This document shows positions 1 to 64,000 of a stretch of 64,000 bases of DNA, piece by piece. A program made the translations under genes and the position numbers. The stretch is from a virus, in IMG/VR virus record IMGVR_UViG_3300021957_000015, positions 15,170 through 79,169 of that record; one strand, given 5' to 3'. The notes under the pieces were generated by a model. The model had not been told where the DNA came from. It made no database searches and saw nothing but the letters and a program-made list of their open reading frames with translations. The stretch's first letter is position 1. The number at the start of each line of letters is the position of its first letter.

Positions 1-1826
1 TGCCAGAACTTGTTTTTACTTATATTAGCGGACCGTCTGCATCGGGAAAATATTCCTTAGAAAATCCCCTTGGTGTTCAGTTTGAAACTTTCGTGTCGGA
101 TATTGATGAAAGCGGAGAGGCAACATTGAATGGATATCCAATAAGAGGGTTTCCTGTTGATGAAGAAGATGCCGCAACAGTGGATTCTCAAGGTAATACT
201 ACTATAGAATCGTCTGCGCAAGATACTCCACCTAATGCAACTAGTTTATATGGTGTAAACGAGGTAGATTCTAGAAATTATACTGTTGGTAAAACTGTCA
301 GCGGTACTGGTGGTGATAAAATAGAAGATTCTGGAACATCTGTTTCGGCAGGTTTAGGTCTTAATTCTAAAATGAATGCATGGTCTTTACATAAATATAA
401 AAATAGATCTGATTCTTCTAAAGATGATATGTCAAGTGGAAAAGACTCTTATAATAAAGCAGTATTCCACCATGGGTTAGCTGACGCATATAATCCAACT
501 GCCAGTAATATTGTAAACGAATCTAGAGAGCACAACTCAATTGCTTACACTTATAGTTTTAGTGATTTTCTACAAGCAGAACATTACGGTAAAATATCTA
601 ATGATTATTTAATTACACTAAGAAGATTTCCATATCCTGTTCAGGATGATCTTAAGAATATGATGATTCCTGGAAAAGACGGAAAGCCAGTTGATGGTTC
701 TATGCCAGATTTAGCGAGAGCTATTACTTGGATGTCTCCTAAATTAGGTAATGAAATGAAATCTATTCTTAAATTTGGAACTAAATTTAATTGGAAAGAG
801 ATAGAATCTGAAATTCAAAAAATTACAGCAAGTGCTGGTAAAAAAGGTAAAGTAGGTGCTATGATTGACGGAAGCCCGTTATTAAGTGCTGTAAACGCAG
901 GTGTAAATAATGTAAGTCCAGAACAAGCTATCAGGACAAAAGACAAAGGAGCAGGTTGGGATCCAACTAGTGAAACATATCCTAATAAAGTATTTGGACC
1001 ATTAAATGTAATTAAAAAGGTTTTAACAAAACAACAGGGATTGGAATTTGATCAATCGTTTGAATTAAATTTTTATTATGATTTAAAAGCTTTACCAGAT
1101 ACAAGTCCAAAGGTAGCATTTATGGATACGTTATCTAATATATTAGCATTAACATATAACAATGCTCCTTTCTGGGGTGGTGCTACAAGAGGATTAGGTA
1201 GTGGTAGTATTGGTAAACCATTTGGTGATATTGCTAAACTTAAGAGTGGTGATTATAAAGGTTTTTTAGGATCAGTTGCTAAACAAGTAAAAGGAGCGGC
1301 TGGTTTTGCATTAGGCGATTTAGGTAATGCGGTAAAAGGTGTTGCTAATGGTAAAGGTATAAATGCACTCGGTGATTCTAAAATTTTAGATAACATTGTC
1401 GGTGGTGGATTAATGAAAATGATGAATAGCCCACAGGGTGCATCAACTGTTGCAGCGTTCTTAACAGGTGATCCAACTGGACAATGGCACGTAACTATAG
1501 GTAATCCTATGAATCCAATGATTGTATGTGGAAACTTAGCAATGATAGAAAGCAAAATAGAATTTGATGGACCATTAGGTTACGAAGGGTTTCCTAGTAA
1601 ATTAAAATTAACCGTACAAATGAAGCCCGGTAGACCAAGAGACAAAGGTGAAATTGAATCTATGTTTAATGCAGGTAGAGGTAGATCATATTTACAACCA
1701 GATGTTGAAGGTTCAATAGACGTTAGTGCAATGTTCGATGTAAGTGCATATGGTAACAAAGATAACACAGCTTCTCACGTTACTAAGGCATTCCTTAAAA
1801 GAGTTTCTGACCTTAACGCCGGATAA
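1..1826 (+). CDS. Virion structural protein, possibly baseplate/tail-tube cap (gp48/gp54-like); 5' end probably just outside the window
   Basis: The frame is open from nt 3 (PELVFTYISG...) and nt 1-2 'tg' fit a clipped ATG. It lies directly upstream of the gp53-like gene. The C-terminal WHVTIGNPMNP...GFPSKLKLTV region is tube-like. Confidence 0.5.
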   Translation, partial: PELVFTYISGPSASGKYSLENPLGVQFETFVSDIDESGEATLNGYPIRGFPVDEEDAATVDSQGNTTIESSAQDTPPNATSLYGVNEVDSRNYTVGKTVSGTGGDKIEDSGTSVSAGLGLNSKMNAWSLHKYKNRSDSSKDDMSSGKDSYNKAVFHHGLADAYNPTASNIVNESREHNSIAYTYSFSDFLQAEHYGKISNDYLITLRRFPYPVQDDLKNMMIPGKDGKPVDGSMPDLARAITWMSPKLGNEMKSILKFGTKFNWKEIESEIQKITASAGKKGKVGAMIDGSPLLSAVNAGVNNVSPEQAIRTKDKGAGWDPTSETYPNKVFGPLNVIKKVLTKQQGLEFDQSFELNFYYDLKALPDTSPKVAFMDTLSNILALTYNNAPFWGGATRGLGSGSIGKPFGDIAKLKSGDYKGFLGSVAKQVKGAAGFALGDLGNAVKGVANGKGINALGDSKILDNIVGGGLMKMMNSPQGASTVAAFLTGDPTGQWHVTIGNPMNPMIVCGNLAMIESKIEFDGPLGYEGFPSKLKLTVQMKPGRPRDKGEIESMFNAGRGRSYLQPDVEGSIDVSAMFDVSAYGNKDNTASHVTKAFLKRVSDLNAG

Positions 1827-1840
1827 AATTATAATATACT

Positions 1841-2665
1841 ATGGATTTTAAAAGCATAATAAACAAAACAGTAGACACGGTCAAATTAATAATGACTCAA
1901 CCTACAATGATCTTTAGAAATAAGGATAATGCTGAAATTATAGCAGAACATGTAGTAACTAAAGATGATAAAGTTAGGCCAGATTTAATAGCTTTAAAAT
2001 ATTATGGAGATCATACTAAAACAGATATGATCTTAAAATATAATAGGATATCTGATCCATTTAGTATAAATCCAGGTGAAATCATACTAGTGCCTTCTCC
2101 TGATACTGCATATTATAGATTAGAAAGACCAGCATCGGTTGAAGATAATATAGTCAAAAGACAGTTTGTAGATACTAAAAGATTAAGTCAGAAAGATCAA
2201 AAAAGAATAGATGCACTTAAAAAGAAATATAATAAAGAAACTCTTTTGCCACCTAATGTTATTCCAGTAGGTAAAAAGAATTATGAGTTTAATGGAAATC
2301 AAGTTAGAATGGGCGCACAAGTTCAAACAGATCCTGTTACCGAGTCTATTACTGCTGAAGTTATTGCATCTCAGAATGCAGAAAAGAGCCAAAGAGATAT
2401 TGTACTAGAACAACAAGGTTCTGATTTTGAAGGTACTAGTGCTGGTGATAGTAATGGTGATAGTAATAGTAATAACGAAACAACTGATACTACTGCTGAA
2501 AATCAATTTAACAATGCATCAGGACAAGGCGGATCAGATGGATCAAATAATAGTAAATCAGATTCTGCAGATTCAACCGGGGACAATAACAATGGAGGAG
2601 ACGCTCCTGCTGGAAAAGATAGTACAGATACTGGTGGAAGTGAAGATTCACCGTGTGCCAAATAA
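1841..2665 (+). CDS. gp53: Baseplate wedge protein, gp53/LysM-like, with acidic low-complexity tail
   Basis: HVVTKDDKVRPDLIALKYYGD...ILKYNRISDPFSINPGEIILVP is a gp53/LysM-type motif. Confidence 0.75.
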   Translation: MDFKSIINKTVDTVKLIMTQPTMIFRNKDNAEIIAEHVVTKDDKVRPDLIALKYYGDHTKTDMILKYNRISDPFSINPGEIILVPSPDTAYYRLERPASVEDNIVKRQFVDTKRLSQKDQKRIDALKKKYNKETLLPPNVIPVGKKNYEFNGNQVRMGAQVQTDPVTESITAEVIASQNAEKSQRDIVLEQQGSDFEGTSAGDSNGDSNSNNETTDTTAENQFNNASGQGGSDGSNNSKSDSADSTGDNNNGGDAPAGKDSTDTGGSEDSPCAK

Positions 2666-2684
2666 TTTGACTAATAAATAATAG

Positions 2685-4181
2685 ATGGATTTAGAACATA
2701 ATATTTTAGCAGTAGTAGAACCAGCTTTAATGCCAACAGAAATAGAAATGTATGCTGCTGGCGAAGAAGAAGGTGGTGATAAACAAACTAAGAACACTGG
2801 TAATATTGAGCCATTTATAATGGTAAATAAATACGTTTTTGGTAGAGACAATATACAAAGCGTAGAATTAGATTTATCTGGAATTGTGCCTAAGTGCGAA
2901 ATTTCAGTTATTGATAATAAACAAGCGTTTGACGTTGATCACTATCCTAGAGACGGTGATTCTTTCGTTATTTTATTCAATTCTAAGAATCAAGAAACCT
3001 TTAAATCTATTCATATGGATTTCGATATTACTGAAATAACAAATGAACGAGAAGTTGATGGTGAACCAGCTACAATTAACATGAGTGGCATTGCTAAAGT
3101 ACCTAAACTGTTTGCAGAAAATTGTCAAACACTAGACTCAGCTGGATCATTAGATCATTTAGAAATGGTAGCAAGAGAACTTAAATTAGGTTTAGCAACT
3201 AACATAGATGCTACTGATGATAGCCAATCTAGAATACAAGCATATGAAACTTATTTAGACTTTATAAAATCTATAGCTAAAGATTCATATATCGATGAAG
3301 ATTCATTTACTAAATTTTATATAGATCAATATTATTACTTAAACTATGTTGAAGTTAATAAGATTTTTAACTCATCTAACCCTGACATAAACGATTTACA
3401 AGTAGCGTTAGCATCTGCTGCGGTTTCTTATGGAGAAAATGGAGACGATGAAGGAAGAGATGCTGATGATCTTGAGATGCCATTAATGCTTACTAACAAC
3501 AGGGAAATACAGGGATTAAACAACTACGCAGATAAAGTAGAACTTATTAACAATTCAAGTAAAATTAGTTTAAAGGCTGGTAATAAAAGAAATGTGATGA
3601 TCTATGATAATAATAGTGATTCTGATAGGTTGCAACAATTTGACATAGAGCCATTAAGTTCTACTAATCTTAGAGATATTGAAGAGCCATTAAAGGGTAA
3701 AAGAACAGAAGAACGTTATCAAGAAAATGTTAAGTTTAAGTATATGGGTAGACAAAACGCTGGAGATGATGGTTTAGGTAATACACATAAGAATGCGATC
3801 TACTCTAAATTATTTCAAAAGCAAAATGAAATGGAAACACAGAAAATGAAAGTAAAGGTTACTTTAAGTAGTTTTAACCCTGCGCTTTATAAGTTTCAAA
3901 AGATTCCATTGCTTATGTACCATTATGATGCTGTTAAAATTAAGGCGGCAGAAGAGGCTCAAGCTAAACAAGATGAGGCTGGTTTTACTGATCAGTCTAT
4001 AATACCAGATACGGGTGAAAGAGAAGAAGAATCAAATTCACAAGTAGTAGATAGATTTTTAACAGGATTCTATATTATAGAAAATATAAATATAAATTAT
4101 GACTTAGACTCTGGCCTTAGTCAAGAGGTTACACTTATTAGGAGAGAATGGCCTACTAAAGTAGCAGATTTAAAGGAATAG
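2685..4181 (+). CDS. Putative baseplate hub protein (gp27/GpD-like)
   Basis: 498 aa, between gp53-like and gp5-like genes; C-terminal LTGFYIIENI...SQEVTLIRREW is typical of hub proteins. Confidence 0.55.
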   Translation: MDLEHNILAVVEPALMPTEIEMYAAGEEEGGDKQTKNTGNIEPFIMVNKYVFGRDNIQSVELDLSGIVPKCEISVIDNKQAFDVDHYPRDGDSFVILFNSKNQETFKSIHMDFDITEITNEREVDGEPATINMSGIAKVPKLFAENCQTLDSAGSLDHLEMVARELKLGLATNIDATDDSQSRIQAYETYLDFIKSIAKDSYIDEDSFTKFYIDQYYYLNYVEVNKIFNSSNPDINDLQVALASAAVSYGENGDDEGRDADDLEMPLMLTNNREIQGLNNYADKVELINNSSKISLKAGNKRNVMIYDNNSDSDRLQQFDIEPLSSTNLRDIEEPLKGKRTEERYQENVKFKYMGRQNAGDDGLGNTHKNAIYSKLFQKQNEMETQKMKVKVTLSSFNPALYKFQKIPLLMYHYDAVKIKAAEEAQAKQDEAGFTDQSIIPDTGEREEESNSQVVDRFLTGFYIIENININYDLDSGLSQEVTLIRREWPTKVADLKE

Positions 4182-4199
4182 AAATCGAATATATAGAAT

Positions 4200-5567
4200 A
4201 TGCAGCAAGGATTATTTAAACATAGTAATGAGTTCAAGAAAGGCACTAAGCTTAGAACTATAAATGAAGACCCAACATATTTAAGTTTTATACTTATGTT
4301 CGAAAAATCTTCAAAGGAATCTCCTTTGTTTAACGGAACTGCAGAAAAATATTTATTAGAAACAGTTGGCGGAGATTACGGTAAAAAATTAGCAGCTAAC
4401 TTAAAATCATTTGGTGATTTATTATTTAAAATTAATACAGAATTACCATGGTTTTGGCAAACTATAACCGGCTTAGAGATTTCTCAACAATATAAGGATT
4501 TAGCAGAACCATATTGGGGCGCAGAGGATCCTAAACTAGAAATAGAATGTTTGGAAGAAACTGTTGATTTAACAGTTATCTCTTTAATGGACTTATATAA
4601 AAGTGCAGTATATGATTTTAATAGATGGATAGAAATAATACCCCACAATATTAGGTATTTTAGAATGCAAATAATAGTCACTGAAATTAGACAATTTCAA
4701 CAGGACACGCATGCTAAAGATTTAAATGGATCATATAAACCAGGAGGACCTGTTCATAAAGATGCAAAAGAACCTAAACCTATTCATGAAACTCTTAATT
4801 TAGTAGCTAAACCATTTATTCAATTACAATTTGATTTTTGTACATTCGATATAGATTCTATAGCTACAATGTATGCAGATTTAGGTAAAAATCCTGAAGC
4901 TAGAAAACCTAAATTGGCAATAAAATGGCAAGCAGTTGCTCAAACAGGTGGAAATCACGCATATAAATCAGACGCTAAAGAAGGATTAGGTGTTGTTGGA
5001 AATCCAAATCCATATGATTTTGGTCCATTTGATCCATTACAGTCCGTAAAAGACGCAGCTAATGATAAGTTAAAATCCATTAAAGATGGTGTAATGGGTA
5101 AAATAGATAATTTTAAAGGCGCATTTTCACAAGAGCCAAACGGATTAGCTAACGTGTATGGTAGTAGTAGAACTGGTTTAAGCGGACCATTAGCGTCGCT
5201 TGCGGATCAAGCTATAGATAACGTAATGGCTAGTCTTTTATTAGGAAATGTACACGGTGTTGGTGGTTTAGGAAGTATAAAAGATGCCATAACTGCTGGA
5301 AGTGTAAATGCTATTGCTAATTTAGCAGGACAATTATTTACAAATAATGATAATAGTCCAAAAGGAGACTTATCACCAGGTAACATATATCCAACAGATA
5401 ACTTTGCATTAGATTCATCACCAGATGGTAATATTTCTCCTAAGAAAGTATATGATAATACACCAGATGACCGAGATGATCCAATTAACGACAATGTATA
5501 TGGTGGTCGAAACACAGGCGTAGATTCATCACCAGATGGTAACTTAAACGATAACGTACATGAATGA
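4200..5567 (+). CDS. Virion structural protein (tail tube/baseplate-associated)
   Basis: 455-aa ORF in baseplate cluster; C-terminal DSSPDGN repeats. Confidence 0.45.
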   Translation: MQQGLFKHSNEFKKGTKLRTINEDPTYLSFILMFEKSSKESPLFNGTAEKYLLETVGGDYGKKLAANLKSFGDLLFKINTELPWFWQTITGLEISQQYKDLAEPYWGAEDPKLEIECLEETVDLTVISLMDLYKSAVYDFNRWIEIIPHNIRYFRMQIIVTEIRQFQQDTHAKDLNGSYKPGGPVHKDAKEPKPIHETLNLVAKPFIQLQFDFCTFDIDSIATMYADLGKNPEARKPKLAIKWQAVAQTGGNHAYKSDAKEGLGVVGNPNPYDFGPFDPLQSVKDAANDKLKSIKDGVMGKIDNFKGAFSQEPNGLANVYGSSRTGLSGPLASLADQAIDNVMASLLLGNVHGVGGLGSIKDAITAGSVNAIANLAGQLFTNNDNSPKGDLSPGNIYPTDNFALDSSPDGNISPKKVYDNTPDDRDDPINDNVYGGRNTGVDSSPDGNLNDNVHE

Positions 5568-6276
5568 TAAAGAACTATTTAAAGACAACATTAGAGAAAC
5601 TCACTGGCTTGGTGAGGTAGTTGTTAATGAAGATCCATTAATACAAGGAAGATGTAGAGTAAAGGTTTATGGTAAATTCGATACACTAACGGACGACGCT
5701 ATTCCATGGGCAACTCCTATGAATAGAGATCAAGTCGGTGCACATTCAGTCCCAAGAGTTGGTGATATAGTTGCAGTTAGATTTGATAATGGAAATATTT
5801 ACCACCCAGAATATTGGTTTCAGATTGATCAAAACCCAGATTTAAAGACAGATATATTGGAAGCATCTGATGCACCACATGACGTGATTAGTTTAGTATA
5901 TGATGCAGAAAGAAATGTTAGAATATATCATTCCCCAGAAGATGGCTTAGTTATTACTAGAGGTAGTGGTGCTAAAGAAAGACCAATGATACAAATAGAC
6001 GAAGAAGGATTCATTAAGATAAGCACAGATGCGAAGATGTTCTTAGACTGTGGTGATATATTCGTTTCAAATGAAGGTGAACCTGGAGCAGATGAGACAG
6101 AGCCCGCAGTAAGAGGTCAATCTTTACAAGATTGGTTGCAGATGTGGTTAGATGATTATAATGCACATATTCACCCAACAGGTGTTGGACCATCAGGTCC
6201 GCCGATGCCACCTACACCAGCAACTGTAGGTAAATTATCTAGTACTCATATTAACTATCAACAAAAAGGTAAATAA
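5560..6276 (+). CDS. gp5: Baseplate central spike, gp5/VgrG-type N-terminal OB fold
   Basis: WLGEVVVNEDPLIQGRCRVKVYG...IPWA, VPRVGDIVAVRFDNGNIYHP and C-terminal HxH (AHIHPTGVGPSGPP); no lysozyme domain. Confidence 0.8.
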   Translation: MNDKELFKDNIRETHWLGEVVVNEDPLIQGRCRVKVYGKFDTLTDDAIPWATPMNRDQVGAHSVPRVGDIVAVRFDNGNIYHPEYWFQIDQNPDLKTDILEASDAPHDVISLVYDAERNVRIYHSPEDGLVITRGSGAKERPMIQIDEEGFIKISTDAKMFLDCGDIFVSNEGEPGADETEPAVRGQSLQDWLQMWLDDYNAHIHPTGVGPSGPPMPPTPATVGKLSSTHINYQQKGK

Positions 6277-6278
6277 TT

Positions 6279-8168
6279 ATGCCCGTAATTTGGCCATCAT
6301 TTATCAGCGCAGCAGCTAATACAATTTCAAGCCACCAATTCACAAAACCAGGTGGAGCTGGATTGTCATATGATATGCCCGAGTTTTCTACTGAAGTAGG
6401 AAATCCAGCAAACGCTGCATTTATTACAGGTCCAGGACCATATGTAAATGCTGTTAATCCAGCGCCTTTAAGTGGTAGATTTGATTTTGGTAAAGCCATT
6501 GCTCAAGATTATTTAGATGCCGTTAAAGGTGCGGCTATGACACCGGTTGGTGCAACACATACAAATAATGGAGGTGCTGAACAACTATTATTAAATGGAT
6601 ATGGCTTAGTATTTGAAAGAATATTAAAAGAAGGCGATATACCATTAATGGACCAAAAGGATGAGGATGGAAATATAACTGAAGTTGGTAAAGAGTCTCA
6701 CCCTGATTATGCCGATCTTTGCCCCGAACCTATTGTACCTCCAGATCCAGTGGAAGAAGAGAAGAAAATTCAAAAAAAATTTAGTAAGTTTATTGAAGAA
6801 TCTAAAGAAGATCCATTCTATGATCTATATAAGTTTAGGTTTTTTCAATTTCATTGTTTAGACGGAAAAGAATCTGCAAGTGATATTATTGATTTATTTG
6901 CAAATAGGCTTTTGCAACAATTTGATAAAATAGGCAGCTTAAGTGGACAATTCAATTATATTAGATGGGCTACCAGTTTAGGTAAGGCAAATTACGAAGA
7001 CTTTGTTCCAAATAATTATTATTATGCTAGCAACCAATGGAAACAAAGATTCCCATATGTAAATGTAGAAACTCAAGTAAGAGACGATATAAAAAATGCA
7101 GGCTATAGTAATTGGAAGCAAATAGTAGATGGAGTTTCTAGAGTATTTAAAGAAGCAATAGACGTTGCATTTCCAGTGTACGAGGTTACAATTGCCGCAT
7201 ATGGAAATAAAGATGAGTATGTTTACAATGAAAATGACTTATTTAAAAGACTATCACTGGGTAGAAAGGCAGAAACTCCAATGCCGTCTCCAGATTTAAG
7301 CGAAGATGTACTTTGTCCATTAGATGAATATAAATGTCAAATATCTTTTAATAGAGAAAGAGATTTGCCTGAATATGAAAGCAAAAGACCTAGAATATTA
7401 ACCGACAGTGTAGTAGCATTCTTTTCATATGATAGCAGTGCTATAAAATCTATAAATCAATATTCTAATGTGGGTAATTCAAATTTAGAAGAAGGCGAAG
7501 CGCCTAACATTGTATTAAACGACAATAATAGGATTTTATGGTGGGACAAAGATACTCAATATGTACAAAATCAATATGTTGATTTAGAATATGAAAAACA
7601 TTGGGCTAAAATACCCGCGGCAGTAAGCAGTATTAGTCCAAATTCTACCGATGCTAAAGCAGCATTAACTCAATTTTTATCTATTGATCCAAAACAAGGT
7701 GGTACTGTTTTTAAATTTCAATATGATCAAGCCAAGAAGTCAAAAGAAGCTGCAGAAGAATGTGATGAACTAGAAGAAGGTGCAGAAATTGCATATACTT
7801 GGCCAGGTGGAGATCCATACGAAGAAATGGCAGCAATTACTATTGCATACTGGTATGCGTGTATTGTAAAACCATTTACACCAACAACAGCTATGCCTCC
7901 CGCACTAATACCTCCACCACTTACTGGTATTTATGTACCTATTTATTATGGTGGAAAAACTAGATTAGCTAATAATTTAAGAAGAGCTTGGAACTCTGGT
8001 AAATCATTCACTGTTCCACCAACAAAACCACCAGCGACCGTAGTCGCTACTGCATTAGCTGCGACTTATGCTATGCATCTATTAGAATTTAAATTACTTT
8101 ATTTGGGTGGAATTCCGACACCTGCAGGACCTGTTCCAATGGTGGGTTTTGTACCTGTCGTGTTCTAA
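6279..8168 (+). CDS. Hypothetical protein, probably virion structural
   Basis: 629-aa ORF immediately after the spike gene; Pro-rich termini. Confidence 0.5.
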   Translation: MPVIWPSFISAAANTISSHQFTKPGGAGLSYDMPEFSTEVGNPANAAFITGPGPYVNAVNPAPLSGRFDFGKAIAQDYLDAVKGAAMTPVGATHTNNGGAEQLLLNGYGLVFERILKEGDIPLMDQKDEDGNITEVGKESHPDYADLCPEPIVPPDPVEEEKKIQKKFSKFIEESKEDPFYDLYKFRFFQFHCLDGKESASDIIDLFANRLLQQFDKIGSLSGQFNYIRWATSLGKANYEDFVPNNYYYASNQWKQRFPYVNVETQVRDDIKNAGYSNWKQIVDGVSRVFKEAIDVAFPVYEVTIAAYGNKDEYVYNENDLFKRLSLGRKAETPMPSPDLSEDVLCPLDEYKCQISFNRERDLPEYESKRPRILTDSVVAFFSYDSSAIKSINQYSNVGNSNLEEGEAPNIVLNDNNRILWWDKDTQYVQNQYVDLEYEKHWAKIPAAVSSISPNSTDAKAALTQFLSIDPKQGGTVFKFQYDQAKKSKEAAEECDELEEGAEIAYTWPGGDPYEEMAAITIAYWYACIVKPFTPTTAMPPALIPPPLTGIYVPIYYGGKTRLANNLRRAWNSGKSFTVPPTKPPATVVATALAATYAMHLLEFKLLYLGGIPTPAGPVPMVGFVPVVF

Positions 8169-8213
8169 AAAATAGAAGGATATATAATATGTTACACTCT
8201 TAATATAAAAAAA

Positions 8214-9512
8214 ATGACAAACAAATCAAAAAGAGCTAGAATCGGCGAAACTACGGTCACTCTAGACGAAAAAGCAGTAAAACCAAATACTGAAACAGTA
8301 GTAGAATCAACAACTAAGAAAGAAGAAGTAGAAGATGCCAATGATCAGTGGTATAATGCAGAAGGAGAATTCATGTGGGATGAATATGAAGCTACTTGTG
8401 TAACTAGACTTAGAAAACCAAATCCACATATTAAAACCAGAAACGGTGACAAGGTTTATTCCAGAGAATTATATGCTCAAGAGCTATATGATAAAATGGA
8501 AGTATATGAATCTAATGTCAACATGCTACCTGAATTAATTGAAGGCGGAATATATGACGGTACAGTATTTGCTGTGACTTCAGATTTTATCACGGTCGAC
8601 GTGGGTTATAGAGAATCTGTTTATATTAAGTTTGAAAAAGAGCCTGAACATGTTCAAGCCCTTAGACCAGGTGAAGCTACCTCAGTATTGATCACAACCT
8701 ATAGACCAGGATCACATGTTATTGGAAGCATCAGTGGAGGCGTCAAGCAAAAAACATTTATGGATCTACGAGACGGTGTTGAAAAAGGCGACACTGCTTG
8801 GGTAGGTAAAGTTGTAAATATGATAGAAAATGGAGGTTACATAGTTAACGTTCAAGGAATAGATTGCTTTATGCCTGGATCATTAGCTGGAATTAATAAA
8901 CTGCATGACTTTAGTTCTATTATAGGAACTGAAATGTATGTTGTTCCTGTTAGTTTCTCACCAGACAGAGGCACATTAGTGGTTTCACATAGAAAGTATT
9001 TACAAGCATTAATTCCTACTGCAATAGAAGAATTAAAAGAGAGTATAGAAGTCGAACAAAAGGGACATGTAACAGGTACTGCTAAATATGGTGTATTTGT
9101 TGAATTTAATAAATGTCTTACAGGTATGATTCATAATAATGATTTAGACGAAGATACGTTAGTTAAGTTCAAATCTAGAGAGATTAAACCGGGCGATGAG
9201 ATTACATTTAAAGTAAAAGACATCGTTAGTGAAAAGAAAATTACGTTAACACAGAAAGCTAATGTAGAAGTAAATCCATGGAGTGATATTACAACTAGAT
9301 ATCAAATACCTTCTAATGTTAAGGCTACTGTCAAAACAAAAAAGGACTACGGTTTATTTATTACTATAGAAAATGGAGTAACCGGATTGTTACATATCAG
9401 TGAAATAGGGGAAGAAACAATGTCTGTATTTAAGCCAGGTGATGAGATCACTGTGCAAATTACTAGAATAGATGTAGACTCAATGAAAGTATTTCTTAAA
9501 CTACCACAATAA
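8214..9512 (+). CDS. rpsA: Ribosomal protein S1-like protein (about four S1 OB-fold domains)
   Basis: Repeated S1 motifs: GTVFAVTSDFITVDVG, GGYIVNVQGIDCFMPGS, GTAKYGVFVEF...GMIH, KKDYGLFITIENGVTGLLHISEI; also LVVSHRKYL. Confidence 0.85.
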   Translation: MTNKSKRARIGETTVTLDEKAVKPNTETVVESTTKKEEVEDANDQWYNAEGEFMWDEYEATCVTRLRKPNPHIKTRNGDKVYSRELYAQELYDKMEVYESNVNMLPELIEGGIYDGTVFAVTSDFITVDVGYRESVYIKFEKEPEHVQALRPGEATSVLITTYRPGSHVIGSISGGVKQKTFMDLRDGVEKGDTAWVGKVVNMIENGGYIVNVQGIDCFMPGSLAGINKLHDFSSIIGTEMYVVPVSFSPDRGTLVVSHRKYLQALIPTAIEELKESIEVEQKGHVTGTAKYGVFVEFNKCLTGMIHNNDLDEDTLVKFKSREIKPGDEITFKVKDIVSEKKITLTQKANVEVNPWSDITTRYQIPSNVKATVKTKKDYGLFITIENGVTGLLHISEIGEETMSVFKPGDEITVQITRIDVDSMKVFLKLPQ

Positions 9513-9520
9513 GTTCAAAG

Positions 9521-9558
9521 AGAGTGTGATATATAATCAAACGGTAATATCATACTCT
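9521..9558 (+). promoter_or_regulatory. 12-bp hairpin covering the translation initiation region, with a late-type promoter motif in its 5' arm
   Basis: AGAGTGTGATAT (9521-9532) pairs with ATATCATACTCT (9547-9558), one G-U; GATATATAA at 9528-9536; ATG at 9561. Confidence 0.6.
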
Positions 9559-9560
9559 AG

Positions 9561-10871
9561 ATGCAAAAACTTAATTTAAAATCTACAAAGGAACAAATCT
9601 TGAACTCCGCGCAAATAGGCGTGGAGTTCGAGTTCTATTCCAATATGGGGCTTGAAGAAACTCAAAAGTCATTAGCCAACTTATTAGACCGAAAGATTCG
9701 ATTAGAAGACAAGGCACACTCTGACTTTGTACCAGATGATAAAATCTTTAAAATGGAACCTGACATGTCAGGTGGTAAAGGCCTTATAGAATTAGTAACT
9801 GGTCCTATTCCATATAGAAACGCTAGAGTAATTATTATAAAAATGCTCAACTGGATCAAAGAAAACGGATATACTAATGATCGAGCAAGTATTCATTTAA
9901 ATATGTCATTTCAAACTGATTATTTAGAAGATCCAATCATGGTTTCTAAAATGAATGTTCTTAAATTCATTTTAGAATTCGATGAAGAGCAGGTTTATCA
10001 TTTCTTTCCTAATAGAGAAAATTCAACTTATGCTAAAAGTATTAAGTGGGTAATGCCTGCTAGGGAATCATATTGGTATGATGAAGATCACATTGCACCT
10101 ATGAATTTTGTGTTTGCTAATTCTAAGTATTATGGTATAAATTTTGAAAAAGCAGAGAAAAACTATTTAGAGTTTAGGTATATCGGTGGTGAAAACTATC
10201 ACCTTAAGAAAGAAGAAATATTATACTTATGTGAAAGGTTTATTATGCAGATGTGGAAATCTTGTAATAATCCTAGATTTACTCAACAAAATAGAATAGA
10301 ACTTAAGAAAATAATCAATAAAAACATACCATTAGTTGATATATTGAAAGATCACACTAAATTAAATGAACATTTTCCTAAAATTCATGTGCTAGTTGAT
10401 TTACAAGATAATGATCAGGTAATAAAAGTTCAATGGGCTAGAATTAAAGATAAAGTAATTGATCTAATATCTAATGGTTCTATGGAAAGGGGAATTATTA
10501 ACTATGATTCAGATTATGGTACTATGCAAATTAAAGATGGTGTATTTAAAACGATATACTTATTAGATGGGTATGAATTCATAGATTGCGAACTAAGAGG
10601 TAACGTAGAAAATTCACAAATGTACAATTGTTCAGTTGAAGGATCTATGATCAAAAGGTGTAATCTATATAGTAGTACAGAAGTTAAAGATAGTAAAATA
10701 GAATCATGCTATGTTAACGGTAGTGCAACTGCAACTAATTGTTTTGTGTTTGGACGTGACGGCGTATTTAAAGGAAGACTAATTGGTGGTATATACAGAG
10801 AGGGCTTTTTAGGAAAAGATGCAAGAATAAGTGACGAAACAGAAGTAGTAGTCAGTAAAAAAATAAATTAA
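9561..10871 (+). CDS. Putative amidoligase (COOH-NH2 ligase, Amidoligase_2-like) with C-terminal beta-helix-like region
   Basis: IGVEFEF, ELVTGP, SIHLNMS, KYYGINF and LEFRYIGG motifs; repetitive Cys/Ser/Val C-terminus. Confidence 0.7.
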   Translation: MQKLNLKSTKEQILNSAQIGVEFEFYSNMGLEETQKSLANLLDRKIRLEDKAHSDFVPDDKIFKMEPDMSGGKGLIELVTGPIPYRNARVIIIKMLNWIKENGYTNDRASIHLNMSFQTDYLEDPIMVSKMNVLKFILEFDEEQVYHFFPNRENSTYAKSIKWVMPARESYWYDEDHIAPMNFVFANSKYYGINFEKAEKNYLEFRYIGGENYHLKKEEILYLCERFIMQMWKSCNNPRFTQQNRIELKKIINKNIPLVDILKDHTKLNEHFPKIHVLVDLQDNDQVIKVQWARIKDKVIDLISNGSMERGIINYDSDYGTMQIKDGVFKTIYLLDGYEFIDCELRGNVENSQMYNCSVEGSMIKRCNLYSSTEVKDSKIESCYVNGSATATNCFVFGRDGVFKGRLIGGIYREGFLGKDARISDETEVVVSKKIN

Positions 10872-10874
10872 ACG

Positions 10875-11732
10875 ATGAGTAAAATTACAAGTGGAACTAA
10901 TCTTGATTTAACTACACCTAGAGATTTTGGTGATAATTGTCTAAACGATTTCTTAACTGAAATAGCAGATGAAATCACAGGTGCATGTATGTTGCCTGTA
11001 AATCTACCACAAAAGGAAGTTATTAACATAATTAATAGGGCTAAAAAATGGATGTACAAAAAGTATGAGGATTCTGTAAGAGAAAACTACTATCACGTTC
11101 CGTTTGAAGTATTTAATTCAGATTACTTTAGAGAAAACAGAGCACTTAATTTACCAGCACCTGCAGCTTCTGGAACACCAGGCGCCGGAGGTGGCGGAGT
11201 ATTTTCAGTATATGGTGTATATGATTTAACATCTGGGTGGAATTCAGTTGGATCTGGAATGGATCTTAGATTCCAGCCTGGTGCAGATTTTGCATTAGAA
11301 AGAATGTTATTTAGAAACATGTATAATGGATCAGGTCCTGCAGAAGCAGCTGAAGAATTACAATATTATGTGTTAAATGCATCTTTAGCGGATATGTCTA
11401 GACAAATTTTAGAAAATCCTATTTCTTATCAATATCAAAGAAACACTGGTGAATTAAAAATTATGGGTGATACGCCTAAGGGTGATGTTATATTAGAGTT
11501 GTTTGAGACTATACCAGACTGCGCCCTGTTTGATGACGAAATATTCTTCAGATATGTTAGCGCTAAAATAAAGCAATCATTAGGTGCTAAGTTAGGTATC
11601 TTTAAATTCGCTTTACCTGGTAATGTTGAATTTGACTATAGCGCCATAAAAGATATGGGCGATAGTGAATTAGAATCAATAGAAGAAGAAATCAAAGGAG
11701 ATGAAGGTGTAGACTTCATGTTCCATAGTTAA
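10875..11732 (+). CDS. gp13: Neck protein, gp13-like
   Basis: LPVNLPQKEVINIINRAKKW; YVSAKIKQSLGAKLGIFKFALPGNVEFDY is similar to the T4 gp13 C-terminus. Confidence 0.7.
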   Translation: MSKITSGTNLDLTTPRDFGDNCLNDFLTEIADEITGACMLPVNLPQKEVINIINRAKKWMYKKYEDSVRENYYHVPFEVFNSDYFRENRALNLPAPAASGTPGAGGGGVFSVYGVYDLTSGWNSVGSGMDLRFQPGADFALERMLFRNMYNGSGPAEAAEELQYYVLNASLADMSRQILENPISYQYQRNTGELKIMGDTPKGDVILELFETIPDCALFDDEIFFRYVSAKIKQSLGAKLGIFKFALPGNVEFDYSAIKDMGDSELESIEEEIKGDEGVDFMFHS

Positions 11733-11753
11733 AAAATTGAGATACATATATAA

Positions 11754-12110
11754 ATGGATTTTTATATAAAGACAAAAGGAGACCCAAACTGGAATAGAAC
11801 GCAAGTTCAAACCAATGGAGAAATAGAACAGCTCGTTCAACAAATAGAGACTATTCTATTTACTGGTAAAGCTGATGTTTTAGGGGCTCCTGGTTTTGGA
11901 TGCGATCTAGAGCAGTACATATATGCTTTAGGGTATAATGAAGGTCAACTAAAGGACGCGTTAGATACACAGATTAAATATTATTGTCCTTTAGCACAAA
12001 AATACAATGTTGCCACAAAGGTAAAATTCTTTAAAGGTAACGTTAGAGATATTGCATATATTGATATTACAATAGACGGTAAATATCTCGTACAATTAAA
12101 CATTAGATAA
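11754..12110 (+). CDS. gp25: Baseplate wedge/sheath initiator, gp25-like
   Basis: IETILFTGKADVLGAPGFGCDLEQYIY motif; precedes the gp6-like gene. Confidence 0.8.
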   Translation: MDFYIKTKGDPNWNRTQVQTNGEIEQLVQQIETILFTGKADVLGAPGFGCDLEQYIYALGYNEGQLKDALDTQIKYYCPLAQKYNVATKVKFFKGNVRDIAYIDITIDGKYLVQLNIR

Positions 12111-12111
12111 A

Positions 12112-13944
12112 ATGGCAGAGTTAAAATTTATAAGTACATTAAGAGCAACTGCACAGCAGATCAAAGACGACGCTAGAGTTTATATTTCTAGAGTTTATGG
12201 ACGTGCTGGTACATTGTTTACCGATGCATCACCATTTGCTCAAATCATATCTGTAATAACTGAGATTCAAGAATTAATATTATTTTATCTTGAAGACGCA
12301 CTAGTTGAGCAAAACATATATACAGCTCAACACGCAGAATCTATTTACGGTATGAGTAGGCTTACAGGCCATGACTCTACTAGAGGTTTTGCAGCTACAG
12401 GTGAAATTGAATTTAGATGGAAACCTGGTGTTGATTTTGATAAAATTTCAGGAGCTGGAATTACAATAGACAATAGAGCTGAATTAAAATTCGACCTTAA
12501 TGGGTTAACATATACATTGTTGACTAGTAAAGACAGATTTAGATTAGAAAAAAGTAATAATACTGTAATTAGTACCGCAATTATTCAAGGTAAATTTGAA
12601 TCACAAACTTTTACAGGGGATGGCGAACCTTTACAATCATTTAATGTACAAACTAAGGGACTTTCAGACCACAGTAAAATAAACATTAGTGTAAACGGTG
12701 AGGTTTGGACAAAACAAGAATCTTTATATGATTTACACAGAGATGAAAAGGCATATTTAGTTAAAACTGGAATTTCAGGAGGATTAGATGTATATTTTGG
12801 AAACACAGCTTTTGGTATGGCGCCACCGCTTGGTTCTAAAATTGAAGTAGAATATGTTACACATGAAGGTGTCAAAGGAAACATAGATGATTCAAATGAT
12901 TTAACGTTAAAATGGAAAGCAACCGGTGTAGATTCTTTAGGAGAAGAGCATGATCTAAATAATTTCTTAGATATAACGGTTACATCTTCCCCTAAAATGG
13001 GAACAGATAGAGAATCTACTCAGTTTACAAAGATTATGACTCCTCTTGCTAGTAAGTCATTTGTACTGGCAACTCCAGATAACTATGAATACTTCTTATC
13101 TAGATACAGTATATTTTCTTATTTAGATGCATACAACACAACAGATGATCAATATTTAGATGATGATAATGTGATTTATATTTTTGCAATTCCAGATGTT
13201 AGAAGGAAGTTAGCTAAAAACCAGGATTATTTTTCTATTCCACAAGAAGAAATGTTCTTTGATGATAATGAATATGAAAAAATGTCTAAGGTACTGCAAG
13301 ATAGCGGTCAACAAATGGTAACTACTGAAGTTGTTTTTGTTAAGCCTAAGATTAGAAAATATAGTATGGATGTTAATGTTAGATTTTTCGAAGGTTTTAC
13401 AAAAGAAGAATTAGGCAATGAGATTAGATCTAAGATAGATGAATATTTATTGAATGTAACTAGAAGAGATAAATTACCAAAATCAGATATAATTTACATA
13501 TTAGAAGAAATTGAAGGTATTGATGCTGTTAATGTTAGGTTTATTTCTGAAACAGAAGAAACAGCAAGAAGATTAGGTTACTTTGAATCTAAAACAATTT
13601 CTGTTGTACCGCAAGATCCTGTAACTTTAGAAAACGTTGGAAACGGAAAACAAAAATATGTGTTCTTTAAAAGAATAGAAGAAGTCTCAACTGTAACAGT
13701 AGACGAAGCAACGGTTATACCTGAAACGGTGGTTGGCTTAGATAGATGGGGTGATATTATTATGGAAAAAGAAGAAGTTGCAGTATTTAGAGGCGGATGG
13801 CAAGATAGAGACGGTGATGAGATTACTGATGATGTTTTAATTAACGCAGAAGCAGCACTAAGTATTAATTTTGAAGGTGATCCGGTTCCTAGAACAATAT
13901 ATACTAGATTACAAGCTGGTGATAGAAAGGCATTAAAGATATAA
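12112..13944 (+). CDS. gp6: Baseplate wedge subunit, gp6-like
   Basis: EQNIYTAQHAESIYGMSRLTGH, VYFGNTAFGMAPPLGSKIEVEY, LATPDNYEYFL; 610 aa. Confidence 0.8.
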   Translation: MAELKFISTLRATAQQIKDDARVYISRVYGRAGTLFTDASPFAQIISVITEIQELILFYLEDALVEQNIYTAQHAESIYGMSRLTGHDSTRGFAATGEIEFRWKPGVDFDKISGAGITIDNRAELKFDLNGLTYTLLTSKDRFRLEKSNNTVISTAIIQGKFESQTFTGDGEPLQSFNVQTKGLSDHSKINISVNGEVWTKQESLYDLHRDEKAYLVKTGISGGLDVYFGNTAFGMAPPLGSKIEVEYVTHEGVKGNIDDSNDLTLKWKATGVDSLGEEHDLNNFLDITVTSSPKMGTDRESTQFTKIMTPLASKSFVLATPDNYEYFLSRYSIFSYLDAYNTTDDQYLDDDNVIYIFAIPDVRRKLAKNQDYFSIPQEEMFFDDNEYEKMSKVLQDSGQQMVTTEVVFVKPKIRKYSMDVNVRFFEGFTKEELGNEIRSKIDEYLLNVTRRDKLPKSDIIYILEEIEGIDAVNVRFISETEETARRLGYFESKTISVVPQDPVTLENVGNGKQKYVFFKRIEEVSTVTVDEATVIPETVVGLDRWGDIIMEKEEVAVFRGGWQDRDGDEITDDVLINAEAALSINFEGDPVPRTIYTRLQAGDRKALKI

Positions 13945-13954
13945 ACAGTAAGAC

Positions 13955-14227
13955 ATGAATTTATTTAAAGACTTATTAAAATATAATAAACCTAGAGTAT
14001 ACGATATTGCTAAAACAAGGCATGATAATAGACTTAATACAGGTAATCAGTATATGGATGAAAGTTTTATATCTAAGATGCTTTCAAAACACATAATTAG
14101 AAATACTATCCTAAGAGAATTCTTATATTTTATAGATGATAGCTTATTTGTATTACTTAAAGGCGTTAGAACCTTTAAAGGATATAAAAATTACACAGTT
14201 AAAAAAGGTGATAAACATATTAGATAA
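13955..14227 (+). CDS. Hypothetical protein
   Basis: 90-aa ORF coupled to the next gene by a TAATG overlap. Confidence 0.6.
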   Translation: MNLFKDLLKYNKPRVYDIAKTRHDNRLNTGNQYMDESFISKMLSKHIIRNTILREFLYFIDDSLFVLLKGVRTFKGYKNYTVKKGDKHIR

Positions 14228-16980
14228 TGTATAATAATTTAAGATTTTTTAATGGTTTAGATAACGATTTGAATTTAGTTAAAAATTCAAATGGCGTGTG
14301 GTCTGGTAATTTATATTTAGATGAGGTTTCTGTTCAATTATATGAAACTGTAAATTTATTTATTTTAGAAGAATGTAAATATTTAGGTGATTTAGTTGCA
14401 AATACCCCAGTTGCCGAAAACCCTAACGATAGTAAATTTATAGCTAAATGGAAAAAAGATACCGTTGTTAATTCAAAGGACATAATAATATATGGAACTA
14501 AATTAGAAAATGGTAAAATTATTGTTGATGAAAAAGATTCTTTAGAATTTGATATTGAATCTAATTCTAATATTACCGGTACTGATGCAAACGGAATTAA
14601 AGAACTTTCAACACCTAATCAAGTTGCATTACAAATAAATATTGCACTTAGCTCTAAAACTGGAGGACCACACACAAGATATTTATGTATATTTGAATCT
14701 ATCAATGGCGTAGAAACAAAAATTGCAGAAATAACAGTATACGGTGAAGTAGTTGAAGAAGACGAAAGGCTTAGTATTTTGCTTTCTAATTTTGGAGCTA
14801 CATTAGATGTTGGGGATTTTATGCTATTTAAAACACATGACATTAGTGAAATGTCTCCAGATTTTAAACTGCTTAATAAGAAACGTAAAGAGTTGCTCCT
14901 AGAGTTACATAATATCAAGCCATTCGTAGGAACTTATAAAGCTATATTGAATGCTATAGATTTCTTTGGCTATGACAGAATTACTCTAAAGGAATACTGG
15001 CTTAACGTTGACAAATCTGCAGAAAGTTTCGGTAAAATGTATGCTGTGCCAGTGCCTAACGCATCTAAGCGTGGGGAAATGATTCGTAAGAGATTAAAAT
15101 TTAAAGTGCCTAGTAGCACTATTAAAAAAACTAGTAGATTTAGTTTAGTTTATAGAATTAATGAAACTAATGGAACGTTTGATCAATGGGATATCCCAAA
15201 TGTAGATGAAGTTTTTGATTTTACACCAGAAGAAGTTTTAATTAAATTATATGGTCTTAAAAATAGACTACAAAAAGATTTCTTGCCATTAAATGCAAAA
15301 ATCATTGATATAACAGGAGAAGGAGACTACTTTGCACAAAAAAATCTAAATGTTTGGAATATACAAAACAATGTAGGATTCTTTACAGAAGGACACAACA
15401 TAAAATTTGAAGTACATCCTAAGAATAGACCTATTTTTATTGAAGATACTTCAGTAGTACTTAAAAGTCATTTAGATCAAAATGATGATAGTTCTAACTA
15501 TAACACGTTATTAAACTTAACTTTTGGAAATGAAGATTCTATAAATGAATCTGAAAGGGAAGATTTAAGGCAAGCATACAGTAAATTCTACGAAACATAT
15601 TATGACAATTCTTTAGAATCTTATAACCAAAATATTCCTATAGGTGCGCCCATAACATTAGACGGTACATTGACATTTGATGACATTTGGAATGAAGCTA
15701 ATTTTACTTGGGATGATGCAGTTGACGCTAACTCAAATCTTAAAGTAACATGGGAAAACTGGTGGAAAAGATGGGTATATGAAATAGAATGGATAATAAC
15801 TAATAAAGAACATGGATATGATCAAACCTTTAGAGGACCAATTGATAACTTCCTAGTATTTCCTATAACGTTACCGTATGTTGGTCAATATTCTATAGAA
15901 ATGAGAACTTACGATTTATTTGGACATAGGTCTCATTTTAGAATGGATAATTTAGTTGATATTAGATTAAAAGATTTAGAATTATATGGTATCTATAAGT
16001 GGAAAGAATTATGTGATTGGAATTCTAAGGAATTAGATTGGTCAAAATCAGGTGGGTATTGGGATTTTCCTCAAGACAATACTACTAAAATAGAAGATGA
16101 CATAGCTACTTTGTATTTAACTTTAGATAGATCTAATTATGTACACAGGGAAGATGATCAAGGCGTTAGATTCTCAACAGTGCAAAGATTTGTCGATGTG
16201 TATTCTGAAATAGGTTTTAGTGAAAATGCTGGACCGTATCAATGGGACGAATCTACATTTAGATATAAAGATGCTGAACATCTATGGTGGAATGCCATGA
16301 GAGTTGGCTCTGATTTAACATCGTCTTTTAAAATTAACGATATTGAAAACGGAGATATTTTAAAAATAATTCATAAAGATCGTATTACTAATCAAGAGTT
16401 TATAGGTACACATGAAATAACATCTCCAACGCCAACTAGTACTTCTGATATATTTGCATGGAATGCTATAGCTGAAGAATTAAATAATAGTACAGATCCT
16501 ATTATAAATAAATTTAATTTTAATCCAGTACTAGAAGATGTTGATGGCATTGATCCATTAGCAAGTGATATCTTTAGATTTATTATAGCAACGGGCGAAG
16601 AATATTCATATACTTATGATTTTTCTGATGTTAGAATAATTAGTGCAAATTTAGGAAGCACGTCCAGCATTAGTGGTGAAAATCACGTAGTACATTATAA
16701 TCCAACATGGGACGATACTAAAATATTTAAAGACTACGCTGAAGTAGAAAGATCTACTCACGTAACTATATCAACTGACATTTCTAGGTTCCCTGGAGCA
16801 AAGAATGCTAAATGGACTATTAAGAATATAAGTAATCCAGAAATCACTGATATATACTATAATAATATGTGGTTGACTTACATATTCAAGCAACCTGGAT
16901 ACTACTCCATTGAGCTTGAAGCGGAAGACACATATGGAAACAAAAACGTTGTAAAACGCAATATGCTAAAAGTAAAATAA
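14227..16980 (+). CDS. Baseplate-associated structural protein (possibly gp7-like) with PKD/Ig-like segments
   Basis: Follows gp6; GTYKAILNAIDFFGY motif; GQYSIEMRTYD and PGYYSIELEAEDTYGN PKD-like ends. Confidence 0.5.
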   Translation: MYNNLRFFNGLDNDLNLVKNSNGVWSGNLYLDEVSVQLYETVNLFILEECKYLGDLVANTPVAENPNDSKFIAKWKKDTVVNSKDIIIYGTKLENGKIIVDEKDSLEFDIESNSNITGTDANGIKELSTPNQVALQINIALSSKTGGPHTRYLCIFESINGVETKIAEITVYGEVVEEDERLSILLSNFGATLDVGDFMLFKTHDISEMSPDFKLLNKKRKELLLELHNIKPFVGTYKAILNAIDFFGYDRITLKEYWLNVDKSAESFGKMYAVPVPNASKRGEMIRKRLKFKVPSSTIKKTSRFSLVYRINETNGTFDQWDIPNVDEVFDFTPEEVLIKLYGLKNRLQKDFLPLNAKIIDITGEGDYFAQKNLNVWNIQNNVGFFTEGHNIKFEVHPKNRPIFIEDTSVVLKSHLDQNDDSSNYNTLLNLTFGNEDSINESEREDLRQAYSKFYETYYDNSLESYNQNIPIGAPITLDGTLTFDDIWNEANFTWDDAVDANSNLKVTWENWWKRWVYEIEWIITNKEHGYDQTFRGPIDNFLVFPITLPYVGQYSIEMRTYDLFGHRSHFRMDNLVDIRLKDLELYGIYKWKELCDWNSKELDWSKSGGYWDFPQDNTTKIEDDIATLYLTLDRSNYVHREDDQGVRFSTVQRFVDVYSEIGFSENAGPYQWDESTFRYKDAEHLWWNAMRVGSDLTSSFKINDIENGDILKIIHKDRITNQEFIGTHEITSPTPTSTSDIFAWNAIAEELNNSTDPIINKFNFNPVLEDVDGIDPLASDIFRFIIATGEEYSYTYDFSDVRIISANLGSTSSISGENHVVHYNPTWDDTKIFKDYAEVERSTHVTISTDISRFPGAKNAKWTIKNISNPEITDIYYNNMWLTYIFKQPGYYSIELEAEDTYGNKNVVKRNMLKVK

Positions 16981-16989
16981 ATAAATAAA

Positions 16990-17550
16990 ATGGCAAACAT
17001 TACAGAAATCTTAGGAACTGACTCGGTGTCATCATCGAGACCAACTATTAATAATAACTTTGAGTTATTAAACGATGAATTAGCTAGTGTAACTGCTCTT
17101 TTAAATCCGACAACATCGGTTTTAGAAGGAGTAAGTAATATTAGTACTTCAGCTATTACAGTTTTGCAAAACAACTTAACATTATTCCAAGTTAATTCAA
17201 ATGGTGGAACAGTAGGAACAGACTTTACATTCAATAACGCAATTACAATCGCTGATAAAGTGATTAAGAGCGGTGTTGTTGGTACGGCTGCAACTGCAAC
17301 AACTGTCTCTGCACCAACGACAATTGAAAAATCAACATATTTTGTAGATGCTGATTTTACATTGCCAGTGGCAGCAGACGGACATGAGTTTACTATCATT
17401 GCAACTGCAGGCGTTACGCTTTTGAAAGCAGCTGGTGTTGAATTTGGTGCAACTTCAATTGCATTAGATGGACTTAACTCAACAATTACTTTAAGATGTT
17501 TTAGCAATACGTGGTACGTAATTAGTGCACATAATGCAACTATAGTTTAA
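16990..17550 (+). CDS. Baseplate/fiber-associated structural protein
   Basis: N-terminal DSVSSSRPTINNNFELL resembles gp9/gp10-type attachment motifs. Confidence 0.5.
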   Translation: MANITEILGTDSVSSSRPTINNNFELLNDELASVTALLNPTTSVLEGVSNISTSAITVLQNNLTLFQVNSNGGTVGTDFTFNNAITIADKVIKSGVVGTAATATTVSAPTTIEKSTYFVDADFTLPVAADGHEFTIIATAGVTLLKAAGVEFGATSIALDGLNSTITLRCFSNTWYVISAHNATIV

Positions 17551-17571
17551 TAAACAAAATTAATAAAATAA

Positions 17572-19509
17572 ATGGCGACTCCTTTAGTTAGAATACCTCA
17601 GCCGCAAGGCGGCACAATGTATGCATTCGCATCGGCTGCGAGAGACATAACTAGGGCCTTTAATAATCCTGATCTAAAATTTGAATTTAGCAAGTACGCA
17701 TTACTTGACTTACCAGATTTTACACAATCAGTAAACGGTTCTAATGTTATTGACTATGAACTTGGCTTAAAACAAGCATCAGGTCAATCTTATGTTGCAT
17801 CGATGCCAAATGTCGATTTCGCACAAACTTTTCAAAATTATGCGCTTAACTTAGAAGAGCTTCTTTTAAGAGATGATGACTATGATCCGATTATTTTACA
17901 ATCAGATGCAGAAAAAGTATTCTTTAAATGGATGTCTAAATTAGGTGCAGTAGATTTTAGACCGACTGATTCTAATGAAAGTGTTAATGGATTATATGCA
18001 GAAAACGATAACGCTATATTAGGTGGAGCAAATTACGAAAAGCTAGTAAAATATTTAGGTAGCATCGACGCAGAGAATGATGTAACATATTCTGATAATA
18101 CATATCATGAAGTTTATGTTAACGTTCCGACATCGGTTGGTTATACACCACTAGTATTATTTAGACCTACTAATTATAACACAACAGCTACTAAAATGTA
18201 TGCCGATGATTATATTAAAGGAAGAGCAGGTCAAACACATCCAGATCCTAATATTAATATTGATTCTGTAGTTGATGCGTATACTCCTAGTAGTGGACCG
18301 TATTATGATATACAAACTAATGCAACCAATTCGGTTCAAATAGAGTTTGAAGCAAGTAGCTATGCTGCTATAAAACAAGATCCAGATACTCAGTCTATAT
18401 TAGATTATTCTAAAAAAGGACAAGATTTTAGATTTAATGCAATATTAATTTATTACGATCTTTACAGTGAATCTGTACCTGCCAATAGAGCTACTAACTT
18501 ATATGGTATTTTAATATTAGATGATATTAAAGATGCATTCGGGCCAGGCACAAAGATACATGAGCAAATTAAATATAAACCGAATGAAGTTACCGGACTT
18601 AATGGTAATGCATATTCGTTAAAGCTAAACTTAAAATTTAATTCTTCCTTAGATAACGTAGGCGTTGAAACTTCTATTAATGATTTTACAACATTTTCTA
18701 TGGATTTATTCATGGATACTACAACTGCATTAGAAAATGCAACACAATTACTTTTAGAAGCTAATACAAGATATTCTAGCATTGTAACTAGATTAAACGA
18801 TATTGAATCATTAGTACTTAATTCTAATGATAGTGATGATCTTATTTCTAGAATCTCTGCGGTAGAATCTGATTTTGAAGATGCTTCAATACAATTACAG
18901 GATTCTAGATCTTTATTAGATCTTATTACTAAAGCACATGATAAAATCAATAGATTAATAGACGGAACTGTGCCAGTAGAATTACAATATAACACAGATG
19001 TTATATTTAACGGTAAAGGCACTGAAGTCGATAAAACTATAAAAGATAAAATTAAAGTTAACAATACAGTTTATGGATATTCTTTAGGAGAAGCTTGGTT
19101 GTACAACATTGCAGCCGAAGCATTAGCTTCTAAATTAACTACGAATGCACCTTTTGATGCAGGCGTCGATGGACAAGGTGCTGATAGGTTTGCAATATGG
19201 ACAAAGCTAGAGGATTATACTAATAGACTAAGTTTAAAAAACTTATTATCATCGGATCCTAATTCTGATCTGAATATATACATTGACGACAGTTCTTCTT
19301 CATGGAAGGTTGGACAAACACTTAAAATAGCGTTTGACACAATCGACATGCAAGGCAATAATATTAAAATTTATTCTGACAAGTCACGTAGATTTAATAA
19401 ATTAATTGCAGAAATAGAAGTTAGTCAACTTTTAACAAATAAACCACATATTGAGATAGTATGTGTAGATCCTACAACCTATCTCTTTGAAGCAGATATT
19501 TTAAGATAA
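17572..19509 (+). CDS. Virion structural protein (hypothetical)
   Basis: 645-aa ORF with coiled-coil segment, in structural module. Confidence 0.55.
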   Translation: MATPLVRIPQPQGGTMYAFASAARDITRAFNNPDLKFEFSKYALLDLPDFTQSVNGSNVIDYELGLKQASGQSYVASMPNVDFAQTFQNYALNLEELLLRDDDYDPIILQSDAEKVFFKWMSKLGAVDFRPTDSNESVNGLYAENDNAILGGANYEKLVKYLGSIDAENDVTYSDNTYHEVYVNVPTSVGYTPLVLFRPTNYNTTATKMYADDYIKGRAGQTHPDPNINIDSVVDAYTPSSGPYYDIQTNATNSVQIEFEASSYAAIKQDPDTQSILDYSKKGQDFRFNAILIYYDLYSESVPANRATNLYGILILDDIKDAFGPGTKIHEQIKYKPNEVTGLNGNAYSLKLNLKFNSSLDNVGVETSINDFTTFSMDLFMDTTTALENATQLLLEANTRYSSIVTRLNDIESLVLNSNDSDDLISRISAVESDFEDASIQLQDSRSLLDLITKAHDKINRLIDGTVPVELQYNTDVIFNGKGTEVDKTIKDKIKVNNTVYGYSLGEAWLYNIAAEALASKLTTNAPFDAGVDGQGADRFAIWTKLEDYTNRLSLKNLLSSDPNSDLNIYIDDSSSSWKVGQTLKIAFDTIDMQGNNIKIYSDKSRRFNKLIAEIEVSQLLTNKPHIEIVCVDPTTYLFEADILR

Positions 19510-19510
19510 T

Positions 19511-22500
19511 ATGAATACTAACAACTCACTTTCTAACACGCTCAAGAAGCTTCTTGAAATCAATGCTAATTCTTTAAAGATTTATGAAAGAATTAACGAA
19601 GCAATTACTACTGAAACAAAAGATGTTCCATTAGAAATATTAACTGCCGAAGGTACTACTAAGACAGTTTATGTACCTGCATTTGGTTATATGAAACGTG
19701 AGTTAGAAAGACTAGATACAAATCTAAAGGCGCTTTCGGGATTAGGTAAAGGTAATACCAAAATTAAATTACCTGATGGAAGCTATCAAAGCATTATTAC
19801 TTCTGCATTAAAAACGCCTGCTAATGATATTACAAGTGTAATTAGACCAGAACGTTTTTCTACTAAAAGTAATTATTTCTTTGAAGATTTTTTAAACCCT
19901 CTTTTAACTACTACGATTGATGTATCAGGACAAGTTACTGAAGAAACAGAAAGGGTTTTAATTAAAAGAATTATTTTTGATTCTACTAACGAAACTACAG
20001 TAGAATATTTTAAAAGTAATTATAACAAATCTGAAAATTTAGATTATTTTACTGTAATTAGAGATGTTGTAAATAACAATTTAGCATACATAGTAGACGA
20101 AGAAGTTAGAGATTTACCTTTTAGAAATAGTCAATATGGCGGTAAATTTGATATAACTTCAATTGACACTCTTAAGAAAGATGTAATAGTAGAAGGTGTT
20201 ACTAAGAAGAAATCAGTTAAGTTAATCACTGTCGATAAATTGACATATAACGATAACGGTAAAGATTTAAATGATACTGAGTTACTTAAAACAGGTGATG
20301 AATTAATGCTTAATTCTGGTAATAAAAATACTAGATATAAGATTGTAAAAATAGATGGTTCTACAAGACAATTAGAGTTAGAACTTATAGAAGGTTACGA
20401 AGCTTTAAAAATAGGAACTGATGTACTTTCTATATACAAGTATACAAACACTGGCTTAAATGTTCAAGTTAACTGTGGATTTAATGAAAGAATTTTAGTA
20501 TTTATTAAAGCTATTGACCCAGATTCTAATATGTTGGCCGAAAAATGGTCACCCGGTATTGGTTTATATACAAACGAATTAACATTTTTACAAGAAGATG
20601 GAACATTTATTAGATTAGACGATTACTATAAAGAAAACGTTGCTGATTTTGGTCAATACATAAAAGCTCTTAAAGAAGATGCTATTCCACCAGCAACGGT
20701 GGGAGTTACACCAGACGCACCAACTCTGGACAATAGAAACTTTAAGGTTGTTCAAATTAACAGACACCTGACTAAGAATGACGCATCTGATAAGATTAAG
20801 AAGTTCTCTGCAGATAAAACATCTGTCGAAGAAAATATCAAGAAACTTGACGATACTATTGCTAAGAAAAGAACTGAAATTTCTACTAAGAAATATGAAT
20901 CTGAAGTACAAAGAGATAAAGATAAAAGTGAACTTAATTCTTTAATAGAAGAAAGAGCAAGTGAAACTAAACTTTATAATAGTTTAGTAAACCAGATTCA
21001 ATCATTAGCATCTAGTACTAACGTAACTAACATTACACCTAAGTTTAGAGTAAGAGGTTTTTGGGCTGTTCCTGCTCCTAAGAAAGTTGCAGACACGGTT
21101 CCTCAAAAAGTAGTTCAATTCTCAATTCAATATAGATACTTATCCACTAATGGTAAATCAAGTGAAGTTTCACAATTACCATTTACTGACGGTACTAGAG
21201 AGAAGACCGCTGTGTTTTCAAATTGGAACGAGATTAAAACTAAACCTAGATCTAGAGGTAGAATAAAGCCTGTGCTTGCAACAGGACAAAAGCTTAGACC
21301 AATGAAGTTTGAGTGGAAAGAATCTCTAGTAGAAGATGCTCAAGAAATTAACTTTAACCAATTGGACATTGCTATTAATCAAAACGAATTAGTAGAAATA
21401 AGAGTAAGATCTATATCTGAAGCTGGATATCCTGCAAATCCGATATACTCTGACTGGTCGGAACCAATAACTATTGATTTCCCAGAAGCAGAAATTGATA
21501 CAACCGATTTAGATGCATTAGTCGAGAAAAACTTAGCTGAAGTTGCGGCTGTTAAAATATCTAGTGAGTTAACATCTAAGGGTGTTTTTACACACGTTGA
21601 TGAAAGTTTTATAGCAAATGAAAAATTCTATGCACATAATGCAGCGTCTATTGCTTCGGGCTTCTTGTCAGCAGAACAGAAACCTATTTCAGTATTTGAT
21701 AAATTAATAGCTTTAGAATCTCAAATAGCTGCACTTAAAGAAGGTATAGAAGCTGAAGTCGGTGAATTAGTGGTTACATTAAGAGCAGAAGATGGTACAG
21801 TAACAGTTATTCAAAATAACACAGTTAACCAAGTGTTTGCTGGATATTATGTTGATGAGGTTGCTGAGCTTTCTGTTAAAAAAGGACACATAGTTACTAA
21901 AACATTTAAACTTTTATTAGAAAATACCAAAGCTACACAATTAGAATTAGTTTCTAGATTAACTGGTGATAGAAATAAACCAGTATACAGATCTTCTACT
22001 GCGGGTTCTATTGAAGATACTAATGGATTTGGAGTTGGATCTAATGATCAAGAAAATACAGCAATTGATGCTAAAGTTTCATCAGACTCATATTACACAT
22101 CTGAAGGTAAATATGATTTAGCGCCTATTCAATATCAAAACATATCTGCATCTGCAATTGGATCATATGATTTATTATTGTCTGCGCCATATCAATCTGC
22201 ACAGAGAAGAGGTCAATTTATTTATTCAAGATATATGGATGTTGCAAATCAAAATCCACATTACATTACAGATTCTTTGATTAGTGGAGCTTCTCCTAGT
22301 TTAACTAACTATGAGTATACGTTGAGTTATTCTTCGTTTATGCCGCCAGATTCTTCAAACCTTCAATTAATAACTCCAAACGGAAATGCATTATCTAATG
22401 ATTTTATTTGGACAGGAACATTTGGTAGACACGCAGGCGTTCAAAACATTAATGGTGAATTTGAAGCTGAAATGATAGATGTTTGTTCTATAGGAACAAT

Positions 22501-23317
22501 AGGTGCTGCAGCTTACAACACTGGTATTTTTATGCACAAAGACCATCCTGAATTAGAAAACTTGTATAGTAATTGGATGACAGATGAAGATGGAAATCAG
22601 ATTGCATATTCAGATACTTCGCAAAAAGATTCATTACAAGCTCTTGTAAATCAAGCTACAAACACTATGCCTATTACGGCAACATTTGTATCTGGTAAAT
22701 CATTTAGATCAGTTGGTGCATTTGGCTCTAGTTTAATTAATGTAAACAACATTAAAGCTAAACAACAGCTTGCATATCAAGACACTGAAAATAATAGTAG
22801 TACTATTATTCCGCTTAATAGATCTTTAAAAATGTCATTTGATTCTAATGATCAATTCTTATTAGGTGGTAGATCATGTGGTTCATTCTTATTTATGTCT
22901 CCTATAAATTTATCATCACTTTCTGTTGATGGAGAAACTAAACAATCTAGAAGAGCCATTAAAGGTAGAGATAAATCAGGTCTAGATAATTCTAATGCAC
23001 TGTCAGTTGATGTCGTATTCCAATATAGAATGACTGATTACTTTGGTAATGACCCAGAATCTGACAGAGGTAGAATTGGAGGACAAGCAAAATTAACTTT
23101 CCCTAATTTAACATACACTAAGAAAATGGGATTTGATATATTTGATAAATTTGATAATCAATTTATGTTTGACTTAGAAATATTTGCTAAGTACTCAGCT
23201 AAAGGTAAAAACTTAAATTCTATTAGAGCTGCACAATTAGTTAGAAATGTGCCGAGTTCTATTTCTCCAGTGAAAGATAGAAGAATGTTTAGCTTTAAGG
23301 GTTATTCCATAAGATAA
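19511..23317 (+). CDS. Large virion structural protein (hypothetical)
   Basis: 1268-aa ORF with coiled coils and an FN3-like segment (VEIRVRSISEAGYP...SDWSEP). Confidence 0.55.
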   Translation: MNTNNSLSNTLKKLLEINANSLKIYERINEAITTETKDVPLEILTAEGTTKTVYVPAFGYMKRELERLDTNLKALSGLGKGNTKIKLPDGSYQSIITSALKTPANDITSVIRPERFSTKSNYFFEDFLNPLLTTTIDVSGQVTEETERVLIKRIIFDSTNETTVEYFKSNYNKSENLDYFTVIRDVVNNNLAYIVDEEVRDLPFRNSQYGGKFDITSIDTLKKDVIVEGVTKKKSVKLITVDKLTYNDNGKDLNDTELLKTGDELMLNSGNKNTRYKIVKIDGSTRQLELELIEGYEALKIGTDVLSIYKYTNTGLNVQVNCGFNERILVFIKAIDPDSNMLAEKWSPGIGLYTNELTFLQEDGTFIRLDDYYKENVADFGQYIKALKEDAIPPATVGVTPDAPTLDNRNFKVVQINRHLTKNDASDKIKKFSADKTSVEENIKKLDDTIAKKRTEISTKKYESEVQRDKDKSELNSLIEERASETKLYNSLVNQIQSLASSTNVTNITPKFRVRGFWAVPAPKKVADTVPQKVVQFSIQYRYLSTNGKSSEVSQLPFTDGTREKTAVFSNWNEIKTKPRSRGRIKPVLATGQKLRPMKFEWKESLVEDAQEINFNQLDIAINQNELVEIRVRSISEAGYPANPIYSDWSEPITIDFPEAEIDTTDLDALVEKNLAEVAAVKISSELTSKGVFTHVDESFIANEKFYAHNAASIASGFLSAEQKPISVFDKLIALESQIAALKEGIEAEVGELVVTLRAEDGTVTVIQNNTVNQVFAGYYVDEVAELSVKKGHIVTKTFKLLLENTKATQLELVSRLTGDRNKPVYRSSTAGSIEDTNGFGVGSNDQENTAIDAKVSSDSYYTSEGKYDLAPIQYQNISASAIGSYDLLLSAPYQSAQRRGQFIYSRYMDVANQNPHYITDSLISGASPSLTNYEYTLSYSSFMPPDSSNLQLITPNGNALSNDFIWTGTFGRHAGVQNINGEFEAEMIDVCSIGTIGAAAYNTGIFMHKDHPELENLYSNWMTDEDGNQIAYSDTSQKDSLQALVNQATNTMPITATFVSGKSFRSVGAFGSSLINVNNIKAKQQLAYQDTENNSSTIIPLNRSLKMSFDSNDQFLLGGRSCGSFLFMSPINLSSLSVDGETKQSRRAIKGRDKSGLDNSNALSVDVVFQYRMTDYFGNDPESDRGRIGGQAKLTFPNLTYTKKMGFDIFDKFDNQFMFDLEIFAKYSAKGKNLNSIRAAQLVRNVPSSISPVKDRRMFSFKGYSIR

Positions 23318-23401
23318 TATGGAAAAGCTACTCATATTGTGTTAGATATATAATAGAGAAAGTAGTTAGTACTCTATTAATAAAACAATTAGCACGGTAG
23401 A

Positions 23402-26400
23402 ATGGCAAAACAATTAATCATATTTGACACTAGCACATCACACTTAGATTCTTCTAATGTATGTTCTTACGATAGAAGTGGTACACAGTTAACTTTATAC
23501 TGTAACGATCTTGATGATATTTTAACAGATGACAATGTTCAATTATTTACGACATCTGCAGGTGCCGATACTGAAGATGATACGCTTGAGTGGACATTTA
23601 GCGGAGACGCTGGTGGTAATTGGTTTTATGTTCAAAGCATAGAAGGTACGAGTAGACATGGCGCTATTAAAATTCTACCAACGGGCGTAACAGCATCGGG
23701 CACAGATGGTAAATTTAGTGCATGTCCACCAATATACTCTATTGAATTTCAGGATGACAACGGAAACGCGATCACTAACGCAAATGAAGGTGATACCGTT
23801 AAAATATATGTTGATGCATTCTCTGATACCAGTTTAAATGGTAACACAGTGTCTTTACAGATTGATGGTACTTACAATGGAGCTACTATAGATGACATAT
23901 CTATAAGTTCATTAACTGACATTGTACTTAGTGTCGGATCTAGTGTAGGAGCAGATTCTAGACAATTTACAGGTGAGTTAGGATTTGACATCGTATCGGA
24001 TGCAGACCCAACTGAAGAATTGGTAATTATTGCTACGCCGGAACAAGTAGGCAGTTCAGCTCAAACAATTACTTTAAATTTATTAGCTGCTCCAACGCCA
24101 ACACCGACTGCAACTCCGACCGCAACACCAACACCAACACCAACTCCTTTACCTGATTTTACATGTGCATTAGCTGCAGTAAACGTAGATGATTTAAATG
24201 GACTTGCAGTTGGTACGACTATAGACAGCAATGATATACAAATTAGTAACGGTGGTACATTTAACAGTATTACGCCATTAGTTATAGGATCAAATACGCA
24301 AACATATGATGTAGTGGTTAATGTGCCATCTGGTTATAACAACAATGGTACTATTACATGTCAGGTAACAATTGCCGGAGATTCTGCCCCAACAGCTAAC
24401 GATAACACAATATCGGCTACACAAGGCATATCGACAGTGATTGATTTATTTAACTTAGTTATTGATGATAACACAAGCGATAGTAATTTAACATGGAGTA
24501 TTTCTGAAAGTTCTACATTTAATGGGACGCTCAGTACGTTTAACCAAGCTACTGGCGCAATAATATATACTGCACCTCAAATATCATTTGGATCACCTGC
24601 TATACAGGATACATTTACATACACAGTAGAAGATAGCATAGGACAAACCGCAACTGGTACTATTACTATTAATGTAAGTGCCGCGAGTAATACTGCACCT
24701 ACATTTAATAACACACCGTATAACATATCAGTTGAATTAAACTCAACTGAACCGATAGTTTTTCCGTTTAGCGCGACTGATCAAGAAAATCAAAATATTA
24801 CATATAGTATTTCTGCGCCTACATTTGGTACAGCAACAATAGATTTTAGCACAAATACTTTTTCATATTTGACTGCAGCCGGTAACACAGCACCTGATTC
24901 TTTTGTAATAACTGCAACAGACTCTGAAGGCGCTAGTTCTTCAGAAACTGTTAATGTAACTATTTCAGCTGGTACATATTATGCATTTAATAAAACAGGG
25001 TTTTTTGCTAGTGAAGATGAAGCATGTTTAACTGAGACAATTAATATAGGATATGCTAGAGTTACTCAGTCTACAAAAATAAGTGATATTGCAGTAGGTG
25101 ATGAAATCTATTTAGATGAAACAGGTAATCTGTTTATATCTAATAATGTTTCTAAGTATTTTAAAATTACTCAACTTACAGGAAATGGTAATTTATTAGA
25201 ACAAGTAATATCTGTAAATTCGTCTGGTATTGTTGAATCTGTATCATCATGTTCTGTACAATCTGACAAATTTAAAGAGACACTTGTTAGATATTCTGGT
25301 TCTGAAACAAGTATTTGTAATAATTTTGGAGGTGAAAAAGTAAAAGTTGCGTATGGTGTTAACGATAGTTCTGATCCTGCTAAGGATTTACAAACCTTAG
25401 TTGCCGATAATACGATATTATTTGTTAGTAGTTATTGGGCTAACCAGTACTCAAACGGATTTAATGAAGATTTAGAAGGGCAGATACCAGCTGGTTTATA
25501 TCAAGCAGAGTTTGAAACTTCTACTTATTATAAAAGAGGAACTGAAAACAATTGGGTATCTAACCCTGGAGGTTGGTCATGTCCACCTGAAATAGTATAT
25601 TCTACATATGAATTAAGTAACATATATTATGCAGATAATATTGATGAACTATGTAACGGTAAAACAACAACAACAAGTCTTTGGTATAGTTTACCCGAAG
25701 GCGAAGCTACTAAAGATTTCGACACTATAGTAAATCTTAATATTCCTGTTTACACTTCCCAACTTACAGCTTCTGAAAATACAATAGAAGGTTTAGCTCA
25801 AAGCGGAGTGTATTCTAATAACCTTGATGGTAGCGGATATGTATGGAATAATGAGGGTGACGGATTTGATTTTAGTTGGTTTGGCTTTAATAGTCAAAAT
25901 CAATTTATAAAATCAAATGGATCTACTCAAATTTTTACACAAAATTGTAACATTATAAAGGCACCTAATATTAATCTTACTAATTTACCAGGAGAAATAG
26001 AGGGTGATAGAGGTATAAACGATACCAATGTGTATTACGCATTCTATGGATGTGAAGCATACGAGGATCAAGATAATAGATTAGGCACTGAGTCATATTA
26101 TTGGAAATTATATGTAGTAGACGCGGGCGTTGATGTAGTATTGGATGAAAATGTAACAGTACAAGTAGGCCAAAGCTATCTTAACGATTTTATAAATACA
26201 TGGCGAGATTCATCAACAGCAGACTATTCAACAGATATTGTTTTTCAACCAAATGGATTTAAGTGTGTCTCTTATGTAAATACAATATATGCAGAGGATA
26301 TAAACAATGCAGCTAATAAGCTTAGTGATCATGGCTACGGAGCAATTAATGATATTAAAATAGTTACTACAAATCCTGTAAATTTAGGATTTGGTAGTGA

Positions 26401-29400
26401 AAACACAGTAAACATTTATTCTACATGTTTTGATTGTAGGAATGAATTAAATATAAAAGATAGTTATACCTTTCCAGTAGTTAATGATGCTGCGCTAGAT
26501 GCATTAGGTCCTAATTTTGATTTAGAAACAAATTATAAATTAGATAATGTTTCTAAGCCATTGTTAAGAACCAACCCTAAACTTACAACCAATGTAAAAT
26601 TAGTTGTAAATTCTGAAGATAAATTATACTTGGAAAGCATAAGTGCTACAAAAGAATTAGCTGCAATAGAATACAAGAAATTCCCAATAAACAAGGATGG
26701 AAAATATTCATACGATGTTGCTAATTTCTATAATGTAAATATGACTCCTAATGATCTTATGTTTACTACAAAAAGAGACTATTCAGATATTACTGTTTTA
26801 GATTCTTATGAGAAGCAACTAGAAGAGACATACCAGTATGGGACTAATTACAATGCATCAAAATTACATAGTGAAGACTTTAGGATTTTTGCACCTATTT
26901 GGTTAGATACAAATATTCCTAAAAACTTTGTAATTTACAGAGTAAATGATCCAGTAGGATCTCTAAATCTAGGAAACAATGCTGCTGATAATTTTAACAG
27001 AATAAAAAGTATATTAAAGAATTCTGAAATAATAGAAACGTTTGATTTAACAAGAGATTCTAATATAGGTAACTATTTAAGGAATCATATTCAAGACGAA
27101 ACATTCCCATCATCTCCGTTAACTATTAATTTTGAAAAATCTGCAAAATCTAGTTTTAATGGAATAGATCTTATTAAAGGTGGGTTTACACGTAAAGCAG
27201 AGTATTTGTATAAGAGTTATTCATTAACAGATAAACCATTGATAGAAGCTAACGATTTTATTACAGATTCGTTTAAAAGAAATGAAATTGCTTCCGCAAA
27301 TTTAATCAACTTAGAATTTTTATTTAACGATGACTCGGCTACTGAATATAGCATTAATAGGTATTTCGGTATATATGTTGATGATATAGAATCGGGATAT
27401 GGTAGAGTTGTTTCGGTAGATGGTAAGGTATACACATTTAAGGAATTAAATTCTACAGTAGATGCTAATGTACCTGAAACTGCTATACCATCATACAATC
27501 AAATTAGTAATATGCCGATGTTAGGATATGTTTCGGCTGGTAATAAATTCTTTAATATTTCTAGTAACACATATTACGATGCTAATCAATGGAAGGTTGC
27601 AGTAGAGGACGGTAGTAATAAAATTCAAGAACATTTAGGTATTCAAAGCACTAATAGATCAGTTGATCTAGTGTCTAATGATGATCATGGTTATGACTTT
27701 ATTAAGTTGAGTATAATTGATACTCCGTATACTAATGATTCATTAGGAATTACTTATATTAAGGAGGAAGCTAATAGGTTTACATTCATTAAACATGTAG
27801 CAAACCAGACTATTAGGTTTGAAATAGATGATCCTTCTGACTTTCAGAATACTTTAACGTTTTCTGTAAATAGTCAAAGTACAATAACTGACACAATAGC
27901 CGCTATTAAAACACGCGTTGAAACTGAAACAGATGAGGACTTACCTTTATTTAAAGAAATATATGATATTACATTTGACGATAAGTCAATATTCTTAACT
28001 GAAAAGAGAGCTAACTTAGGAGACTTTAATTTAAGAATTACATCACAAGGTGATTGTATTATTAGAAATGATTCTATTCAAACTAATGTAGGTTTAGAAA
28101 AGCACACTTATTATGCTGAGTCCCAGTTAGAAGCTAAATCATTTAAAGGTTTAAGATATTCTAATCTAGGTACATCTACTGATATTGCAGTTGCTTTATC
28201 TTCTTGTATAAACGCAAACGAAACAGAGTTTACTTCTATTAACGTAGGAGCTAACGTGTATATTATTAGTAATGTATCTGGTTATCAGTTAATGCAATCT
28301 TGTGTTTTATTAGGTAAGACCAATGTAAACGATTTTGTTTTATTAGAAAATCTAGATAGCTTAAATAAGCTTAATCTAAGACAGAATTTTCAATTCCTAA
28401 GCGGTCAAGCTATTTTACAAAAATTTAATGCATATTATTTATCAGGTGGAAATGCGCCAGAAAAATCAGTTTTTGTAAATAACGAAACCGTAAGTGAAAT
28501 AAACATTAATGATTATATAGAAACCAGATATAAAGGTGTATACAATAAAGTTATAGACATAGTTGAAGATATTAGAACGTCTGATAACATATATTCGAAG
28601 GTTATTTTAGAAGACAAAAACGATTTAAGTTCAGGCGATACTAAAATATTTTACGAAAATGAAATTAGATTAGGTTTATTTTCTGCATATAATATCTACG
28701 ATATGAATTTTGATTTCTATGATACTGATAACTCTGAATTAAAAGAATTGGCATACGAAACTCAAGAAGAGATAGAGTATGAACCATATATAAATGCTAT
28801 TAACAATATTGATGAGGCAACCGGTATAGAAACGACCATATTAAGTGCTAGAGATATCTTTAGTGAAGATTTCGAACTAAACCCAATAAATTATTTTTCT
28901 AATTTATCTAAAATATTAACAGAGGAATCTGTTGATGAAGAAGAAGACGAACAATTAACTTCAGAGTATGACAGACTTAAAGAGAACAATTTAAAAAAAT
29001 ATGCAACTAATTCTAGAATAGTACCTAATATTAATAAGTGGGTACTTAAGGATACTGTAACAGTTAGGGAACAGCCATATTATTTAAATGTTAACGAAGC
29101 ATTTGGTAGAACTAATTTCTCCCCGGATTTAACAGTATCTGAAAGAAGTCGAGAGTCTATGACACATGAGTGGTTTTATTTAGAGAAGCCACCAAAATAT
29201 TTAAAATATAATCAACTTAATGACACATTTAGTTATGTTAATTTTATAGAAGGTTTTGATTTAAGCGCTAATTTATTTAAAAGCACTACTAACAATTATT
29301 TTGATAAATTCATGATCAGTGATGGTTTTGAAAAAACATTGACTAGTGAAGATTTAGTATCTATATATAGCGACATAAATGAAAACGACACAGAACTTAA

Positions 29401-31471
29401 TTCATTAGAAGGTGAAATAACTTCATTTATTAAAACTAACATTCTTAAAAAATATACACTAATCGAAGGTGGAAATAATGTATCTTTTGCTAGTACTATA
29501 TTTAAAGGGATTAAGGTTGATTTTAAAAATAGAAAAGAATTTGTAAATAGTACTGCTAGTGAATTTGTAAATAGTAGTGAATTTAACGGTTACAAATTTA
29601 GTATTTTACTTAAAGTAAATGATAATGTTGAAACTAATAGTATAGAGTATGAAGTAATTCAAAACAAAGAATTCAAGTTTGTTATTATGTATATTACTTT
29701 AAACTTAGGTGATTATTGGATTGATGGAAACATGAATAGAAAATTATTGTATGAATTAAATCATAAAATAGTTTTTGATTCTAATCAAAATGATTTTACA
29801 TACGCAGATACTAAGTTTAACGGAGCATTACAATTTAATAGTACATCTGTAAACTGGGCAGAAGAAGGACCATATACTATTCCGGGTATTCCACATCTTA
29901 ACGGAAGTTTACCTAAATTTGATTCTCAGATAACTTTAGGTGATGATGGATTATATGGTGATATTTACATAGACTTATTTCCAAATGACGATACTAATTC
30001 TATTTATAAAGTTAGTGTAGCGGGTGTTGAATCTGATAATTCTATAAAAATCACAGGAAAACCTGTTAATGACAATGGAGATATACTCAACATTGAATTT
30101 TTACCTAATTCTATTCAAAAGAACGCTTCATATTCATATGTTGGTGGAGGTGCAAACGCACATAGAGTTATATTAGAAAATTTAACAGCTAAATCAGTTG
30201 CTGATCTAGTTAATTTAAATAATAATGATGTTACATATACTACTATAGAAAGTGACGGAACAATTTTAAATAATCAATTTGTAATAAACTTCAGCGATGG
30301 TACTGAAATAATAACCAGATCTGACCTGAATATAGAAGAAGACACCGATAAACCCAAGAGTTTTAAATTATTTAAGGGTAATATTGGATATAATCTAATA
30401 AAAGAACAAGAGTATTACCCATTCTTAATAAGACAAAACGGTAAATATACAGTAGATATGAAACCTGTTGTGACATTTACTGATGCGTATTCTCATTTTA
30501 AAGTTAATAGATTACATTTAACATCTAACGATAACGAATTATTATTTGAACAATCATTGTATAAACATTCGTTAACAGATATAACTGAATTTAACAGAGC
30601 AGCTGCTTACTATAAGAAATATAATAAATGTGGAATAGTATTTAACTTAGGTTATATTAGTGATACTGGTAATCACGATTCAAATTGGGGATTAATAAAA
30701 AATCATTTCTATCATAAAGTAAATGAAATAAATCCAGGAGGTGTAACTAAACTTTCTGCAACAAGTGATAAATTACCACTTTATCCTTTAATTGGAGAAA
30801 TAGCAATAGATAAAAAAGACGTAAACGTATTTAGATCTTCATGGGATTCTGATTATTATACAAGGTCTCTTGCCGGTGGAAATTCGACAAACGTACCCGG
30901 AACTTTAGACACACATGAAGAAAGATCATATATGTCCTCTACTGTAATGAAACCTAAGTATTCCTATAATCTTTTAGATTTTAATACATCTTATGTTTCT
31001 TCGGAAGAAGAGTTAGATGACATATTAAGAAACGGTGATAATTCAAGTGATACCGTATTATTTGAAAATAAAAATTACATTATTATAGACTTTTACATAA
31101 GTGATACACTAATTACTAAACTTGCAAAAGAAGGTGTATTAGATAGCATATCTAAATATGTTTTACCCGCTAATTCAGCTGGAAATAAAGAAACATTAAA
31201 TGACGATGCACTTATGTATGCTGAGAATAATTTAATAAAAACATATATACTTGATTCAGTTCAATTATACACAAAACAATTTAAGGGCAAAGGATCTAAG
31301 ATTATTAATGCAGTTACTGTAGATCAATTAGATGCAGATGGATTTACTCCAGATAATAATAATTTTGCATATAGAAATCACATTCAAAAGCCAATGAATT
31401 TTAGGTTGATATATAATAAAAGATTAGGCTACTCTTATGATATAAAACCTATGATAAAAATAAAGTCATAA
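23402..31471 (+). CDS. Giant virion protein with Pro-Thr linker, Ig/cadherin-like repeats and Cys-capped modules
   Basis: 2689 aa; APTPTPTATPT linker; APTANDNT...DTFTYTVED and NTAPTF...DSFVITATD Ig/cadherin-like repeats. Confidence 0.65.
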   Translation: MAKQLIIFDTSTSHLDSSNVCSYDRSGTQLTLYCNDLDDILTDDNVQLFTTSAGADTEDDTLEWTFSGDAGGNWFYVQSIEGTSRHGAIKILPTGVTASGTDGKFSACPPIYSIEFQDDNGNAITNANEGDTVKIYVDAFSDTSLNGNTVSLQIDGTYNGATIDDISISSLTDIVLSVGSSVGADSRQFTGELGFDIVSDADPTEELVIIATPEQVGSSAQTITLNLLAAPTPTPTATPTATPTPTPTPLPDFTCALAAVNVDDLNGLAVGTTIDSNDIQISNGGTFNSITPLVIGSNTQTYDVVVNVPSGYNNNGTITCQVTIAGDSAPTANDNTISATQGISTVIDLFNLVIDDNTSDSNLTWSISESSTFNGTLSTFNQATGAIIYTAPQISFGSPAIQDTFTYTVEDSIGQTATGTITINVSAASNTAPTFNNTPYNISVELNSTEPIVFPFSATDQENQNITYSISAPTFGTATIDFSTNTFSYLTAAGNTAPDSFVITATDSEGASSSETVNVTISAGTYYAFNKTGFFASEDEACLTETINIGYARVTQSTKISDIAVGDEIYLDETGNLFISNNVSKYFKITQLTGNGNLLEQVISVNSSGIVESVSSCSVQSDKFKETLVRYSGSETSICNNFGGEKVKVAYGVNDSSDPAKDLQTLVADNTILFVSSYWANQYSNGFNEDLEGQIPAGLYQAEFETSTYYKRGTENNWVSNPGGWSCPPEIVYSTYELSNIYYADNIDELCNGKTTTTSLWYSLPEGEATKDFDTIVNLNIPVYTSQLTASENTIEGLAQSGVYSNNLDGSGYVWNNEGDGFDFSWFGFNSQNQFIKSNGSTQIFTQNCNIIKAPNINLTNLPGEIEGDRGINDTNVYYAFYGCEAYEDQDNRLGTESYYWKLYVVDAGVDVVLDENVTVQVGQSYLNDFINTWRDSSTADYSTDIVFQPNGFKCVSYVNTIYAEDINNAANKLSDHGYGAINDIKIVTTNPVNLGFGSENTVNIYSTCFDCRNELNIKDSYTFPVVNDAALDALGPNFDLETNYKLDNVSKPLLRTNPKLTTNVKLVVNSEDKLYLESISATKELAAIEYKKFPINKDGKYSYDVANFYNVNMTPNDLMFTTKRDYSDITVLDSYEKQLEETYQYGTNYNASKLHSEDFRIFAPIWLDTNIPKNFVIYRVNDPVGSLNLGNNAADNFNRIKSILKNSEIIETFDLTRDSNIGNYLRNHIQDETFPSSPLTINFEKSAKSSFNGIDLIKGGFTRKAEYLYKSYSLTDKPLIEANDFITDSFKRNEIASANLINLEFLFNDDSATEYSINRYFGIYVDDIESGYGRVVSVDGKVYTFKELNSTVDANVPETAIPSYNQISNMPMLGYVSAGNKFFNISSNTYYDANQWKVAVEDGSNKIQEHLGIQSTNRSVDLVSNDDHGYDFIKLSIIDTPYTNDSLGITYIKEEANRFTFIKHVANQTIRFEIDDPSDFQNTLTFSVNSQSTITDTIAAIKTRVETETDEDLPLFKEIYDITFDDKSIFLTEKRANLGDFNLRITSQGDCIIRNDSIQTNVGLEKHTYYAESQLEAKSFKGLRYSNLGTSTDIAVALSSCINANETEFTSINVGANVYIISNVSGYQLMQSCVLLGKTNVNDFVLLENLDSLNKLNLRQNFQFLSGQAILQKFNAYYLSGGNAPEKSVFVNNETVSEININDYIETRYKGVYNKVIDIVEDIRTSDNIYSKVILEDKNDLSSGDTKIFYENEIRLGLFSAYNIYDMNFDFYDTDNSELKELAYETQEEIEYEPYINAINNIDEATGIETTILSARDIFSEDFELNPINYFSNLSKILTEESVDEEEDEQLTSEYDRLKENNLKKYATNSRIVPNINKWVLKDTVTVREQPYYLNVNEAFGRTNFSPDLTVSERSRESMTHEWFYLEKPPKYLKYNQLNDTFSYVNFIEGFDLSANLFKSTTNNYFDKFMISDGFEKTLTSEDLVSIYSDINENDTELNSLEGEITSFIKTNILKKYTLIEGGNNVSFASTIFKGIKVDFKNRKEFVNSTASEFVNSSEFNGYKFSILLKVNDNVETNSIEYEVIQNKEFKFVIMYITLNLGDYWIDGNMNRKLLYELNHKIVFDSNQNDFTYADTKFNGALQFNSTSVNWAEEGPYTIPGIPHLNGSLPKFDSQITLGDDGLYGDIYIDLFPNDDTNSIYKVSVAGVESDNSIKITGKPVNDNGDILNIEFLPNSIQKNASYSYVGGGANAHRVILENLTAKSVADLVNLNNNDVTYTTIESDGTILNNQFVINFSDGTEIITRSDLNIEEDTDKPKSFKLFKGNIGYNLIKEQEYYPFLIRQNGKYTVDMKPVVTFTDAYSHFKVNRLHLTSNDNELLFEQSLYKHSLTDITEFNRAAAYYKKYNKCGIVFNLGYISDTGNHDSNWGLIKNHFYHKVNEINPGGVTKLSATSDKLPLYPLIGEIAIDKKDVNVFRSSWDSDYYTRSLAGGNSTNVPGTLDTHEERSYMSSTVMKPKYSYNLLDFNTSYVSSEEELDDILRNGDNSSDTVLFENKNYIIIDFYISDTLITKLAKEGVLDSISKYVLPANSAGNKETLNDDALMYAENNLIKTYILDSVQLYTKQFKGKGSKIINAVTVDQLDADGFTPDNNNFAYRNHIQKPMNFRLIYNKRLGYSYDIKPMIKIKS

Positions 31472-31472
31472 A

Positions 31473-32864
31473 ATGGCAATCAATATTAGAGAAATACTAC
31501 ACCCGAGTGATTCTGATTCTATTAAGTTTGAGAAAATCAACTACAACTTTGATCAGATTCTTGCTAACGGGGGAGGACCAAGAGGCCAAAAAGGCCAAAA
31601 AGGACAATTAGGAAATTCAGGTTTAACTGGAGAAAAAGGAATCAAGGGCGATCAGGGTATTCAGGGTCTTAAAGGAGAGATTGGTACTACTAATACACCT
31701 TGGTTTAGTATTGATCCTAGTGGCAACACTGACTTTAAAATTTTAAAACCAAAAAGATTAGGTTTACAATATACACCCGTCATATATTTAGGTGATGATT
31801 TATTTGACGAAAGTACGTCTTCGTTTGGTATTGATAGTGGACTTAATGCTAAGTTAAATATTAAAAAAGATTCTAACGCATTTGATAACTATGTTACATT
31901 AATAGATGATGTTAGTGATCAAAAAATAGTATTAACTAGTACATATAATTCAGCCTCTCAAATAACTAGATTTGCAATACAAAACGCATTTGGTGCAACA
32001 AATATTAAATTTGCGATAAGCGTAGATGATGTAGAAATAGCGGCACAAAATGAAATTGCTATAGTAGGTACAAATGGAGTGAAATTACAATCAGGTGGTA
32101 CTAGTGATATTAAATTAGAAACTTTAGGTACTGGTAAATTAGATGTTGATGCAAACTCAGAATTTAAAGGATATGTTAGACTTAATAACTCAACAGATCC
32201 TATATCACCAGTAGCAGGTATGATAAGATATAATTCTTCTAATAATAAATTTGAAGGTTATTTTTCTTCTAATGAATGGAAAGAACTATGTACTGAATGT
32301 GGAAGTGCGGTACCTAATAGTATTATTATAAACGGCGGGGATATAAATGCAAATCAAGATGGTTCACCGGTAAATAATAATAGTGTTGTCATAAGCGGCG
32401 GGGATATAAATGCAAATCAAGATGGTTCGCCGTATGGTGAAAATACGCCTACACCAACACCTACTCCAACACCAACGCTTGAAGAGACAGGAACAATTGT
32501 TATCAAAGAGAATGGTACTGGTAATATAGTTACAGAGTATTCCTTAGATGATTTTGCTGGAGGTCCAGGTTCAGACTCTGTATCGCTTACGTATAATCAT
32601 AGCGGTGGAAGTGTAAACGAAGACTTACCAATAGTCTTAGCTAAGGATAATGATATTAGTGTCTCATTTGTTCACGGTACATGGACAGGTGGAATAACAT
32701 ACGGTGGAATGACAATTCAAAGCATATCACCAGGTGCAGAATTTCCGGTCGGCAAAAACTTAGATGATTTAATAATACAAAATCCTCATGATATTAATGC
32801 AACAGTTACATTAACAGGAAGCTTGGTAGAAGGTTATTCCGGTGGAAAAGGTGAGAATGGTTAA
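31473..32864 (+). CDS. Tail fiber-like protein with collagen repeat
   Basis: DSDSIKFEKINYNF N-terminus; Gly-X-Y run GPRGQKGQKGQLG...; AGMIRYNSSNNKFEGY fiber motif; PT linker. Confidence 0.7.
   Translation: MAINIREILHPSDSDSIKFEKINYNFDQILANGGGPRGQKGQKGQLGNSGLTGEKGIKGDQGIQGLKGEIGTTNTPWFSIDPSGNTDFKILKPKRLGLQYTPVIYLGDDLFDESTSSFGIDSGLNAKLNIKKDSNAFDNYVTLIDDVSDQKIVLTSTYNSASQITRFAIQNAFGATNIKFAISVDDVEIAAQNEIAIVGTNGVKLQSGGTSDIKLETLGTGKLDVDANSEFKGYVRLNNSTDPISPVAGMIRYNSSNNKFEGYFSSNEWKELCTECGSAVPNSIIINGGDINANQDGSPVNNNSVVISGGDINANQDGSPYGENTPTPTPTPTPTLEETGTIVIKENGTGNIVTEYSLDDFAGGPGSDSVSLTYNHSGGSVNEDLPIVLAKDNDISVSFVHGTWTGGITYGGMTIQSISPGAEFPVGKNLDDLIIQNPHDINATVTLTGSLVEGYSGGKGENG
32316..32432 (+). repeat. 63-bp in-frame tandem repeat (2 copies)
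   Basis: GGCGGGGATATAAATGCAAATCAAGATGGTTC occurs twice, encoding GGDINANQDGSP. Confidence 0.9.
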
Positions 32865-32897
32865 AATAAAATAAATAAGAAATAAAAATAACATAAA

Positions 32898-33776
32898 ATG
32901 GCAGATTTACAGTTAAATAATAAATACACTAGAACTATAACAGTAGTTCCAAGCGGTAGTAGCTATACTTGGGAAGGAGTTGAAGAAACTCCATGGATTT
33001 CAATTTCACAAGTAGGTAGTTCTGATGAATGGGAAATTACAGTAGAAGAAAACAATACTAATGCATCTAGGGCCCAAATATTAACGGTGCGACATGGTGA
33101 TGGTTCAACAACTGCTCAAATTACTGTAAATCAGGCAGGTAGTGATGGGGTTAATGTAACACCAACTCCTACTCCTACTACAGCTACGACAATTTCATTT
33201 GGAGCACACAATATGATTGGATGTGATACACCAACCACCGATACATATACTTATGTAGATAATGGTGCATTCGAAGTTGGTGATTCGGTTAACGGAATTG
33301 GAGACGGTCAGTATATTCGTGTAGTTACAGCTGCAACAGGTAGTGCAACTGCTAATATAGGTCAAAAGTTTGCTATTCAAGACGAAGAAATTATGTCTAT
33401 TGGAAGTTGTGAGAATACTATTTCCTTTGGTGCTACTGGTCAGACGGCATGTGATACACCAACCACAGGCACATATACTTATGTAGATAATGGTCCATTT
33501 GAAGTTGGTGATACGATTAGTGGAATTGCAGACGGTCAGTATATTCGTGTAGTTACAACCGCAACAGGTAGTGCAACTGCTAATATAGGTCAAAAGTTTG
33601 CCATTCAAGACGGAGAAATTATGTCTATTGGAAGTTGCGATGACCAACCAACGCCGACCCCAACACCGACGCAGACGATTATGCAAAGCCCATCAAGTTC
33701 TAAATTTGTAGGCATGCCAACACCGACACCATCCCCAACACCTAGTATGTCAGTATCAGAACAAATCATTAGATAA
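32898..33776 (+). CDS. BACON-domain protein with two 76-aa repeats and PT linkers
   Basis: PWISISQVG...ITVEENNTNASRAQILTV...ITVNQAG is BACON-like. Confidence 0.7.
   Translation: MADLQLNNKYTRTITVVPSGSSYTWEGVEETPWISISQVGSSDEWEITVEENNTNASRAQILTVRHGDGSTTAQITVNQAGSDGVNVTPTPTPTTATTISFGAHNMIGCDTPTTDTYTYVDNGAFEVGDSVNGIGDGQYIRVVTAATGSATANIGQKFAIQDEEIMSIGSCENTISFGATGQTACDTPTTGTYTYVDNGPFEVGDTISGIADGQYIRVVTTATGSATANIGQKFAIQDGEIMSIGSCDDQPTPTPTPTQTIMQSPSSSKFVGMPTPTPSPTPSMSVSEQIIR
33189..33644 (+). repeat. 228-bp in-frame tandem duplication
   Basis: Two near-identical units TISFGA...CDTPTT...QKFAIQD..IMSIGSC starting at 33189 and 33417. Confidence 0.9.
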
Positions 33777-33792
33777 GAAAGACTAAATTTAT

Positions 33793-34596
33793 ATGGAAAT
33801 AATTAAGAAAATATTTGGCAATAAGAACACCCTAACATTTGTACTGGGTGCTCTTTTTGTGTTGTTATTTTTAAGACAATGTAACCAAGTGGCCTCTTTG
33901 AAACAAGATGTTAAATATGCGCAAGAAGACGCTAGTATTTCTTTAAATAATTTGTTAGCTTCCCAAGATTCTGTTACGGTTTTAAAAAATACTAACGGTG
34001 ATCAATTGGCACAAATAAGATCTTACAAAGTTGATTTATCAATTAAAGATAATAAACTTATTAAGATGACTAATAAGTATAAAAAAGCGCTAGACTTAAA
34101 TGATGATTTATCAGATGTTAATTCCTTGATATCTGCTGAATTAGAAATTAAAGATAGTTTACTAGCAAACGCAAGCGTAACTCAAATAGATTCAACTACT
34201 GCTGAAGTTAAGTATGAATCATTTAAAGATTATGGAAGTGGTAACAGTAGATCTCTATTTGGAACTTCTACATTAAAATATGATTTCGGTCAATTTAGAG
34301 TTTTAGATAGTAAATTTGAATTAAAACAAACATTGAGTTTGTTTGCTGCGATAGAAAACGTAGACGGTGCAGATAAATTAAAATTAAGTACTAGTTATCC
34401 TGGCATAGAAATTAAAGACATTGAAAACATAAACTTAATCAACACTCGTTTAAATAGAAAACTTGAAAAAAAATCAGGGTGGTCTATTGGAATTGGAGTT
34501 GGTTATGGAATAAACTTAAATAATAATCAAATAATTAGTACTGGTCCTTCTATTGGTTTAGGAGTGTATTGGTCACCTAAATTTTTGAGATTCTAA
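33793..34596 (+). CDS. Membrane-anchored coiled-coil protein, possible spanin
   Basis: N-terminal TM helix (LTFVLGALFVLLFLRQC), coiled coil, C-terminal amphipathic beta-hairpin ending in F. Confidence 0.45.
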   Translation: MEIIKKIFGNKNTLTFVLGALFVLLFLRQCNQVASLKQDVKYAQEDASISLNNLLASQDSVTVLKNTNGDQLAQIRSYKVDLSIKDNKLIKMTNKYKKALDLNDDLSDVNSLISAELEIKDSLLANASVTQIDSTTAEVKYESFKDYGSGNSRSLFGTSTLKYDFGQFRVLDSKFELKQTLSLFAAIENVDGADKLKLSTSYPGIEIKDIENINLINTRLNRKLEKKSGWSIGIGVGYGINLNNNQIISTGPSIGLGVYWSPKFLRF

Positions 34597-34602
34597 AACA
34601 AT

Positions 34603-36669
34603 ATGGCAAAATCATCAAGATATTTCAGGATAGACGAAGACGTTTTATTAGAATTCATATATCACGATCAAAGCAATCCAGACTCTACTAAAATTGAAGT
34701 AGACGATAACGGTAGTGAAGTAAAATTCTTAGATACTGTAAAAAATGTTACAGGAGCTAGTAGACATTTAATAAATGAATTGGGTAGTGATGTTGTAAAT
34801 TTTGACGTTACTACAAATGGCGGATACGTGTCTATAGAAAACTTTGCTGCTAGAACATTATTATTACAAAACGGTAAAACATATAAATTTGACTTATCTT
34901 TATTAGATAATCCAGAATTATTCTTTATCACTGGAAGCGCAGGAATATATTCGTATTCTGATGCTACTAAAATAGGAGTTTTCTCACCTAATCAAAACGG
35001 TACAATAGAGTATACATATCCTAATTTTATAGGAGGTAAAATAATAGTAGATACGAGAGCTAATCCTTTATTTTCTACACCAGATGAAGTTACCGGAAAT
35101 GATATTAATCAAATTATAGGTAGATACCATGGTATAAAAGTACCTAATGATGAATCAAGATATGCATTGTTAGGATACGATTCTACAGGTTATTATGAAA
35201 TGTTTAATTACATAAATAATAACGCAGGTTGGACTGGAGGTAATGAAGCTGATTTAATTAATTATCAAGTAGAAGCAACACAAAATATAAATTATATTCA
35301 ATATGATTCTGTTAGACTTCACTTAAAAAGTGGATATAGCTTTTCTGCAAGAAATTACGAAGGTTTCTTATTTGAAATTACAACTGACAGAGATAATGGT
35401 ATTAAAAATTATTTAACTCAATTAGTTTATCTTAATACTAGTAATTATGAATATGCTAATCCTAGACCATTCGTATTAGGAGAAACGCTTTGGAGTAAGT
35501 TTATTGAAATTAAAGTACCATCAATAATTGGTCAAAACGCTGAGTTTACTGATAGATTCTATGGAGATGGAACAGTAGGTTCAAGTAATTTAGATCCTGC
35601 TAGTAATTACGGAGTAAGTTTTAAACTTATAGATAAACTAGAAGTAGGAAATGGATTTGATTATTTTTATACAGCTGAAGAAAATAAATTTACCGTTTCC
35701 AGAGAAGATGAATATCAAGATTTTACCGTTGTAATTGAAGATGCAGAAGACGGTGATTACTTTAAAATATATGGAGAAAGAGATAATTCAATAGGCGCAT
35801 TTGAAGCATATGTTTTAAATAGAATCAGTACATCATCAGATGATATAGTTGTTATATTTGATGTCGATGTATTTGAACAAATTGGAACATCGTATGTAAA
35901 GACTAATGAATTGACGTTTACACAATATGAAGATTTTAATGATCCTATACTGTTTAGACCTATTATTAAAAATGCTGCAACTGCTGTAAACTTTTCTATA
36001 GAAGTTACAATGAGAATTTATAATCAAACTGATAATACTCAAATTGTAAAGAAAGCTAGTATGATTCTTAATCAAGCCGGCAAATATGGAAAGAAACTTT
36101 CTGCTCTTAAGATCAACAGTCCTAATGTAATGACAGAGGTCTACAATATATTACCTAATTTATCAGGTAATAAAATAATCAAAAGTTTAATTACTGATAA
36201 TTTACCTAGATCTGTAAAAGTTGTGCCTGCATTTATTGAAAGGCACAATATAATTACAACATCTGCTAAAGTTAAATTAGAGGGCGAAGGTGAAAATCAA
36301 ATGATCAAAGATGTTGAAGAAATTGAAACTTCTGAATTTATGAAAGAAGGCGACATTAGAATTAGCATCCCTCCATTTGCATGTTACTTTAAATTTGTTA
36401 TTTCTAAAAAATTAGGAGATGACATTCAATTTATTTCTTTTGAAAACGCTGAAAGATTGGTACTATCTTTTGGTGATGGAACTAATAAATTAACGTTTAA
36501 CCACATATCTAATAAAGATATAGACATGGGCGAAGGAGAAGTATTATTTAAAATAAATGAAGCTAATGCTAAAGCAATTAGAAATATGAATAATAATATG
36601 TTCTATATAAGCGTAGATAATGGCACTGAACAGACATATATAACATCAGGTAAATTTATATTAGTATAA
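34603..36669 (+). CDS. Hypothetical protein, probably virion structural
   Basis: 688-aa ORF in late module. Confidence 0.55.
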   Translation: MAKSSRYFRIDEDVLLEFIYHDQSNPDSTKIEVDDNGSEVKFLDTVKNVTGASRHLINELGSDVVNFDVTTNGGYVSIENFAARTLLLQNGKTYKFDLSLLDNPELFFITGSAGIYSYSDATKIGVFSPNQNGTIEYTYPNFIGGKIIVDTRANPLFSTPDEVTGNDINQIIGRYHGIKVPNDESRYALLGYDSTGYYEMFNYINNNAGWTGGNEADLINYQVEATQNINYIQYDSVRLHLKSGYSFSARNYEGFLFEITTDRDNGIKNYLTQLVYLNTSNYEYANPRPFVLGETLWSKFIEIKVPSIIGQNAEFTDRFYGDGTVGSSNLDPASNYGVSFKLIDKLEVGNGFDYFYTAEENKFTVSREDEYQDFTVVIEDAEDGDYFKIYGERDNSIGAFEAYVLNRISTSSDDIVVIFDVDVFEQIGTSYVKTNELTFTQYEDFNDPILFRPIIKNAATAVNFSIEVTMRIYNQTDNTQIVKKASMILNQAGKYGKKLSALKINSPNVMTEVYNILPNLSGNKIIKSLITDNLPRSVKVVPAFIERHNIITTSAKVKLEGEGENQMIKDVEEIETSEFMKEGDIRISIPPFACYFKFVISKKLGDDIQFISFENAERLVLSFGDGTNKLTFNHISNKDIDMGEGEVLFKINEANAKAIRNMNNNMFYISVDNGTEQTYITSGKFILV

Positions 36670-36670
36670 C

Positions 36671-37222
36671 ATGATTTTAAATAGTAGAAATAATACATTT
36701 GATTTTAAATTTCCTAGAAATTTTATACCCAAAGAGGTAGCAGAAAAATATAAAAAATATTTAACAAAAGTACCTGGCTCAGTTTTAGCAGAGCCTATAG
36801 ATTTTGTTAACTATTCTATACAAGGAGTTAATATTCCTGGAGTTTCATTTGATCCTATATCACAAGCTGATAATGATGGATCTATAAGATATCAAAGAGG
36901 TGCTGTTCCTATTCAAAATACAATAGAAAGACAATTTACGGTAACTATGCAATTGTTAGATGGTTTTATAAATTATTGGATAATGATGGACACATTATTA
37001 TATTATTACGCAAGATCAACTACTGAACCATATACTGAACCTTTAACTTTAAGAATATTAGATTCTGAGGGAGCTTCAGTTGCATATATGCAATTTGCTA
37101 AACCTATTATGAATTCTATTAATGAATTAAATTTAAATTTCTCAGATAATATTTCTGAATTTAGTACATTTGAAATAAACTTCTATTACAATCAATTAAA
37201 ACTAAGATTAGAAGTAGAATAA
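36671..37222 (+). CDS. gp3: Tail completion/tube terminator protein, gp3-like (tail-tube fold)
   Basis: VNYSIQGVNIPGVSF motif; LTLRILD; FSTFEINFYY C-terminus. Confidence 0.6.
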   Translation: MILNSRNNTFDFKFPRNFIPKEVAEKYKKYLTKVPGSVLAEPIDFVNYSIQGVNIPGVSFDPISQADNDGSIRYQRGAVPIQNTIERQFTVTMQLLDGFINYWIMMDTLLYYYARSTTEPYTEPLTLRILDSEGASVAYMQFAKPIMNSINELNLNFSDNISEFSTFEINFYYNQLKLRLEVE

Positions 37223-37234
37223 TATATATACAAT

Positions 37235-37786
37235 ATGAAACATTTACTTACATTAGAAAGTTATTATTCTTATAAGGATTTTGAAAAAGGAAGATGGGGA
37301 ACACCTTCTGAAATTGAAGAAGACCTTAGAATGACTATTGTAAATTTACTTACATATGCTGGTATTTCAGATAATTTAGATGATGTTGAATACAAAGACG
37401 AATCTAATGATAAAGGAATAAAGTGGGAAATAACTATCAAGCATTCTGAGGGTACAGATATATTACATGCTTACAAAAGAACTAATTGGAGAGGACAATA
37501 TGAATTATACTTAAATAAGAAGAAGTCAACTGCATATGATATTCAACAGACATTCTTAAAAAAGTTTGTATCGCCATTAGATCAATATTTAGCTTCAATG
37601 AAGTCGTTTGATAAACACTATCAATATGCAGATGATAATAGATCCTACAAAAGTGGGTCGGCACATGCTGAAAGATTAAGAGAAATGTATAAAACATTAC
37701 AATCTTCGGACAAAAAGAAAGCATATAAAGAATTTAATAAAAAACATGGAACTGATTTACCATTTAAGGATTTTTCAGGATCATAA
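37235..37786 (+). CDS. Hypothetical protein with capsid-targeting-like N-terminus
   Basis: Starts MKHLLTLESY; preceded by ATATATA motif. Confidence 0.6.
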   Translation: MKHLLTLESYYSYKDFEKGRWGTPSEIEEDLRMTIVNLLTYAGISDNLDDVEYKDESNDKGIKWEITIKHSEGTDILHAYKRTNWRGQYELYLNKKKSTAYDIQQTFLKKFVSPLDQYLASMKSFDKHYQYADDNRSYKSGSAHAERLREMYKTLQSSDKKKAYKEFNKKHGTDLPFKDFSGS

Positions 37787-37804
37787 TAAATAATAGATAA
37801 CATC

Positions 37805-38263
37805 ATGGCAAAACAAAAAATTTACACAGTATGGGGATCTAACCCAGAAAAAGGTGATCGTTTCGATAAAGCAGAAGAGTGGATGGCTGCTGTATTTGAA
37901 TCTGAAGAAGAAGCTAACGCTTTTAAGGATGCTGAAAGTAAAAATTACAAGTTCATAGAACAAAGTATTCATGCAGATGTTTCTTCAGGTTTTCGTGTAG
38001 CTAGTGGTTTTCACAGCGCTAGAATTTTCTGCGAGAGTATGTCTGAGAATAAAGCTAAAAAACAATTATTAAATTTAAACACTAGATGTTCAGCTTACTT
38101 TAAGAAGCCTATAAGTGGTGGAAGCTATGTTAAATTTAATAAAGATGGATTTGTTGAGGGCAAAGGATATAAATTTTACTCTAATGAAGATAATGCAATC
38201 CAAGAATCTAAAAAAGTATTAAGCCACTTACTGTTATTTGAACAATTTATTAATAAACACTAA
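37805..38263 (+). CDS. Hypothetical protein with capsid-targeting-like C-terminus
   Basis: Ends IQESKKVLSHLLLFEQFINKH. Confidence 0.6.
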   Translation: MAKQKIYTVWGSNPEKGDRFDKAEEWMAAVFESEEEANAFKDAESKNYKFIEQSIHADVSSGFRVASGFHSARIFCESMSENKAKKQLLNLNTRCSAYFKKPISGGSYVKFNKDGFVEGKGYKFYSNEDNAIQESKKVLSHLLLFEQFINKH

Positions 38264-38289
38264 GTTTAATAATCAAAGATATATACAAT

Positions 38290-38658
38290 ATGAAAACATT
38301 TAATAAATACTTAGTAGAGGAAAAGATTACTGAAAACGACATGGAAGTTCTTAAAGAAAACTTACAGTCTGAGTGGACTCCTGAATTAGAATCTAAAATA
38401 GATGCAGCAATAGAGGAATTTTGTAAAACTTACCAAAACGAAGATGGTACATATGACTTAGACAAGTTAAATGAAGAAATAACTAACGAAGGTCTTCTAG
38501 GTTCTATTATAGGTGGTTTAACTGGATTTGCTCTAGGAAAATCAGTTGGTAAATTATTAGCTAGAGTATTAGGTATTCAAAAGGGTATATTATTTGATTT
38601 ATTAACCTCAAGACTTGTAGGTGCTGCATTAGGTGCTAGTCTTGGTAAAAGATTCTAA
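38290..38658 (+). CDS. Small protein: acidic N-terminal half plus cationic glycine-zipper C-terminal half
   Basis: Starts MKTFNKYLVEE; after ITNE comes GLLGSIIGGLTGFALGKSVG...LVGAALGASLGKRF. Confidence 0.7.
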   Translation: MKTFNKYLVEEKITENDMEVLKENLQSEWTPELESKIDAAIEEFCKTYQNEDGTYDLDKLNEEITNEGLLGSIIGGLTGFALGKSVGKLLARVLGIQKGILFDLLTSRLVGAALGASLGKRF

Positions 38659-39312
38659 ATGAATTACGTTTCAGTAGATTTTTCTTTAAATTCTCCAGGT
38701 ATTTGTATTTTTAATACAGAATCCAACACACATCATTATATAAGTTACGTTAAACCAGGTTTAGGTACTAAGAAAGAACAAAAGCTTCAAGAAGACATTA
38801 GTCTACTAAGCGATGTTACTTTAGTATATCAGCAAGACTGGAAAACCACATTTGGTGATTACTCTAAAAATGAGCTAGCTAAGGTTAGAAGATATATGGC
38901 TACTGCTGACCAAATTATTAATATTATTTTAGGAATTACTAAAACTAAGAATGATTATATTATCGCATTCGAAGGAACTTCTTATGGTTCTAAAATGGGA
39001 ACTAATAATATAATTGACATGGCTGCGGGTGCCGCTATTCTTAAAGAACAAATGATTTCTCAGCTTCACGTTAAAGACATATTGACTGTTGCTCCTACTA
39101 CAATTAAAAAGTTTGCTGGCAAGGGTAACATGAACAAGCTTCAGTTGTTTGAGGCATATCAGCAAAATGTGAACGATGACCCAATCTTAGCTCGAAGCCC
39201 CTTACATTCTATGATCAAAGATCTTGAAATTGGGAAAAAGATCCCGAAGCCGTTGGACGACCTAGTAGATGCGTATTTCTTGGTTACATACGTTTCAAAC
39301 CCCTCCACCTAA
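38659..39312 (+). CDS. RuvC-like Holliday junction resolvase/nuclease
   Basis: RNase H-fold acidic motifs VSVDFSLNSPGIC, IAFEG, APTTIKKFAGKGN, DDLVDAYFL. Confidence 0.8.
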   Translation: MNYVSVDFSLNSPGICIFNTESNTHHYISYVKPGLGTKKEQKLQEDISLLSDVTLVYQQDWKTTFGDYSKNELAKVRRYMATADQIINIILGITKTKNDYIIAFEGTSYGSKMGTNNIIDMAAGAAILKEQMISQLHVKDILTVAPTTIKKFAGKGNMNKLQLFEAYQQNVNDDPILARSPLHSMIKDLEIGKKIPKPLDDLVDAYFLVTYVSNPST

Positions 39313-39340
39313 TCTTTCCTCCAGACTTAGATAACATTTG

Positions 39341-39368
39341 TTATATGCTAGTTGCGAGAAACTGTTTC
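39341..39368 (-). promoter_or_regulatory. Reverse-strand GAAAC-N18-TATAA promoter-like element
   Basis: Minus strand reads GAAAC agtttctcgcaactagca TATAA. Confidence 0.4.
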
Positions 39369-39404
39369 ATTTTTTTATTATTTATTTTTAATAAGTCTTT
39401 CCAT

Positions 39405-39431
39405 GAAACAATTAGGAACTAAGATATATAA
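39405..39431 (+). promoter_or_regulatory. GAAAC-N17-TATAA promoter motif overlapping GATATATAA
   Basis: GAAAC aattaggaactaagata TATAA. Confidence 0.6.
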
Positions 39432-39460
39432 TAAGTATAATAATTAAAGTATTAATTTAT

Positions 39461-39631
39461 ATGTTGATTACTATTGAATACCTTCGTCTAATTAAGATCC
39501 TCGAAAAAATGGTGATAGCGAACCAGCTTACTGAAAAGGAAGCGTCAGAGTTACTTCACAAGTCAGGACTGATTAAGTTAGAGGAAAATAGATGGAAGGA
39601 ACCTTCAGGAGCAATCTTAACAGTTAGTTGA
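39461..39631 (+). CDS. Small hypothetical protein (56 aa), not in the ORF track
   Basis: MLITIEYLRLIKILEKMVIANQLTEKEASELLHKSGLIKLEENRWKEPSGAILTVS, translated by hand; downstream of a promoter motif. Confidence 0.6.
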   Translation: MLITIEYLRLIKILEKMVIANQLTEKEASELLHKSGLIKLEENRWKEPSGAILTVS

Positions 39632-39656
39632 AACTATTTATTATTATGCATTATAA
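39630..39656 (+). promoter_or_regulatory. GAAAC-N17-TATAA promoter motif upstream of SSB
   Basis: GAAAC tatttattattatgcat TATAA. Confidence 0.6.
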
Positions 39657-39717
39657 GGTAACGAAAGAACATTAAAGTAATTTCAAGTATTAAACAATTA
39701 AACAATTTAAAGGTATT

Positions 39718-40638
39718 ATGAGCGAATCATTTGACATTTTTAACTTGGGCGTAGAAGACGTAGAAACGCATCAGCCCGAAAGAACAACAGTAAACGAAGT
39801 TTACAAACCAACAGCCGATGACGGCAAAGACGGAACTTATAAAGCGCTAATCCGCTTCGTTCCAAATCCAGAGAATCCAAGAAATTCTCTAATTCAAAAA
39901 TACGTACACTGGTTAACTAATTCTAGTGGTGACGGTAAATTGGTAGATTCACCATCTTCAATAGGTGAAAAATGCCCAATCGCAGATGTATTCTGGAAAC
40001 TGAGAAAATCAGATTCAGCAGTAGATCGCAAGTCATCAGAGAAATTAAAGAGACGTCAGCAGTATTATTCTTTAATTAAGATTGTAAAAGATCCACAAAA
40101 CCCAGAATTAGAAGGTACTTATAAAGTATTTAAATTCGGTTACAAGATTAAAGAAAAAATCGATGCTGAATTGAAACCAGATTTCGGTGAACCAACACAG
40201 GTGTTTGACTTATTCGAAGGTAAGAACTTTGAGTTGATCATTACTCGCCAAGGTGAATATAATAATTATGATAAGTCTAAATTCTCAGCTAGTACTTCTG
40301 CAATTTTAATGGGCGATACTCCAGCAGAAAGAAATAAAGAGACAATGACTGCAATCAAAACTGAGTTAGAAAACGCACCATCTCTTGTAAACTATGATTA
40401 CAAAGCATGGGACGAAGATACTAGATCTTTTGTAAATGATGTATTAAGAATGTACTTAAATCCTGGAGATTCTATCTCAGCGATGACAAGTAGTTCAACA
40501 TCTACACCAAAGAAAGCCACTACAAGTGCAACAACGGTAGTTGAAGCAGAGGCTCCTGTAAAGACAGAATCAAAAGAAACTGCAGCAGTTAGTACAGATG
40601 ACGATCTTGATTCTTTCTTGAATGACCTCGACATCTAA
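39718..40638 (+). CDS. gp32: Single-stranded DNA-binding protein, T4 gp32-like
   Basis: YKALIRFVP, KCPIAD, IVKDPQNPELEG..KVFKFGYKIKEKI, FDLFEGKNF, NNYDKSKF; acidic tail DDDLDSFLNDLDI. Confidence 0.9.
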   Translation: MSESFDIFNLGVEDVETHQPERTTVNEVYKPTADDGKDGTYKALIRFVPNPENPRNSLIQKYVHWLTNSSGDGKLVDSPSSIGEKCPIADVFWKLRKSDSAVDRKSSEKLKRRQQYYSLIKIVKDPQNPELEGTYKVFKFGYKIKEKIDAELKPDFGEPTQVFDLFEGKNFELIITRQGEYNNYDKSKFSASTSAILMGDTPAERNKETMTAIKTELENAPSLVNYDYKAWDEDTRSFVNDVLRMYLNPGDSISAMTSSSTSTPKKATTSATTVVEAEAPVKTESKETAAVSTDDDLDSFLNDLDI

Positions 40639-41704
40639 TAATAACATAGAACTAACACAAGAGCTAAAGGAAAGAATAGAGTATGCACTTATACAAGTAA
40701 CTACTCAGCAACATTCTAATCCAAATAAGCAATCACTAAAGAGCATGCATGGGCGAATAACCCTTGCATGCCCTTATTGTGGTGATTCCCATAAAGATGA
40801 TACCGCAAAACGTGGTAACGTATTTTGGGACACCTTGCAATATCATTGTTATAACTGCGGTCACCACACAAATCTTCATACATTTTTAAAGGATCATGAT
40901 ATTAGACTTGGTAAAGCTGGTGATTCATTTGCAGTAATAGATTACATTCAACAAAACAAATTACAAGTACGCTCAGATAATGTTCTTAAGCCTACTCTAT
41001 TTGAAGATATACAAAAACATGCAATAGACATTGATTTGTTTAAATCTAAATTTAAGGCAAAGTCTATTGAACCTGGAGAATGGATATGGTTTCAACTTAA
41101 AGACAGATTACTACATAAAAAACTAGATGAGTTCCTATATTCTGCCAAAGAACATAGATTATGGATTCTAAATTTAAGTACAGATAATAAAATTATAGGT
41201 GCACAAACTAGAAGAATGAAAGGATATGGTCAAAGATACCTTTCATATGATTTACCTAAGCTTTATGAGGAAATGGGCCAACCATTACAAATTGAAGAAG
41301 CAGAATCAAATCAATTGGCAAAGATTTCTACACTATTTGGAATCATGAGAGTTTCTTTTCAAAGGCCAGTAACTTTATTTGAAGGACCGCTCGATGCTAA
41401 ATTTATGACAAACTCGTTGGCATTGGCAACTGCTGGAAGATCTACTGAAGAATTCGATGAAATAGAAACCGTTAGATATATGTTTGACAATGATGATACA
41501 GGTAAAAAGAAAATGATAGAGAAGCTTAAGAAGGGCAGACCTGTATTTATGTGGTCAAAATTTCTAAAAGATAATAATTTAGATACATATAATATCAAAG
41601 ATCTTAATGATTTGATGATTAAATGTTTTGAATTAAAGTCAGATGCTTTTAAAAAAATCAATAACTATTTTACATCAAGTCAATTAGATTTATGGTACAT
41701 TTAG
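40622..41704 (+). CDS. gp61: DNA primase, T4 gp61-like
   Basis: Zn finger CPYCGDS...HCYNC; TOPRIM FEGPLDA and FDNDDTG; KDLND. Confidence 0.9.
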   Translation: MTSTSNNNIELTQELKERIEYALIQVTTQQHSNPNKQSLKSMHGRITLACPYCGDSHKDDTAKRGNVFWDTLQYHCYNCGHHTNLHTFLKDHDIRLGKAGDSFAVIDYIQQNKLQVRSDNVLKPTLFEDIQKHAIDIDLFKSKFKAKSIEPGEWIWFQLKDRLLHKKLDEFLYSAKEHRLWILNLSTDNKIIGAQTRRMKGYGQRYLSYDLPKLYEEMGQPLQIEEAESNQLAKISTLFGIMRVSFQRPVTLFEGPLDAKFMTNSLALATAGRSTEEFDEIETVRYMFDNDDTGKKKMIEKLKKGRPVFMWSKFLKDNNLDTYNIKDLNDLMIKCFELKSDAFKKINNYFTSSQLDLWYI

Positions 41705-41919
41705 AAGAACTAACATTTATGGTTGAAGAAAACCTAGACGATTTTTATAATGACAAAGACCGATTTAAAGGTCATAGACTACTGATAGACTTTGATTCAG
41801 TAGAAATTCCTGATGAACCAGAAACACCAGATATGGAGTTTAGTAAGCCTAAATTTAAGAAAAGACAAACAACATCTGTTCACATAAAACCAGATCCTAA
41901 CAAAAAATCATTATTTTAA
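41692..41919 (+). CDS. Hypothetical protein
   Basis: 75-aa ORF between primase and UvsY-like gene (start uncertain); ends KKSLF. Confidence 0.6.
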   Translation: MVHLEELTFMVEENLDDFYNDKDRFKGHRLLIDFDSVEIPDEPETPDMEFSKPKFKKRQTTSVHIKPDPNKKSLF

Positions 41920-42342
41920 ATGAGTAAAGAAAAGATATTAGCACTCGACGAAAAGTTGAGTTCACAGAGGGCTGGATGGTCAAAAAATATTAAAGACTTA
42001 GCAGGTTCTTTAAGAAATATAAATGCAATGGAAGAAACCATATCAGGAGTATTATCCTCTAGACAAACTATGGTAGAACAAATAGCATACCTAAATACTA
42101 AGGTTAAAGAACAAAAGAATAACATAAATTCCAGGTGGAGAGAGGCATATATTAGATATTTTGAATATGACTATAAACTTGGAGAAAAACAAAAAGAGCG
42201 TTTTATTGAAAACGATCTAGTACAAGAACATACAAAATTATCTCTTTTAGAAAATCAATTAGATTTCATGAAAGAATCGGTAAAAACCCTAGATAACATG
42301 GGATTTGCCATTAGAAACAGGTTAGCACTTAAAGACCTGTAA
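41920..42342 (+). CDS. uvsY: Recombination mediator, UvsY-like
   Basis: 140-aa helical protein directly upstream of UvsW; LDFMKESVKTLDNMGFAIRN is like the UvsY C-terminus. Confidence 0.65.
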   Translation: MSKEKILALDEKLSSQRAGWSKNIKDLAGSLRNINAMEETISGVLSSRQTMVEQIAYLNTKVKEQKNNINSRWREAYIRYFEYDYKLGEKQKERFIENDLVQEHTKLSLLENQLDFMKESVKTLDNMGFAIRNRLALKDL

Positions 42343-42367
42343 CTAAAAATAAAAAGTCCCATTAAAT

Positions 42368-43876
42368 GTGGAACTTAGTTTAACAGAAAATAGACAGTTG
42401 CTTCGTATTGATGATGCAACTGAAATGGAGCTTGAACAACTTAATATCTCTCTTAACAAGAGAATTGAATCGTGGAGATTTAATCCATTAGTTAAGAAAG
42501 GATTGTGGGACGGTTACATATCATATATAAAAGATGACAAGTGGATTCCATCTGGGCTATGGAGAGAAGTCATGTCAATATGCAAAGAATACGGATATGA
42601 ACTTAAATTAAATGGTATAACTGTCCTGTTTGACACTAAAATAAACCAGGAAGAGTTTACAGAGTGGGCTTTAAAGTTCTTTGAGAAATCAGAAATAACG
42701 CCCCGTGATTATCAAATAGAAGCAGCATTTAACATTCTTAAATTTAGAAAATGTTTATCAGAGCTTGCAACCTCTGCAGGTAAAACATTGATATCATTTT
42801 TAACTGTAGCATATCAATTAGAGAAAAAGAAATCAGAAAGAATTCTTTTTATTGTACCTAATGTTTCTCTTGTAGTACAAGCTAGTGAAGATTTCTTAGA
42901 TTATAACTATAGAAACTCAGTAGATATAAAAGTACAACAAATTTATTCCGGTCAAAAAATAAGACCCGGTAGAAATGTAGTAATTGGAACATATCAATCT
43001 CTTGTTAAAAAGAATAAAGAATATTTTGAACAATTTGATGCAGTAATAATTGACGAAACACATAAAGCTAAATCTACTTCAATTAAGACTATATTACAAA
43101 AGTGTGTAAACGCTAAATATAGATATGGTTTATCAGGTACAATTCCAAAAGAAGGCACAATAGATAGACTTACATTAATGGCATACACTGGCCCTTTGAT
43201 CACTGAGGTTTCTGCAAATTTCCTACAAAATGAAGGACACATTGCAAAATGTAAAGTTAAAGTTATTAAAATGGATTATGCTCCTCAATCTACAAAGGAC
43301 GCATTTAGAGAAATGTCACAAAACAGATATGAAAGTAAAGATGTATTCAAATTTGAACAAAACTACATTATTAATTCGGAAGGGCGTCTTAATTTTATTT
43401 CAAACATTATATCCAGAGTACGCGGTAATAGTCTTGTTCTTTTCCACAGGATTGAACATGGTAAAAAACTTTATGCAAAACTTAGGCAAGAAAGTGATAA
43501 AACAATATATTATGTTGACGGTAATACCGATAAGGATATCAGAGAAGAATATAAAAAGAAAATGGAGGCAAACGCGAATGTAGTAATTGTTGCTTCATAT
43601 GGTACGTTCTCTACTGGTATATCAATTAAAAGAATTCATAATATATTCTTCACAGAGTCCTTTAAATCTGAAGTAGTTATTAGGCAATCTATTGGGCGTG
43701 GGTTAAGGCAACACAGCTCTAAAGAAAGCGTAAACATTATAGATTTTGTTGATGATTTGTCTTCACCTGATTGGGATAATTATCTTATAAGACACGCTAA
43801 AGCTAGACAAGCCATATATAAAGAACAGAAGTTTGCATACGAAATAAAAAATGTGTCATTTGAAGGAGATATATAA
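42368..43876 (+). CDS. uvsW: SF2 helicase UvsW
   Basis: WDG, PRDYQ, LATSAGKT, DETH, GLSGT, SYGTFSTGI and QSIGRGLR motifs. Confidence 0.93.
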   Translation: MELSLTENRQLLRIDDATEMELEQLNISLNKRIESWRFNPLVKKGLWDGYISYIKDDKWIPSGLWREVMSICKEYGYELKLNGITVLFDTKINQEEFTEWALKFFEKSEITPRDYQIEAAFNILKFRKCLSELATSAGKTLISFLTVAYQLEKKKSERILFIVPNVSLVVQASEDFLDYNYRNSVDIKVQQIYSGQKIRPGRNVVIGTYQSLVKKNKEYFEQFDAVIIDETHKAKSTSIKTILQKCVNAKYRYGLSGTIPKEGTIDRLTLMAYTGPLITEVSANFLQNEGHIAKCKVKVIKMDYAPQSTKDAFREMSQNRYESKDVFKFEQNYIINSEGRLNFISNIISRVRGNSLVLFHRIEHGKKLYAKLRQESDKTIYYVDGNTDKDIREEYKKKMEANANVVIVASYGTFSTGISIKRIHNIFFTESFKSEVVIRQSIGRGLRQHSSKESVNIIDFVDDLSSPDWDNYLIRHAKARQAIYKEQKFAYEIKNVSFEGDI

Positions 43877-43910
43877 TAAAATAATCATAACGAAATAAAT
43901 ATAAATTGTA

Positions 43911-45740
43911 ATGGATAAATTAAAAAACTTCGAGCAATTTGCTAAGGTAAAAACCGAACGTGATGCCGCTCAATTAAAAGAAGAGCAAGATTCTAAAAGA
44001 TCAGCAGAAGCTAATACCTTCAAATCTCTTTTATCAGAATTCAATGTCACTTCTATTAAAGAATTATCAGAAGATCAAAAATCTGAATTTTTTACTAAAC
44101 TAAGAGGTGTTGAGGTTTCTGAATCCTTTTTAATTATAGAAGGAACTAGAGGACAGTTTGGTAAAATAGACAAAAAAGGTAACATAGAATCAGTGTATAC
44201 ACATTACGACTCATATCCTGATAACATGCTACCACTTATCAAGAAAACATATTTAAAAGGTGGTTCACCTCTAAATATGGTTCTTAAAAATGGAGATAAT
44301 TCAGGTTTAGAAGCTGATCCAAGAGGAATGAACTACTACGGAGACTCCGATAATATGAAAGGTAACGTTAAAAACATTGACAGATACATTTCAACAGCAG
44401 GCGATAAAGGTGGTGCAGAATTCATTTACCTTTTTGATGAAAAATCAGGAAAGTGGTTAATGGCAGACATATATGCAGGTGATAAAGATTTAAAACCAGC
44501 ATTTGAATCTGTAGAAATTAATGAAGCTATTAAAGTAGAAGGTAAGAGAGATGCTAAGAAAGTAGTAACTCAGTATAATCAAATTTTGTTTTCTAAATTA
44601 AATGCAATCGGTGCATCTAACGATAAGAAGACTTTATTGGGTGCAATTAAAAAATTATTCTTAGATTCAATGGAAGATGCTAATTTCCATAGAGAAAGAG
44701 AAAAGTGTGCAGGCGCTATCAAAGGTAATATAGGATCTATTCCAGTAATAGTTGATGGTTTAGGCAAAATGTCAGTAAACATTGGATCAACAAGAATTAA
44801 AGATGCGTTAGAAAAAGAATATTCTAGAATTTCAAATGCAGCTGGATGGTCAGGTCAAGGTATTGCAGAAGGAACTGCATTATTCTTAGAGCAGTGTGGC
44901 TTTGCTAAAATGGGACAAGATTTACTAGATAGGTTTAACTCTTTCTTTGAAGGTGAAGTAAAAGACAACTTTGAATTTAGAATGTTTGAAACTATTAAAT
45001 ATGCAGAAAGTGTATTAGAAGCTACTGTAGTTATGGATGCAACAGATCCTGGATCTAAAGTATTAAAAAAATTACTTAAGAAACACAAAGTTACAATGGA
45101 GATCATCGATAACGAAGGTCCAACAGGTTTCCCAGAAGTTGAATTAACGGGTTCAAGAGAAGATCTACAATCAGTGTTAGGCTCTGACGATGGTTGGGGT
45201 GATCCTGAATTAGGGGAATACATTGAAGAATCTAACGAAACCTTTAAGATTAAAGTTAAAGCTTTAAATGAAGCTAAATTTGTAAAAGATTTTAATAAAG
45301 ATGTTTTAGGTGCTGAAACTAAAGAAGATATAAAATCTTATTATCCATCAGCTAAATTCTTTATTGGTAAATTGACACACTTCTTTGGAGAACTAGAACC
45401 TAACCTATTCTTTAAAGCTTACTATGCTAGATACTACAAAGAAGATACGGGCAAGAAAATTAAAGGTGACTTTAAAATTACTTCAATCTACTCTGAAAAG
45501 GGTAGTAATTATGTTCACTTACACAATGAATCTGCTAAAACAGTAGAAGCTCCAAAAGTAAACGAAGCAGAAGTTACTTCAGACGAAGAATTTAAAGAGT
45601 ATGCATTTTCAGTATTAAAGAAAGCATTCGGAGATGAATTTGACGAAGATAAGGCAGGTGAAGTTGTAGACGGATTAATTTCTAAAAACTCAGGAGATTA
45701 CGGTGCTATGGTTGGTGCCTTAAAATCATCACTAGGGTAA
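43911..45740 (+). CDS. Modular putative internal-head polyprotein
   Basis: Starts MDKLKNFEQF; domains separated by IIE/INE/VLE/LNE/VNE; YTHYDSYP module; one module shared with 48952-50775. Confidence 0.6.
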   Translation: MDKLKNFEQFAKVKTERDAAQLKEEQDSKRSAEANTFKSLLSEFNVTSIKELSEDQKSEFFTKLRGVEVSESFLIIEGTRGQFGKIDKKGNIESVYTHYDSYPDNMLPLIKKTYLKGGSPLNMVLKNGDNSGLEADPRGMNYYGDSDNMKGNVKNIDRYISTAGDKGGAEFIYLFDEKSGKWLMADIYAGDKDLKPAFESVEINEAIKVEGKRDAKKVVTQYNQILFSKLNAIGASNDKKTLLGAIKKLFLDSMEDANFHREREKCAGAIKGNIGSIPVIVDGLGKMSVNIGSTRIKDALEKEYSRISNAAGWSGQGIAEGTALFLEQCGFAKMGQDLLDRFNSFFEGEVKDNFEFRMFETIKYAESVLEATVVMDATDPGSKVLKKLLKKHKVTMEIIDNEGPTGFPEVELTGSREDLQSVLGSDDGWGDPELGEYIEESNETFKIKVKALNEAKFVKDFNKDVLGAETKEDIKSYYPSAKFFIGKLTHFFGELEPNLFFKAYYARYYKEDTGKKIKGDFKITSIYSEKGSNYVHLHNESAKTVEAPKVNEAEVTSDEEFKEYAFSVLKKAFGDEFDEDKAGEVVDGLISKNSGDYGAMVGALKSSLG

Positions 45741-45751
45741 AAACAATATAT

Positions 45752-45782
45752 AAACTAGAGAGCATAACACTCTCTAGTTTTT
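45752..45782 (+). terminator. Hairpin, probable intrinsic terminator or attenuator
   Basis: AAACTAGAGAG-cataaca-CTCTCTAGTTT (11 bp) followed by T residues. Confidence 0.55.
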
Positions 45783-45795
45783 ACTTTCAACTACT

Positions 45796-47067
45796 ATGAA
45801 AATATATACAGACTTTAGTACATTTATAACTGAAAGGGTTCATTTACAAGAATCTAATTTAATATTAGAAGGTGGAGCAGCCGGCCACATGTCACACCCG
45901 TTTGATAACAAGTCATTGACATTCGGCGATTTTAAAAAGCTTATAGAATCTGGATTAAGTGGAGAACTTAATTTTGAAGAAGATCCTACTGAAAAAACAG
46001 ATGGCCAAAATTTATTTGCAACTGTTAAAGATGGAGAAACAATGTTTGCCAGAAATAAGGGTCAAATGAAAAATCCAATAGACCTAAACGGTATTATTAA
46101 GATGTTTACTGGTCACGCTTCTAAATTAGTAGAAGAAACATATATTTTTGCAGCAAAAGATTTAGCTGACGCTTTACCAAAACTTAAGGATCAATCAATG
46201 TTTGCAAACGGATTAAATTTCGTTAACATGGAATTGATCTACTCTAAAAATCCCAACGTGATATATTATGATAGAGATGTTATTCAATTTCACAATATAA
46301 CAGAAACAGACGGAGAAGGTAATCAAACAGGAACTCAAAATTTAGCAACAGAATTAGTAGGTGCTTTAAAAGAATTAAAGAAAGATGTTCAAAACACATT
46401 TACTATAATTCCACCACAAGTATTAAAGATTGCTAAAGACGTTGACTTTGAAGCAAACAAGTCAAAATTCATTAAACAAGTAGAAGCATTAAAGAATCGT
46501 TATAAATTAACAGATGCTGACGAAGTTTCCAGATATCATGAAATGTGGTGGAGAGAAACGATAGACACAAATTTCCCTGATCTAGAACAAAACCATAAAG
46601 AAGGTTTATTATTAAGATGGGCATATGGCGATAAGAAAACTTTAAACTTAAGATCATTAGACAAAGCTATCGGTAAAGACAAAGCTGCACTAATTAAGAA
46701 GTTTGATAAAGAAGATGTTAAAAAGAAGTATAAAGAAAACATTAGACCATTTGAAGATCTATTCTTAGAATTAGGATCAGTAATCTTGAAAAACGCAAGT
46801 AACTTTGTAGCTGCATCGCCAGATAAAGAAATGCAAAGACTACATAATCAAATTAGAACTGAAGCTGCTAAGATTAAAAAATCAGGTGGAATTGATCAGA
46901 TTAAAAAAGTTGAAGCTGAACTTGCTAGACTAGAAAGAATCGGTGGAATAGAGTCTATTATACCAACTGAAGGTTTAGTTTTTAAATATAAGGGACATAC
47001 TTATAAACTAACTGGAACTTTTGCTGCAATTAATCAATTAATGGGAATTATTAAATACGGTAGATAA
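45796..47067 (+). CDS. RNA-ligase-like covalent nucleotidyltransferase (DUF6267-like)
   Basis: Motif I TEKTDGQN, motif IV EGLVF, motif V YKLTG; N-terminal MKIYTDFSTFITE...LILEGGAAGHMSHPFD. Confidence 0.6.
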   Translation: MKIYTDFSTFITERVHLQESNLILEGGAAGHMSHPFDNKSLTFGDFKKLIESGLSGELNFEEDPTEKTDGQNLFATVKDGETMFARNKGQMKNPIDLNGIIKMFTGHASKLVEETYIFAAKDLADALPKLKDQSMFANGLNFVNMELIYSKNPNVIYYDRDVIQFHNITETDGEGNQTGTQNLATELVGALKELKKDVQNTFTIIPPQVLKIAKDVDFEANKSKFIKQVEALKNRYKLTDADEVSRYHEMWWRETIDTNFPDLEQNHKEGLLLRWAYGDKKTLNLRSLDKAIGKDKAALIKKFDKEDVKKKYKENIRPFEDLFLELGSVILKNASNFVAASPDKEMQRLHNQIRTEAAKIKKSGGIDQIKKVEAELARLERIGGIESIIPTEGLVFKYKGHTYKLTGTFAAINQLMGIIKYGR

Positions 47068-47069
47068 CA

Positions 47070-48914
47070 ATGGCATTACAGAACTTAAAAACATATTTTG
47101 AATCAACTAATATCAATGACTTTAAAAAGTTACTAGATAATATTTGCGTCGTAACCGAAAAGGTACAAGCTTCAAGTTTTCATGTTAGAAGAGATGAGAT
47201 TGACGTTTTTGAATTTTTTAAAAGCGGTTCAAAAACACCTATTAATAAAGTAGACAGAACGTTAGTAAAATATTATGAAAACGGAATTAAACACTTTAAC
47301 ACAATATCAGATGTTATTCTAAATGAAATGCCAAAGGATTGGAAATTCGGGTTTGATTACATGTTAGAAACCAAAACTGTAGATATAGAATATGACAATG
47401 TTCCTAAAAACAATCTTATATTAACACATATACAGGTTTTAAATCCTTCAGATCCCTCTAAAGTAAAAAAAGTAATTAGAGATCCTAGAATTTTAGAAAA
47501 ATGGGCTGGTTTATTAGATGTACAGCCAATATCTGTACTTTTTCAAGGTCAATTGGCATCTAATCAGAAAGATGACTTAATATCATTATTATCACTGGGC
47601 ACTGAAGAATTTAAAAAGAAATTTAAAAACCAATCTTTTACAAGAACTATTTATCACATATTCGATAACGGTAGAAATAAGTCAGCATTAAACTTGGATT
47701 TAGATAAAGACATTGATGCGCTAGTTATTAATTTTTATGAAGATAGGACACCTAAAAGTTTTAAGCTAGAAAGATTCGATAGAGAATCTGCACCAAATAG
47801 AAAATCATCAGACATGTATCAAATATCGATACTAGATTTAGTTGAATTCTTAACTTCATTTGATTTATCAGATATAAAATTAAAAGAAGAAAAGGCGGAT
47901 TTAAGATATGTAGAACTAATTTCATCTATATTTAATGCGTATGTTGAAAAGCATGCTACAAAATATGTAGGCGCTGATTTTGATTCAGCTGATTTTGCAG
48001 AAGGAGAATCATTTGAACTTAATACAGCATTTATGTCAAATGAAAAAACAATATCACTTGTACAAAATAAAGTACTAGCTGAATTGTTCAAAATAGCATT
48101 AGGATCTTTTAGAAAAAAGAGAACTAAAGAAACAGATATCATTAACGCAGATTTATTATCTCAAATTAATGAAATAGTTGAAGAAATAGATACTATTGTA
48201 ATGGGTAAAACAAATGAAAAAGATGTAATGGATTTTAAAAAATATCTAATTAATCAAAAACTAAATGGAGATGTAAGTCCAATAATGGAAGGATTAACTG
48301 TAAATTATCCAGATCAAGGTAAAAAGCCAGTCAATATGTTTGTCGGTAGATTTCAACCGTTCACATTAGGACATGCTAAAGTAATAGACACTATCAGCAA
48401 ACAAAATGGACACCCTGTTGTTGTAATATTGATTAAATCAAAGACTAAGAAAAAAGAAGATGCGTTTAAAAGACCATACGACGAGGAAACTCAATTAGCA
48501 ATGCTTAATAAATTAAAGTCTAAATACCCAATAGAAAAAGTATACATTTTAGATAGAGCTGCAATAGATTACATGTTTAACGCAATGCGAGCAGATGGTT
48601 ACGAACCAGTGCTTTGGGGAACAGGAACAGATAGACTTAAAACATATTCGTATCAAGTTGATAAACCAGAATATAGAGAATCTTTAAATTGTAGAGAAGA
48701 TTTCGGTTTATTTGAAATCCCTAGATCTGGTAAAAACATTTCAGCAACACAGGTTAGAAATGCAATGTTAGACGGTGATGAAAAAACATTTAAAAAATTA
48801 ACACCTAGACCAATTCATGGTATGTATACTGAATTGAGAACAAAATTAGAGGTTTCTATGGGTGTCGCAGAGTCAAAATTCATGACATTTGAACAGTTTG
48901 TGAAGAAAGACTAA
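47070..48914 (+). CDS. Degenerate ligase-like domain fused to HxGH-type (cytidyltransferase/NMNAT-like) nucleotidyltransferase
   Basis: N-terminal VTEKVQASSF; C-terminal domain VGRFQPFTLGH...GTDR...ISATQVR; ends FMTFEQFVKKD. Confidence 0.7.
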   Translation: MALQNLKTYFESTNINDFKKLLDNICVVTEKVQASSFHVRRDEIDVFEFFKSGSKTPINKVDRTLVKYYENGIKHFNTISDVILNEMPKDWKFGFDYMLETKTVDIEYDNVPKNNLILTHIQVLNPSDPSKVKKVIRDPRILEKWAGLLDVQPISVLFQGQLASNQKDDLISLLSLGTEEFKKKFKNQSFTRTIYHIFDNGRNKSALNLDLDKDIDALVINFYEDRTPKSFKLERFDRESAPNRKSSDMYQISILDLVEFLTSFDLSDIKLKEEKADLRYVELISSIFNAYVEKHATKYVGADFDSADFAEGESFELNTAFMSNEKTISLVQNKVLAELFKIALGSFRKKRTKETDIINADLLSQINEIVEEIDTIVMGKTNEKDVMDFKKYLINQKLNGDVSPIMEGLTVNYPDQGKKPVNMFVGRFQPFTLGHAKVIDTISKQNGHPVVVILIKSKTKKKEDAFKRPYDEETQLAMLNKLKSKYPIEKVYILDRAAIDYMFNAMRADGYEPVLWGTGTDRLKTYSYQVDKPEYRESLNCREDFGLFEIPRSGKNISATQVRNAMLDGDEKTFKKLTPRPIHGMYTELRTKLEVSMGVAESKFMTFEQFVKKD

Positions 48915-48951
48915 TATATAGTATAAGAATATAAAATATAGAAAATTAAAA

Positions 48952-50775
48952 ATGAAAAAATTCGAAGAATTTATCGGTGAAGGTAAAATCACTTTAAAGA
49001 GAAGATATACTGAAAACCACCCTGCAGTTACCGCAGGAACACACGCAAAAATTAGAAATAAAGTATTAGAAGCTATCGCTGATGGAACTTTAACTCAAGA
49101 AGAATTCGATAATATTCTAAAAGAGATGTCAAGCAATTCTGGTAGATGGATGAGAAGAAACGCAAAATACTTTAATGTGGCAGAATCTGGAATATCTCTT
49201 TCTAAATTTGGAAGAAAGATACTTAACACTATCAGTATATCTGAAGCAGAGATTGAAGAAGGTAATGCTTTCGGTGATGCTGTAAGAAAAGCCAAAGAAA
49301 ACGGAGACAAAGAATTCGAATTTGATGGTAAAACCTACCCAGTAAAAGAAGGTAGAGGATTTGTTGCGGCTGCTAAAAAAGCAAAAGACGCAGGTGAAAA
49401 AGAATTCGAATTTAATGGTAAAACATTTCCAGTTTTAATCAAAGAAGACGAAGAAGTTGAAGAATCAGTAGTTACTGAAGACTCACTTTCAGGTATAGAA
49501 TTTGGAAACGATGATGACATACACCCAACTGAATTTAAACCATTAGTTAAATCTTTAAAGAAGAACAAAGTTAAAATGGAAGTTGAAAAAGAAGAAGGAT
49601 CACATGGATATCCTGAAGTTAAATTAACCGGTAAAAGAAAAGATATCGAAAATGTTTTGGCTGATGTATGGGGTCCAGACTCAGTTTCTGATTATGAAGA
49701 TTACTTTGAATCAGTAGTTACTGAATCGACAGAAGATACTGAATCGACAGAAGATACTAAATCTAATCATATACACGAATCTTTTTCAAGTTTCGTAGAA
49801 AGCTTAAATGAAGCTTTTGGTTCAATGAAGCTTTCTAAGTTATTTACAAACACTAGGGGTAAAGTTGATAAAGCATTATCAGGTGCATTTTATGGTAAAA
49901 CTAAAGTTGCTTTAGATAAAGTACAGGATGAAGATCTTATTGATACTGATCCAATGACAGCGTACAAGGCAAAACAAACAAATACTATTGTTTTTTACAT
50001 CTCAGATAATGAGAAACCTAATCCATATGCACCGAGCGATGCATACAGTTCTGATAAAGTTATTCCAGGTGGAAGTTACTTATTAGCTGTAGCAAGTGGA
50101 GGTAATGAATTTTACACAAACACATGGACTAGCAGATATTCTAGTAGAGACAGAGACAGAACTCTAAAAACTACTCCTAATAATTCAAGTGATACTATTG
50201 GTATTTCTAAGAAGTACAAAGGATGGGATGCAACTGGTCTTTACAATGTAAAAAGAATTGCAGAAGTTGCAGATAGAGCAGTTGTTATCAATATAGATCT
50301 ATTACAACAAAAATATTCTACAGCTAATAAAAGATCTGAAAGATCAAGCGCTAAAGCTGGTGCGATTGCATTTAAATCTGATAAAGACTTTAAACAAGAA
50401 AACAAAAACAGATATACTCAAATCTTAGCTACTAAAGCAGCTGCATTGCCATTAGATAAAATGGTTTCAGCGGCAATCGATGAATTAGCTAAACAAATTC
50501 AAGATGGTTTGAAAGCTGGAGAGAAAACAGAATACGGAGAAATCTACATTGGTAAAAACAAAAGAGGTTCTACTGTAAAATTAAAAGATGCTTCTTCACA
50601 CATGTCATCCATCTTAGACGATTACTCAAGATACTGTGATTATATCGCAAGATCTGAAGAGTCTGAAAAGAGATACGGTACAGGTGAAAGATGGTACGAA
50701 AGAGAAGCTAAGACATACGCTAAATCTATTAAAGATAGAATTAACAAAATCAAAACTTTCGATTACGCTTGGTAA
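48952..50775 (+). CDS. Modular putative internal-head polyprotein
   Basis: Starts MKKFEEFIGE; two tandem AK..G.KEFEF.GKT.PV units; ESVVTE-flanked module; internal HESFSSFVESLNE. Confidence 0.6.
   Translation: MKKFEEFIGEGKITLKRRYTENHPAVTAGTHAKIRNKVLEAIADGTLTQEEFDNILKEMSSNSGRWMRRNAKYFNVAESGISLSKFGRKILNTISISEAEIEEGNAFGDAVRKAKENGDKEFEFDGKTYPVKEGRGFVAAAKKAKDAGEKEFEFNGKTFPVLIKEDEEVEESVVTEDSLSGIEFGNDDDIHPTEFKPLVKSLKKNKVKMEVEKEEGSHGYPEVKLTGKRKDIENVLADVWGPDSVSDYEDYFESVVTESTEDTESTEDTKSNHIHESFSSFVESLNEAFGSMKLSKLFTNTRGKVDKALSGAFYGKTKVALDKVQDEDLIDTDPMTAYKAKQTNTIVFYISDNEKPNPYAPSDAYSSDKVIPGGSYLLAVASGGNEFYTNTWTSRYSSRDRDRTLKTTPNNSSDTIGISKKYKGWDATGLYNVKRIAEVADRAVVINIDLLQQKYSTANKRSERSSAKAGAIAFKSDKDFKQENKNRYTQILATKAAALPLDKMVSAAIDELAKQIQDGLKAGEKTEYGEIYIGKNKRGSTVKLKDASSHMSSILDDYSRYCDYIARSEESEKRYGTGERWYEREAKTYAKSIKDRINKIKTFDYAW
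49462..49725 (+). repeat. 18-bp perfect direct repeats flanking a protein module
   Basis: GAATCAGTAGTTACTGAA at 49462-49479 and 49708-49725, both encoding ESVVTE. Confidence 0.9.
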
Positions 50776-50807
50776 TCAATAAACTTACATAAATAAAAAA
50801 TATAAAA

Positions 50808-51347
50808 ATGAAACATTTACAATTATTTGAAGAATTTCTAAACGAAAAGGCATATAGAATGACAGGTATCTATGCAGCTAAGGGTTTAATAGGTGCTATT
50901 ATGCAGGCCTTTAAACAAGAAATCAAAAAAGTAAAATACGAAGGTATTAATGTAGTAACTCAAGAAGAAGTTAATAAAGAATGGGCTAAATTTGAAGATA
51001 CTGCTAAGAAAATGATTTTAGATCAAGTAGAAAAAGGAGCAGGTGGTATGGAAGGTGTTCTATATGTTACTGCTAATCTTTTTAATGGATTCGCTATAGA
51101 TGAGGTTAATGGTTTAAATTCTGAAGGATCAGATACGTTATACCTTGGTTATGAAGTTGTAATTAATGTAGGTTTCATGGACGATTTTAATGGCAAAAAG
51201 GTTTATAAGAAAATCGATAAGACCGGAATGATGAATTCCCCGCTAGCAAGTAAGAGAGATGTTATTTACGGTGAATACGATTCTGCAGTCGGTAACAACA
51301 ATCTAGAAATTAGAGATTCTGAATACATTCAGATTGACGGAAAATAA
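50808..51347 (+). CDS. Hypothetical protein with capsid-targeting-like N-terminus
   Basis: Starts MKHLQLFEEFLNE. Confidence 0.65.
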   Translation: MKHLQLFEEFLNEKAYRMTGIYAAKGLIGAIMQAFKQEIKKVKYEGINVVTQEEVNKEWAKFEDTAKKMILDQVEKGAGGMEGVLYVTANLFNGFAIDEVNGLNSEGSDTLYLGYEVVINVGFMDDFNGKKVYKKIDKTGMMNSPLASKRDVIYGEYDSAVGNNNLEIRDSEYIQIDGK

Positions 51348-51356
51348 TATTATAAA

Positions 51357-52262
51357 ATGGCAAAGATATTTTACGTAAGAGAAAGATCTGGAGATTATGC
51401 TCAGGTTAATTTTTTTAAAACAGAAAAAGAAGCATTAAACTACGGTATATCTGAATGGCCAGACTTCGATATGTTTGGTGACGAAGAAGATGAAGACGAT
51501 TCATATGACATGGATAATGATACATGGTGGGTTGGAGATTCAATAGACTTTAAGAAAGGCATTTTATTTTCGTTTGAAGAAGGTATGGTTTATGTTCAAG
51601 GAATGGACGATGCCGCTGCAAGAGAATATGTTAAAGAAGAAGTTGGAGAATATGGCGCTGCTATTTTCTTTGATGGTTTCAAAAAAGGAATGTATGGTTA
51701 CTTAGGTAATGGTGCAGACGGTAAAGGTTACAAATGGGACTGGGACGGCATAGACTTAAATGAAAGTTCTAAACCACATTCTTTTAAAAGATTTTTAGAA
51801 AACATTACACCTTCTAATATGGCAGGTATGGGACCAGTTGCTTTACCAGTTTCAGGTGCTGATGGTTCAGGAGATGTGCCTGCCGGACAAGGCGATGCCG
51901 AAGATGAATTTGAAAAGGCAAAAAAAGAGAAAGAGGCTAGAGATAAAAAGAAAGCCAACAACGAATCTTTTGTAAAAAGCTTTGAATCATTTTCATTTGA
52001 TTTTGAAGGCATAGATATTAAAAATCCATTTACAGATGAGACTGCAAGGATGGATGTAGATCCAAAACAGTATTACGGAAAGGAATACGCTAAGTCAGAT
52101 ATTAAAAAGATAGTTGACGCTAGTGAAGAATTTATTAGTAAATATAAAGAATGGAAAGAATATCAACCATTAGATGCAGATGAAGATATGCATGCTGATT
52201 ATGGTGAACATATAAAAGCATCTCTAGATAAATTAACAACATTAGTTAAAAAATTAGGATAA
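51357..52262 (+). CDS. Acidic modular hypothetical protein
   Basis: Internal LNESSKPHSFKRFLE and NESFVKSFESF motifs. Confidence 0.6.
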   Translation: MAKIFYVRERSGDYAQVNFFKTEKEALNYGISEWPDFDMFGDEEDEDDSYDMDNDTWWVGDSIDFKKGILFSFEEGMVYVQGMDDAAAREYVKEEVGEYGAAIFFDGFKKGMYGYLGNGADGKGYKWDWDGIDLNESSKPHSFKRFLENITPSNMAGMGPVALPVSGADGSGDVPAGQGDAEDEFEKAKKEKEARDKKKANNESFVKSFESFSFDFEGIDIKNPFTDETARMDVDPKQYYGKEYAKSDIKKIVDASEEFISKYKEWKEYQPLDADEDMHADYGEHIKASLDKLTTLVKKLG

Positions 52263-52292
52263 TTTAAGTATCATCAAATTAAACTAAATAAG

Positions 52293-52317
52293 AGCCCACT
52301 AGATGTGGGCTTTTTTT
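52293..52317 (+). terminator. Rho-independent terminator
   Basis: AGCCCAC-tagat-GTGGGCT followed by a T run, at the end of the late/cargo gene block. Confidence 0.85.
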
Positions 52318-52336
52318 ATGAAAAAAAGTGAGCCAG

Positions 52337-52370
52337 GATTTTTTTATGTCAAATATTTGTGGTATATTAG
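52337..52370 (+). promoter_or_regulatory. Early promoter, repeat copy 1
   Basis: GATTTTTTTATGTCAAATATTTGTGGTATATTAG; 32/34 identical to 52776-52809; TATATTAG resembles the Bacteroidota -7 element TAnnTTTG. Confidence 0.7.
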
Positions 52371-52376
52371 CAGTAT

Positions 52377-52766
52377 ATGAATGAGTTAAAGTGCAAAAAT
52401 ATAATTGAAGAGGTTTACGATGATATAAAAAATCATTATGGTAGATCTAAGTATCAACATGAATTCCCAGAAGTTGAACTTCACCATAACATCTATGTTA
52501 GAATAACAGGATGTGAAGAAGCCGAAGGTGATTGTGATCCAGATGCAGAATACGATAGACAAGAAAATAAAATAGTTGTATATTACCCAAAAGCCGAAAA
52601 TAAAGAATGGGTAATCTCAACACTATTGCACGAATATACACATTATTTACAAGACGGAGAAGAGATGCAAAGAATGTATGACGAAGATGGATATGAATAT
52701 GACACTCATCCATTTGAGTTAGAGGCTATCGCTGCAGAAAAAAACTGGAAACTTTTTTTAAAATAA
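52377..52766 (+). CDS. Zincin-like (HExxH) metallopeptidase domain protein
   Basis: TLLHEYTHYLQ...HPFELEA. Confidence 0.7.
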   Translation: MNELKCKNIIEEVYDDIKNHYGRSKYQHEFPEVELHHNIYVRITGCEEAEGDCDPDAEYDRQENKIVVYYPKAENKEWVISTLLHEYTHYLQDGEEMQRMYDEDGYEYDTHPFELEAIAAEKNWKLFLK

Positions 52767-52775
52767 GTCACTCCA

Positions 52776-52809
52776 GATTTTTTTATGTCATTTATTTGTG
52801 GTATATTAG
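52776..52809 (+). promoter_or_regulatory. Early promoter, repeat copy 2
   Basis: GATTTTTTTATGTCATTTATTTGTGGTATATTAG. Confidence 0.7.
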
Positions 52810-52834
52810 TAGAGTAATTAAAAGAGTAATAGAA

Positions 52835-53011
52835 ATGAAAAAAATCAAAGCAAAATTATTGACTTACTTATTCACCGATTGGGTAAAGTCAGAAACTGAC
52901 GTTGAAACGTTGATCATGACAAGAAACATGATAGAACAGCGTAAGAATAAAATAACTGGCCACACTCCAGTTTTGGGTTTTAGAATGCATGGAACAACTA
53001 ATATTAAATAA
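52835..53011 (+). CDS. Small hypothetical early protein
   Basis: Start moved to the ATG of MKKIKAK because the track start at 52796 lies inside the promoter. Confidence 0.6.
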   Translation: MKKIKAKLLTYLFTDWVKSETDVETLIMTRNMIEQRKNKITGHTPVLGFRMHGTTNIK

Positions 53012-53012
53012 T

Positions 53013-53273
53013 ATGAACTATAAAAGATTTAACAGACACGATTGCTTTACGTCAGAAATGATGACAATGACAATGGACATTATTAAAGCAACCGAAGACG
53101 AGTCACTAAAAAATATGGCATATGGGCTTTTTGATGGATATTTATACGATAATCTATTGCCTAAAGCAATTGAAGTCGGTGTAAGTAAAGAAATAGAAAA
53201 TAAAATCAAAGGTCTAAAAAAAGCCATTGAAATGTATATTCAATTAACAGGTAATACAGTGACATATGTATAG
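53013..53273 (+). CDS. Small hypothetical early protein
   Basis: ATG of MNYKRF follows the previous stop. Confidence 0.6.
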   Translation: MNYKRFNRHDCFTSEMMTMTMDIIKATEDESLKNMAYGLFDGYLYDNLLPKAIEVGVSKEIENKIKGLKKAIEMYIQLTGNTVTYV

Positions 53274-53430
53274 AACTACATTTTTTCTAAGAAGAGAAGA
53301 CGAATATTCTCCAGAAATTATTTACGCAGTAAAACACTGCAAAAGACCCGCAGCAACAAAAGCATATAAAAATCTTATTAAAATGTTTAATAAGGGTGAA
53401 ATTGCAGGGTATGGTTGGAAACGAAACTAA
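53266..53430 (+). CDS. Small hypothetical protein (54 aa), not in the ORF track
   Basis: MYRTTFFLRREDEYSPEIIYAVKHCKRPAATKAYKNLIKMFNKGEIAGYGWKRN fills the gap exactly. Confidence 0.6.
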   Translation: MYRTTFFLRREDEYSPEIIYAVKHCKRPAATKAYKNLIKMFNKGEIAGYGWKRN

Positions 53431-53441
53431 AATTATATAAT

Positions 53442-53744
53442 ATGAATACATTTGATAAAATTAAAATAGTTAAAGAAGCTGTACAAAAATTCTTCGATGA
53501 TAGTGCAGAACAATTTATACACGACAATGATATTATTTCTTGGGAAGAAAATCACATTGTCACAACAGGTACACAGATCATGTGTAAAAAATGGAATGTC
53601 AACGACATGGGAGGCGGATTTGTCCAATCAGTTATAGACAATGATTTAAGCAAAACAATGGCCTCAGCTGACAACATCAATATGCACGCTGTCAGATTCT
53701 ACTGTGCTATGATTTATAACTTATCTAAACCTAAACGTATATAA
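53442..53744 (+). CDS. Hypothetical protein
   Basis: ATG of MNTFDKI; contains GGGFVQSVIDNDL...ADNIN. Confidence 0.65.
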   Translation: MNTFDKIKIVKEAVQKFFDDSAEQFIHDNDIISWEENHIVTTGTQIMCKKWNVNDMGGGFVQSVIDNDLSKTMASADNINMHAVRFYCAMIYNLSKPKRI

Positions 53745-53810
53745 TGTTAGGAAACTAACACTTTGCAGCCATCAGCGCGAGTGCAGCACTAAAAGAGTCG
53801 AATAAATAAT

Positions 53811-53837
53811 TAAACAAATTATACTTTGTGTGTATAA
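53811..53837 (+). promoter_or_regulatory. (T)AAAC-N17-TATAA promoter motif heading the modification cluster
   Basis: TAAAC aaattatactttgtgtg TATAA. Confidence 0.55.
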
Positions 53838-53853
53838 TAACTAAACGTTTTAT

Positions 53854-54162
53854 ATGTCTAAAAAGAAAACCAACATCTTATCTGAAGCTAACGAAATAGT
53901 AAACAACCGCTCAGAAGAAAAATCACGTCAATATGGACCATTCGAAGAAGGTATGCGAAGAGCTGCTATGATTTTCAATGGCATGACAGGTAAAGAATTA
54001 AACGGCTCAGATATGTATGCTGCGCTTGTAGCACTTAAATTAAGTCGACACTCTTATAATTATAAACAAGACAATCTATTAGATGCAGTTGCATATTTAG
54101 GCGCATTAGATAACTATGTTGAAAAACATGGCTATAAAGACACTGAAGATCCAATAAAATAA
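53854..54162 (+). CDS. DUF6378-like all-alpha nucleotide pyrophosphohydrolase-related protein
   Basis: ILSEANEIVNNR...QYG...ALKLSR...DNLLDAVAY. Confidence 0.7.
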   Translation: MSKKKTNILSEANEIVNNRSEEKSRQYGPFEEGMRRAAMIFNGMTGKELNGSDMYAALVALKLSRHSYNYKQDNLLDAVAYLGALDNYVEKHGYKDTEDPIK

Positions 54163-54165
54163 ATT

Positions 54166-55227
54166 ATGACAGAACTAACATTTTTTACAGAAAAGGAAAC
54201 CGATAAGTCGATTAAAGTCGGCATTTGTGCATTGGTTGGTAAAATTAGCCCAAAAATATCATCACACAAAGGTGCTTGGGCCCACATGCTATTAAATCAA
54301 TTACAAAACGCTGGTTTTGAAAACGCAGAAGTAATCACATCTAACCAAACAGATTGGAATGACTATGACGCAATTCTAATTGATCACGGTATGGAATTCA
54401 AAGGTACCTTTAATATATTTGGAGGATCTAATGATGATTTATATCACCAACTAATGAGATTATTTACACCAGTCAAAATGTATTCTTTACATCATGACAT
54501 GCCAGATATTGGTAACTTAATTAAAACTAGACTAAAAGCGGGTACAGATTTATTTAAAACACTTGAATCTAGAATTGAAGAAGCTACAGAAATCTGTATG
54601 GAAATACAAAAGATTGATCATATTGAAAAAACTGAAAAGTTATGCTTTGGTGATAGTCACTCTTTTGGAATGTATCAAGCGGGATATATGTGTCAAAGAC
54701 ACGATGGATTAACAATGCATGGCGCACTTAAGCGTGGTTTACAAAGTTATGTTTATCCATGGATAAATGAACTTACAGTTTATATGGGTAATATTGATGT
54801 TCGACATCACTTAATGCGTCAGTCAAATCCAAGCGCTGCAGTCAAGGTACTCATAAAAAGATATGAAGAAGAACTTATTGGATTAGGTATTAATAATATT
54901 GAAATTGTAAATGTTTTACCTATTGAAAACGAAAGTAGACCTTTACCAAAAACAGGGTACTATAAAGGAACACCATTTGCTGGGACTTGGAATGAACGTA
55001 CAGCATTAGTTAAAGAAATTAATGCTGGAATAGAAGACATGGCACAAAGAAATAACTGGAAGGTTTATAAACATTCAGAAGTTTATTTTAATGCCAAAGG
55101 CGAACTAACTTTCGATGTAATGGAAAAACCTAAATCCGTCCACATATCTAGAGAATACTATAGATGGAATATGGAAAAAAACGAAGCAAATAAAAATTTA
55201 ATTAAACAAACACTATCTTTATTTTAA
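54166..55227 (+). CDS. Uncharacterised protein of the modification cluster with SGNH-like C-terminal domain
   Basis: FGDSHS, GNIDVRHH and SVHIS motifs. Confidence 0.5.
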   Translation: MTELTFFTEKETDKSIKVGICALVGKISPKISSHKGAWAHMLLNQLQNAGFENAEVITSNQTDWNDYDAILIDHGMEFKGTFNIFGGSNDDLYHQLMRLFTPVKMYSLHHDMPDIGNLIKTRLKAGTDLFKTLESRIEEATEICMEIQKIDHIEKTEKLCFGDSHSFGMYQAGYMCQRHDGLTMHGALKRGLQSYVYPWINELTVYMGNIDVRHHLMRQSNPSAAVKVLIKRYEEELIGLGINNIEIVNVLPIENESRPLPKTGYYKGTPFAGTWNERTALVKEINAGIEDMAQRNNWKVYKHSEVYFNAKGELTFDVMEKPKSVHISREYYRWNMEKNEANKNLIKQTLSLF

Positions 55228-55376
55228 TGAAAGCAGACGAAAAATTCAACATAGAAATTACCTACAATGGATCAGGTAAAACCGAAACAATAGTAATAGA
55301 AACTAAAGATATAGAGTGGTCAATGACACAGTTTCAAAGAAATAGACCATCATTTAATTGGAAAATTATAGATTAA
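55227..55376 (+). CDS. Small hypothetical protein (49 aa), not in the ORF track
   Basis: MKADEKFNIEITYNGSGKTETIVIETKDIEWSMTQFQRNRPSFNWKIID; TAATG-coupled to the upstream gene, stop 1 nt before the next ATG. Confidence 0.65.
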   Translation: MKADEKFNIEITYNGSGKTETIVIETKDIEWSMTQFQRNRPSFNWKIID

Positions 55377-55377
55377 C

Positions 55378-56586
55378 ATGCAAATAACAACGACTAAGTA
55401 TTATGATGAGTTCTTAAGATATTTTGAGCTAGCCAAAAAACAACAAGATCTAAGTAATCTTGGTCATGTTCCACATGCAGAATCAAAATTAGACGACGAA
55501 CTAATGCATCACATAGAATTATATGATGTAGTAGAACGTAAATACGCTGGATTTTCTCAAATAATCAACGACTGTTTTTATGGTTGGAATTCAGATCATC
55601 CATATTGGTCAAGAATGGAAGCAGGATTATACACTCCACAACGAATGGAAGTGGCTACTAATTGGAATTCTAAAAGAGACGAATTTGGTCTAGAAGAATG
55701 GCTTTATATTTTTATACTTCATAGGGTATGTGGATCTGCTATTAATTATGCAACCAAACCATCAGGATATCACAACACTATTTTATTCAATTTACATGAA
55801 TGTGAAACTATAGAAGAAATGTGTGAAGTTATTAAACATCACCCAACACCGTTTTACACATCAGTCGGATATCAATTTCCAGCATTTCCAAAACCGCCAA
55901 AACCCGAAGTTAACGAAGATTCATTTGTCGGAATGGCAAACTTTAGCAAACCTGAATATGTTTACAAAAGAGGTGGAGATTATTTCTTATGTGAATTTGC
56001 GCCTAGAATGGCAAGAGATATGGCAAATTTCCTAAGAACTGATGGTAAAAAAGACTTAAGAGAATTAGGTGAGTGGATGTTTAAATGGAATGCTGATAAT
56101 GGTCTAAGAGCATATAGATTTCAATATGCTGCAGTTATTGCAGATGTATGTGATTGGTACCCTGAATTTATGAATAGAGAATCAATGTTCTATTATGGTA
56201 CTAACGCAGTAGAATGTATTGGTTATCTTGCAGATCCTGTAGAAAAGAAAGGTAAGAAGTCAGAAGAATTTTTAGATGCAGTAATGACAAAGATTTATGA
56301 AGATACAGGCTCACTTCCATATAATGCAGAAGATGTAGCATGTGACTTTATTAGGTGGATAGAAAACTATCTAAGACCCGGAAAGGATTATGCTCACATA
56401 AATATGGATACATTATGGAATTCTTCTTCGATTACAGATCATCCATACGGTAGACAAAAAGCTATGTTGGATTTAGGTTTAGTAGAAACGTTCAATGGCA
56501 TGACTCAATTTCCATCGGACGACAAGGTATTACAAGGAGCAGGAGTCTCTGTTGAAGAGTATAAAAAAATGGTAGCAAAAATATGA
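55378..56586 (+). CDS. Putative DNA base hypermodification enzyme (aGPT-Pplase/amino acid:DNA transferase-like)
   Basis: YDVVERKYAGF, FILHRVCGS, FQYAAVIAD, YYGTNA and AEDVACDFIRW fit the glycosylase-like aGPT-Pplase fold; cluster context supports this. Confidence 0.6.
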   Translation: MQITTTKYYDEFLRYFELAKKQQDLSNLGHVPHAESKLDDELMHHIELYDVVERKYAGFSQIINDCFYGWNSDHPYWSRMEAGLYTPQRMEVATNWNSKRDEFGLEEWLYIFILHRVCGSAINYATKPSGYHNTILFNLHECETIEEMCEVIKHHPTPFYTSVGYQFPAFPKPPKPEVNEDSFVGMANFSKPEYVYKRGGDYFLCEFAPRMARDMANFLRTDGKKDLRELGEWMFKWNADNGLRAYRFQYAAVIADVCDWYPEFMNRESMFYYGTNAVECIGYLADPVEKKGKKSEEFLDAVMTKIYEDTGSLPYNAEDVACDFIRWIENYLRPGKDYAHINMDTLWNSSSITDHPYGRQKAMLDLGLVETFNGMTQFPSDDKVLQGAGVSVEEYKKMVAKI

Positions 56587-57689
56587 GTGAAGAAGTAAAA
56601 GAAATCAAAAAAGAAATTAAGCAAGCACCCGATCAAGGTGTTTTGTTTACATTTGATGATGATACCACACAAGAGTACAGTAACATCACTTATGATGGAA
56701 CTAATACAAATATAAAATTTAAAAAGAAAAAACCTGCAGAAAGTTGGATGAAAGATTGGTCAGAAGAATTGAGATTAGCTAAATTCTTTGAATTCTGCCA
56801 TGAGTTTGATAAACGAGAAGATAGATTACTATTAGAAGATTATCAAATATTTTCCCATAGATTACACTGGCATGAACATCCTTATTGTTACATGATGCAA
56901 CATGAGACAGATCTAGAAAAATTACTTTATTATACTATTGTGTTTTCATTCTCTAACGAACATTGGGGAACCATTACTAAATTAATTAATCAAGGTGAAG
57001 AAAAGACTAGGGCACATTTTGTAGAAAATAGACATGCTAGAAATGATTTATTTCAGATCTATTATCCTAAAGGTACAATAGTTAAAGACTGGTTAATTGA
57101 AGGACCTAAAAAAGCAGCAAAAGATATGGCTCACATTCTAGAAGATTTAGAAAGACCATACACAATGATGGAGTTTGCTAAATTATTAGAAGCTTATTTT
57201 AAAGAACATCAAAACTTTAGATCACCTCTATATCCATGCAAAAACACAGCAAGATATGTGGCCATGAGCAGACCAGATCTTGTTGATCCTGAATCTATTT
57301 TATTCGGAGGTACTGGACATTTTGATGGTATGCAACAGATATTTGGTGGAGTTAATCTTAATGGCAAAGTAAAATATTCTATTGACTCAGATGGACAATT
57401 TATTGCAGAGAATAAACATGCTGAAGAATGGCTAAGACAAATGGATGTACTTGTAAATCATCCAAATAATCCAATGGAAAGTCAAAAGTATTTAAACGTA
57501 GAAGATAAAACATGTTTCTTCTATAAACACATTGCAATTAGCCATGGAATAAAATCACCAACAAAAAGAATTCCATATACGTGGATATTTGATGGTAAAT
57601 TTAATTTAGCTAAGAATCCAGATAAAGAAATTAATGTTAACGCAGATACTACTCGACATTTATGGGGTAGAGATTATCCAAACGAATAA
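56583..57689 (+). CDS. Second aGPT-Pplase-like/glycosylase-fold protein
   Basis: FFEFCHEFDKRED, FSHRLHW, FGGTG and VEDKTCFFYK parallel the E-D-x-x-C motif of the upstream gene. Confidence 0.5.
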   Translation: MSEEVKEIKKEIKQAPDQGVLFTFDDDTTQEYSNITYDGTNTNIKFKKKKPAESWMKDWSEELRLAKFFEFCHEFDKREDRLLLEDYQIFSHRLHWHEHPYCYMMQHETDLEKLLYYTIVFSFSNEHWGTITKLINQGEEKTRAHFVENRHARNDLFQIYYPKGTIVKDWLIEGPKKAAKDMAHILEDLERPYTMMEFAKLLEAYFKEHQNFRSPLYPCKNTARYVAMSRPDLVDPESILFGGTGHFDGMQQIFGGVNLNGKVKYSIDSDGQFIAENKHAEEWLRQMDVLVNHPNNPMESQKYLNVEDKTCFFYKHIAISHGIKSPTKRIPYTWIFDGKFNLAKNPDKEINVNADTTRHLWGRDYPNE

Positions 57690-57692
57690 AAT

Positions 57693-58589
57693 ATGGCACA
57701 CGATAAACACACAACAAGTTCAATGAATCAAGATTTAAATCTTATGATGCCTAATAGACAAGCATGGTTAGATTTAGCAGGAGATTGGCAAGATCCACTA
57801 GATGATCCAATTATTATGAATCATGAAGGATTTAATGTAGTAAGAGATGATATGATGGGATTTGGATCTAAATGTAGATTTGGAGATATCTTAGTACAAA
57901 AAGCACCAACAGATACGCTAGTATATGTGCAGCCTAGATTTGGATTCGCAGGAATTTCTCTTGCATACTTAGCAAAAAAATACAATAAGAAATTAGTATT
58001 ATTTATGCCATCTGGTAAAGTAATATCAGATCATCAAGCAATTTGTATTGAAAGAGGTGCTATTGCTAAATTTAGAAGAATAGCGGCAATGCCTAATTTA
58101 AATAGAATTGCAAAACAATGGGCAGAAGATAACAATGCTACATTTATTCCTTTAGGACTTAAACATGAATTAGTAACTGCTGCAGCGGTAAAAGTTGCAT
58201 ATGATATAGCAGAAAAACATGGATATCCAGAAGAAGTATGGTCGGCAATATCAACTGGAGTTTTACAACGCTCTTTACAAATTGCATGGCCAGATGCTGA
58301 GTTTAATGCAGTTGCAGTTTCTAGAAATATTCAAAATGGTGAATTAGGTATAGCTAAAGTTTGGTCTCATCCAAAGGCATTTGCCTCAGATGTAAAACCA
58401 GAATTTGCTCCCCCATTCCCATCAGCAATGAACTATGATGCAAAAGCATGGGAGTTTATGGTAAAACATGGAAATCAAGGAGCTTGGTTCTGGAATGTAG
58501 GAGGACAGCCTTACCCAGAATCAGAAGAAACTAAAGAAAAAACAAATTCAAAAAGAGAATGGGGAGAAGTTTTAGAAATGGACCTATAA
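57693..58589 (+). CDS. PLP-dependent enzyme, fold type II (tryptophan synthase beta-like)
   Basis: VVRDD...GSKCR (PLP lysine), GFAGISLAY, SAISTGVL, NYDAKAW, FWNVG. Confidence 0.8.
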   Translation: MAHDKHTTSSMNQDLNLMMPNRQAWLDLAGDWQDPLDDPIIMNHEGFNVVRDDMMGFGSKCRFGDILVQKAPTDTLVYVQPRFGFAGISLAYLAKKYNKKLVLFMPSGKVISDHQAICIERGAIAKFRRIAAMPNLNRIAKQWAEDNNATFIPLGLKHELVTAAAVKVAYDIAEKHGYPEEVWSAISTGVLQRSLQIAWPDAEFNAVAVSRNIQNGELGIAKVWSHPKAFASDVKPEFAPPFPSAMNYDAKAWEFMVKHGNQGAWFWNVGGQPYPESEETKEKTNSKREWGEVLEMDL

Positions 58590-58594
58590 AAACT

Positions 58595-58621
58595 GAAACT
58601 ATCTCATTAAAGATCATAGAA
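58595..58621 (+). promoter_or_regulatory. GAAAC-N17-TAGAA promoter motif
   Basis: GAAAC tatctcattaaagatca TAGAA. Confidence 0.5.
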
Positions 58622-58640
58622 ATAATATACAAAAAAAATC

Positions 58641-59108
58641 ATGGCGAATATAGACAACGAATGTAAAGACTTAGAAGTAAAAGACTTCTACGCAGAATCA
58701 ACAACGCACTTAGAAGACATTATGTCTCATCAAAAAAACATGCAAGAACAAACTTACGGTTTTAACTTTGAAGAAATGTCATTACGAGATGTAATGAATT
58801 TTTGGCATTGTAATACGCATGCTGTAATTGATGAAATTCACGAAATGACAGATGCTCTTGGTGGAATTAAAGACGGAAGTGGAAATGCAGTATGGAAATA
58901 CTGGAAGAAAGACTTCTCAACATTTGATAATAAGAAAGTTTCTGATTTATCTGAAGATGATAAAAAAGAACTATATATGGAATGGGTAGATATTCTACAC
59001 TTCTTTATTAATTATGCCGCGTCCATAGGCCTTGACGCAAAGACCGCTTACAACTACTATTTTGCAAAAGCAGAAGAGAATGTTCAACGTCAAAAAAGAG
59101 GCTATTAA
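58641..59108 (+). CDS. Dimeric all-alpha dUTPase/dCTPase (T4 gp56-like)
   Basis: DEIHEM, WKYWK, EWVDILHFF, K..EN..RQKRGY. Confidence 0.85.
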   Translation: MANIDNECKDLEVKDFYAESTTHLEDIMSHQKNMQEQTYGFNFEEMSLRDVMNFWHCNTHAVIDEIHEMTDALGGIKDGSGNAVWKYWKKDFSTFDNKKVSDLSEDDKKELYMEWVDILHFFINYAASIGLDAKTAYNYYFAKAEENVQRQKRGY

Positions 59109-60523
59109 TGTTATTAGATATAGAACAAAAAGAAAACGAAGTCATAATTAGTTACTATGACAAAGAAGGTAAAGTATCTTTTAAAAGGTATTCAGTTAAT
59201 AAATTTGAAAACTGGGTAGTCACCAATGACAAAGATCGTTGGAGAGACAACACGTATACCAATTGGGATGGAAGGCCAATTAAAAGATCTATTTCTAAAA
59301 GCTTTAATAAATTTAGTTTACTATATTTCATGGATTCCTTACCAAAAAAGGATCAAGAAGAAATATTTGAATTCAATATGCCACGTACATATTTCGTAGA
59401 TATTGAAACCGAAATCGTAGATGGTTTTCCTAAAGCAGAAGAAGCCAAAACTAGAATCTTATCATTTTCTATTATTACCCCAGAACGTAAAGCTATTGTT
59501 TTAGGTTTGGAAGATATGAGTTCTGATCAAATAAAAAAAATAGAAGAAGACACCAATAAACATTTTAAGGATTACGATCAGGATTGGGAATTTAGTTACT
59601 ACAAATTTGATGATGAGTATAACATGGTGTATACATTTCTTCATAAATTCTTACCTAAGTTCCCAATGATGACAGGGTGGAACTTCATCAACTATGACTG
59701 GCAATATATAGTTAACAGATGTAAACGTTTACAAATAGACCTAACTGATGTGGCTATTACTGGCTCTTTAGATAGAAATGATAGTCGTCCTCTTCACATG
59801 GGAATATTAGATTACATGCAATTGTATGATAAATATGATAGATCAGTTGCTGTAAAAGAATCTAACTCGCTTGATTTTGTATCTGGTGCTGTATTAGATG
59901 TGGCAAAAATTAAATATACCGGAGGCTTACAAGAACTTTATGAAAACAATTTCCAAAAGTATATTTATTATAACGTTGTCGATTCATGTCTAGTATACTA
60001 CATAGATAAGCAACTTAGATCTATGGAAGTACTTTTAACATTAGCAACTATTACTAGAATGCCACTTTATAAAGCAGCTTCTCCGGTGGCGATGACAGAA
60101 GCACTAATGGCTAGAAAGTTAATTAGCCAGAATAAAAAAATTGGAATGGAATGGAATAAAGAAGATGCTAAGAAGGACGGTAAATATGAAGGAGCATTCG
60201 TTAAGCAGCCTATTGTAGGTTATTACTCTGGTGTTTCAGCATTTGATTTTGCATCTCTGTATCCTTCAATTATGCGTCAATTTAATATATCCCCAGATGC
60301 ATTTGTTGAGCAAGTAAATGAAATAGACATTCCAGAAAGAAGAAAAGATAAAAGCGTAATTGTTTGCGAAAACGGAGTAGTTTATAAGAAAGAAGATAGT
60401 ATTTTAAAAAAAATATTAGCAGACCTATATGATCAACGTAAACAATACAAAAAGACTTCATATGAGTATTATGAAAAGGCATATGAACTTGAAAAAAAAT
60501 TAAATAAAAAAATTAAAGTCTAA
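59108..60523 (+). CDS. gp43: Family B DNA polymerase, N-terminal subunit (exonuclease + motif A) of a split enzyme
   Basis: ExoI DIET, ExoII GWNFINYD, ExoIII YNVVD; YEGAFV; motif A DFASLYPSI; ends in the first fingers helix; no KxxxNSxYG or DTDS. Confidence 0.88.
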   Translation: MLLDIEQKENEVIISYYDKEGKVSFKRYSVNKFENWVVTNDKDRWRDNTYTNWDGRPIKRSISKSFNKFSLLYFMDSLPKKDQEEIFEFNMPRTYFVDIETEIVDGFPKAEEAKTRILSFSIITPERKAIVLGLEDMSSDQIKKIEEDTNKHFKDYDQDWEFSYYKFDDEYNMVYTFLHKFLPKFPMMTGWNFINYDWQYIVNRCKRLQIDLTDVAITGSLDRNDSRPLHMGILDYMQLYDKYDRSVAVKESNSLDFVSGAVLDVAKIKYTGGLQELYENNFQKYIYYNVVDSCLVYYIDKQLRSMEVLLTLATITRMPLYKAASPVAMTEALMARKLISQNKKIGMEWNKEDAKKDGKYEGAFVKQPIVGYYSGVSAFDFASLYPSIMRQFNISPDAFVEQVNEIDIPERRKDKSVIVCENGVVYKKEDSILKKILADLYDQRKQYKKTSYEYYEKAYELEKKLNKKIKV

Positions 60524-60673
60524 TTTTAGAAAAAGAAAATAGTAGCATGATATATAAAATCCTAGCAGCGCTGCTATTATTCTTACATTTTAATCGATTA
60601 GACTGGGTCTTAAACTAAGGCCCATTGTAGTCTTAACTGGAATCTGTAAAAAAATTAAAAATATAATAGCAAT

Positions 60674-61684
60674 ATGTCAAATCTCTTTAAAGAACGTTTA
60701 GAATATAAGCCGTTCGAATATCCTGAATACTACACCGAAGGTTGGCTTAAACAAGCTCAGGCTTTTTGGTTACACACCGAAATCTCAATGCAAGGTGATG
60801 TAAAAGACTGGAATGAAAACTTAATGCCACATGAAAAGAACTTAGTAGGCAATATTCTTTTGGGTTTCGCCCAAACCGAATGTGCAGTATCTGATTACTG
60901 GACAAACATGGTTACCTCTTGGTTTCCTAAACACGAAATTAGACAAATGGCAATGATGTTCGGATCACAAGAGACAATTCATGCTGTTGCATATTCATAT
61001 CTTAATGAAACTTTAGGTTTAGAAGATTTCGCAGCATTTCTTCATGAACCTGCAACTGCTGAAAAATTTGACTTTCTAACTTCAACAACAGCAGATTACA
61101 CGCATGAAGATTTACAAACAAATCCTGTAGCAAGAAAAGAAGTAGCAAGATCATTGGCTATTTTTAGTGCATTCGCAGAAGGCGTTTCATTATATTCATC
61201 ATTTGCAGTACTTTACTCGTTTCAAATGAGAAACTTACTAAAAGGTATTGGACAACAAATGAAATGGTCTGTAAGGGATGAATCATTACATAGTAAAATG
61301 GGATGTCAGCTGTTTAGAGAGATGTGTAATGAATATCCTGAATTACCTGAAGAAATTCACGCAGATGTACTTAAAGCAGCTGAATATATGGTTGAAATGG
61401 AACACAAGTTTATTGATAAAATGTTTGAGCAAGGAGATCTTGCAAATATGGAAGCTGAAAATCTAAAACATTTTATTGTTAAACGAGCTAACGAAAAAAT
61501 TGCTGAATTAGGATATAAAGAAGGGCCATTTATGGAATTAGATAATGAAAAGGCTAGTCATTTAGATTGGTTCTATCATTTAACAGGTGGACATACACAT
61601 ACAGACTTTTTTGCAATCAGACCTACTGATTATGCTAAAGCTGGAGAAGATGAAAACTGGGACGAGGACGACTTATTCGATTAA
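60674..61684 (+). CDS. nrdB: Ribonucleotide reductase class Ia beta subunit
   Basis: AFWLHTE, ETIHAVAYS, EGVSLYSSF and RDESLH di-metal motifs. Confidence 0.95.
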   Translation: MSNLFKERLEYKPFEYPEYYTEGWLKQAQAFWLHTEISMQGDVKDWNENLMPHEKNLVGNILLGFAQTECAVSDYWTNMVTSWFPKHEIRQMAMMFGSQETIHAVAYSYLNETLGLEDFAAFLHEPATAEKFDFLTSTTADYTHEDLQTNPVARKEVARSLAIFSAFAEGVSLYSSFAVLYSFQMRNLLKGIGQQMKWSVRDESLHSKMGCQLFREMCNEYPELPEEIHADVLKAAEYMVEMEHKFIDKMFEQGDLANMEAENLKHFIVKRANEKIAELGYKEGPFMELDNEKASHLDWFYHLTGGHTHTDFFAIRPTDYAKAGEDENWDEDDLFD

Positions 61685-61698
61685 TATAAATAATAAAA

Positions 61699-63531
61699 AT
61701 GAACAAAGAAGATAAAGTAAATTACGGAGCGTCCTTAGGTTGGGAGCTAGGTGTAGATTTCCCAACATGGGGAAACACAGAGATATATGTTAAAACAATA
61801 AGCAAAGGATATTGTTACCAAGATGAAACACCCAAAGATGCATACTGGAGAGTTGCAACTACGATTGCTAAAAGATTAGGTAAACCTGAACTTGCATCGA
61901 AATTCTTTGATTATATATGGAAGGGTTGGTTAAATCTAGCCTCACCTGTGCTTTCAAATACTGGATTAGAAAGAGGTTTACCTATTTCATGTTTTGGTAT
62001 TGATGTTGCGGATTCAATTCATGATATCGGTGCTAAAAACCTAGAGATGATGCTACTTGCCAAACATGGTGGTGGTGTAGGTACAGGAATTAATCAAATT
62101 AGACCAGCAGGTGCAAAAATTACAGGAAACGGTACATCAGATGGAGTTGTACCTTTTTGCAAAATATTTGACTCTACAATACTTGCCACTAATCAGGGTT
62201 CTGTTCGTAGAGGAGCAGCAAGTGTTAACATTGATATTGAACATCCTGATTTCTGGGAATGGCTAGAAATTAGAGAACCTAAGGGTGATGTCAATAGGCA
62301 ATCATTAAATTTACACCAATGTGCAGTAGTACCAGATGGTTTTATGCAAAAAGTTGAAGCCGGTGATAAAGAGTCTCGCAAAAAGTGGGCTGCGCTCTTA
62401 AGGAAGCGTAGATCTACAGGAGAGCCATATATCATGTATAAAGGAAATGTCAATAGAGCAAATCCAGAGGCATACTCTAAGAATGGATTAAAAGTTTATA
62501 TGACTAACATTTGTTCAGAAATAACATTACATACTGACGAGAATCACTCATTTGTTTGTTGCCTTTCTTCTGTAAATTTAGCAAAGTATAACGAATGGAA
62601 AGATACTGATCTGATTTACACTGCAACTTGGTTTTTAGATGGTGTTATGGAGGAGTTTATCCAAAAGGCTAAATTTATGAGAGGCTTTGAAAACTCAATT
62701 AGATCTGCAGAAAAAGGTAGAGCTTTAGGACTTGGTGTATTAGGATGGCACACATATTTACAAGAAAAGAATATTCCATTTGATTCTTTATCAGCTCAGT
62801 TCGAAACACGTAAAATATTTTCACAATTAAAAATAGAATCTGAAAGAGCATCTAGAGATTTAGCTACAGAATACGGCGAACCATTATGGTGTGTAGGAAC
62901 TGGAATGAGAAATACTCACTTAAGAGCTATTGCTCCAACAGTAACTAATTCTAAACTTAGTGGTAATGTTTCGCCAGGTATTGAACCATGGGCAGCAAAT
63001 CTATTAACAGAACAAACAGCTAAAGGTACTTTCATTAGAAAGAATCCAACATTAGAGCAAGTTTTAGATACAATAGGTAAGAATACTAAATCAACATGGG
63101 ATAAAATACTAGAAGATGGTGGATCAGTATTGGGATTACCATGGATTGAAGATTACTTTGTCTCATCATTTTCAGATAATGAAGGAACTTCAGGTATTCA
63201 AAAGCCACTAACTAAAAAGCAATTAGAAAAACTACCAACATTAGAACAAGCTGATTATATTCCAATGTCTGATGTATTTAGAACCTTCAAAGAAATTAAT
63301 CAATTAGATCTAGTAAGACAAGCGGGTATTAGACAACAATACGTTGATCAAGCTGCAAGTTTAAATCTAGCGTTTCCAAAAGAGGCAGAACCTAAATTTA
63401 TTAATCAAGTACATTTAGAAGCATATAGAAAGGGTGTAAAAACGCTTTATTATATGAGAACAGAATCAGTACTTAGAGGAGATATAGCTGCGGCAGCTAC
63501 AGATCCAGATTGTGCTGCATGTGATGGATAA
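61699..63531 (+). CDS. nrdA: Ribonucleotide reductase class Ia alpha subunit (no ATP cone)
   Basis: ASPVLSN, PISCF, GGGVG, RRGA, TNICSEI, CCLSS, IAPT, KTLYY and C-terminal CAAC. Confidence 0.95.
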   Translation: MNKEDKVNYGASLGWELGVDFPTWGNTEIYVKTISKGYCYQDETPKDAYWRVATTIAKRLGKPELASKFFDYIWKGWLNLASPVLSNTGLERGLPISCFGIDVADSIHDIGAKNLEMMLLAKHGGGVGTGINQIRPAGAKITGNGTSDGVVPFCKIFDSTILATNQGSVRRGAASVNIDIEHPDFWEWLEIREPKGDVNRQSLNLHQCAVVPDGFMQKVEAGDKESRKKWAALLRKRRSTGEPYIMYKGNVNRANPEAYSKNGLKVYMTNICSEITLHTDENHSFVCCLSSVNLAKYNEWKDTDLIYTATWFLDGVMEEFIQKAKFMRGFENSIRSAEKGRALGLGVLGWHTYLQEKNIPFDSLSAQFETRKIFSQLKIESERASRDLATEYGEPLWCVGTGMRNTHLRAIAPTVTNSKLSGNVSPGIEPWAANLLTEQTAKGTFIRKNPTLEQVLDTIGKNTKSTWDKILEDGGSVLGLPWIEDYFVSSFSDNEGTSGIQKPLTKKQLEKLPTLEQADYIPMSDVFRTFKEINQLDLVRQAGIRQQYVDQAASLNLAFPKEAEPKFINQVHLEAYRKGVKTLYYMRTESVLRGDIAAAATDPDCAACDG

Positions 63532-63584
63532 AAAATAAAGGTGTGGTTAAATCCACGCTTTAGGACCGGGATAGTTCTCGGAAC

Positions 63585-63622
63585 GAGGCCAGACGTATCG
63601 CTACTGTCTGGCCTCACTTTTT
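63585..63622 (+). terminator. Rho-independent terminator after nrdA
   Basis: GAGGCCAGAC...GTCTGGCCTC stem followed by ACTTTTT. Confidence 0.75.
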
Positions 63623-63624
63623 AT

Positions 63625-63651
63625 GAAACATTAGACTTCCTTAAAATATAA
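63625..63651 (+). promoter_or_regulatory. GAAAC-N17-TATAA promoter motif
   Basis: GAAAC attagacttccttaaaa TATAA. Confidence 0.6.
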
Positions 63652-63670
63652 TAAGTAATAAAGTAATTAT

Positions 63671-64000
63671 ATGAAGCCAACAAACCCTAACTTTTGGACA
63701 AATGTTAAAGGTCAACTAGCATTTAGAAACTTAGAAAAAGAAGAACAAGTATATCGAGATAATATATTTCCCTCATGGACTAATAATCAGATAGACGAAG
63801 CCATTGTAATTTATTATGAAGTATATGATTGCCACAGTGGAGGATATATTGATGATTCTTTATACCAGCATGGTGATTGTATTATTAAAGAAGGTGACGT
63901 TGTTCTAGATCTTGGTGCTAACATTGGTATTTTTACTAGATTTGCAAGTGATAAAGGAGCAAAAAAAGTTTATTCATTTGAACCTATTCAAGAAAACTTT
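63671..64000 (+). CDS. FkbM-family SAM-dependent methyltransferase (3' truncated by the window end)
   Basis: Translated by hand: ...IKEGDVVLDLGANIGIFTRFASDKGAKKVYSFEP. Confidence 0.85.
   Translation, partial: MKPTNPNFWTNVKGQLAFRNLEKEEQVYRDNIFPSWTNNQIDEAIVIYYEVYDCHSGGYIDDSLYQHGDCIIKEGDVVLDLGANIGIFTRFASDKGAKKVYSFEPIQENF

Follow-up and report, generated by a model that had tools for sequence, protein, structure and literature searches.

Phage T4 marks several unrelated proteins with a 10-13-residue terminal peptide, the capsid-targeting sequence (CTS), which is found on IPII and IPIII (MKTYQEFIAE) and also on Alt, gp67 and gp68, and which the gp21 prohead protease removes. Within this peptide, two aromatic residues stand three apart, an aliphatic residue comes next and a glutamate lies two residues later; mutagenesis has linked residues 4 and 7 to targeting and residues 8 and 10 to processing (PMC9026906). 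In phiKZ, 201phi2-1 and SPN3US, a gp21-related protease cuts head proteins after S/A/G-x-E, and among phiKZ-like phages many head-internal and ejection proteins are processed in this way, with propeptides inferred to direct their incorporation (PMC5694885; PMC9026906). These phages resemble the lineage described below in having a gp21-family protease that acts after Glu, but their propeptides are mostly 80-130 residues long and have no short tag in common, their specificity logo differs, and the lineage described here instead has a T4-type, Gp23-family capsid protein and a Portal_T4 portal. Encapsulins offer an analogy only: a short peptide at either terminus brings unrelated enzymes into an HK97-fold shell, but that cargo is not cleaved by a protease, and there is no encapsulin shell here. 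The encapsulin cargo peptide consensus is Gly/Leu-rich and different from the tag at this locus.

The window, that is, the whole 64,000-nt stretch of DNA that was analyzed, is part of a 79-kb contig (GC 32%) with 76 ORFs totaling 25,430 aa. Its source is a T4-related marine jumbo myophage whose genome is incomplete (about 29%) and whose host is probably a member of the Bacteroidota. Megablast returned no DNA match to the region among GenBank phages. Relatives used for comparison are a syntenic sister contig, G001 (85-94% nt identity), and the syntenic 462-kb phage LR756500.1 (655 ORFs); the closest cultured ones are the Tenacibaculum phages PTm1/PTm5 (capsid identity 36%), from which the tag is absent. 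In the papers searched, none described tags of this kind for jumbo phages of marine origin or with Bacteroidota hosts. Like the IP loci of T4, the locus is hypervariable, with genes and modules gained and lost between close relatives. The nine ORFs singled out in the original prediction are all present on the + strand and are named here by their start positions (↓, cleavage-type site):

37235-37786, + strand: 183-aa ORF with a degenerate leader, MKHLLTLESYYSY (37235-37273); late-promoter motif immediately upstream, at 37221.
37805-38263, + strand: 152-aa accessory ORF with the C-terminal tag core FEQFINK (38237-38257) and IQE↓S (38198-38206) 10 residues upstream of the tag; no counterpart in G001.
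38290-38658, + strand: 122-aa ORF with the short-form tag MKTFNKYLVE (38290-38319) and a glycine-zipper-like C-terminal half; late-promoter motif at 38278.
43911-45740, + strand: 609-aa modular protein with the variant tag MDKLKNFEQFAKVKTE (43911-43958), whose core FEQFAKV is without Glu at +6; internal [ILV]xE↓A sites at 44517-44525 (INE), 45012-45020 (VLE), 45264-45272 (LNE) and 45558-45566 (VNE); late-promoter motif at 43868.
45796-47067, + strand: predicted 423-aa Rnl1-like RNA ligase with the long-form tag MKIYTDFSTFITE (45796-45834), a variable linker with LQE↓S (45844-45852) and a catalytic domain from Leu22; late-promoter motif at 45745.
47070-48914, + strand: 614-aa protein with a separate N-terminal domain, an NMNAT/cytidylyltransferase-like domain (48309-48815), VAE↓S (48864-48872) and the C-terminal tag core FEQFVKK (48888-48908).
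48952-50775, + strand: 607-aa modular protein with the short-form tag MKKFEEFIGE (48952-48981), identical 18-bp direct repeats encoding ESVVTE (49462-49479 and 49708-49725) that flank one module, and the internal tag FSSFVESLNE↓A (49783-49812); late-promoter motif at 48913.
50808-51347, + strand: 179-aa ORF with the long-form tag MKHLQLFEEFLNE (50808-50846).
51357-52262, + strand: 301-aa modular protein without an N-terminal tag; IDLNE↓SS (51756-51764), then tag-like SFKRFLE↓N (51783-51800).

The shared motif is real. The pattern [FY][EDS][EQSHT][FY][ILV].[EK] matches 8 times in the 76 ORFs of the contig, compared with a mean of 0.35 across 2,000 shuffles (maximum 3); six of these matches are found at residue 4 or 7 and the remaining two at a distance of 8 residues from a C-terminus, with no internal match. 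A looser pattern, [FY]xx[FY][ILVM]xE within the first 14 residues, is found in 7 of the 76 ORFs vs 0.07 expected, an enrichment of about 100-fold. The same N-terminal tag occurs in 22 of the 655 ORFs of LR756500.1 (1.2 expected), and AT-rich, tag-less PTm5 is not enriched (1 of 298 ORFs vs 0.5 expected). Strong N-terminal tags are present in 38290, 45796, 48952 and 50808, as had been proposed, and three more lie 5′ of the window (contig positions 3755, 4455 and 9392). Two of the proposed N-terminal examples fare less well: 43911 is a variant, and 37235 is a weak member because its leader (LESYYSY) has neither the aliphatic nor the Glu position. The carriers had also been described as unrelated to one another, which BLASTP bears out with one exception, a module of about 100 aa common to 43911 and 48952. 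The repeat-flanked module of 48952 is missing from the G001 orthologue and is homologous to part of 43911.

Two forms of the tag can be distinguished, a short one with aromatics at residues 4 and 7 and a long one with three additional residues and aromatics at 7 and 10. The short form has exactly the T4 spacing, as in 38290, where Leu8 and Glu10 follow the two aromatics; most copies here are of the long form, unlike the CTS. Among 62 non-redundant orthologues of the ligase 45796, the only conserved positions of the leader are 7 (F43/Y18/L1), 10 (F61/Y1), 11 (exclusively L/I/V/M) and 13 (Glu in 62 of 62), and the leader is followed by a hypervariable linker and then by the invariant domain. These four positions correspond to the ones to which T4 mutagenesis ascribes targeting and processing. 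Elsewhere, the orthologue of 38290 in LR756500.1 carries the tag FNSFVNE, and orthologues of 43911, which range from 209 to 902 aa, have leaders of the type SFxxF[AS]xE. The combination of an aliphatic residue with a terminal Glu is not present in 43911, 37235 or the C-terminal tags. At the DNA level, the longest word common to the tags is 9 nt, and they vary in their synonymous codons. By itself the motif lacks specificity, because the tail sheath, which is not an expected head cargo, contains high-scoring internal matches (YEGFL[FL]E). The C-terminal tail of the phage SSB (LDSFLND) is also acidic-aromatic and resembles the tag. A short acidic-aromatic peptide could bind another common partner, a point that we counted against a capsid function.

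Copies at C-termini had been predicted for 37805 and 47070, and both are present. Genome-wide, the 5-residue C-terminal core is not enriched (2 vs 1.8 expected), so that the C-terminal claim is drawn from orthologue conservation only. Among 34 distinct C-termini of 47070 orthologues, [FY]xx[FY][ILVM] is found in all 34, Glu at +6 in none, and Glu-Ser/Ala, usually as [VLA]xE↓S, lies 4-10 residues upstream of the tag in 32. The IQE↓S of 37805 fits the rule derived from these orthologues. Of the internal copies, that of 48952 (F278-E287) is conserved in G001; the site first noted in 51357 is weak, and a better one in the same protein is SFKRFLE (residues 142-148), right behind IDLNE↓SS. At this point the G001 orthologue has an additional module of about 138 aa with SFNAFINE ahead of it.

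The protease-type sequence [ILV][NT]E[ASGN] occurs 12 times in the tagged proteins, compared with 2.0 expected, and marks module junctions; in the sister phages, module gain and loss falls exactly at [ILV][NT]E-type sites. Among 129 fused distant homologues, [ILV]xE lies 0-3 residues ahead of the ligase domain in 41%, against a background of 6.2% (p about 5e-30). In the tagged proteins, a Glu site is also so placed that N-terminal as well as C-terminal tags could be removed.

The tags resemble authentic T4 sites more than chance would allow. When a matrix trained on the jumbo-phage tags only was scanned over 49,823 T4 windows, the 3rd and 4th places went to IPIII and IPII (YQEFIAE) and the 6th to gp23 residues 59-65 (FGSFLTE). 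The maturation cut of gp23 follows Glu65. The contig, 29% complete, carries no portal, protease, scaffold or capsid gene, but G001 encodes Portal_T4 (2e-70), Peptidase_S77 (7e-11) and Gp23 (1e-46), and the lineage has homologues of gp20, gp21 and gp23 as well as a gp22-like scaffold. In G001, the gp21-family peptidase is fused to this scaffold, which has repeated Y-x-E-x-[ILV]-A-E↓(K/S) units, as T4 gp22 does; the capsid protein begins MANLINE↓SE, and a 122-aa protein at the gp67 position begins MKVIKTIESFAKE. LR756500.1 likewise encodes a gp21-family protease and T4-type head genes. A complex prediction that paired a tag-bearing N-terminus with two copies of the G001 scaffold repeat scored 0.00, which is uninformative either way.

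In other respects the system differs from that of T4. Carriers are more numerous, with about 12 on 79 kb here and at least 22 in LR756500.1; they include enzymes and multi-module chains, whereas the T4 IPs are small basic proteins, and no homology is detectable between the IPs and the cargo proteins here. C-terminal tags with an upstream cleavage-type site, as well as internal tags, are further points of difference at the sequence level. T4 Alt, too, undergoes C-terminal processing (PMC9026906), so that the suggestion of a departure from the T4 model through tags usable at both ends holds only in part.

A late-type promoter motif, RATATATA, had been reported ahead of most of the tagged genes. 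It precedes 37235, 38290, 43911, 45796 and 48952; the other four (37805, 47070, 50808 and 51357) have no copy of their own and are downstream genes in operons. On the contig, the motif occurs 22 times on the + strand and never on the - strand, against an expectation of about 20 for each; intergenic positions account for 15 of these copies. The bias recurs in G001 (34 on + and 2 on -), where the motif stands ahead of every head gene, including those for the portal, protease-scaffold and capsid protein, and of tail genes. Tagged genes and head genes thus share a promoter type. It is not exclusive to virion genes, since the SSB operon and a ribonucleotide reductase gene have upstream motifs of the same type. 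From this promoter motif, the tagged genes are predicted to be expressed late, together with the head proteins, again as in T4.

Two of the carriers can be assigned to enzyme families. 45796 is predicted to be an ATP-dependent RNA ligase with an Rnl1/Trl1-like fold. It has a KxDG motif at K67-G70, in which K67, D69 and G70 are invariant among orthologues, and an AlphaFold2 model (pLDDT 86) that shows the tag as a lone helix of low confidence with a disordered linker behind it. The top Foldseek matches are T4 Rnl1 (probability 0.99), Trl1 and archaeal RNA ligases, with TM-scores that are low, about 0.23. The protein thus shares the KxDG motif and, by Foldseek, the fold with T4 Rnl1 and the ligase domain of fungal Trl1, but differs from them in these low scores and in having no sequence match to any solved ligase. 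T4 Rnl1 is not known from capsids. Homologues of 45796 form more than 1,800 clusters, many of them from Tara and other marine samples. Residues 414-582 of 47070 match PF01467 (36.4 bits vs a cut-off of 21), the segment GRFQPFTLGH carries the (H/T)xGH motif, and the best solved-structure match is an NMNAT/Nudix protein (PDB 2qjo, 4e-5), such that a cytidylyltransferase-like/NMNAT fold is predicted. Both enzymes would be equally useful if merely expressed in the cell, which we likewise counted against a capsid function. Pfam and PHROGs assign no function to 37235, 37805, 50808, 51357 or most of 43911 and 48952, Atlas searches added no further clue, and any effector roles beyond the two enzymes would be guesses.

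Taken as a T4-type capsid-targeting sequence, to which we give a probability of roughly 0.6, the peptide would define an enlarged, two-ended variant of the T4 system. All testable sequence-level predictions of this reading agree with what is found, although the contig itself has no head gene. Because the tag matches the head-loading peptide of T4, its carriers would probably be loaded into the head, undergo trimming and enter the host cell along with the DNA. We infer each of these steps, from docking and packaging through cleavage to injection, as well as any anti-defense role. Late in infection, tagged proteins would be produced alongside head proteins, and the two aromatics (i, i+3), which would point to the same side of a short helix, would dock each protein onto the prohead scaffolding core. 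A gp21-family prohead protease would then cleave after Glu. At the N-terminus, the cut would be the end of the tag itself ([ILVM]-x-E); at the C-terminus, it would be a separate [VLA]-x-E↓S a few residues ahead of the tag; and in longer proteins, internal cuts would be made at [ILV]-[NT]-E junctions. The mature modules freed in this manner would remain in the head and exit with the DNA.

It is also conceivable, if unlikely, that the tag is a short linear docking motif for some different partner common to these proteins, for example a chaperone, a phage hub protein, a factor for tail/baseplate loading, or a protein that takes part in replication or interacts with SSB, in which case the tag would neither engage the prohead nor be removed by the head protease. 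Docking motifs typically sit at a terminus and on a flexible linker, as the tag does in the AlphaFold2 model; the SSB tail is similar, several tagged genes lie among replication genes, and the carried enzymes would serve in the cytoplasm. Left unexplained are a Glu that never varies at +6 in N-terminal tags and its absence from C-terminal ones, where Glu-Ser lies upstream, as well as the enrichment of [ILV][NT]E at module junctions, the recognition of both the gp23 cleavage site and the IP leaders of T4 by the jumbo-phage matrix, and the use of the head-gene promoter.

Less probable again is an origin of the leader as an evolutionary by-product, whether a gene-start cassette (promoter plus first codons) or a recombination joint for swapping, with no targeting role. 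Such an origin would suit a locus that is hypervariable among close relatives, a module insertion bounded by identical 18-bp repeats and C-terminal tags that resemble the start of a lost downstream gene, but conservation falls on four amino-acid positions and not on DNA, the C-terminal tag is kept in 34 diverged orthologue variants, and half of the tagged genes lack a promoter motif of their own. A recombination site does not serve as the main explanation, given that no DNA word of more than 9 nt is common to the tags and that their synonymous codons differ. A by-product of this kind can coexist with capsid targeting, as in the T4 IP loci, but cannot replace it. A pure composition effect is barely credible. 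It would appeal to an AT-rich genome with its codons for Phe, Glu, Asn, Lys and Ile, to the common Met-Lys start and to the two degenerate examples (37235 and 43911), and the tag residues do have AT-rich codons; it is refuted by the shuffles (8 matches against 0.35), the roughly 100-fold N-terminal enrichment, the lack of enrichment in AT-rich PTm5 and the position-by-position conservation in 62 orthologues.

A bolder form of the capsid-targeting explanation can be put forward only tentatively. Conceivably, an entire clade of abundant marine jumbo phages employs a two-ended, modular address code to load swappable enzyme kits, which would be cut apart in the capsid and injected as counter-defense. 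Such a code would combine N-terminal tags that can be cleaved off, C-terminal ones that each bring a cut site of their own upstream, tags in internal positions and xNE joints; the tag would imitate the unit repeated in the scaffold of the same phage, and the kits would include, for example, tRNA-repair-type ligases and NMNAT-like transferases. Already under the capsid-targeting explanation itself, it is plausible that the Rnl1-like ligase and the NMNAT-like nucleotidyltransferase are ready-made counter-defense enzymes, the former a candidate against anticodon nucleases and the latter against NAD depletion.

If the capsid-targeting explanation is right, the T4 principle, so far applied to a handful of small internal proteins, would also cover enzymes and chains of several modules, and the tag would be predicted to function at either end of a protein. 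The tags would also represent natural variants of a packaging signal that is already used for loading foreign proteins into T4 heads. Moreover, for a large group of phages that is uncultured but abundant in the environment, the proteins that are probably packaged in the head and injected would become readable directly from sequence.

The prediction that otherwise unrelated proteins share a short peptide tag is borne out across the 76 ORFs of the contig. A strict regular expression built from the predicted examples matches 8 times, compared with 0.35 in shuffled sequences; six of these matches begin at residue 4 or 7, the other two lie at the very C-terminus, and internal matches are absent. 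The core of the tag, [FY]xx[FY][ILVM]xE, falls within the first 14 residues of 7 of the 76 ORFs, against 0.07 expected. The tag comes in two lengths. In the short form (48952 and 38290, ORFs being named by their start coordinates) the aromatics stand at residues 4 and 7, the T4 spacing; in the long form (45796, 50808 and copies upstream of the window) they stand at residues 7 and 10. Among the proposed N-terminal examples these four carry one form or the other, but 43911 and 37235 display only weaker variants. The carriers generally are unrelated, as proposed, but a module of about 100 aa is common to 43911 and 48952, the sole kinship among them. The DNA encoding the tags has no more than nine consecutive bases in common and differs in synonymous codons, so selection acts on the peptide. 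The strong tags outside the window are:

Contig position 3755: strong tag, upstream of the window
Contig position 4455: strong tag, upstream of the window
Contig position 9392: strong tag, upstream of the window

Judging from alignments, the constrained positions of the tag are the functional positions of the T4 capsid targeting sequence (CTS). In 62 non-redundant orthologues of the Rnl1-like RNA ligase 45796 (at least 73% identity), leader position 7 is F in 43, Y in 18 and L in 1, position 10 is F in 61 and Y in 1, position 11 is L, I, V or M, and position 13 is Glu in all 62. Elsewhere the leader is close to random. Residues 15-21 are hypervariable and include indels, whereas from Leu22 onward the domain does not vary; an AlphaFold2 model shows the tag as an isolated helix of low confidence, with a disordered linker behind it. 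T4 IPIII starts with MKTYQEFIAE (NC_000866), and its packaging needs no more than these first 10 residues (PMC9026906; background in PMC5694885). Targeting by the CTS is governed by residues 4 and 7 and processing by residues 8 and 10, such that changing residue 10 to Asp stops processing and leaves targeting intact (PMC9026906).

When a position matrix trained solely on the jumbo-phage tags is scanned over every one of the 49,823 T4 proteome heptamers, 3rd and 4th place go to IPIII and IPII, 6th to residues 59-65 of gp23 (FGSFLTE) and 9th to gp61.1 (MKTFKEFIKE). FGSFLTE ends at Glu65, after which T4 gp23 is cut during maturation. The start of gp61.1 nearly copies the CTS of IPII and IPIII:

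T4 NC_000866 18966-19130, - strand: gp61.1, a 54-aa hypothetical protein beside the primase gene (L056)

The SSB of the present phage (window 39718-40638) has an acidic-aromatic C-terminus, DDDLDSFLNDLDI, with a moderate score in the tag matrix, a likeness that may be coincidence or a sign that such peptides have more than one docking role.

The C-terminal tags proposed for 37805 and 47070, the latter a protein with an NMNAT-like domain, follow a pattern compatible with their removal. Among 34 distinct C-termini of 47070 orthologues, taken from 80 IMG/VR loci, [FY]xx[FY][ILVM] is kept in every one, 8-13 residues from the end, but within this one genome the five-residue C-terminal core is not statistically enriched. 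Glu at +6 occurs in 0 of 34, with K, N, S or M instead; Glu-Ser/Ala lies 4-10 residues upstream of the tag in 32 of 34, usually as [VLA]-x-E|S (the bar denoting a putative cut after Glu). The one C-terminal tag of 37805 conforms as well, IQE|S standing 10 residues before it; this gene is an accessory insertion absent from the sister IMG/VR contig G001. At either end, then, cutting after Glu would take the tag off, and C-terminal processing has a precedent in T4 Alt (PMC9026906). The C-terminal tag of 47070 is an add-on, because the orthologue in LR756500.1, a 462-kb uncultured relative, stops short of the tag-bearing extension.

Comparable sites are found within the tagged proteins, in which [ILV][NT]E[ASGN] occurs 12 times versus 2.0 expected. 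Set against G001, 48952 contains an inserted module (residues ~172-256) that shares homology with part of 43911 and lies between identical 18-bp repeats encoding ESVVTE. The internal tag foreseen in 48952, FSSFVESLNE|A, is conserved in G001. In the counterpart of 51357 on G001, IDLNE|SS is directly followed by an additional module that has an internal tag of its own, SFNAFINE.

No protease or capsid genes are present on this 29%-complete contig. G001 (126 kb) has 85-94% identity to it over a shared 70 kb and then continues into a head module:

Portal: Portal_T4, 2e-70
Protein at the gp67/68 position: 122 aa, acidic tail, start MKVIKTIESFAKE
Protease-scaffold, L145:7606-9921: 771-aa ORF, Peptidase_S77 7e-11
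Capsid protein: Gp23, 1e-46, start MANLINE|SE

The 771-aa ORF comprises the protease domain, RVNE|S, repeats of Y-x-E-x-[ILV]-A-E|K/S spaced about 14 residues apart, a long acidic tract and, at the C-terminus, a domain that is conserved; T4 gp22 contains the same type of [IL]AE|[KS] units. LR756500.1 likewise encodes a gp21-type protease and gp22-like scaffold in a single 632-aa ORF (226725-228623), and both it and the cultured relative PTm5 encode S77 and Gp23 homologues. The scaffold repeat unit (~14 residues, ending in [ILV]AE) resembles the tags in its aromatic P7, aliphatic P3 and Glu P1.

LR756500.1 is syntenic with the window and carries the motif at the N-termini of 22 ORFs (1.2 expected), usually as MKYI[KL]EYEEF[ILV]xE; a motif search of the ORFs of the AT-rich PTm5 revealed no concentration at N-termini. 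The long-form DNA pattern recurs in at least 120 stretches of IMG/VR, most of them, among the matches listed, on large contigs. One locus (IMGVR_UViG_3300031566_000207) has an unbroken run of at least 14 small genes (94-270 aa), each starting with the long form MK[HYN]IK[TS]FExF[IV]xE, which takes the arrangement of the T4 internal-protein locus to an extreme. Marine homologues of ligase 45796 are abundant, and one sublineage (P0069, P0073; loci L079-L108) bears two tandem tags, the first, NNFVDFIQHH, without Glu and the second, ~33 residues on, a canonical LTFDEFIVE directly before the ligase domain.

It seems probable, at roughly 60%, that the tag family constitutes a T4-type system for capsid targeting and processing in enlarged form, by which the tagged proteins would be packaged, cleaved and delivered. 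The sequence evidence is consistent with such a system throughout, and no contradicting test was found. Against this stand the origin of the head genes, which come from the sister contig, and internal look-alikes of the motif in a tail sheath; a less likely alternative is that the tag is a docking peptide for some other shared binding partner.

The IMG/VR contig (79,169 bp, linear, 29% complete by CheckV, GC 32%), of which the window takes up bases 15,170-79,169, has all real genes on the + strand: baseplate, sheath, tube and fibre genes, then those for a RuvC-like protein, SSB, primase, helicase and ribonucleotide reductase. Matches to its large conserved proteins come from jumbo phages only, namely LR756500.1 (35%), Tenacibaculum phages PTm1, PTm5 and pT24, 'Sphingomonas' phage PAU, Chryseobacterium and Flavobacterium phages and Lak phages, and by these matches it is a piece of a jumbo myophage, related to T4 and roughly 270 kb in size, the host phylum probably being Bacteroidota. 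The baseplate/tail block also includes:

Window 8214-10871 and 23402-31471: S1-domain protein and amidoligase-like protein, both with late-promoter motifs upstream, and, later in the block, a 2,689-aa ORF

RATATATA occurs 22 times on the + strand versus 0 on the - strand of the contig and 34 versus 2 times in G001, with about 20 expected per strand, and most copies are intergenic. It lies 12-100 nt upstream of portal, gp67-like, protease-scaffold, capsid and tail genes and also upstream of 37235, 38290, 43911, 45796 and 48952. The motif is a putative promoter of late type, but virion genes do not have it to themselves: the SSB operon and nrdB follow it as well. Its purging from the - strand and from most + strand coding sequence, in the contig and G001, points to strong selection around a strand-specific late-promoter signal. 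A second upstream element, TTTTTTATGTC...TATTTGTGGTATATTAG, stands before three small genes:

Window about 52,310-52,376: second element
Window about 52,770-52,834: second element
Contig 430-490: second element

Within it is a TAnnTTTG-like box of the kind seen in Bacteroidota promoters. The element therefore probably represents an early, host-polymerase promoter class, and gives a hint of the host phylum.

Three carriers can be described further. In 45796, K67, D69 and G70 are invariant, and the AlphaFold2 model (pLDDT 86, pTM 0.80) finds its best structural matches, at low TM-scores, in T4 Rnl1 (probability 0.99), fungal Trl1 ligase domains and archaeal RNA ligases. The cytidylyltransferase/NMNAT-like domain of 47070 scores above the Pfam cut-off, and the C-terminal half of 38290 is glycine-zipper-like; for the other carriers no function could be assigned from Pfam, PHROGs or Atlas searches. 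An exhaustive profile search yields 1,865 clusters of ligase homologues, and in distant ones (P0124-P0270) the Rnl1-like domain is mostly the C-terminal module of proteins of 500-1,930 residues. Among 129 fusions of this kind, the ligase domain is preceded, at a distance of 0-3 residues, by [ILV]xE in 41% (background 6.2%, p about 5e-30) and by [ILV][NT]E in 22.5% (background 1.1%). Only 2 of 127 long fusions start with the present tag; many begin with a different leader, MNxLSxFLVExILxE, and then have an NMNAT-like domain, and in Microcystis phage Mel-JY01 (L004:5305-7224) the ligase domain is joined directly to a cytidylyltransferase. Linkage of NMNAT-like and ligase modules thus extends across lineages, with an address peptide that differs from one lineage to another.

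Follow-up and report, generated by a model that had tools for sequence, protein, structure and literature searches.

In phage T4, internal proteins encoded in hypervariable loci share a conserved leader for targeting and cleavage (PMC3012670, PMC2839356, PMC12373910). The conserved leader region has been tied to gene shuffling (Repoila et al. 1994, as cited in PMC2839356 and PMC12373910; PMC3012670). In phages phiKZ, 201phi2-1, and SPN3US, many head proteins are processed by a T4-related prohead protease, which recognizes a short motif and cuts after its Glu; some giant-phage head proteins are cut at multiple sites, and conserved N-terminal propeptides are common to paralogues (PMC5694885, PMC10052503). 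In the hyperplastic regions of T4-like genomes, short conserved DNA motifs known as PeSLs serve as recombination points for small modules (PMC2839356, PMC4122927).

Here, we describe two plus-strand genes in a 64-kb stretch of viral DNA, referred to as the window, which encode modular proteins of 609 aa (43911-45740) and 607 aa (48952-50775), the latter with conserved N- and C-terminal parts around a variable cassette slot. The source is a jumbo myovirus of an uncultured marine lineage, and its head is of the T4 type. The explanation that we favor, to which we assign a probability of roughly 0.55 as a whole, joins beads-on-a-string proteins, cassette exchange at the linker, gp21-type cutting, and capsid loading. 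In both proteins, small independently folding domains would be strung on a conserved linker that doubles as the cutting site for a gp21-type prohead protease. An N-terminal leader of the pattern MK..F.EF(I/L).E would work like the T4 capsid-targeting sequence, and each protein would enter the prohead as one chain and be cut into separate small proteins at maturation. By analogy with the T4 internal proteins, the leading guess is that the released domains may be anti-defence cargo.

The original prediction held that a module of about 70 aa occurs in both genes and that perfect 18-bp repeats flank it in the 607-aa gene, and both claims were borne out. Residues 371-441 of the 609-aa protein (45021-45233) match residues 177-252 of the 607-aa protein (49480-49707) by BLASTP with 54 bits and an E value of 8e-12. 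An exact search found the 18-mer GAATCAGTAGTTACTGAA in exactly two copies in the window (49462-49479 and 49708-49725), a result with a chance expectation of 0.01 that was reached in 0 of 100 shuffles. Both copies lie on the plus strand in frame, translate to ESVVTE, and are spaced 246 nt (82 codons) from start to start. The two module copies match the 85-position profile phrog_5922 weakly (E 3.2e-4 and 6.2e-4, profile positions 35-73); phrog_5922 comprises small phage proteins of unknown function.

The proteins had also been described as strings of small domains split by sites resembling aliphatic-x-Glu, and the AlphaFold2 models agree. The pTM values are low (0.37 and 0.32), and confident domains alternate with stretches of pLDDT below 50 in which the sites are found. 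In the 607-aa protein these stretches are aa 1-28, 96-104, 163-175, and 250-281. The protein opens with the leader MKKFEEFIGE (48952-48981), which has Ile-x-Glu at its end and is similar to the capsid-targeting sequence of T4. The N-terminal domain (aa 29-95, 49036-49236) is winged-helix-like by a weak match, with MarR/MepR-type hits at a Foldseek probability of 0.9-0.99, E >0.1, and a VIA Z of about 7. It is followed by two tandem 30-aa mini-domains (49256-49433), each modelled as a helix and a beta-hairpin and encoded by an 88-nt direct repeat of 75% identity, whose boundaries read IEE|G, VKE|G, and IKE|D. Linker repeat 1 (49462-49479), the cassette with the shared module (49480-49707), and linker repeat 2 (49708-49725) come next, and repeat analysis identified two degenerate 18-nt tandem linker copies (STEDTE and STEDTK) at 49726-49764. 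An internal leader-like linker, HESFSSFVESLNE (49774-49812), directly precedes the conserved C-terminal domain (aa 288-607, 49813-50772), which ends in a helical bundle and gave no significant fold or family match in structure and profile searches. Stand-alone C-domain proteins open with the same leader-like motif (P0102, MKTNFIFESFKEF; P0021, ..TTFIHESFS). The 607-aa protein has more than 950 homologues, in which the C-terminal 56% is conserved.

Reading from the N-terminus, the 609-aa protein consists of a long helix, a domain of the phrog_1987 type, another that is helical, the shared module, a segment with a poor model, and a C-terminal domain of three helices. Its N-terminus, MDKLKNFEQFAKV, contains no clean leader ending in aliphatic-x-Glu. 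The stretches of pLDDT below 50 are aa 64-76, 200-205, 348-368, and 442-553. The linker ESFLIIE (aa 71-77, 44121-44141) overlaps the first of these and the next domain starts at G78, the residue to which position 2 of the phrog_1987 profile aligns. The second stretch lies within FESVEINE (aa 198-205, 44502-44525), with the following domain starting at A206. The linker AESVLE (aa 365-370, 45003-45020), which is in our list of junctions, overlaps the third stretch and is immediately 5' of the shared module (aa 371-441), which was recovered by BLASTP and by the profile match and was modelled at a pLDDT of 82-91 with a beta-alpha-beta-beta-alpha(-alpha) fold. Finally, APKVNE (aa 547-552, 45549-45566) is 5' of the C-terminal three-helix domain. 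Among homologues, segments corresponding to aa 1-360, 371-441, 455-545, and 550-609 are retained or lost independently.

It was proposed that the linker DNA serves as homology for recombination, and comparison with related phages strongly supports this. The region 49462-49727, including both linkers, shares 96.6% DNA identity over 266 nt with positions 3846-4111 of contig L014, and 49459-49725 shares 94% identity over 267 nt with positions 3597-3863 of the same contig. These two matches form a tandem cassette pair inside the 609-type gene of L014, that is, in the other gene, and the L014 phage is 74% identical to the window over 8.9 kb elsewhere. Homology of the cassette to L014 begins at 49462, the start of repeat 1, and homology to L014, L010, and L017 stops at 49725-49727, the end of repeat 2. 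In the closest orthologue (L004), homology stops at gene nt 513, and repeat 1 begins at gene nt 511. Metagenome contigs branch into other domains at 49725. Alignment of orthologues, one of the checks suggested with the original prediction, revealed that domain content varies among close orthologues with breakpoints at hydrophobic-x-Glu linkers: where the flanking DNA is 81-94% identical, the slot is empty, is filled by a different module in single or double copy, or holds a third module. A 274-nt contig at a depth of 33 from run X6, an independent metagenome, carries a natural cassette-less allele in which 49472 is joined to 49737. At this joint 264 nt are skipped and 7 nt of sequence are shared; repeat 1 is joined to the first degenerate tandem unit, and the product is in frame with one ESVVTE followed by STEDTK. 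A profile search of 1.84 billion proteins returned 222 cluster representatives of 70-1111 aa with the module at any position and in up to five copies, including stand-alone forms of 72-107 aa. This comparison shows the linker DNA to be the place of cassette insertion, duplication, deletion, and movement between genes and phages, by a process that fits short-homology recombination. On this evidence the pair of 18-bp repeats represents the linkers at either end of a single cassette of this kind, and cassette exchange at the linker is very probable.

The commonest linker is ESVV(T/N)E; in general terms, the linker is aliphatic-x-Glu with Ala, Ser, or Gly as the next residue. A scan of 454,764 aa gave 206 instances of ES[VIL][VIL][TN]E, compared to 0.9 expected, and the pattern precedes many unrelated domains. 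In 101 non-redundant copies of the linker DNA, Ser is encoded by TCA in 76% (background 28%), the first Val by GTA in 77/82 and the second by GTT in 77/82, and Thr by ACT in 47/51 (background 42%). Most control motifs show greater variety in their synonymous codons. Codon bias does not account for the full uniformity of the linker codons, and the invariant Glu and the uniform codons could partly have been inherited with the cassettes rather than selected.

The linker sequence fits the cutting rule of T4 gp21, for which the sites in the T4 genome sequence read FIAE|A, FLTE|A, LIAE|A, and LLRE|S. On circumstantial grounds, we consider protease cutting at the linker together with capsid loading to have about an even chance of being correct. 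The best-surviving alternative, which we regard as unlikely though worth serious weight, is that these are ordinary cytoplasmic multidomain proteins that are never packaged, in which the linker is an uncut flexible acidic spacer that also provides recombination homology. The conserved Glu and the leader-like N-termini would then stem from common descent of the cassettes or from some other function (capping a helix or easing translation initiation, for example). The uniform linker codons favor this alternative as they point to copying at the DNA level, which could by itself carry the Glu along. Both genes also lie in a replication region; their neighbors include UvsY, UvsW, DNA polymerase, and RNR (replication and nucleotide metabolism), and they are not in the head module. 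Some family members lack any leader and have the first domain right at the start, and structure searches found no function or fold linking the domains to the capsid. Two further observations count against cutting or packaging: 8 of the 15 aliphatic-x-Glu sites of the 607-aa protein are outside the low-confidence stretches, within folded domains, and the modules are acidic, whereas the internal proteins of T4 are basic.

Against the cytoplasmic alternative stands the behavior of the junctions, of which about 700 were counted with related sequences included. The residue directly before the domain (P1) is Glu in 73/73 cases for the 607-aa C-terminal domain (aliphatic-x-Glu in all, with 30 upstream contexts), 134/134 for the three-helix domain (36 distinct contexts), 135/135 for the phrog_1987-type domain, 29/29 for the third domain of the 609-aa protein, 197/200 for the 30-aa mini-domain, and 15/15 for a sixth family. 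In a seventh, the 609-type module, P1 is Glu at 100 of 113 internal starts. P3 is aliphatic (Val, Ile, or Leu) in about 90% or more of junctions in the seven families. This combination is maintained over 6 to 52 upstream contexts per family, some of them without ESVV. Proteins that begin with the module open Met-Ala-Thr-Val, with Met directly before the module, and internal copies read ..E|ATVV. Leaders as unlike one another as MKKFEEFIGE, MDINEEPLEE, and ..SNRLNE have all retained aliphatic-x-Glu immediately ahead of the first domain, which also argues against a cytoplasmic role. MKKFEEFIGE is identical in 6 of 10 residues to MKTYQEFIAE of T4 IPII/IPIII, and the leader pattern is found at six N-termini on the contig compared to 0.07 expected.

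The putative protease comes from related contigs. No match to the gp21-type protease family Peptidase_S77 was found in the 79-kb contig that contains the window, which amounts to about 29% of a genome; Peptidase_S77 is above the Pfam cut-off in 4/4 related contigs, where it adjoins a T4-type portal and a Gp23 capsid protein. One of these protease contigs (G001) carries L038, whose 607-type gene is 94% identical to that of the window in the C-terminal domain. The related-contig protease scores 46 bits for S77 (cut-off 27) and 23.6 bits for S80 (cut-off 23.4), with no S80 stretch passing alone. Small leader-bearing genes flank the protease and capsid genes on both sides in related contigs, in the manner of gp67 and gp68 in T4, and the protease-scaffold protein of G003 has a copy of the module within it, preceded by ..NLVTE|. 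Both arrangements speak against purely cytoplasmic proteins. The nearest match to the portal, at 58%, is in an uncultured 462-kb phage, so there is no cultured relative.

The module within a scaffold-protease protein also suits a second alternative, that the proteins are cut by the prohead protease and act as assembly helpers like T4 gp22, gp67, and gp68, with the fragments mostly expelled. The modules and linkers resemble the T4 core peptides (gp67) in being acidic, and multi-site cutting is typical of scaffold clearance (PMC5694885). We judge this improbable, as the domain content is highly variable and dispensable in close relatives, which is unusual for assembly factors, and the domains are folded, conserved, and found as stand-alone genes.

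There is very little to recommend a third alternative, in which the cassette is a selfish in-frame mobile element moved by a site-specific enzyme (a homing endonuclease or recombinase) that recognizes the 18-bp sequence. Conservation of the 18-mer at synonymous sites and its core CAGTA-GT-TACTG, a 5-bp inverted repeat, are in keeping with such a site, but the equally common ESVVNE form breaks the inverted repeat and no enzyme, integrase and endonuclease included, is encoded within the cassette. We counted 39 segment families bounded by the linker, so the linker is not the end of one element, and short-homology recombination is instead in agreement with the tandem duplication and with the 7 nt of overlap where the deletion is joined. 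Least credible of all is an assembly chimera at the repeat-flanked module: the sequences are all from metagenomic contigs and cassette repeats in other genes may confuse assemblers, but an 18-bp repeat is shorter than the usual assembler k-mers, contigs from other runs span both junctions (the upstream one in X7, 49091-49689; the downstream one in X5, 49569-50064, 0 mismatches), and runs from three studies contain 95-97% of the sampled words of the cassette-bearing gene.

The reading in which the linker is both cut and recombined can be set against the systems described above. Like T4 IPI, IPII, IPIII, and Alt, the 607-aa protein begins with a short leader whose last residues are aliphatic-x-Glu, a gp21-type Peptidase_S77 protease is present in the lineage (here in related contigs), and the content is highly variable and dispensable among relatives. 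Neither protein has a Pfam or PHROG match to internal proteins, and a tblastn search of 50,697 phage records with the 607-aa protein found nothing. The mature part lacks homology to IPI, IPII, IPIII, or Alt and therefore we claim likeness of mechanism, not family membership. T4 has one gene and one leader per cargo, whereas here several domains are joined in one reading frame and the leader-like site appears again inside the protein as a linker; T4 exchange takes place between genes at promoter-like elements, whereas here it would occur inside reading frames on an 18-nt linker. Cleavage, packaging, and anti-restriction activity are proven for T4 and putative here. The original prediction did not know such modular loading to be described, and this must be narrowed: a leader with variable loci is known in T4, and it is the in-frame, linker-swapped domains that differ.

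The phiKZ-type phages are also large phages with a T4-related prohead protease that cuts after Glu, as is predicted here. Their motif is Ser/Ala/Gly-x-Glu or Ala-x-Glu with propeptides of more than 100 aa, whereas P3 here is Val, Ile, or Leu; their cutting removes propeptides and does not separate a chain of cargo domains, and linker-mediated cassette swapping is not reported for them. Membership in the phiKZ-type processed head proteins was considered and rejected, given that P3 is not Ser, Ala, or Gly and that the protease scores as S77, with S80 only at the cut-off. PeSL shuffling is similar in that short motifs insert, delete, and replace small modules, but PeSLs are intergenic promoter-terminator stem-loops that move whole genes, whereas the motif here is coding, in frame, and translated, and moves domains. 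Picornavirus-type polyproteins, which are processed by a protease of the virus itself, resemble these proteins in their working only, with several functional units per reading frame and short protease sites (putative here); they belong to RNA viruses, their protease is unrelated, their domains come in a fixed order, and they are not loaded into a capsid.

We propose, tentatively and at somewhat less than even odds, that a lineage of marine jumbo phages loads its capsids with combinatorial polyproteins, in which one targeting leader would bring a chain of unrelated small domains into the prohead and one 6-residue linker would be both the head-protease cut site and, by way of its conserved 18-nt coding sequence, the recombination site for swaps between genes and phages, giving an injected payload that can be reshuffled rapidly and is possibly anti-defence. 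Whether or not the linker is cut, domain cassettes are moved in frame from one gene to another by way of 18 nt of homology, and the 96.6% identical cassette in the other gene together with the natural empty-slot allele is an unusually clear case of ongoing domain shuffling. If the linker is both cut and recombined, it would be a simple natural design for evolving injected payloads, as any domain placed between linkers would be loaded, released, and exchangeable. The concept of T4 internal proteins would then reach beyond single genes to polyproteins that can be shuffled, and a tool for the packaging of foreign proteins would suggest itself. Hundreds of orphan domains in marine phages that are abundant but uncultured would also gain a probable location and, through it, a role that can be tested.

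The window contains exactly two copies of an 18-nt repeat, at 49462-49479 and 49708-49725, where none is expected by chance; both lie in the gene for the 607-aa protein (window 48952-50775, + strand) and encode ESVVTE in frame. The copies are spaced 246 nt from start to start, and two degenerate 18-nt tandem units follow the second. The 609-aa protein encoded at window 43911-45740 (+ strand) contains, at aa 371-441, a counterpart of the module enclosed by the repeats (aa 177-252 of the 607-aa protein; E value 8e-12). The repeats and the module common to both proteins are thus as described in the original prediction. Both copies of the module match phrog_5922 weakly, and in the AlphaFold2 models of the two proteins the module folds as a small alpha/beta domain. 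In P0243, a metagenomic protein of 764 aa from a compositionally different lineage, the module occurs five times in tandem, and a basic linker of another type, which nonetheless ends in SYE/VTVD (a slash marks the junction), connects the copies.

The first ~165 and the last ~330 residues of the 607-aa protein are shared by its closest orthologues, which differ in the slot in between: it may be empty, be occupied by an unrelated module in single or double copy, or contain a third module. At the DNA level, homology to these orthologues ends at gene nt 497-513 and restarts at gene nt 809-853, and repeat 1 starts at gene nt 511. The decisive observation is that the cassette of the window also occurs in a different gene of a related phage (IMG/VR locus L014), where two tandem cassettes are located within the orthologue of the 609-aa gene. 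Window 49462-49727, which opens exactly at the start of repeat 1 and closes shortly after repeat 2, is 96.6% identical over 266 nt to one tandem cassette, and the second matches window 49459-49725 at 94% identity over 267 nt, compared to 74% identity over 8.9 kb for the rest of the two phages. Two other loci, L010 and L017, carry the same cassette at 84-87% identity with homology that again stops at the linkers, and in L010 each of the two module types sits in the opposite gene compared with the window.

Contigs of four sequencing runs were aligned onto the 607-aa gene. A contig of run X6 joins 49472 to 49737 with a 7 nt overlap at the joint, which is a natural cassette-free allele that remains in frame, has only one ESVVTE and is shorter by one tandem unit. 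Contigs of other runs agree with the window up to 49725 and then continue into other domains. Contigs from runs X7 and X5 span the two junctions of the window's arrangement, which speaks against an assembly chimera. It had been proposed that domains are gained and lost at the linkers and that the linker DNA serves as a site of recombination. The differing slot contents, the coincidence of the homology limits with the linkers, the L014 cassette in the other gene and the X6 empty allele support both proposals, and the sequence comparisons favor a cassette-type exchange in the two genes.

Several further arrangements were observed in the related phages. The N-terminal domain of a 301-aa ORF (window 51357-52262) is fused directly to a 607-family C-terminal domain in proteins of other phages (P0040, P0043, and P0045), so the exchange of domains also crosses neighboring genes; L014:7586-7988 holds this N-terminal domain at 87% nucleotide identity. 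In a 212-kb relative, the reading frame of the orthologue of the 607-aa gene (L038:8001-9971) continues across the slot and is lost after it, which points to a pseudogene or to a misassembly. A Cys-rich mini-cassette of ~35 aa (HPKC..C..C), possibly a zinc ribbon, is located between two ESVV[TN]E linkers in L014:2289-4406 and in P0149.

Across the collected proteins and locus ORFs, the linker motif ES[VIL][VIL][TN]E occurs 206 times versus 0.9 expected. It precedes dozens of unrelated segments and is mostly followed by Ala, Ser, Lys or Gly. When the sequences were split wherever the strict motif occurs and the fragments were grouped by single linkage, 39 segment families resulted, a rough count because single linkage merged multidomain pieces. 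The synonymous positions of the linker are far more uniform than the codon usage of the window: Ser is encoded by TCA in 76% of cases (28% background), Val-Val by GTA-GTT (each 77 of 82), and Thr by ACT (47 of 51). Most control motifs show more codon variation than the linker. This uniformity fits a linker that recombination would have copied and homogenized. Within the contig that contains the window, only two leaders, the 607-aa protein, and a 1240-aa protein carry the motif; it is absent from all of the tail proteins and replication enzymes of that contig. The 1240-aa ORF, located upstream of the window (L080:5042-8764), contains three junction motifs (ESVVTE/K, ESVLNE/E, and ESLVNE/G) as well as cytidyltransferase-like segments, and may represent a third polyprotein-like gene.

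More than 900 homologues were collected for each of the two proteins, all of them metagenomic and marine where the source is recorded (e.g. Tara), and segments are kept or dropped independently among the homologues of both. The AlphaFold2 models, which have low pTM (0.37 and 0.32), agree with the suggestion that the proteins are strings of small domains, as the low-confidence stretches between confident domains hold the predicted sites. In the 607-aa protein, aliphatic-x-Glu sites are weakly enriched in these stretches, which make up 19% of the residues and contain 7 of the 15 sites (p = 0.015). Fold and sequence searches yielded no function. Pfam returned no family for either protein and one sub-threshold match only, tblastn of the 607-aa protein against a collection of 50,697 phage records returned nothing, and Foldseek of both models against the PDB gave no match at E 0.001 or better. 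A wide VIA search matched aa 472-607 to generic helical bundles and aa 22-104 to winged-helix folds (Z 7-9), and the winged-helix likeness of the N-domain of the 607-aa protein is weak. The 609-aa model gave short KH-like matches (probability 0.93-0.97, E about 0.4-0.5), and the ESM Atlas gave no usable match for the C-terminal domain of the 607-aa protein.

The window corresponds to positions 15170-79169 of a linear viral contig from IMG/VR, 79 kb in length, with a completeness rating of about 29% and a GC content of about 32%; relatives of this contig reach 212-250 kb. The portal protein of the relatives is T4 gp20-like, and its nearest database match (58%) is from an uncultured 462-kb phage, so no close relative is in culture. 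Baseplate and tail-fibre genes are located upstream of the two polyprotein-like genes, and the neighborhood encodes UvsY-like, UvsW helicase, cytidylyltransferase-like fusion, DNA polymerase, and ribonucleotide reductase proteins. Between the two genes lie window 45796-47067, encoding a 423-aa protein that starts with MKIYTDFSTFITE and has no Pfam match, and window 47070-48914, encoding a 614-aa protein whose C-terminal domain is cytidylyltransferase-like. The N-terminus of the 423-aa protein is leader-like, so enzymes may be tagged with the leader as well. As to promoters, the motif TATAAATA is under-represented (6 copies versus 17 expected). GATATATAA occurs seven times, all on the + strand (window 8179, 9528, 23345, 31408, 39423, 43868, and 60549), versus 2.8 expected, and at least seven copies were reached in 3 of 100 shuffles. 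Six copies are 33-125 nt upstream of a gene start, one of them 43 nt ahead of the 609-aa gene, and the copy at 39423 is about 300 nt upstream. GATATATAA looks like a promoter element; it is uninformative on timing because it precedes tail genes and also gp32-like and RNR/replication genes.

The linkers also resemble protease sites. In seven domain families, each found in 6-52 different upstream contexts, the domain start is preceded by Glu at practically all junctions, with Val, Ile, Leu or Met at P3. When the module or C-domain is N-terminal, it begins with Met and the same residues or follows a leader of the internal-linker kind, and orthologue leaders of quite different sequence all end in aliphatic-x-Glu directly before the first domain. 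Sites read from the T4 genome have the same form (FIAE/A, FLTE/A, LIAE/A, and LLRE/S), and the leader of the 607-aa protein, MKKFEEFIGE, is identical to the T4 targeting sequence at 6 of 10 residues. The 79-kb contig has about ten ORFs that begin with MK..(F/Y)(E/D).F(I/L).E-type leaders, and six fit the strict pattern versus 0.07 expected; leader-type ORFs are located at window 38290, 50808, and 37235 and at L080 3755, 4456, and 9392.

The head genes of four related contigs are arranged as in T4: portal, a small leader-bearing protein, an S77 protease/scaffold-like fusion, a Gp23-type capsid protein, and another leader-bearing protein. In one of these the protease-scaffold protein carries the module directly after NLVTE/, and in a second relative the same position has an acidic stretch only. 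In L087:1447-3648 (734 aa) and L088:1429-3888 (820 aa) the S77 prohead protease forms one protein with a long scaffold-like region, coiled-coil and acidic in character, whereas gp21 and gp22 are separate genes in T4.

Judged from sequence, a packaged polyprotein is plausible, and we consider the chances roughly even (about 0.5) that the proteins are loaded into the prohead and cut by a gp21-type protease, with which the evidence is consistent. In the window proteins, segments released after Glu would start with ATVVMDATDPGSK, DSLSGIEFGNDD, AFGSMK, and GNAFGDAVR. Against cutting and packaging, the two genes are located outside the head module, the 609-aa protein does not have a clean leader, some family members are leaderless, the modules are acidic, and the junction counts are phylogenetically non-independent. 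The window's own contig also has no protease gene, though it is only a genome fragment.

The motif strings did not turn up in any paper in a literature search. Among known systems, the internal-protein scheme of T4 comes closest, combining a conserved targeting and cleavage leader, the gp21 protease and hypervariable loci (PMC3012670, PMC5694885, PMC2839356, PMC12373910); phiKZ-like processed head proteins and PeSL-mediated shuffling are more distant analogues. Unlike the T4 internal proteins, several cargo-like domains are fused in frame in these phages, and one site is reused both as an internal linker and as a point of recombination.

What the first reader, a model, noticed from the sequence alone, without database searches (positions are those of the whole stretch)
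45796..48914. Adjacent RNA-ligase-like enzyme and ligase-like/HxGH nucleotidyltransferase fusion, both with targeting-like motifs
Seen: gene 1 has covalent nucleotidyltransferase motifs (EKTDG, EGLVF, YKLTG). Gene 2 starts 2 nt later and has a degenerate copy (EKVQAS, DALVI, FKL) joined through a PIME-G site to a (T/H)xGH Rossmann nucleotidyltransferase (GRFQPFTLGH, ISATQVR) resembling NMNAT/PPAT. Known: phages use RNA ligases to repair tRNAs cut by anticodon nucleases, and NMNAT-type enzymes to rebuild NAD+ depleted by defence systems. Inference: this is an injected, immediately acting repair or counter-defence module, or an RNA/protein adenylylation or capping system. The substrate cannot be read from sequence.
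Basis: partly seen in the sequence, partly recalled or inferred. Interest (0 to 1): 0.75.

Follow-up and report, generated by a model that had tools for sequence, protein, structure and literature searches.

The report
Phage RNA-ligase-like pair with NMNAT-like domain
Two adjacent genes of an uncultured marine T4-like phage encode two very divergent RNA-ligase-fold proteins, the second fused to an NMNAT-like nucleotidyltransferase; the three modules stay together or fused in many uncultured phages and are probably an RNA-break repair and nucleotide-resynthesis kit, perhaps carried in the phage head, but no activity has been measured.

Summary
Gene 1 (45796-47067, 423 aa) and gene 2 (47070-48914, 614 aa) are real, 2 nt apart, and adjacent in all 80 related viral contigs fetched.

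- **Gene 1 ("LigA").** No Pfam, PHROG, NCBIfam or PDB sequence match. A confident model (pLDDT 90.6) hits only ATP-dependent ligases, RNA ligases best (Z 9.7). The motif I lysine K67 and motifs III, IV and V are invariant.
- **Gene 2, residues 1-243 ("LigB").** T4 Rnl2-like fold (Foldseek E 6.6e-8, Z 11.3). Motifs I and IV are altered, and the lysine is replaced by Asp or Asn in distant homologues, so it is probably non-canonical or inactive.
- **Gene 2, residues 418-600.** A genuine HIGH (TxGH) nucleotidyltransferase, closest to NadM-type NMNAT.
- **Linkage.** 107 of 150 LigA-family representatives carry a GRFxP-type HIGH-NTase motif in the same chain. A few carry P-loop kinase or CCA-adding domains instead or as well.
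- **Targeting.** Gene 1 has a T4-like capsid-targeting leader. Gene 2 has none at its N-terminus, only an Ile-x-Glu junction and a conserved C-terminal tail.
- **Virions.** A distant NTase homologue with such a leader was found in purified cyanophage S-SCSM1 virions.

Substrate and packaging are inferred. The scan noted this pair before on other DNA.

The parts
45752..45780 (+). Terminator-like hairpin with a T-run between the upstream polyprotein gene and gene 1
   Evidence: Consensus scan: 11-pair stem and 7-nt loop followed by TTTTT. The sequence was read. Function not tested.
45796..47067 (+). Gene 1 (LigA), 423 aa: divergent ATP-dependent RNA-ligase-fold enzyme
   Evidence: ORF. AlphaFold pLDDT 90.6. 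Top Foldseek hits are T4 Rnl1, Trl1 and Rnl3. VIA Z 9.7 to Naegleria RNA ligase (183 aa aligned, rmsd 3.7) and Z 8.3-8.7 to REL1, Rnl1, Trl1 and Rnl2. 1865 clusters in the metagenome library at E <= 0.001.
45796..45870 (+). Gene 1 leader, residues 1-25: MKIYTDFSTFITE..LILE, resembling the T4 capsid-targeting sequence, with three L/I-x-E sites ending at residues 13, 19 and 25
   Evidence: Sequence. Low model confidence (residues 1-4 and 14-30 under pLDDT 50; 10-residue blocks average 50, 42 and 40). The T4 CTS MKTYQEFIAE and the gp21 L/I-x-E rule come from PMC8442874 and PMC9026906. Leaders are enriched in the family. However, the LLxE-GG element just before the domain is itself conserved, with C or M at -1 in 26 of 139.
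45991..46005 (+). Gene 1 motif I, EKTDG (residues 66-70), with the presumed AMP-accepting Lys67
   Evidence: E66 K67 D69 G70 are invariant in 47 sequences.
46447..46938 (+). Gene 1 helical insertion, residues 218-381, between motifs IIIa and IV. Known RNA ligases have no such insertion here.
   Evidence: Secondary structure of the model. Only about 183 residues align to ligase NTase domains, although the aligned range spans 28-416.
46969..47016 (+). Gene 1 motifs IV and V (EGLVFK...YKLTG, residues 392-407)
   Evidence: P390 E392 G393 K404 T406 G407 are invariant. Strands 393-398 and 401-405 in the model.
47070..48914 (+). Gene 2, 614 aa: Rnl2-like ligase-fold domain fused to a HIGH nucleotidyltransferase
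   Evidence: ORF. Orthologues follow gene 1 in the same order in all 80 IMG/VR loci fetched and in LR756500.1.
47070..47798 (+). LigB nucleotidyltransferase-fold domain (residues 1-243) with a variant motif I, EKVQAS
   Evidence: AlphaFold pLDDT 86.4. Foldseek T4 Rnl2 E 6.6e-8. VIA Z 11.3, 193 aa aligned, model 1-241 against Rnl2 6-234. Column counts. K31 is replaced by N or D in LR756500, LR756501 and LR756502.
47799..48257 (+). LigB helical C-terminal region (residues 244-396)
   Evidence: Helices 248-396 in the model. Few structural matches reach beyond residue 243.
48258..48299 (+). Disordered linker holding the conserved SP-I-x-E|G/A junction (PIME|G, residues 404-408)
   Evidence: pLDDT under 50 for residues 397-410. 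P404, E407 and L409 are at least 90% conserved. The Glu aligns with the last residue of the leader MKYLKLFETFINE|A of the stand-alone NTase in L040.
48321..48869 (+). HIGH (TxGH) Rossmann nucleotidyltransferase domain, NadM/NMNAT-like (residues 418-600), with GRFQPFTLGH and ISATQVR
   Evidence: PF01467 E 7e-9. phrog_395 and phrog_3041 'cytidyltransferase'. TIGR00125 passes its cut-off; the NMNAT models fall far below theirs. Best PDB match is 2qjo, NadM-Nudix, E 4e-5.
48870..48911 (+). Conserved C-terminal tail ..AESKFMTFEQFVKKD, which resembles the leader motif
   Evidence: T606, F607 and F610 are invariant, while the preceding residues vary and carry indels. The same tail ends the stand-alone LigB of L040.

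Best explanation
The locus encodes three functionally linked modules of a T4-like marine myovirus.

1. **LigA (gene 1).** An active-looking, ATP-type RNA-ligase-fold enzyme. Lys67 would be adenylylated, and the AMP passed to a 5'-phosphate end before sealing.
2. **LigB (gene 2, N-terminal part).** An Rnl2-like ligase-fold domain with altered motifs I and IV. It is probably not a canonical self-adenylylating ligase. More likely it acts as a nucleic-acid-end binding or scaffolding module.
3. **HIGH nucleotidyltransferase (gene 2, C-terminal part).** It is closest to NadM-type NMN adenylyltransferases. It would make an A-pp-X product from ATP, most plausibly NAD+ from NMN.

Together they most likely form a healing-and-sealing kit for broken RNA, tRNA above all, joined to nucleotide or NAD+ resynthesis. 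Such a kit would counter host abortive-infection nucleases and NADases.

They are probably loaded into the prohead through gene 1's capsid-targeting-like leader, trimmed by a gp21-type protease at L/I-x-E sites (including the gene 2 domain junction), and injected with the DNA.

**Shown here:** the folds, the motif conservation, the NTase family, the conserved adjacency and fusion of the modules, and the presence of leader-like motifs.

**Inferred:** the substrate (RNA rather than DNA), NMNAT activity, LigB inactivity, packaging and cleavage.
For: **Folds**
- LigA matches only ligases, RNA ligases best.
- LigB matches T4 Rnl2.

**Catalytic motifs of LigA**
- They are invariant over 47 sequences.
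- Spacing: motif I (K67) to Ia (R86) 19 residues, motif III (E146) to IIIa (F165) 19. The matching figure of about 20 for T4 Rnl2 is recalled from memory, not checked here.

**NTase**
- PF01467, TIGR00125, PHROG cytidyltransferase families and PDB 2qjo NadM.

**Linkage of the modules**
- The gene order is kept in 80 of 80 loci.
- 107 of 150 LigA-family representatives carry a GRFxP HIGH-NTase motif in the same chain.
- Microcystis phage Mel-JY01 has an NTase-LigA fusion.
- L040 has the three modules as separate adjacent genes.

**Pointers to RNA**
- LigA is fused to a complete CCA-adding enzyme plus HD domain in P0218. It is fused to Zeta/AAA_33 P-loop kinases in P0175 and P0207.
- Relatives carry a separate canonical DNA ligase, so this pair is not the replicative ligase.

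**Pointers to NAD+**
- Relative G001 encodes NadV.
- The gene 2 orthologue is the only PF01467 hit in each of five partial genomes.

**Pointers to packaging**
- Gene 1 begins MKIYTDF..ITE; the T4 CTS is MKTYQEFIAE, with the targeting residues 4 and 7 and the I-x-E site matching.
- A CTS-like leader occurs in 56 of 121 family members against 33 of 525 background ORFs.
- A gp21-type protease is present in 5 of 5 related records.
- S-SCSM1 ORF91 is NMNAT-like and matches the gene 2 NTase profile (hhalign 96.6%, E 6.8e-10). It has the leader MKSFLQFLKE|A and was detected by mass spectrometry in purified virions (PMC9602691).
Against: - No activity is known for any member.
- The structural Z scores (9.7 and 11.3) are moderate. 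DNA ligases also match (Z 5-8.6), so a DNA substrate is not excluded.
- NMNAT-specific NCBIfam models score far below their cut-offs (about 30 bits against 127-409).
- Gene 2 has no N-terminal leader.
- The LLxE-GG element before the LigA domain is conserved even in leaderless fusions, and has Cys or Met in place of Glu in 26 of 139 proteins. It may therefore be part of the fold rather than a cleavage site.
- The genes lie beside replication genes (gp32, primase, UvsW), not head genes. No late promoter was found, and TATAAATA is not enriched.
- The own record is a 29%-complete fragment with no protease gene in it.
- The virion-detected homologue shares only about 25-27% identity and lacks the ligase domains.
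Confidence: 0.5

Rival explanations
1. NAD+ reconstitution is the real function of the NTase. It would be the phage's NMNAT, working with NadV as in the NARP2 pathway. The ligase-fold modules would be unrelated anti-defence cargo joined to it only for co-delivery, following 'polyvalent protein' logic. There would be no shared substrate.
For: - The best matches are NadM-type NMNATs.
- The GRFQPF..GH and SxTxxR signatures are present.
- NadV and a Nudix gene occur in relative G001, and no other PF01467 gene was found.
- NMNAT-like proteins recur in cyanophage virion proteomes.
- Polyvalent phage proteins mix disparate domains (PMC5512222).
Against: - 71% of LigA-family representatives carry this one NTase type, which is tighter than a random assortment.
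- NadV was found in only 1 of 5 partial relatives.
- Scores fall below all curated NMNAT cut-offs.
Confidence: 0.25
2. This is a DNA nick or break sealing kit. LigA would seal breaks in the incoming or replicating phage DNA, possibly together with polymerase-X-like enzymes that sit beside it in other phages. LigB would bind the nick.
For: - ASFV, Chlorella virus, T4 and human DNA ligases are also structural matches (Z 5-8.6).
- Rnl2- and Rnl5-type enzymes are nick sealers.
- Earlier notes of this scan report PolX-like neighbours of ligase-NTase fusions in other phages. I did not test this.
Against: - There is no OB domain.
- RNA ligases rank above DNA ligases for both models.
- Relatives already encode a canonical DNA ligase.
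- LigA is fused to a CCA-adding enzyme and to kinases.
Confidence: 0.15
3. The proteins are ordinary cytoplasmic phage enzymes that are not packaged. The N-terminal 'leaders' would be family-typical amphipathic helices, and the Glu sites coincidental.
For: - The genes lie next to replication genes.
- L/I-x-E is a short motif, found in 33% of background ORFs.
- LLxE-GG is conserved as part of the domain.
- 17 family members start directly with the NTase and have no leader.
- No virion data exist for LigA or LigB.
Against: - The CTS-like pattern is about sevenfold enriched.
- The leader of gene 1 matches the T4 CTS at the functionally mapped positions.
- A homologous NTase with such a leader is in S-SCSM1 virions.
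- The junction Glu aligns with the end of a stand-alone leader.
Confidence: 0.35
4. Gene 1 is an RNA-capping or protein/RNA adenylylation enzyme rather than a ligase.
For: Capping enzymes share the covalent nucleotidyltransferase fold. Human mRNA guanylyltransferase appears at Foldseek rank 47.
Against: - All strong matches are ligases.
- There is no OB domain.
- The motifs are of the ligase type.
Confidence: 0.05

Closest known systems
T4 RNA ligase 2 (Rnl2; PDB 2hvq, 1s68) and the Rnl2/REL1 family
   Same: The gene 2 N-terminal domain superposes on the Rnl2 nucleotidyltransferase domain (Z 11.3, 193 aa aligned, model 1-241 against chain 6-234). The EK motif I lies near the N-terminus, as in Rnl2. 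By my reading, the spacing from motif I to motif III (65 residues) is close to that of Rnl2; the Rnl2 residue numbers are from memory.
   Different: - No sequence-level match to PF09414 or to PDB.
- Motif I is K-V-Q-A instead of K-x-(D/H)-G, and motif IV is D-A instead of E-G.
- The lysine is lost in distant homologues.
- It is fused to a HIGH NTase.
Naegleria gruberi RNA ligase (Rnl5; PDB 5cot, 6vt3), T4 Rnl1 (2c5u) and fungal Trl1 ligase domain (6n0v)
   Same: These are the best structural matches of gene 1 (Z 9.7, 8.7 and 8.5; about 172-192 residues aligned). Gene 1 has a canonical KxDG motif I and motifs III, IV and V, and no OB domain.
   Different: - A helical insertion of about 165 residues lies between motifs IIIa and IV.
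- A conserved GGAxGHMxHPFDD element lies upstream of motif I.
- No sequence similarity is detectable.
- In relatives it is usually the C-terminal domain of 500-1900-aa proteins.
NadM-type NMN adenylyltransferases (Synechocystis NadM-Nudix 2qjo; M. jannaschii MJ0541 1f9a) and the phage NARP2 pathway (Nampt + NMNAT)
   Same: GRFQPF-x-x-GH and I-S-x-T-x-x-R signatures are present. 2qjo is the best PDB match (E 4e-5). A relative encodes NadV.
   Different: - The first His of HxGH is Thr.
- There is no Nudix domain.
- Scores fall far below the curated NMNAT cut-offs.
- It is fused to a ligase-fold domain instead.
T4 internal proteins IPI-III and Alt: capsid-targeting sequence plus gp21 processing (PMC9026906)
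   Same: The gene 1 N-terminus MKIYTDF..ITE resembles MKTYQEFIAE, with Tyr4, Phe7 and an I-x-E site. Relatives encode a Peptidase_S77 prohead protease.
   Different: Packaging and cleavage are untested. The cargo would be large enzymes. Gene 2 has only an internal junction and a C-terminal tail.
Virion-detected NMNAT-like protein ORF91 of Synechococcus phage S-SCSM1 (QFG06348.1; PMC9602691) and the cyanophage 'cytidyltransferase' genes (phrog_395, phrog_3041)
   Same: The NTase domain is homologous (hhalign 96.6%, E 6.8e-10). ORF91 has the CTS-like leader MKSFLQFLKE|A.
   Different: Identity is about 25-27%. No ligase-fold domain was detected by sequence in ORF91 or its neighbours, nor in S-SM1 gene 191.
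Polyvalent proteins of phages and conjugative elements (Iyer et al. 2017, PMC5512222)
   Same: These are long multi-domain phage proteins that combine unrelated enzymatic domains and are thought to be delivered with the DNA.
   Different: The passages I retrieved from that paper do not mention the LigA, LigB or HIGH-NTase combination. I searched four terms and did not read the whole paper.

Membership tests
ATP-dependent polynucleotide ligase / covalent nucleotidyltransferase superfamily (gene 1) | Nucleotidyltransferase-domain fold | tested here: met
   Model pLDDT 90.6. All 50 top VIA rows are ligases; best Z 9.7, rmsd 3.7, 183 aa aligned. The first 37 Foldseek ranks are all ligases, best E 8.6e-4.
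ATP-dependent polynucleotide ligase / covalent nucleotidyltransferase superfamily (gene 1) | Motif I KxDG lysine and motifs III, IV (EG) and V (K) | tested here: met
   E66 K67 D69 G70, E146, E392 G393 and K404 are invariant in 47 sequences. That K67 superposes on the catalytic Lys could not be checked residue by residue.
ATP-dependent polynucleotide ligase / covalent nucleotidyltransferase superfamily (gene 1) | Self-adenylylation and strand joining | not testable with these tools
   Needs a biochemical assay.
Rnl2-type RNA ligase, PF09414 (gene 2, residues 1-243) | Fold of the Rnl2 adenylyltransferase domain | tested here: met
   Foldseek 2hvr E 6.6e-8. VIA 2hvq Z 11.3, rmsd 4.1, 193 aa aligned.
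Rnl2-type RNA ligase, PF09414 (gene 2, residues 1-243) | Match to the family HMM | tested here: not met
   No PF09414 hit at E <= 10 or in the genome search. No PDB hit with the family profile. Only a language-model lead.
Rnl2-type RNA ligase, PF09414 (gene 2, residues 1-243) | Conserved catalytic lysine and canonical motifs I and IV | tested here: not met
   K31 is invariant in the close clade (26 of 26), but position 33 is Q (18) or D (5) and position 34 is A (20) or G (6). Motif IV is D/S + G/S/A. K31 is N or D in LR756500, LR756501 and LR756502.
HIGH (HxGH) nucleotidyltransferase superfamily, PF01467 (gene 2, residues 418-600) | HMM above cut-off, (H/T)xGH and SxTxxR motifs | tested here: met
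   PF01467 36.4 bits against a cut-off of 21. TIGR00125 39.9 against 27.7. GRFQPFTLGH and ISATQVR are conserved.
NMN adenylyltransferase (NadM/archaeal type) | Score above the curated equivalog or subfamily cut-offs | tested here: not met
   NF002243 30.2 bits against 127; TIGR01527 29.5 against 181; NF003791 30 against 409.
NMN adenylyltransferase (NadM/archaeal type) | NMN + ATP -> NAD+ activity | not testable with these tools
   Context only: NadV in relative G001.
T4-type capsid-targeted internal proteins | N-terminal CTS of about 10 residues with key residues 4 and 7, and an L/I-x-E processing site | tested here: inconclusive
   Gene 1 fits the pattern: Y4, F7 and I11-T12-E13 (rule from PMC9026906). 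Gene 2 has no such N-terminus. A pattern match is not proof.
T4-type capsid-targeted internal proteins | A gp21-type prohead protease in the phage | tested here: inconclusive
   Absent from the own 79-kb fragment, which is 29% complete. Present in 5 of 5 related records.
T4-type capsid-targeted internal proteins | Presence in purified virions in processed form | not testable with these tools
   Only a distant NTase homologue, S-SCSM1 ORF91, has published virion detection.

The most novel reading that the evidence does not exclude
The near-obligate fusion of a HIGH (NMNAT-like) nucleotidyltransferase to the LigA ligase fold reflects a shared chemistry rather than co-delivery. There are two versions. 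In the first, the NTase makes NAD+ in place for a ligase that takes its AMP from NAD+, which would be the first NAD+-dependent RNA ligase. In the second, the NTase directly adenylylates a 5'-phosphate RNA end (A-pp-RNA, the analogue of A-pp-NMN). The lysine-less or altered LigB domain then performs only the sealing step, giving a ligation pathway split over three modules.
Probability: 0.1. Interest if true: 0.85.

Novelty: new variant of a known kind. Interest (0 to 1): 0.6.

Why it matters
The gene 1 fold family is very large: 1865 clusters at 50% identity in metagenomes, and more than 600 stretches in IMG/VR. It has no Pfam, PHROG or NCBIfam model. I found it in only one cultured phage, where it is annotated merely as 'cytidylyltransferase like'.

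If the proposed function holds, many uncultured marine phages would carry a ready-made RNA-repair and NAD/nucleotide kit against abortive-infection defences, possibly inside the capsid. The family would also add two new branches to the RNA-ligase superfamily. One has an unusual helical insertion, and the other has lost its canonical chemistry.

The idea is directly testable with recombinant proteins, and with virion proteomics of Microcystis phage Mel-JY01.

Tried and rejected
- **Complex prediction.** Gene 2 (1-600) with gene 1 (26-423) gave 'no answer' (score 0.00). This is evidence neither way.
- **DUF6267 lead.** The language-model lead for gene 1 was not borne out. No member of alignment A1 hits it, and no paper mentions it (an earlier try, timed out).
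- **Gene 1 against gene 2.** BLASTP and hhalign show no sequence similarity. The two ligase folds are not recent duplicates.
- **LigB in the LigA-family proteins.** LigB was not found inside any of the 150 LigA-family representatives.
- **PADLOC.** No hits.
- **Burroughs and Aravind 2016 (RNA repair systems).** The paper is not held, so I cannot say whether it mentions a ligase-HIGH NTase link.
- **Mel-JY01.** No paper found.
- **Promoters.** TATAAATA (6 found, 17 expected) and GAAAC-N-TATAA give no promoter for the pair. The sigma-70 scan was below chance.
Neither LigA nor LigB has a Campylobacter-phage hit. Only the NTase domain has weak ones (E about 6e-4 to 8e-4). Virion detection there was not checked.
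- **Cyanophage neighbours.** S-SCSM1 ORF90 and ORF92 and S-SM1 gene 191 show no LigA or LigB similarity by profile. The BFVD fold hit of gene 1 to the 591-aa S-PM2 'cytidyltransferase' (E 4.5e-4) remains an unverified lead.

Full report
**What is there.** The window is a low-GC (about 32%) stretch in which nearly every long ORF, and all the credible genes, lie on the + strand. It comes from a 79-kb IMG/VR virus record judged 29% complete. PHROG scans identify a baseplate wedge protein, tail fibres, a gp32-type SSB, a primase, a UvsW-type helicase and ribonucleotide reductase. This is an uncultured T4-like myovirus. Close relatives are common in marine metagenomes, on contigs of up to about 250 kb.

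Gene 1 is 45796-47067 (423 aa) and gene 2 is 47070-48914 (614 aa), with 2 nt between them. A terminator-like hairpin (45752-45780) separates gene 1 from the upstream 609-aa gene.

**Gene 1 (LigA).** No Pfam, PHROG, NCBIfam, PADLOC or PDB sequence match exists.

An exhaustive HMMER search found 1865 clusters at E <= 0.001. In nearly all of them the match begins at about residue 18 of gene 1 and lies at the very C-terminus of proteins of 500-1900 aa.

In a 47-sequence alignment, E66 K67 D69 G70 (motif I), R86, E146, F165/H166, E392 G393 (motif IV) and K404 T406 G407 (motif V) are invariant or nearly so.

The AlphaFold model is confident (pLDDT 90.6, pTM 0.85), with residues 1-30 disordered. Foldseek against the PDB puts T4 Rnl1 first (E 8.6e-4), and the first 37 ranks are all ligases. 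VIA-align gives:

| Match | Z |
|---|---|
| Naegleria RNA ligase (183 aa aligned, rmsd 3.7) | 9.7 |
| REL1 | 8.7 |
| T4 Rnl1 | 8.7 |
| Trl1 | 8.5 |
| Rnl2 | 8.3 |
| DNA ligases | 5-7.5 |

The Z values are moderate. However, the list is uniformly ligases, and the order and spacing of the motifs fit.

Two features set the family apart. One is a helical insertion of about 165 residues (218-381) between motifs IIIa and IV. The other is a conserved element, (L/I)(L/I)x(E/C/M)-GG-A-x-GH-(M/L)-x-HPFDD, about 30 residues before motif I. It is present in 139 of 150 representatives.

**Gene 2, N-terminal part (LigB).** This part also has no sequence-level family, only a language-model lead to PF09414.

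The model (pLDDT 86.4) matches T4 Rnl2 clearly. Foldseek gives E 6.6e-8. VIA gives Z 11.3 with 193 aa aligned, model 1-241 against chain 6-234. A helical region follows (244-396), and then a disordered linker.

Within the close clade (26 sequences), E30 and K31 are invariant. The rest of motif I is not canonical, however. It reads K-(I/V)-(Q18/D5)-(A20/G6) instead of KxDG. The motif IV 'EG' is (D/S)(G/S/A). Motif III is FGF(D/E)Y, and the motif V lysines are mostly kept.

In the more distant homologues of the huge phages, the motif I lysine itself is replaced. LR756500 has E-N-L-D-G, and LR756501 and LR756502 have E-D-(I/V)-Q-G. A ligase fold that can lose its nucleophile across the family is unlikely to work as a canonical self-adenylylating ligase.

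I read LigB as a non-canonical, perhaps non-catalytic, end-binding module.

Gene 1 and LigB show no detectable sequence similarity to each other.

**Gene 2, C-terminal part.** Residues 418-600 are a genuine HIGH-superfamily nucleotidyltransferase:
- PF01467 E 7e-9, above its cut-off.
- TIGR00125 above its cut-off.
- phrog_395 and phrog_3041 'cytidyltransferase', and phrog_3462 NMNAT.
- Best PDB match the NadM-Nudix NMNAT 2qjo (E 4e-5).

GRFQPF(T/H)xGH, a G-x-D-R motif and (I/P)S(A/G)TxxR are conserved. All NMNAT-specific NCBIfam models score about 30 bits against cut-offs of 127-409. It is therefore NMNAT-like, but not a demonstrated NMNAT.

**The three modules belong together.**
- The order UvsW, variable polyprotein, LigA, LigB-NTase is kept in all 80 IMG/VR loci fetched. 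The pair is also adjacent, in the same order, in the 462-kb phage LR756500.
- 107 of the 150 LigA-family representatives carry a GRFxP HIGH-NTase motif in the same polypeptide, usually at the N-terminus. Pfam confirms PF01467 in those tested.
- The only cultured carrier found, Microcystis phage Mel-JY01, has an NTase-LigA fusion annotated 'cytidylyltransferase like protein'.
- In L040 the modules are separate neighbouring genes, in the order LigA, NTase, an unknown 294-aa protein, LigB.

This shuffling of the same three modules between fused and split forms is a Rosetta-stone argument for a common function. A direct complex prediction gave no verdict and counts neither way.

**What they probably act on.**
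- Some LigA-family proteins also carry a full CCA-adding enzyme with an HD domain (P0218), or Zeta-toxin/AAA_33 P-loop kinases (P0175, P0207). Kinase plus ligase is the classic 'healing and sealing' pair, and a CCA-adding enzyme points to tRNA.
- Both models resemble RNA ligases more than DNA ligases, and neither has an OB domain.
- Relatives G001 and G004 have a separate canonical DNA ligase.

RNA, and especially tRNA, break repair is therefore my preferred reading. DNA nick sealing is not excluded.

For the NTase, relative G001 encodes NadV and a Nudix protein. The gene 2 orthologue is the only PF01467 match in each of the five partial genomes searched, the window's own record and four relatives. 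This fits a role as the NMNAT of a NadV-NMNAT salvage route against NAD+-depleting defences. That role is described for phages in PMC9503650 and PMC7824862. These genomes are only 29-61% complete, so this evidence is weak.

**Targeting.** The T4 capsid-targeting sequence is MKTYQEFIAE. Residues 4 and 7 drive targeting and residues 8 and 10 drive processing. The gp21 protease cuts after L/I-x-E (PMC9026906).

Gene 1 begins MKIYTDFSTFITE, with Tyr4, Phe7 and I-T-E13. Further sites end at residues 19 and 25.

Similar leaders occur elsewhere:
- On neighbouring ORFs: 38290 MKTFNKYLVE, 48952 MKKFEEFIGE and 50808 ..LFEEFLNE.
- On the stand-alone modules of L040.
- On 56 of 121 LigA-family proteins, against 33 of 525 background ORFs. 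The pattern was chosen after seeing the data, and the background contains some tagged genes.

All five related records searched encode a Peptidase_S77 (gp21-type) protease.

Gene 2 differs. Its N-terminus is part of the fold and has no such site. The disordered domain junction SP-I-M-E|G is conserved, and its Glu aligns with the last residue of the leader of the stand-alone NTase. The protein ends in a conserved ..MTFEQFVKKD tail that resembles the leader motif. The same tail ends the stand-alone LigB.

One caution applies. The LLxE that precedes GG in LigA is conserved even in leaderless fusions, and its Glu is Cys or Met in 26 of 139 proteins. It may be structural rather than a cleavage site.

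**Published virion evidence.** The NMNAT-like protein ORF91 of Synechococcus phage S-SCSM1 was detected by mass spectrometry in CsCl-purified virions. The authors note that NMNAT-like proteins recur in cyanophage virion proteomes (PMC9602691; also S-CREM2 ORF154, PMC10665884).

ORF91 is a distant homologue of the gene 2 NTase (tblastn E 1e-4; hhalign 96.6%, E 6.8e-10). It lies among genes annotated as virion proteins and begins MKSFLQFLKE|A.

This is the best independent support for packaging. It concerns a relative at about 25-27% identity that has no ligase domains.

**Verdict.**
- The folds and the NTase family are well supported (about 0.9).
- Functional coupling of the three modules is likely (about 0.75).
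- RNA repair (about 0.45), NMNAT activity (about 0.4) and capsid delivery (about 0.5) are inferences.

The scan had already noted the same pair on other DNA. Follow-up agents reached similar readings for related fusions. Those are not independent evidence.

I rate the finding a new variant of a known kind. It consists of unrecognised, highly divergent branches of the RNA-ligase superfamily, in a characteristic fusion with an NMNAT-like enzyme, on a T4-type internal-protein chassis.

Noticed in passing
window 38290-38658, 43911-45740, 48952-50775, 50808-51347: Several neighbouring ORFs start with T4-CTS-like leaders: MKTFNKYLVE|E, MDKLKNFEQF.., MKKFEEFIGE|G and MKHLQLFEEFLNE|K. The 609-aa and 607-aa proteins that flank the pair share a phrog_5922-like module (residues 391-426 and 205-248) and vary greatly between related phages.
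   Followed up: partly
L002, L003, L071 against the window: Mosaicism. Gene 1 is 100% identical in three IMG/VR contigs. In the same contigs the adjacent LigB part of gene 2 is only 82-85% identical and the upstream polyprotein 73-78%. The NTase part is 99% identical in L002 and L003; L071 ends before it. This suggests recent recombination with breakpoints inside the pair.
   Followed up: no
L040:3104-3988: In the phage where the three modules are separate genes, an extra 294-aa ORF sits between the NTase and LigB. It has the CTS-like leader MMKHIKLFEQFLFE|S and no Pfam match.
   Followed up: partly
P0218, P0175, P0207: LigA-family proteins of 1000-1500 aa also carry a complete CCA-adding enzyme with an HD domain, or Zeta-toxin/AAA_33 kinases. 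Proteins of up to 1909 aa (P0223) have more than 1000 residues with no family assignment between the NTase and LigA.
   Followed up: partly
L082-L086 (relatives G001-G005): The gp21-type prohead protease domain of the related phages lies in open frames of 618-688 aa, far longer than the 198-position Pfam model. The protease may be fused to another protein, perhaps a scaffold.
   Followed up: no
G001:C1:134398-135177 and G001:C1:158109-158471: A related phage record encodes a NadV-type nicotinamide phosphoribosyltransferase (frame of 527 aa) and a small Nudix protein. These are elements of an NAD+ salvage route.
   Followed up: partly
L171 (Synechococcus phage S-SM1, 148256-150842): Two adjacent cyanophage genes are both annotated 'cytidyltransferase' (T4-GC 190 and 1454). 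Only the first holds the HIGH NTase. The second (473 aa) shows no similarity to LigA or LigB profiles, so its annotation looks unsupported.
   Followed up: partly
window 45752-45780: A strong terminator-like hairpin lies 16 nt before the gene 1 start codon, with no recognisable promoter or Shine-Dalgarno sequence between them. How gene 1 is transcribed and translated is unclear.
   Followed up: partly
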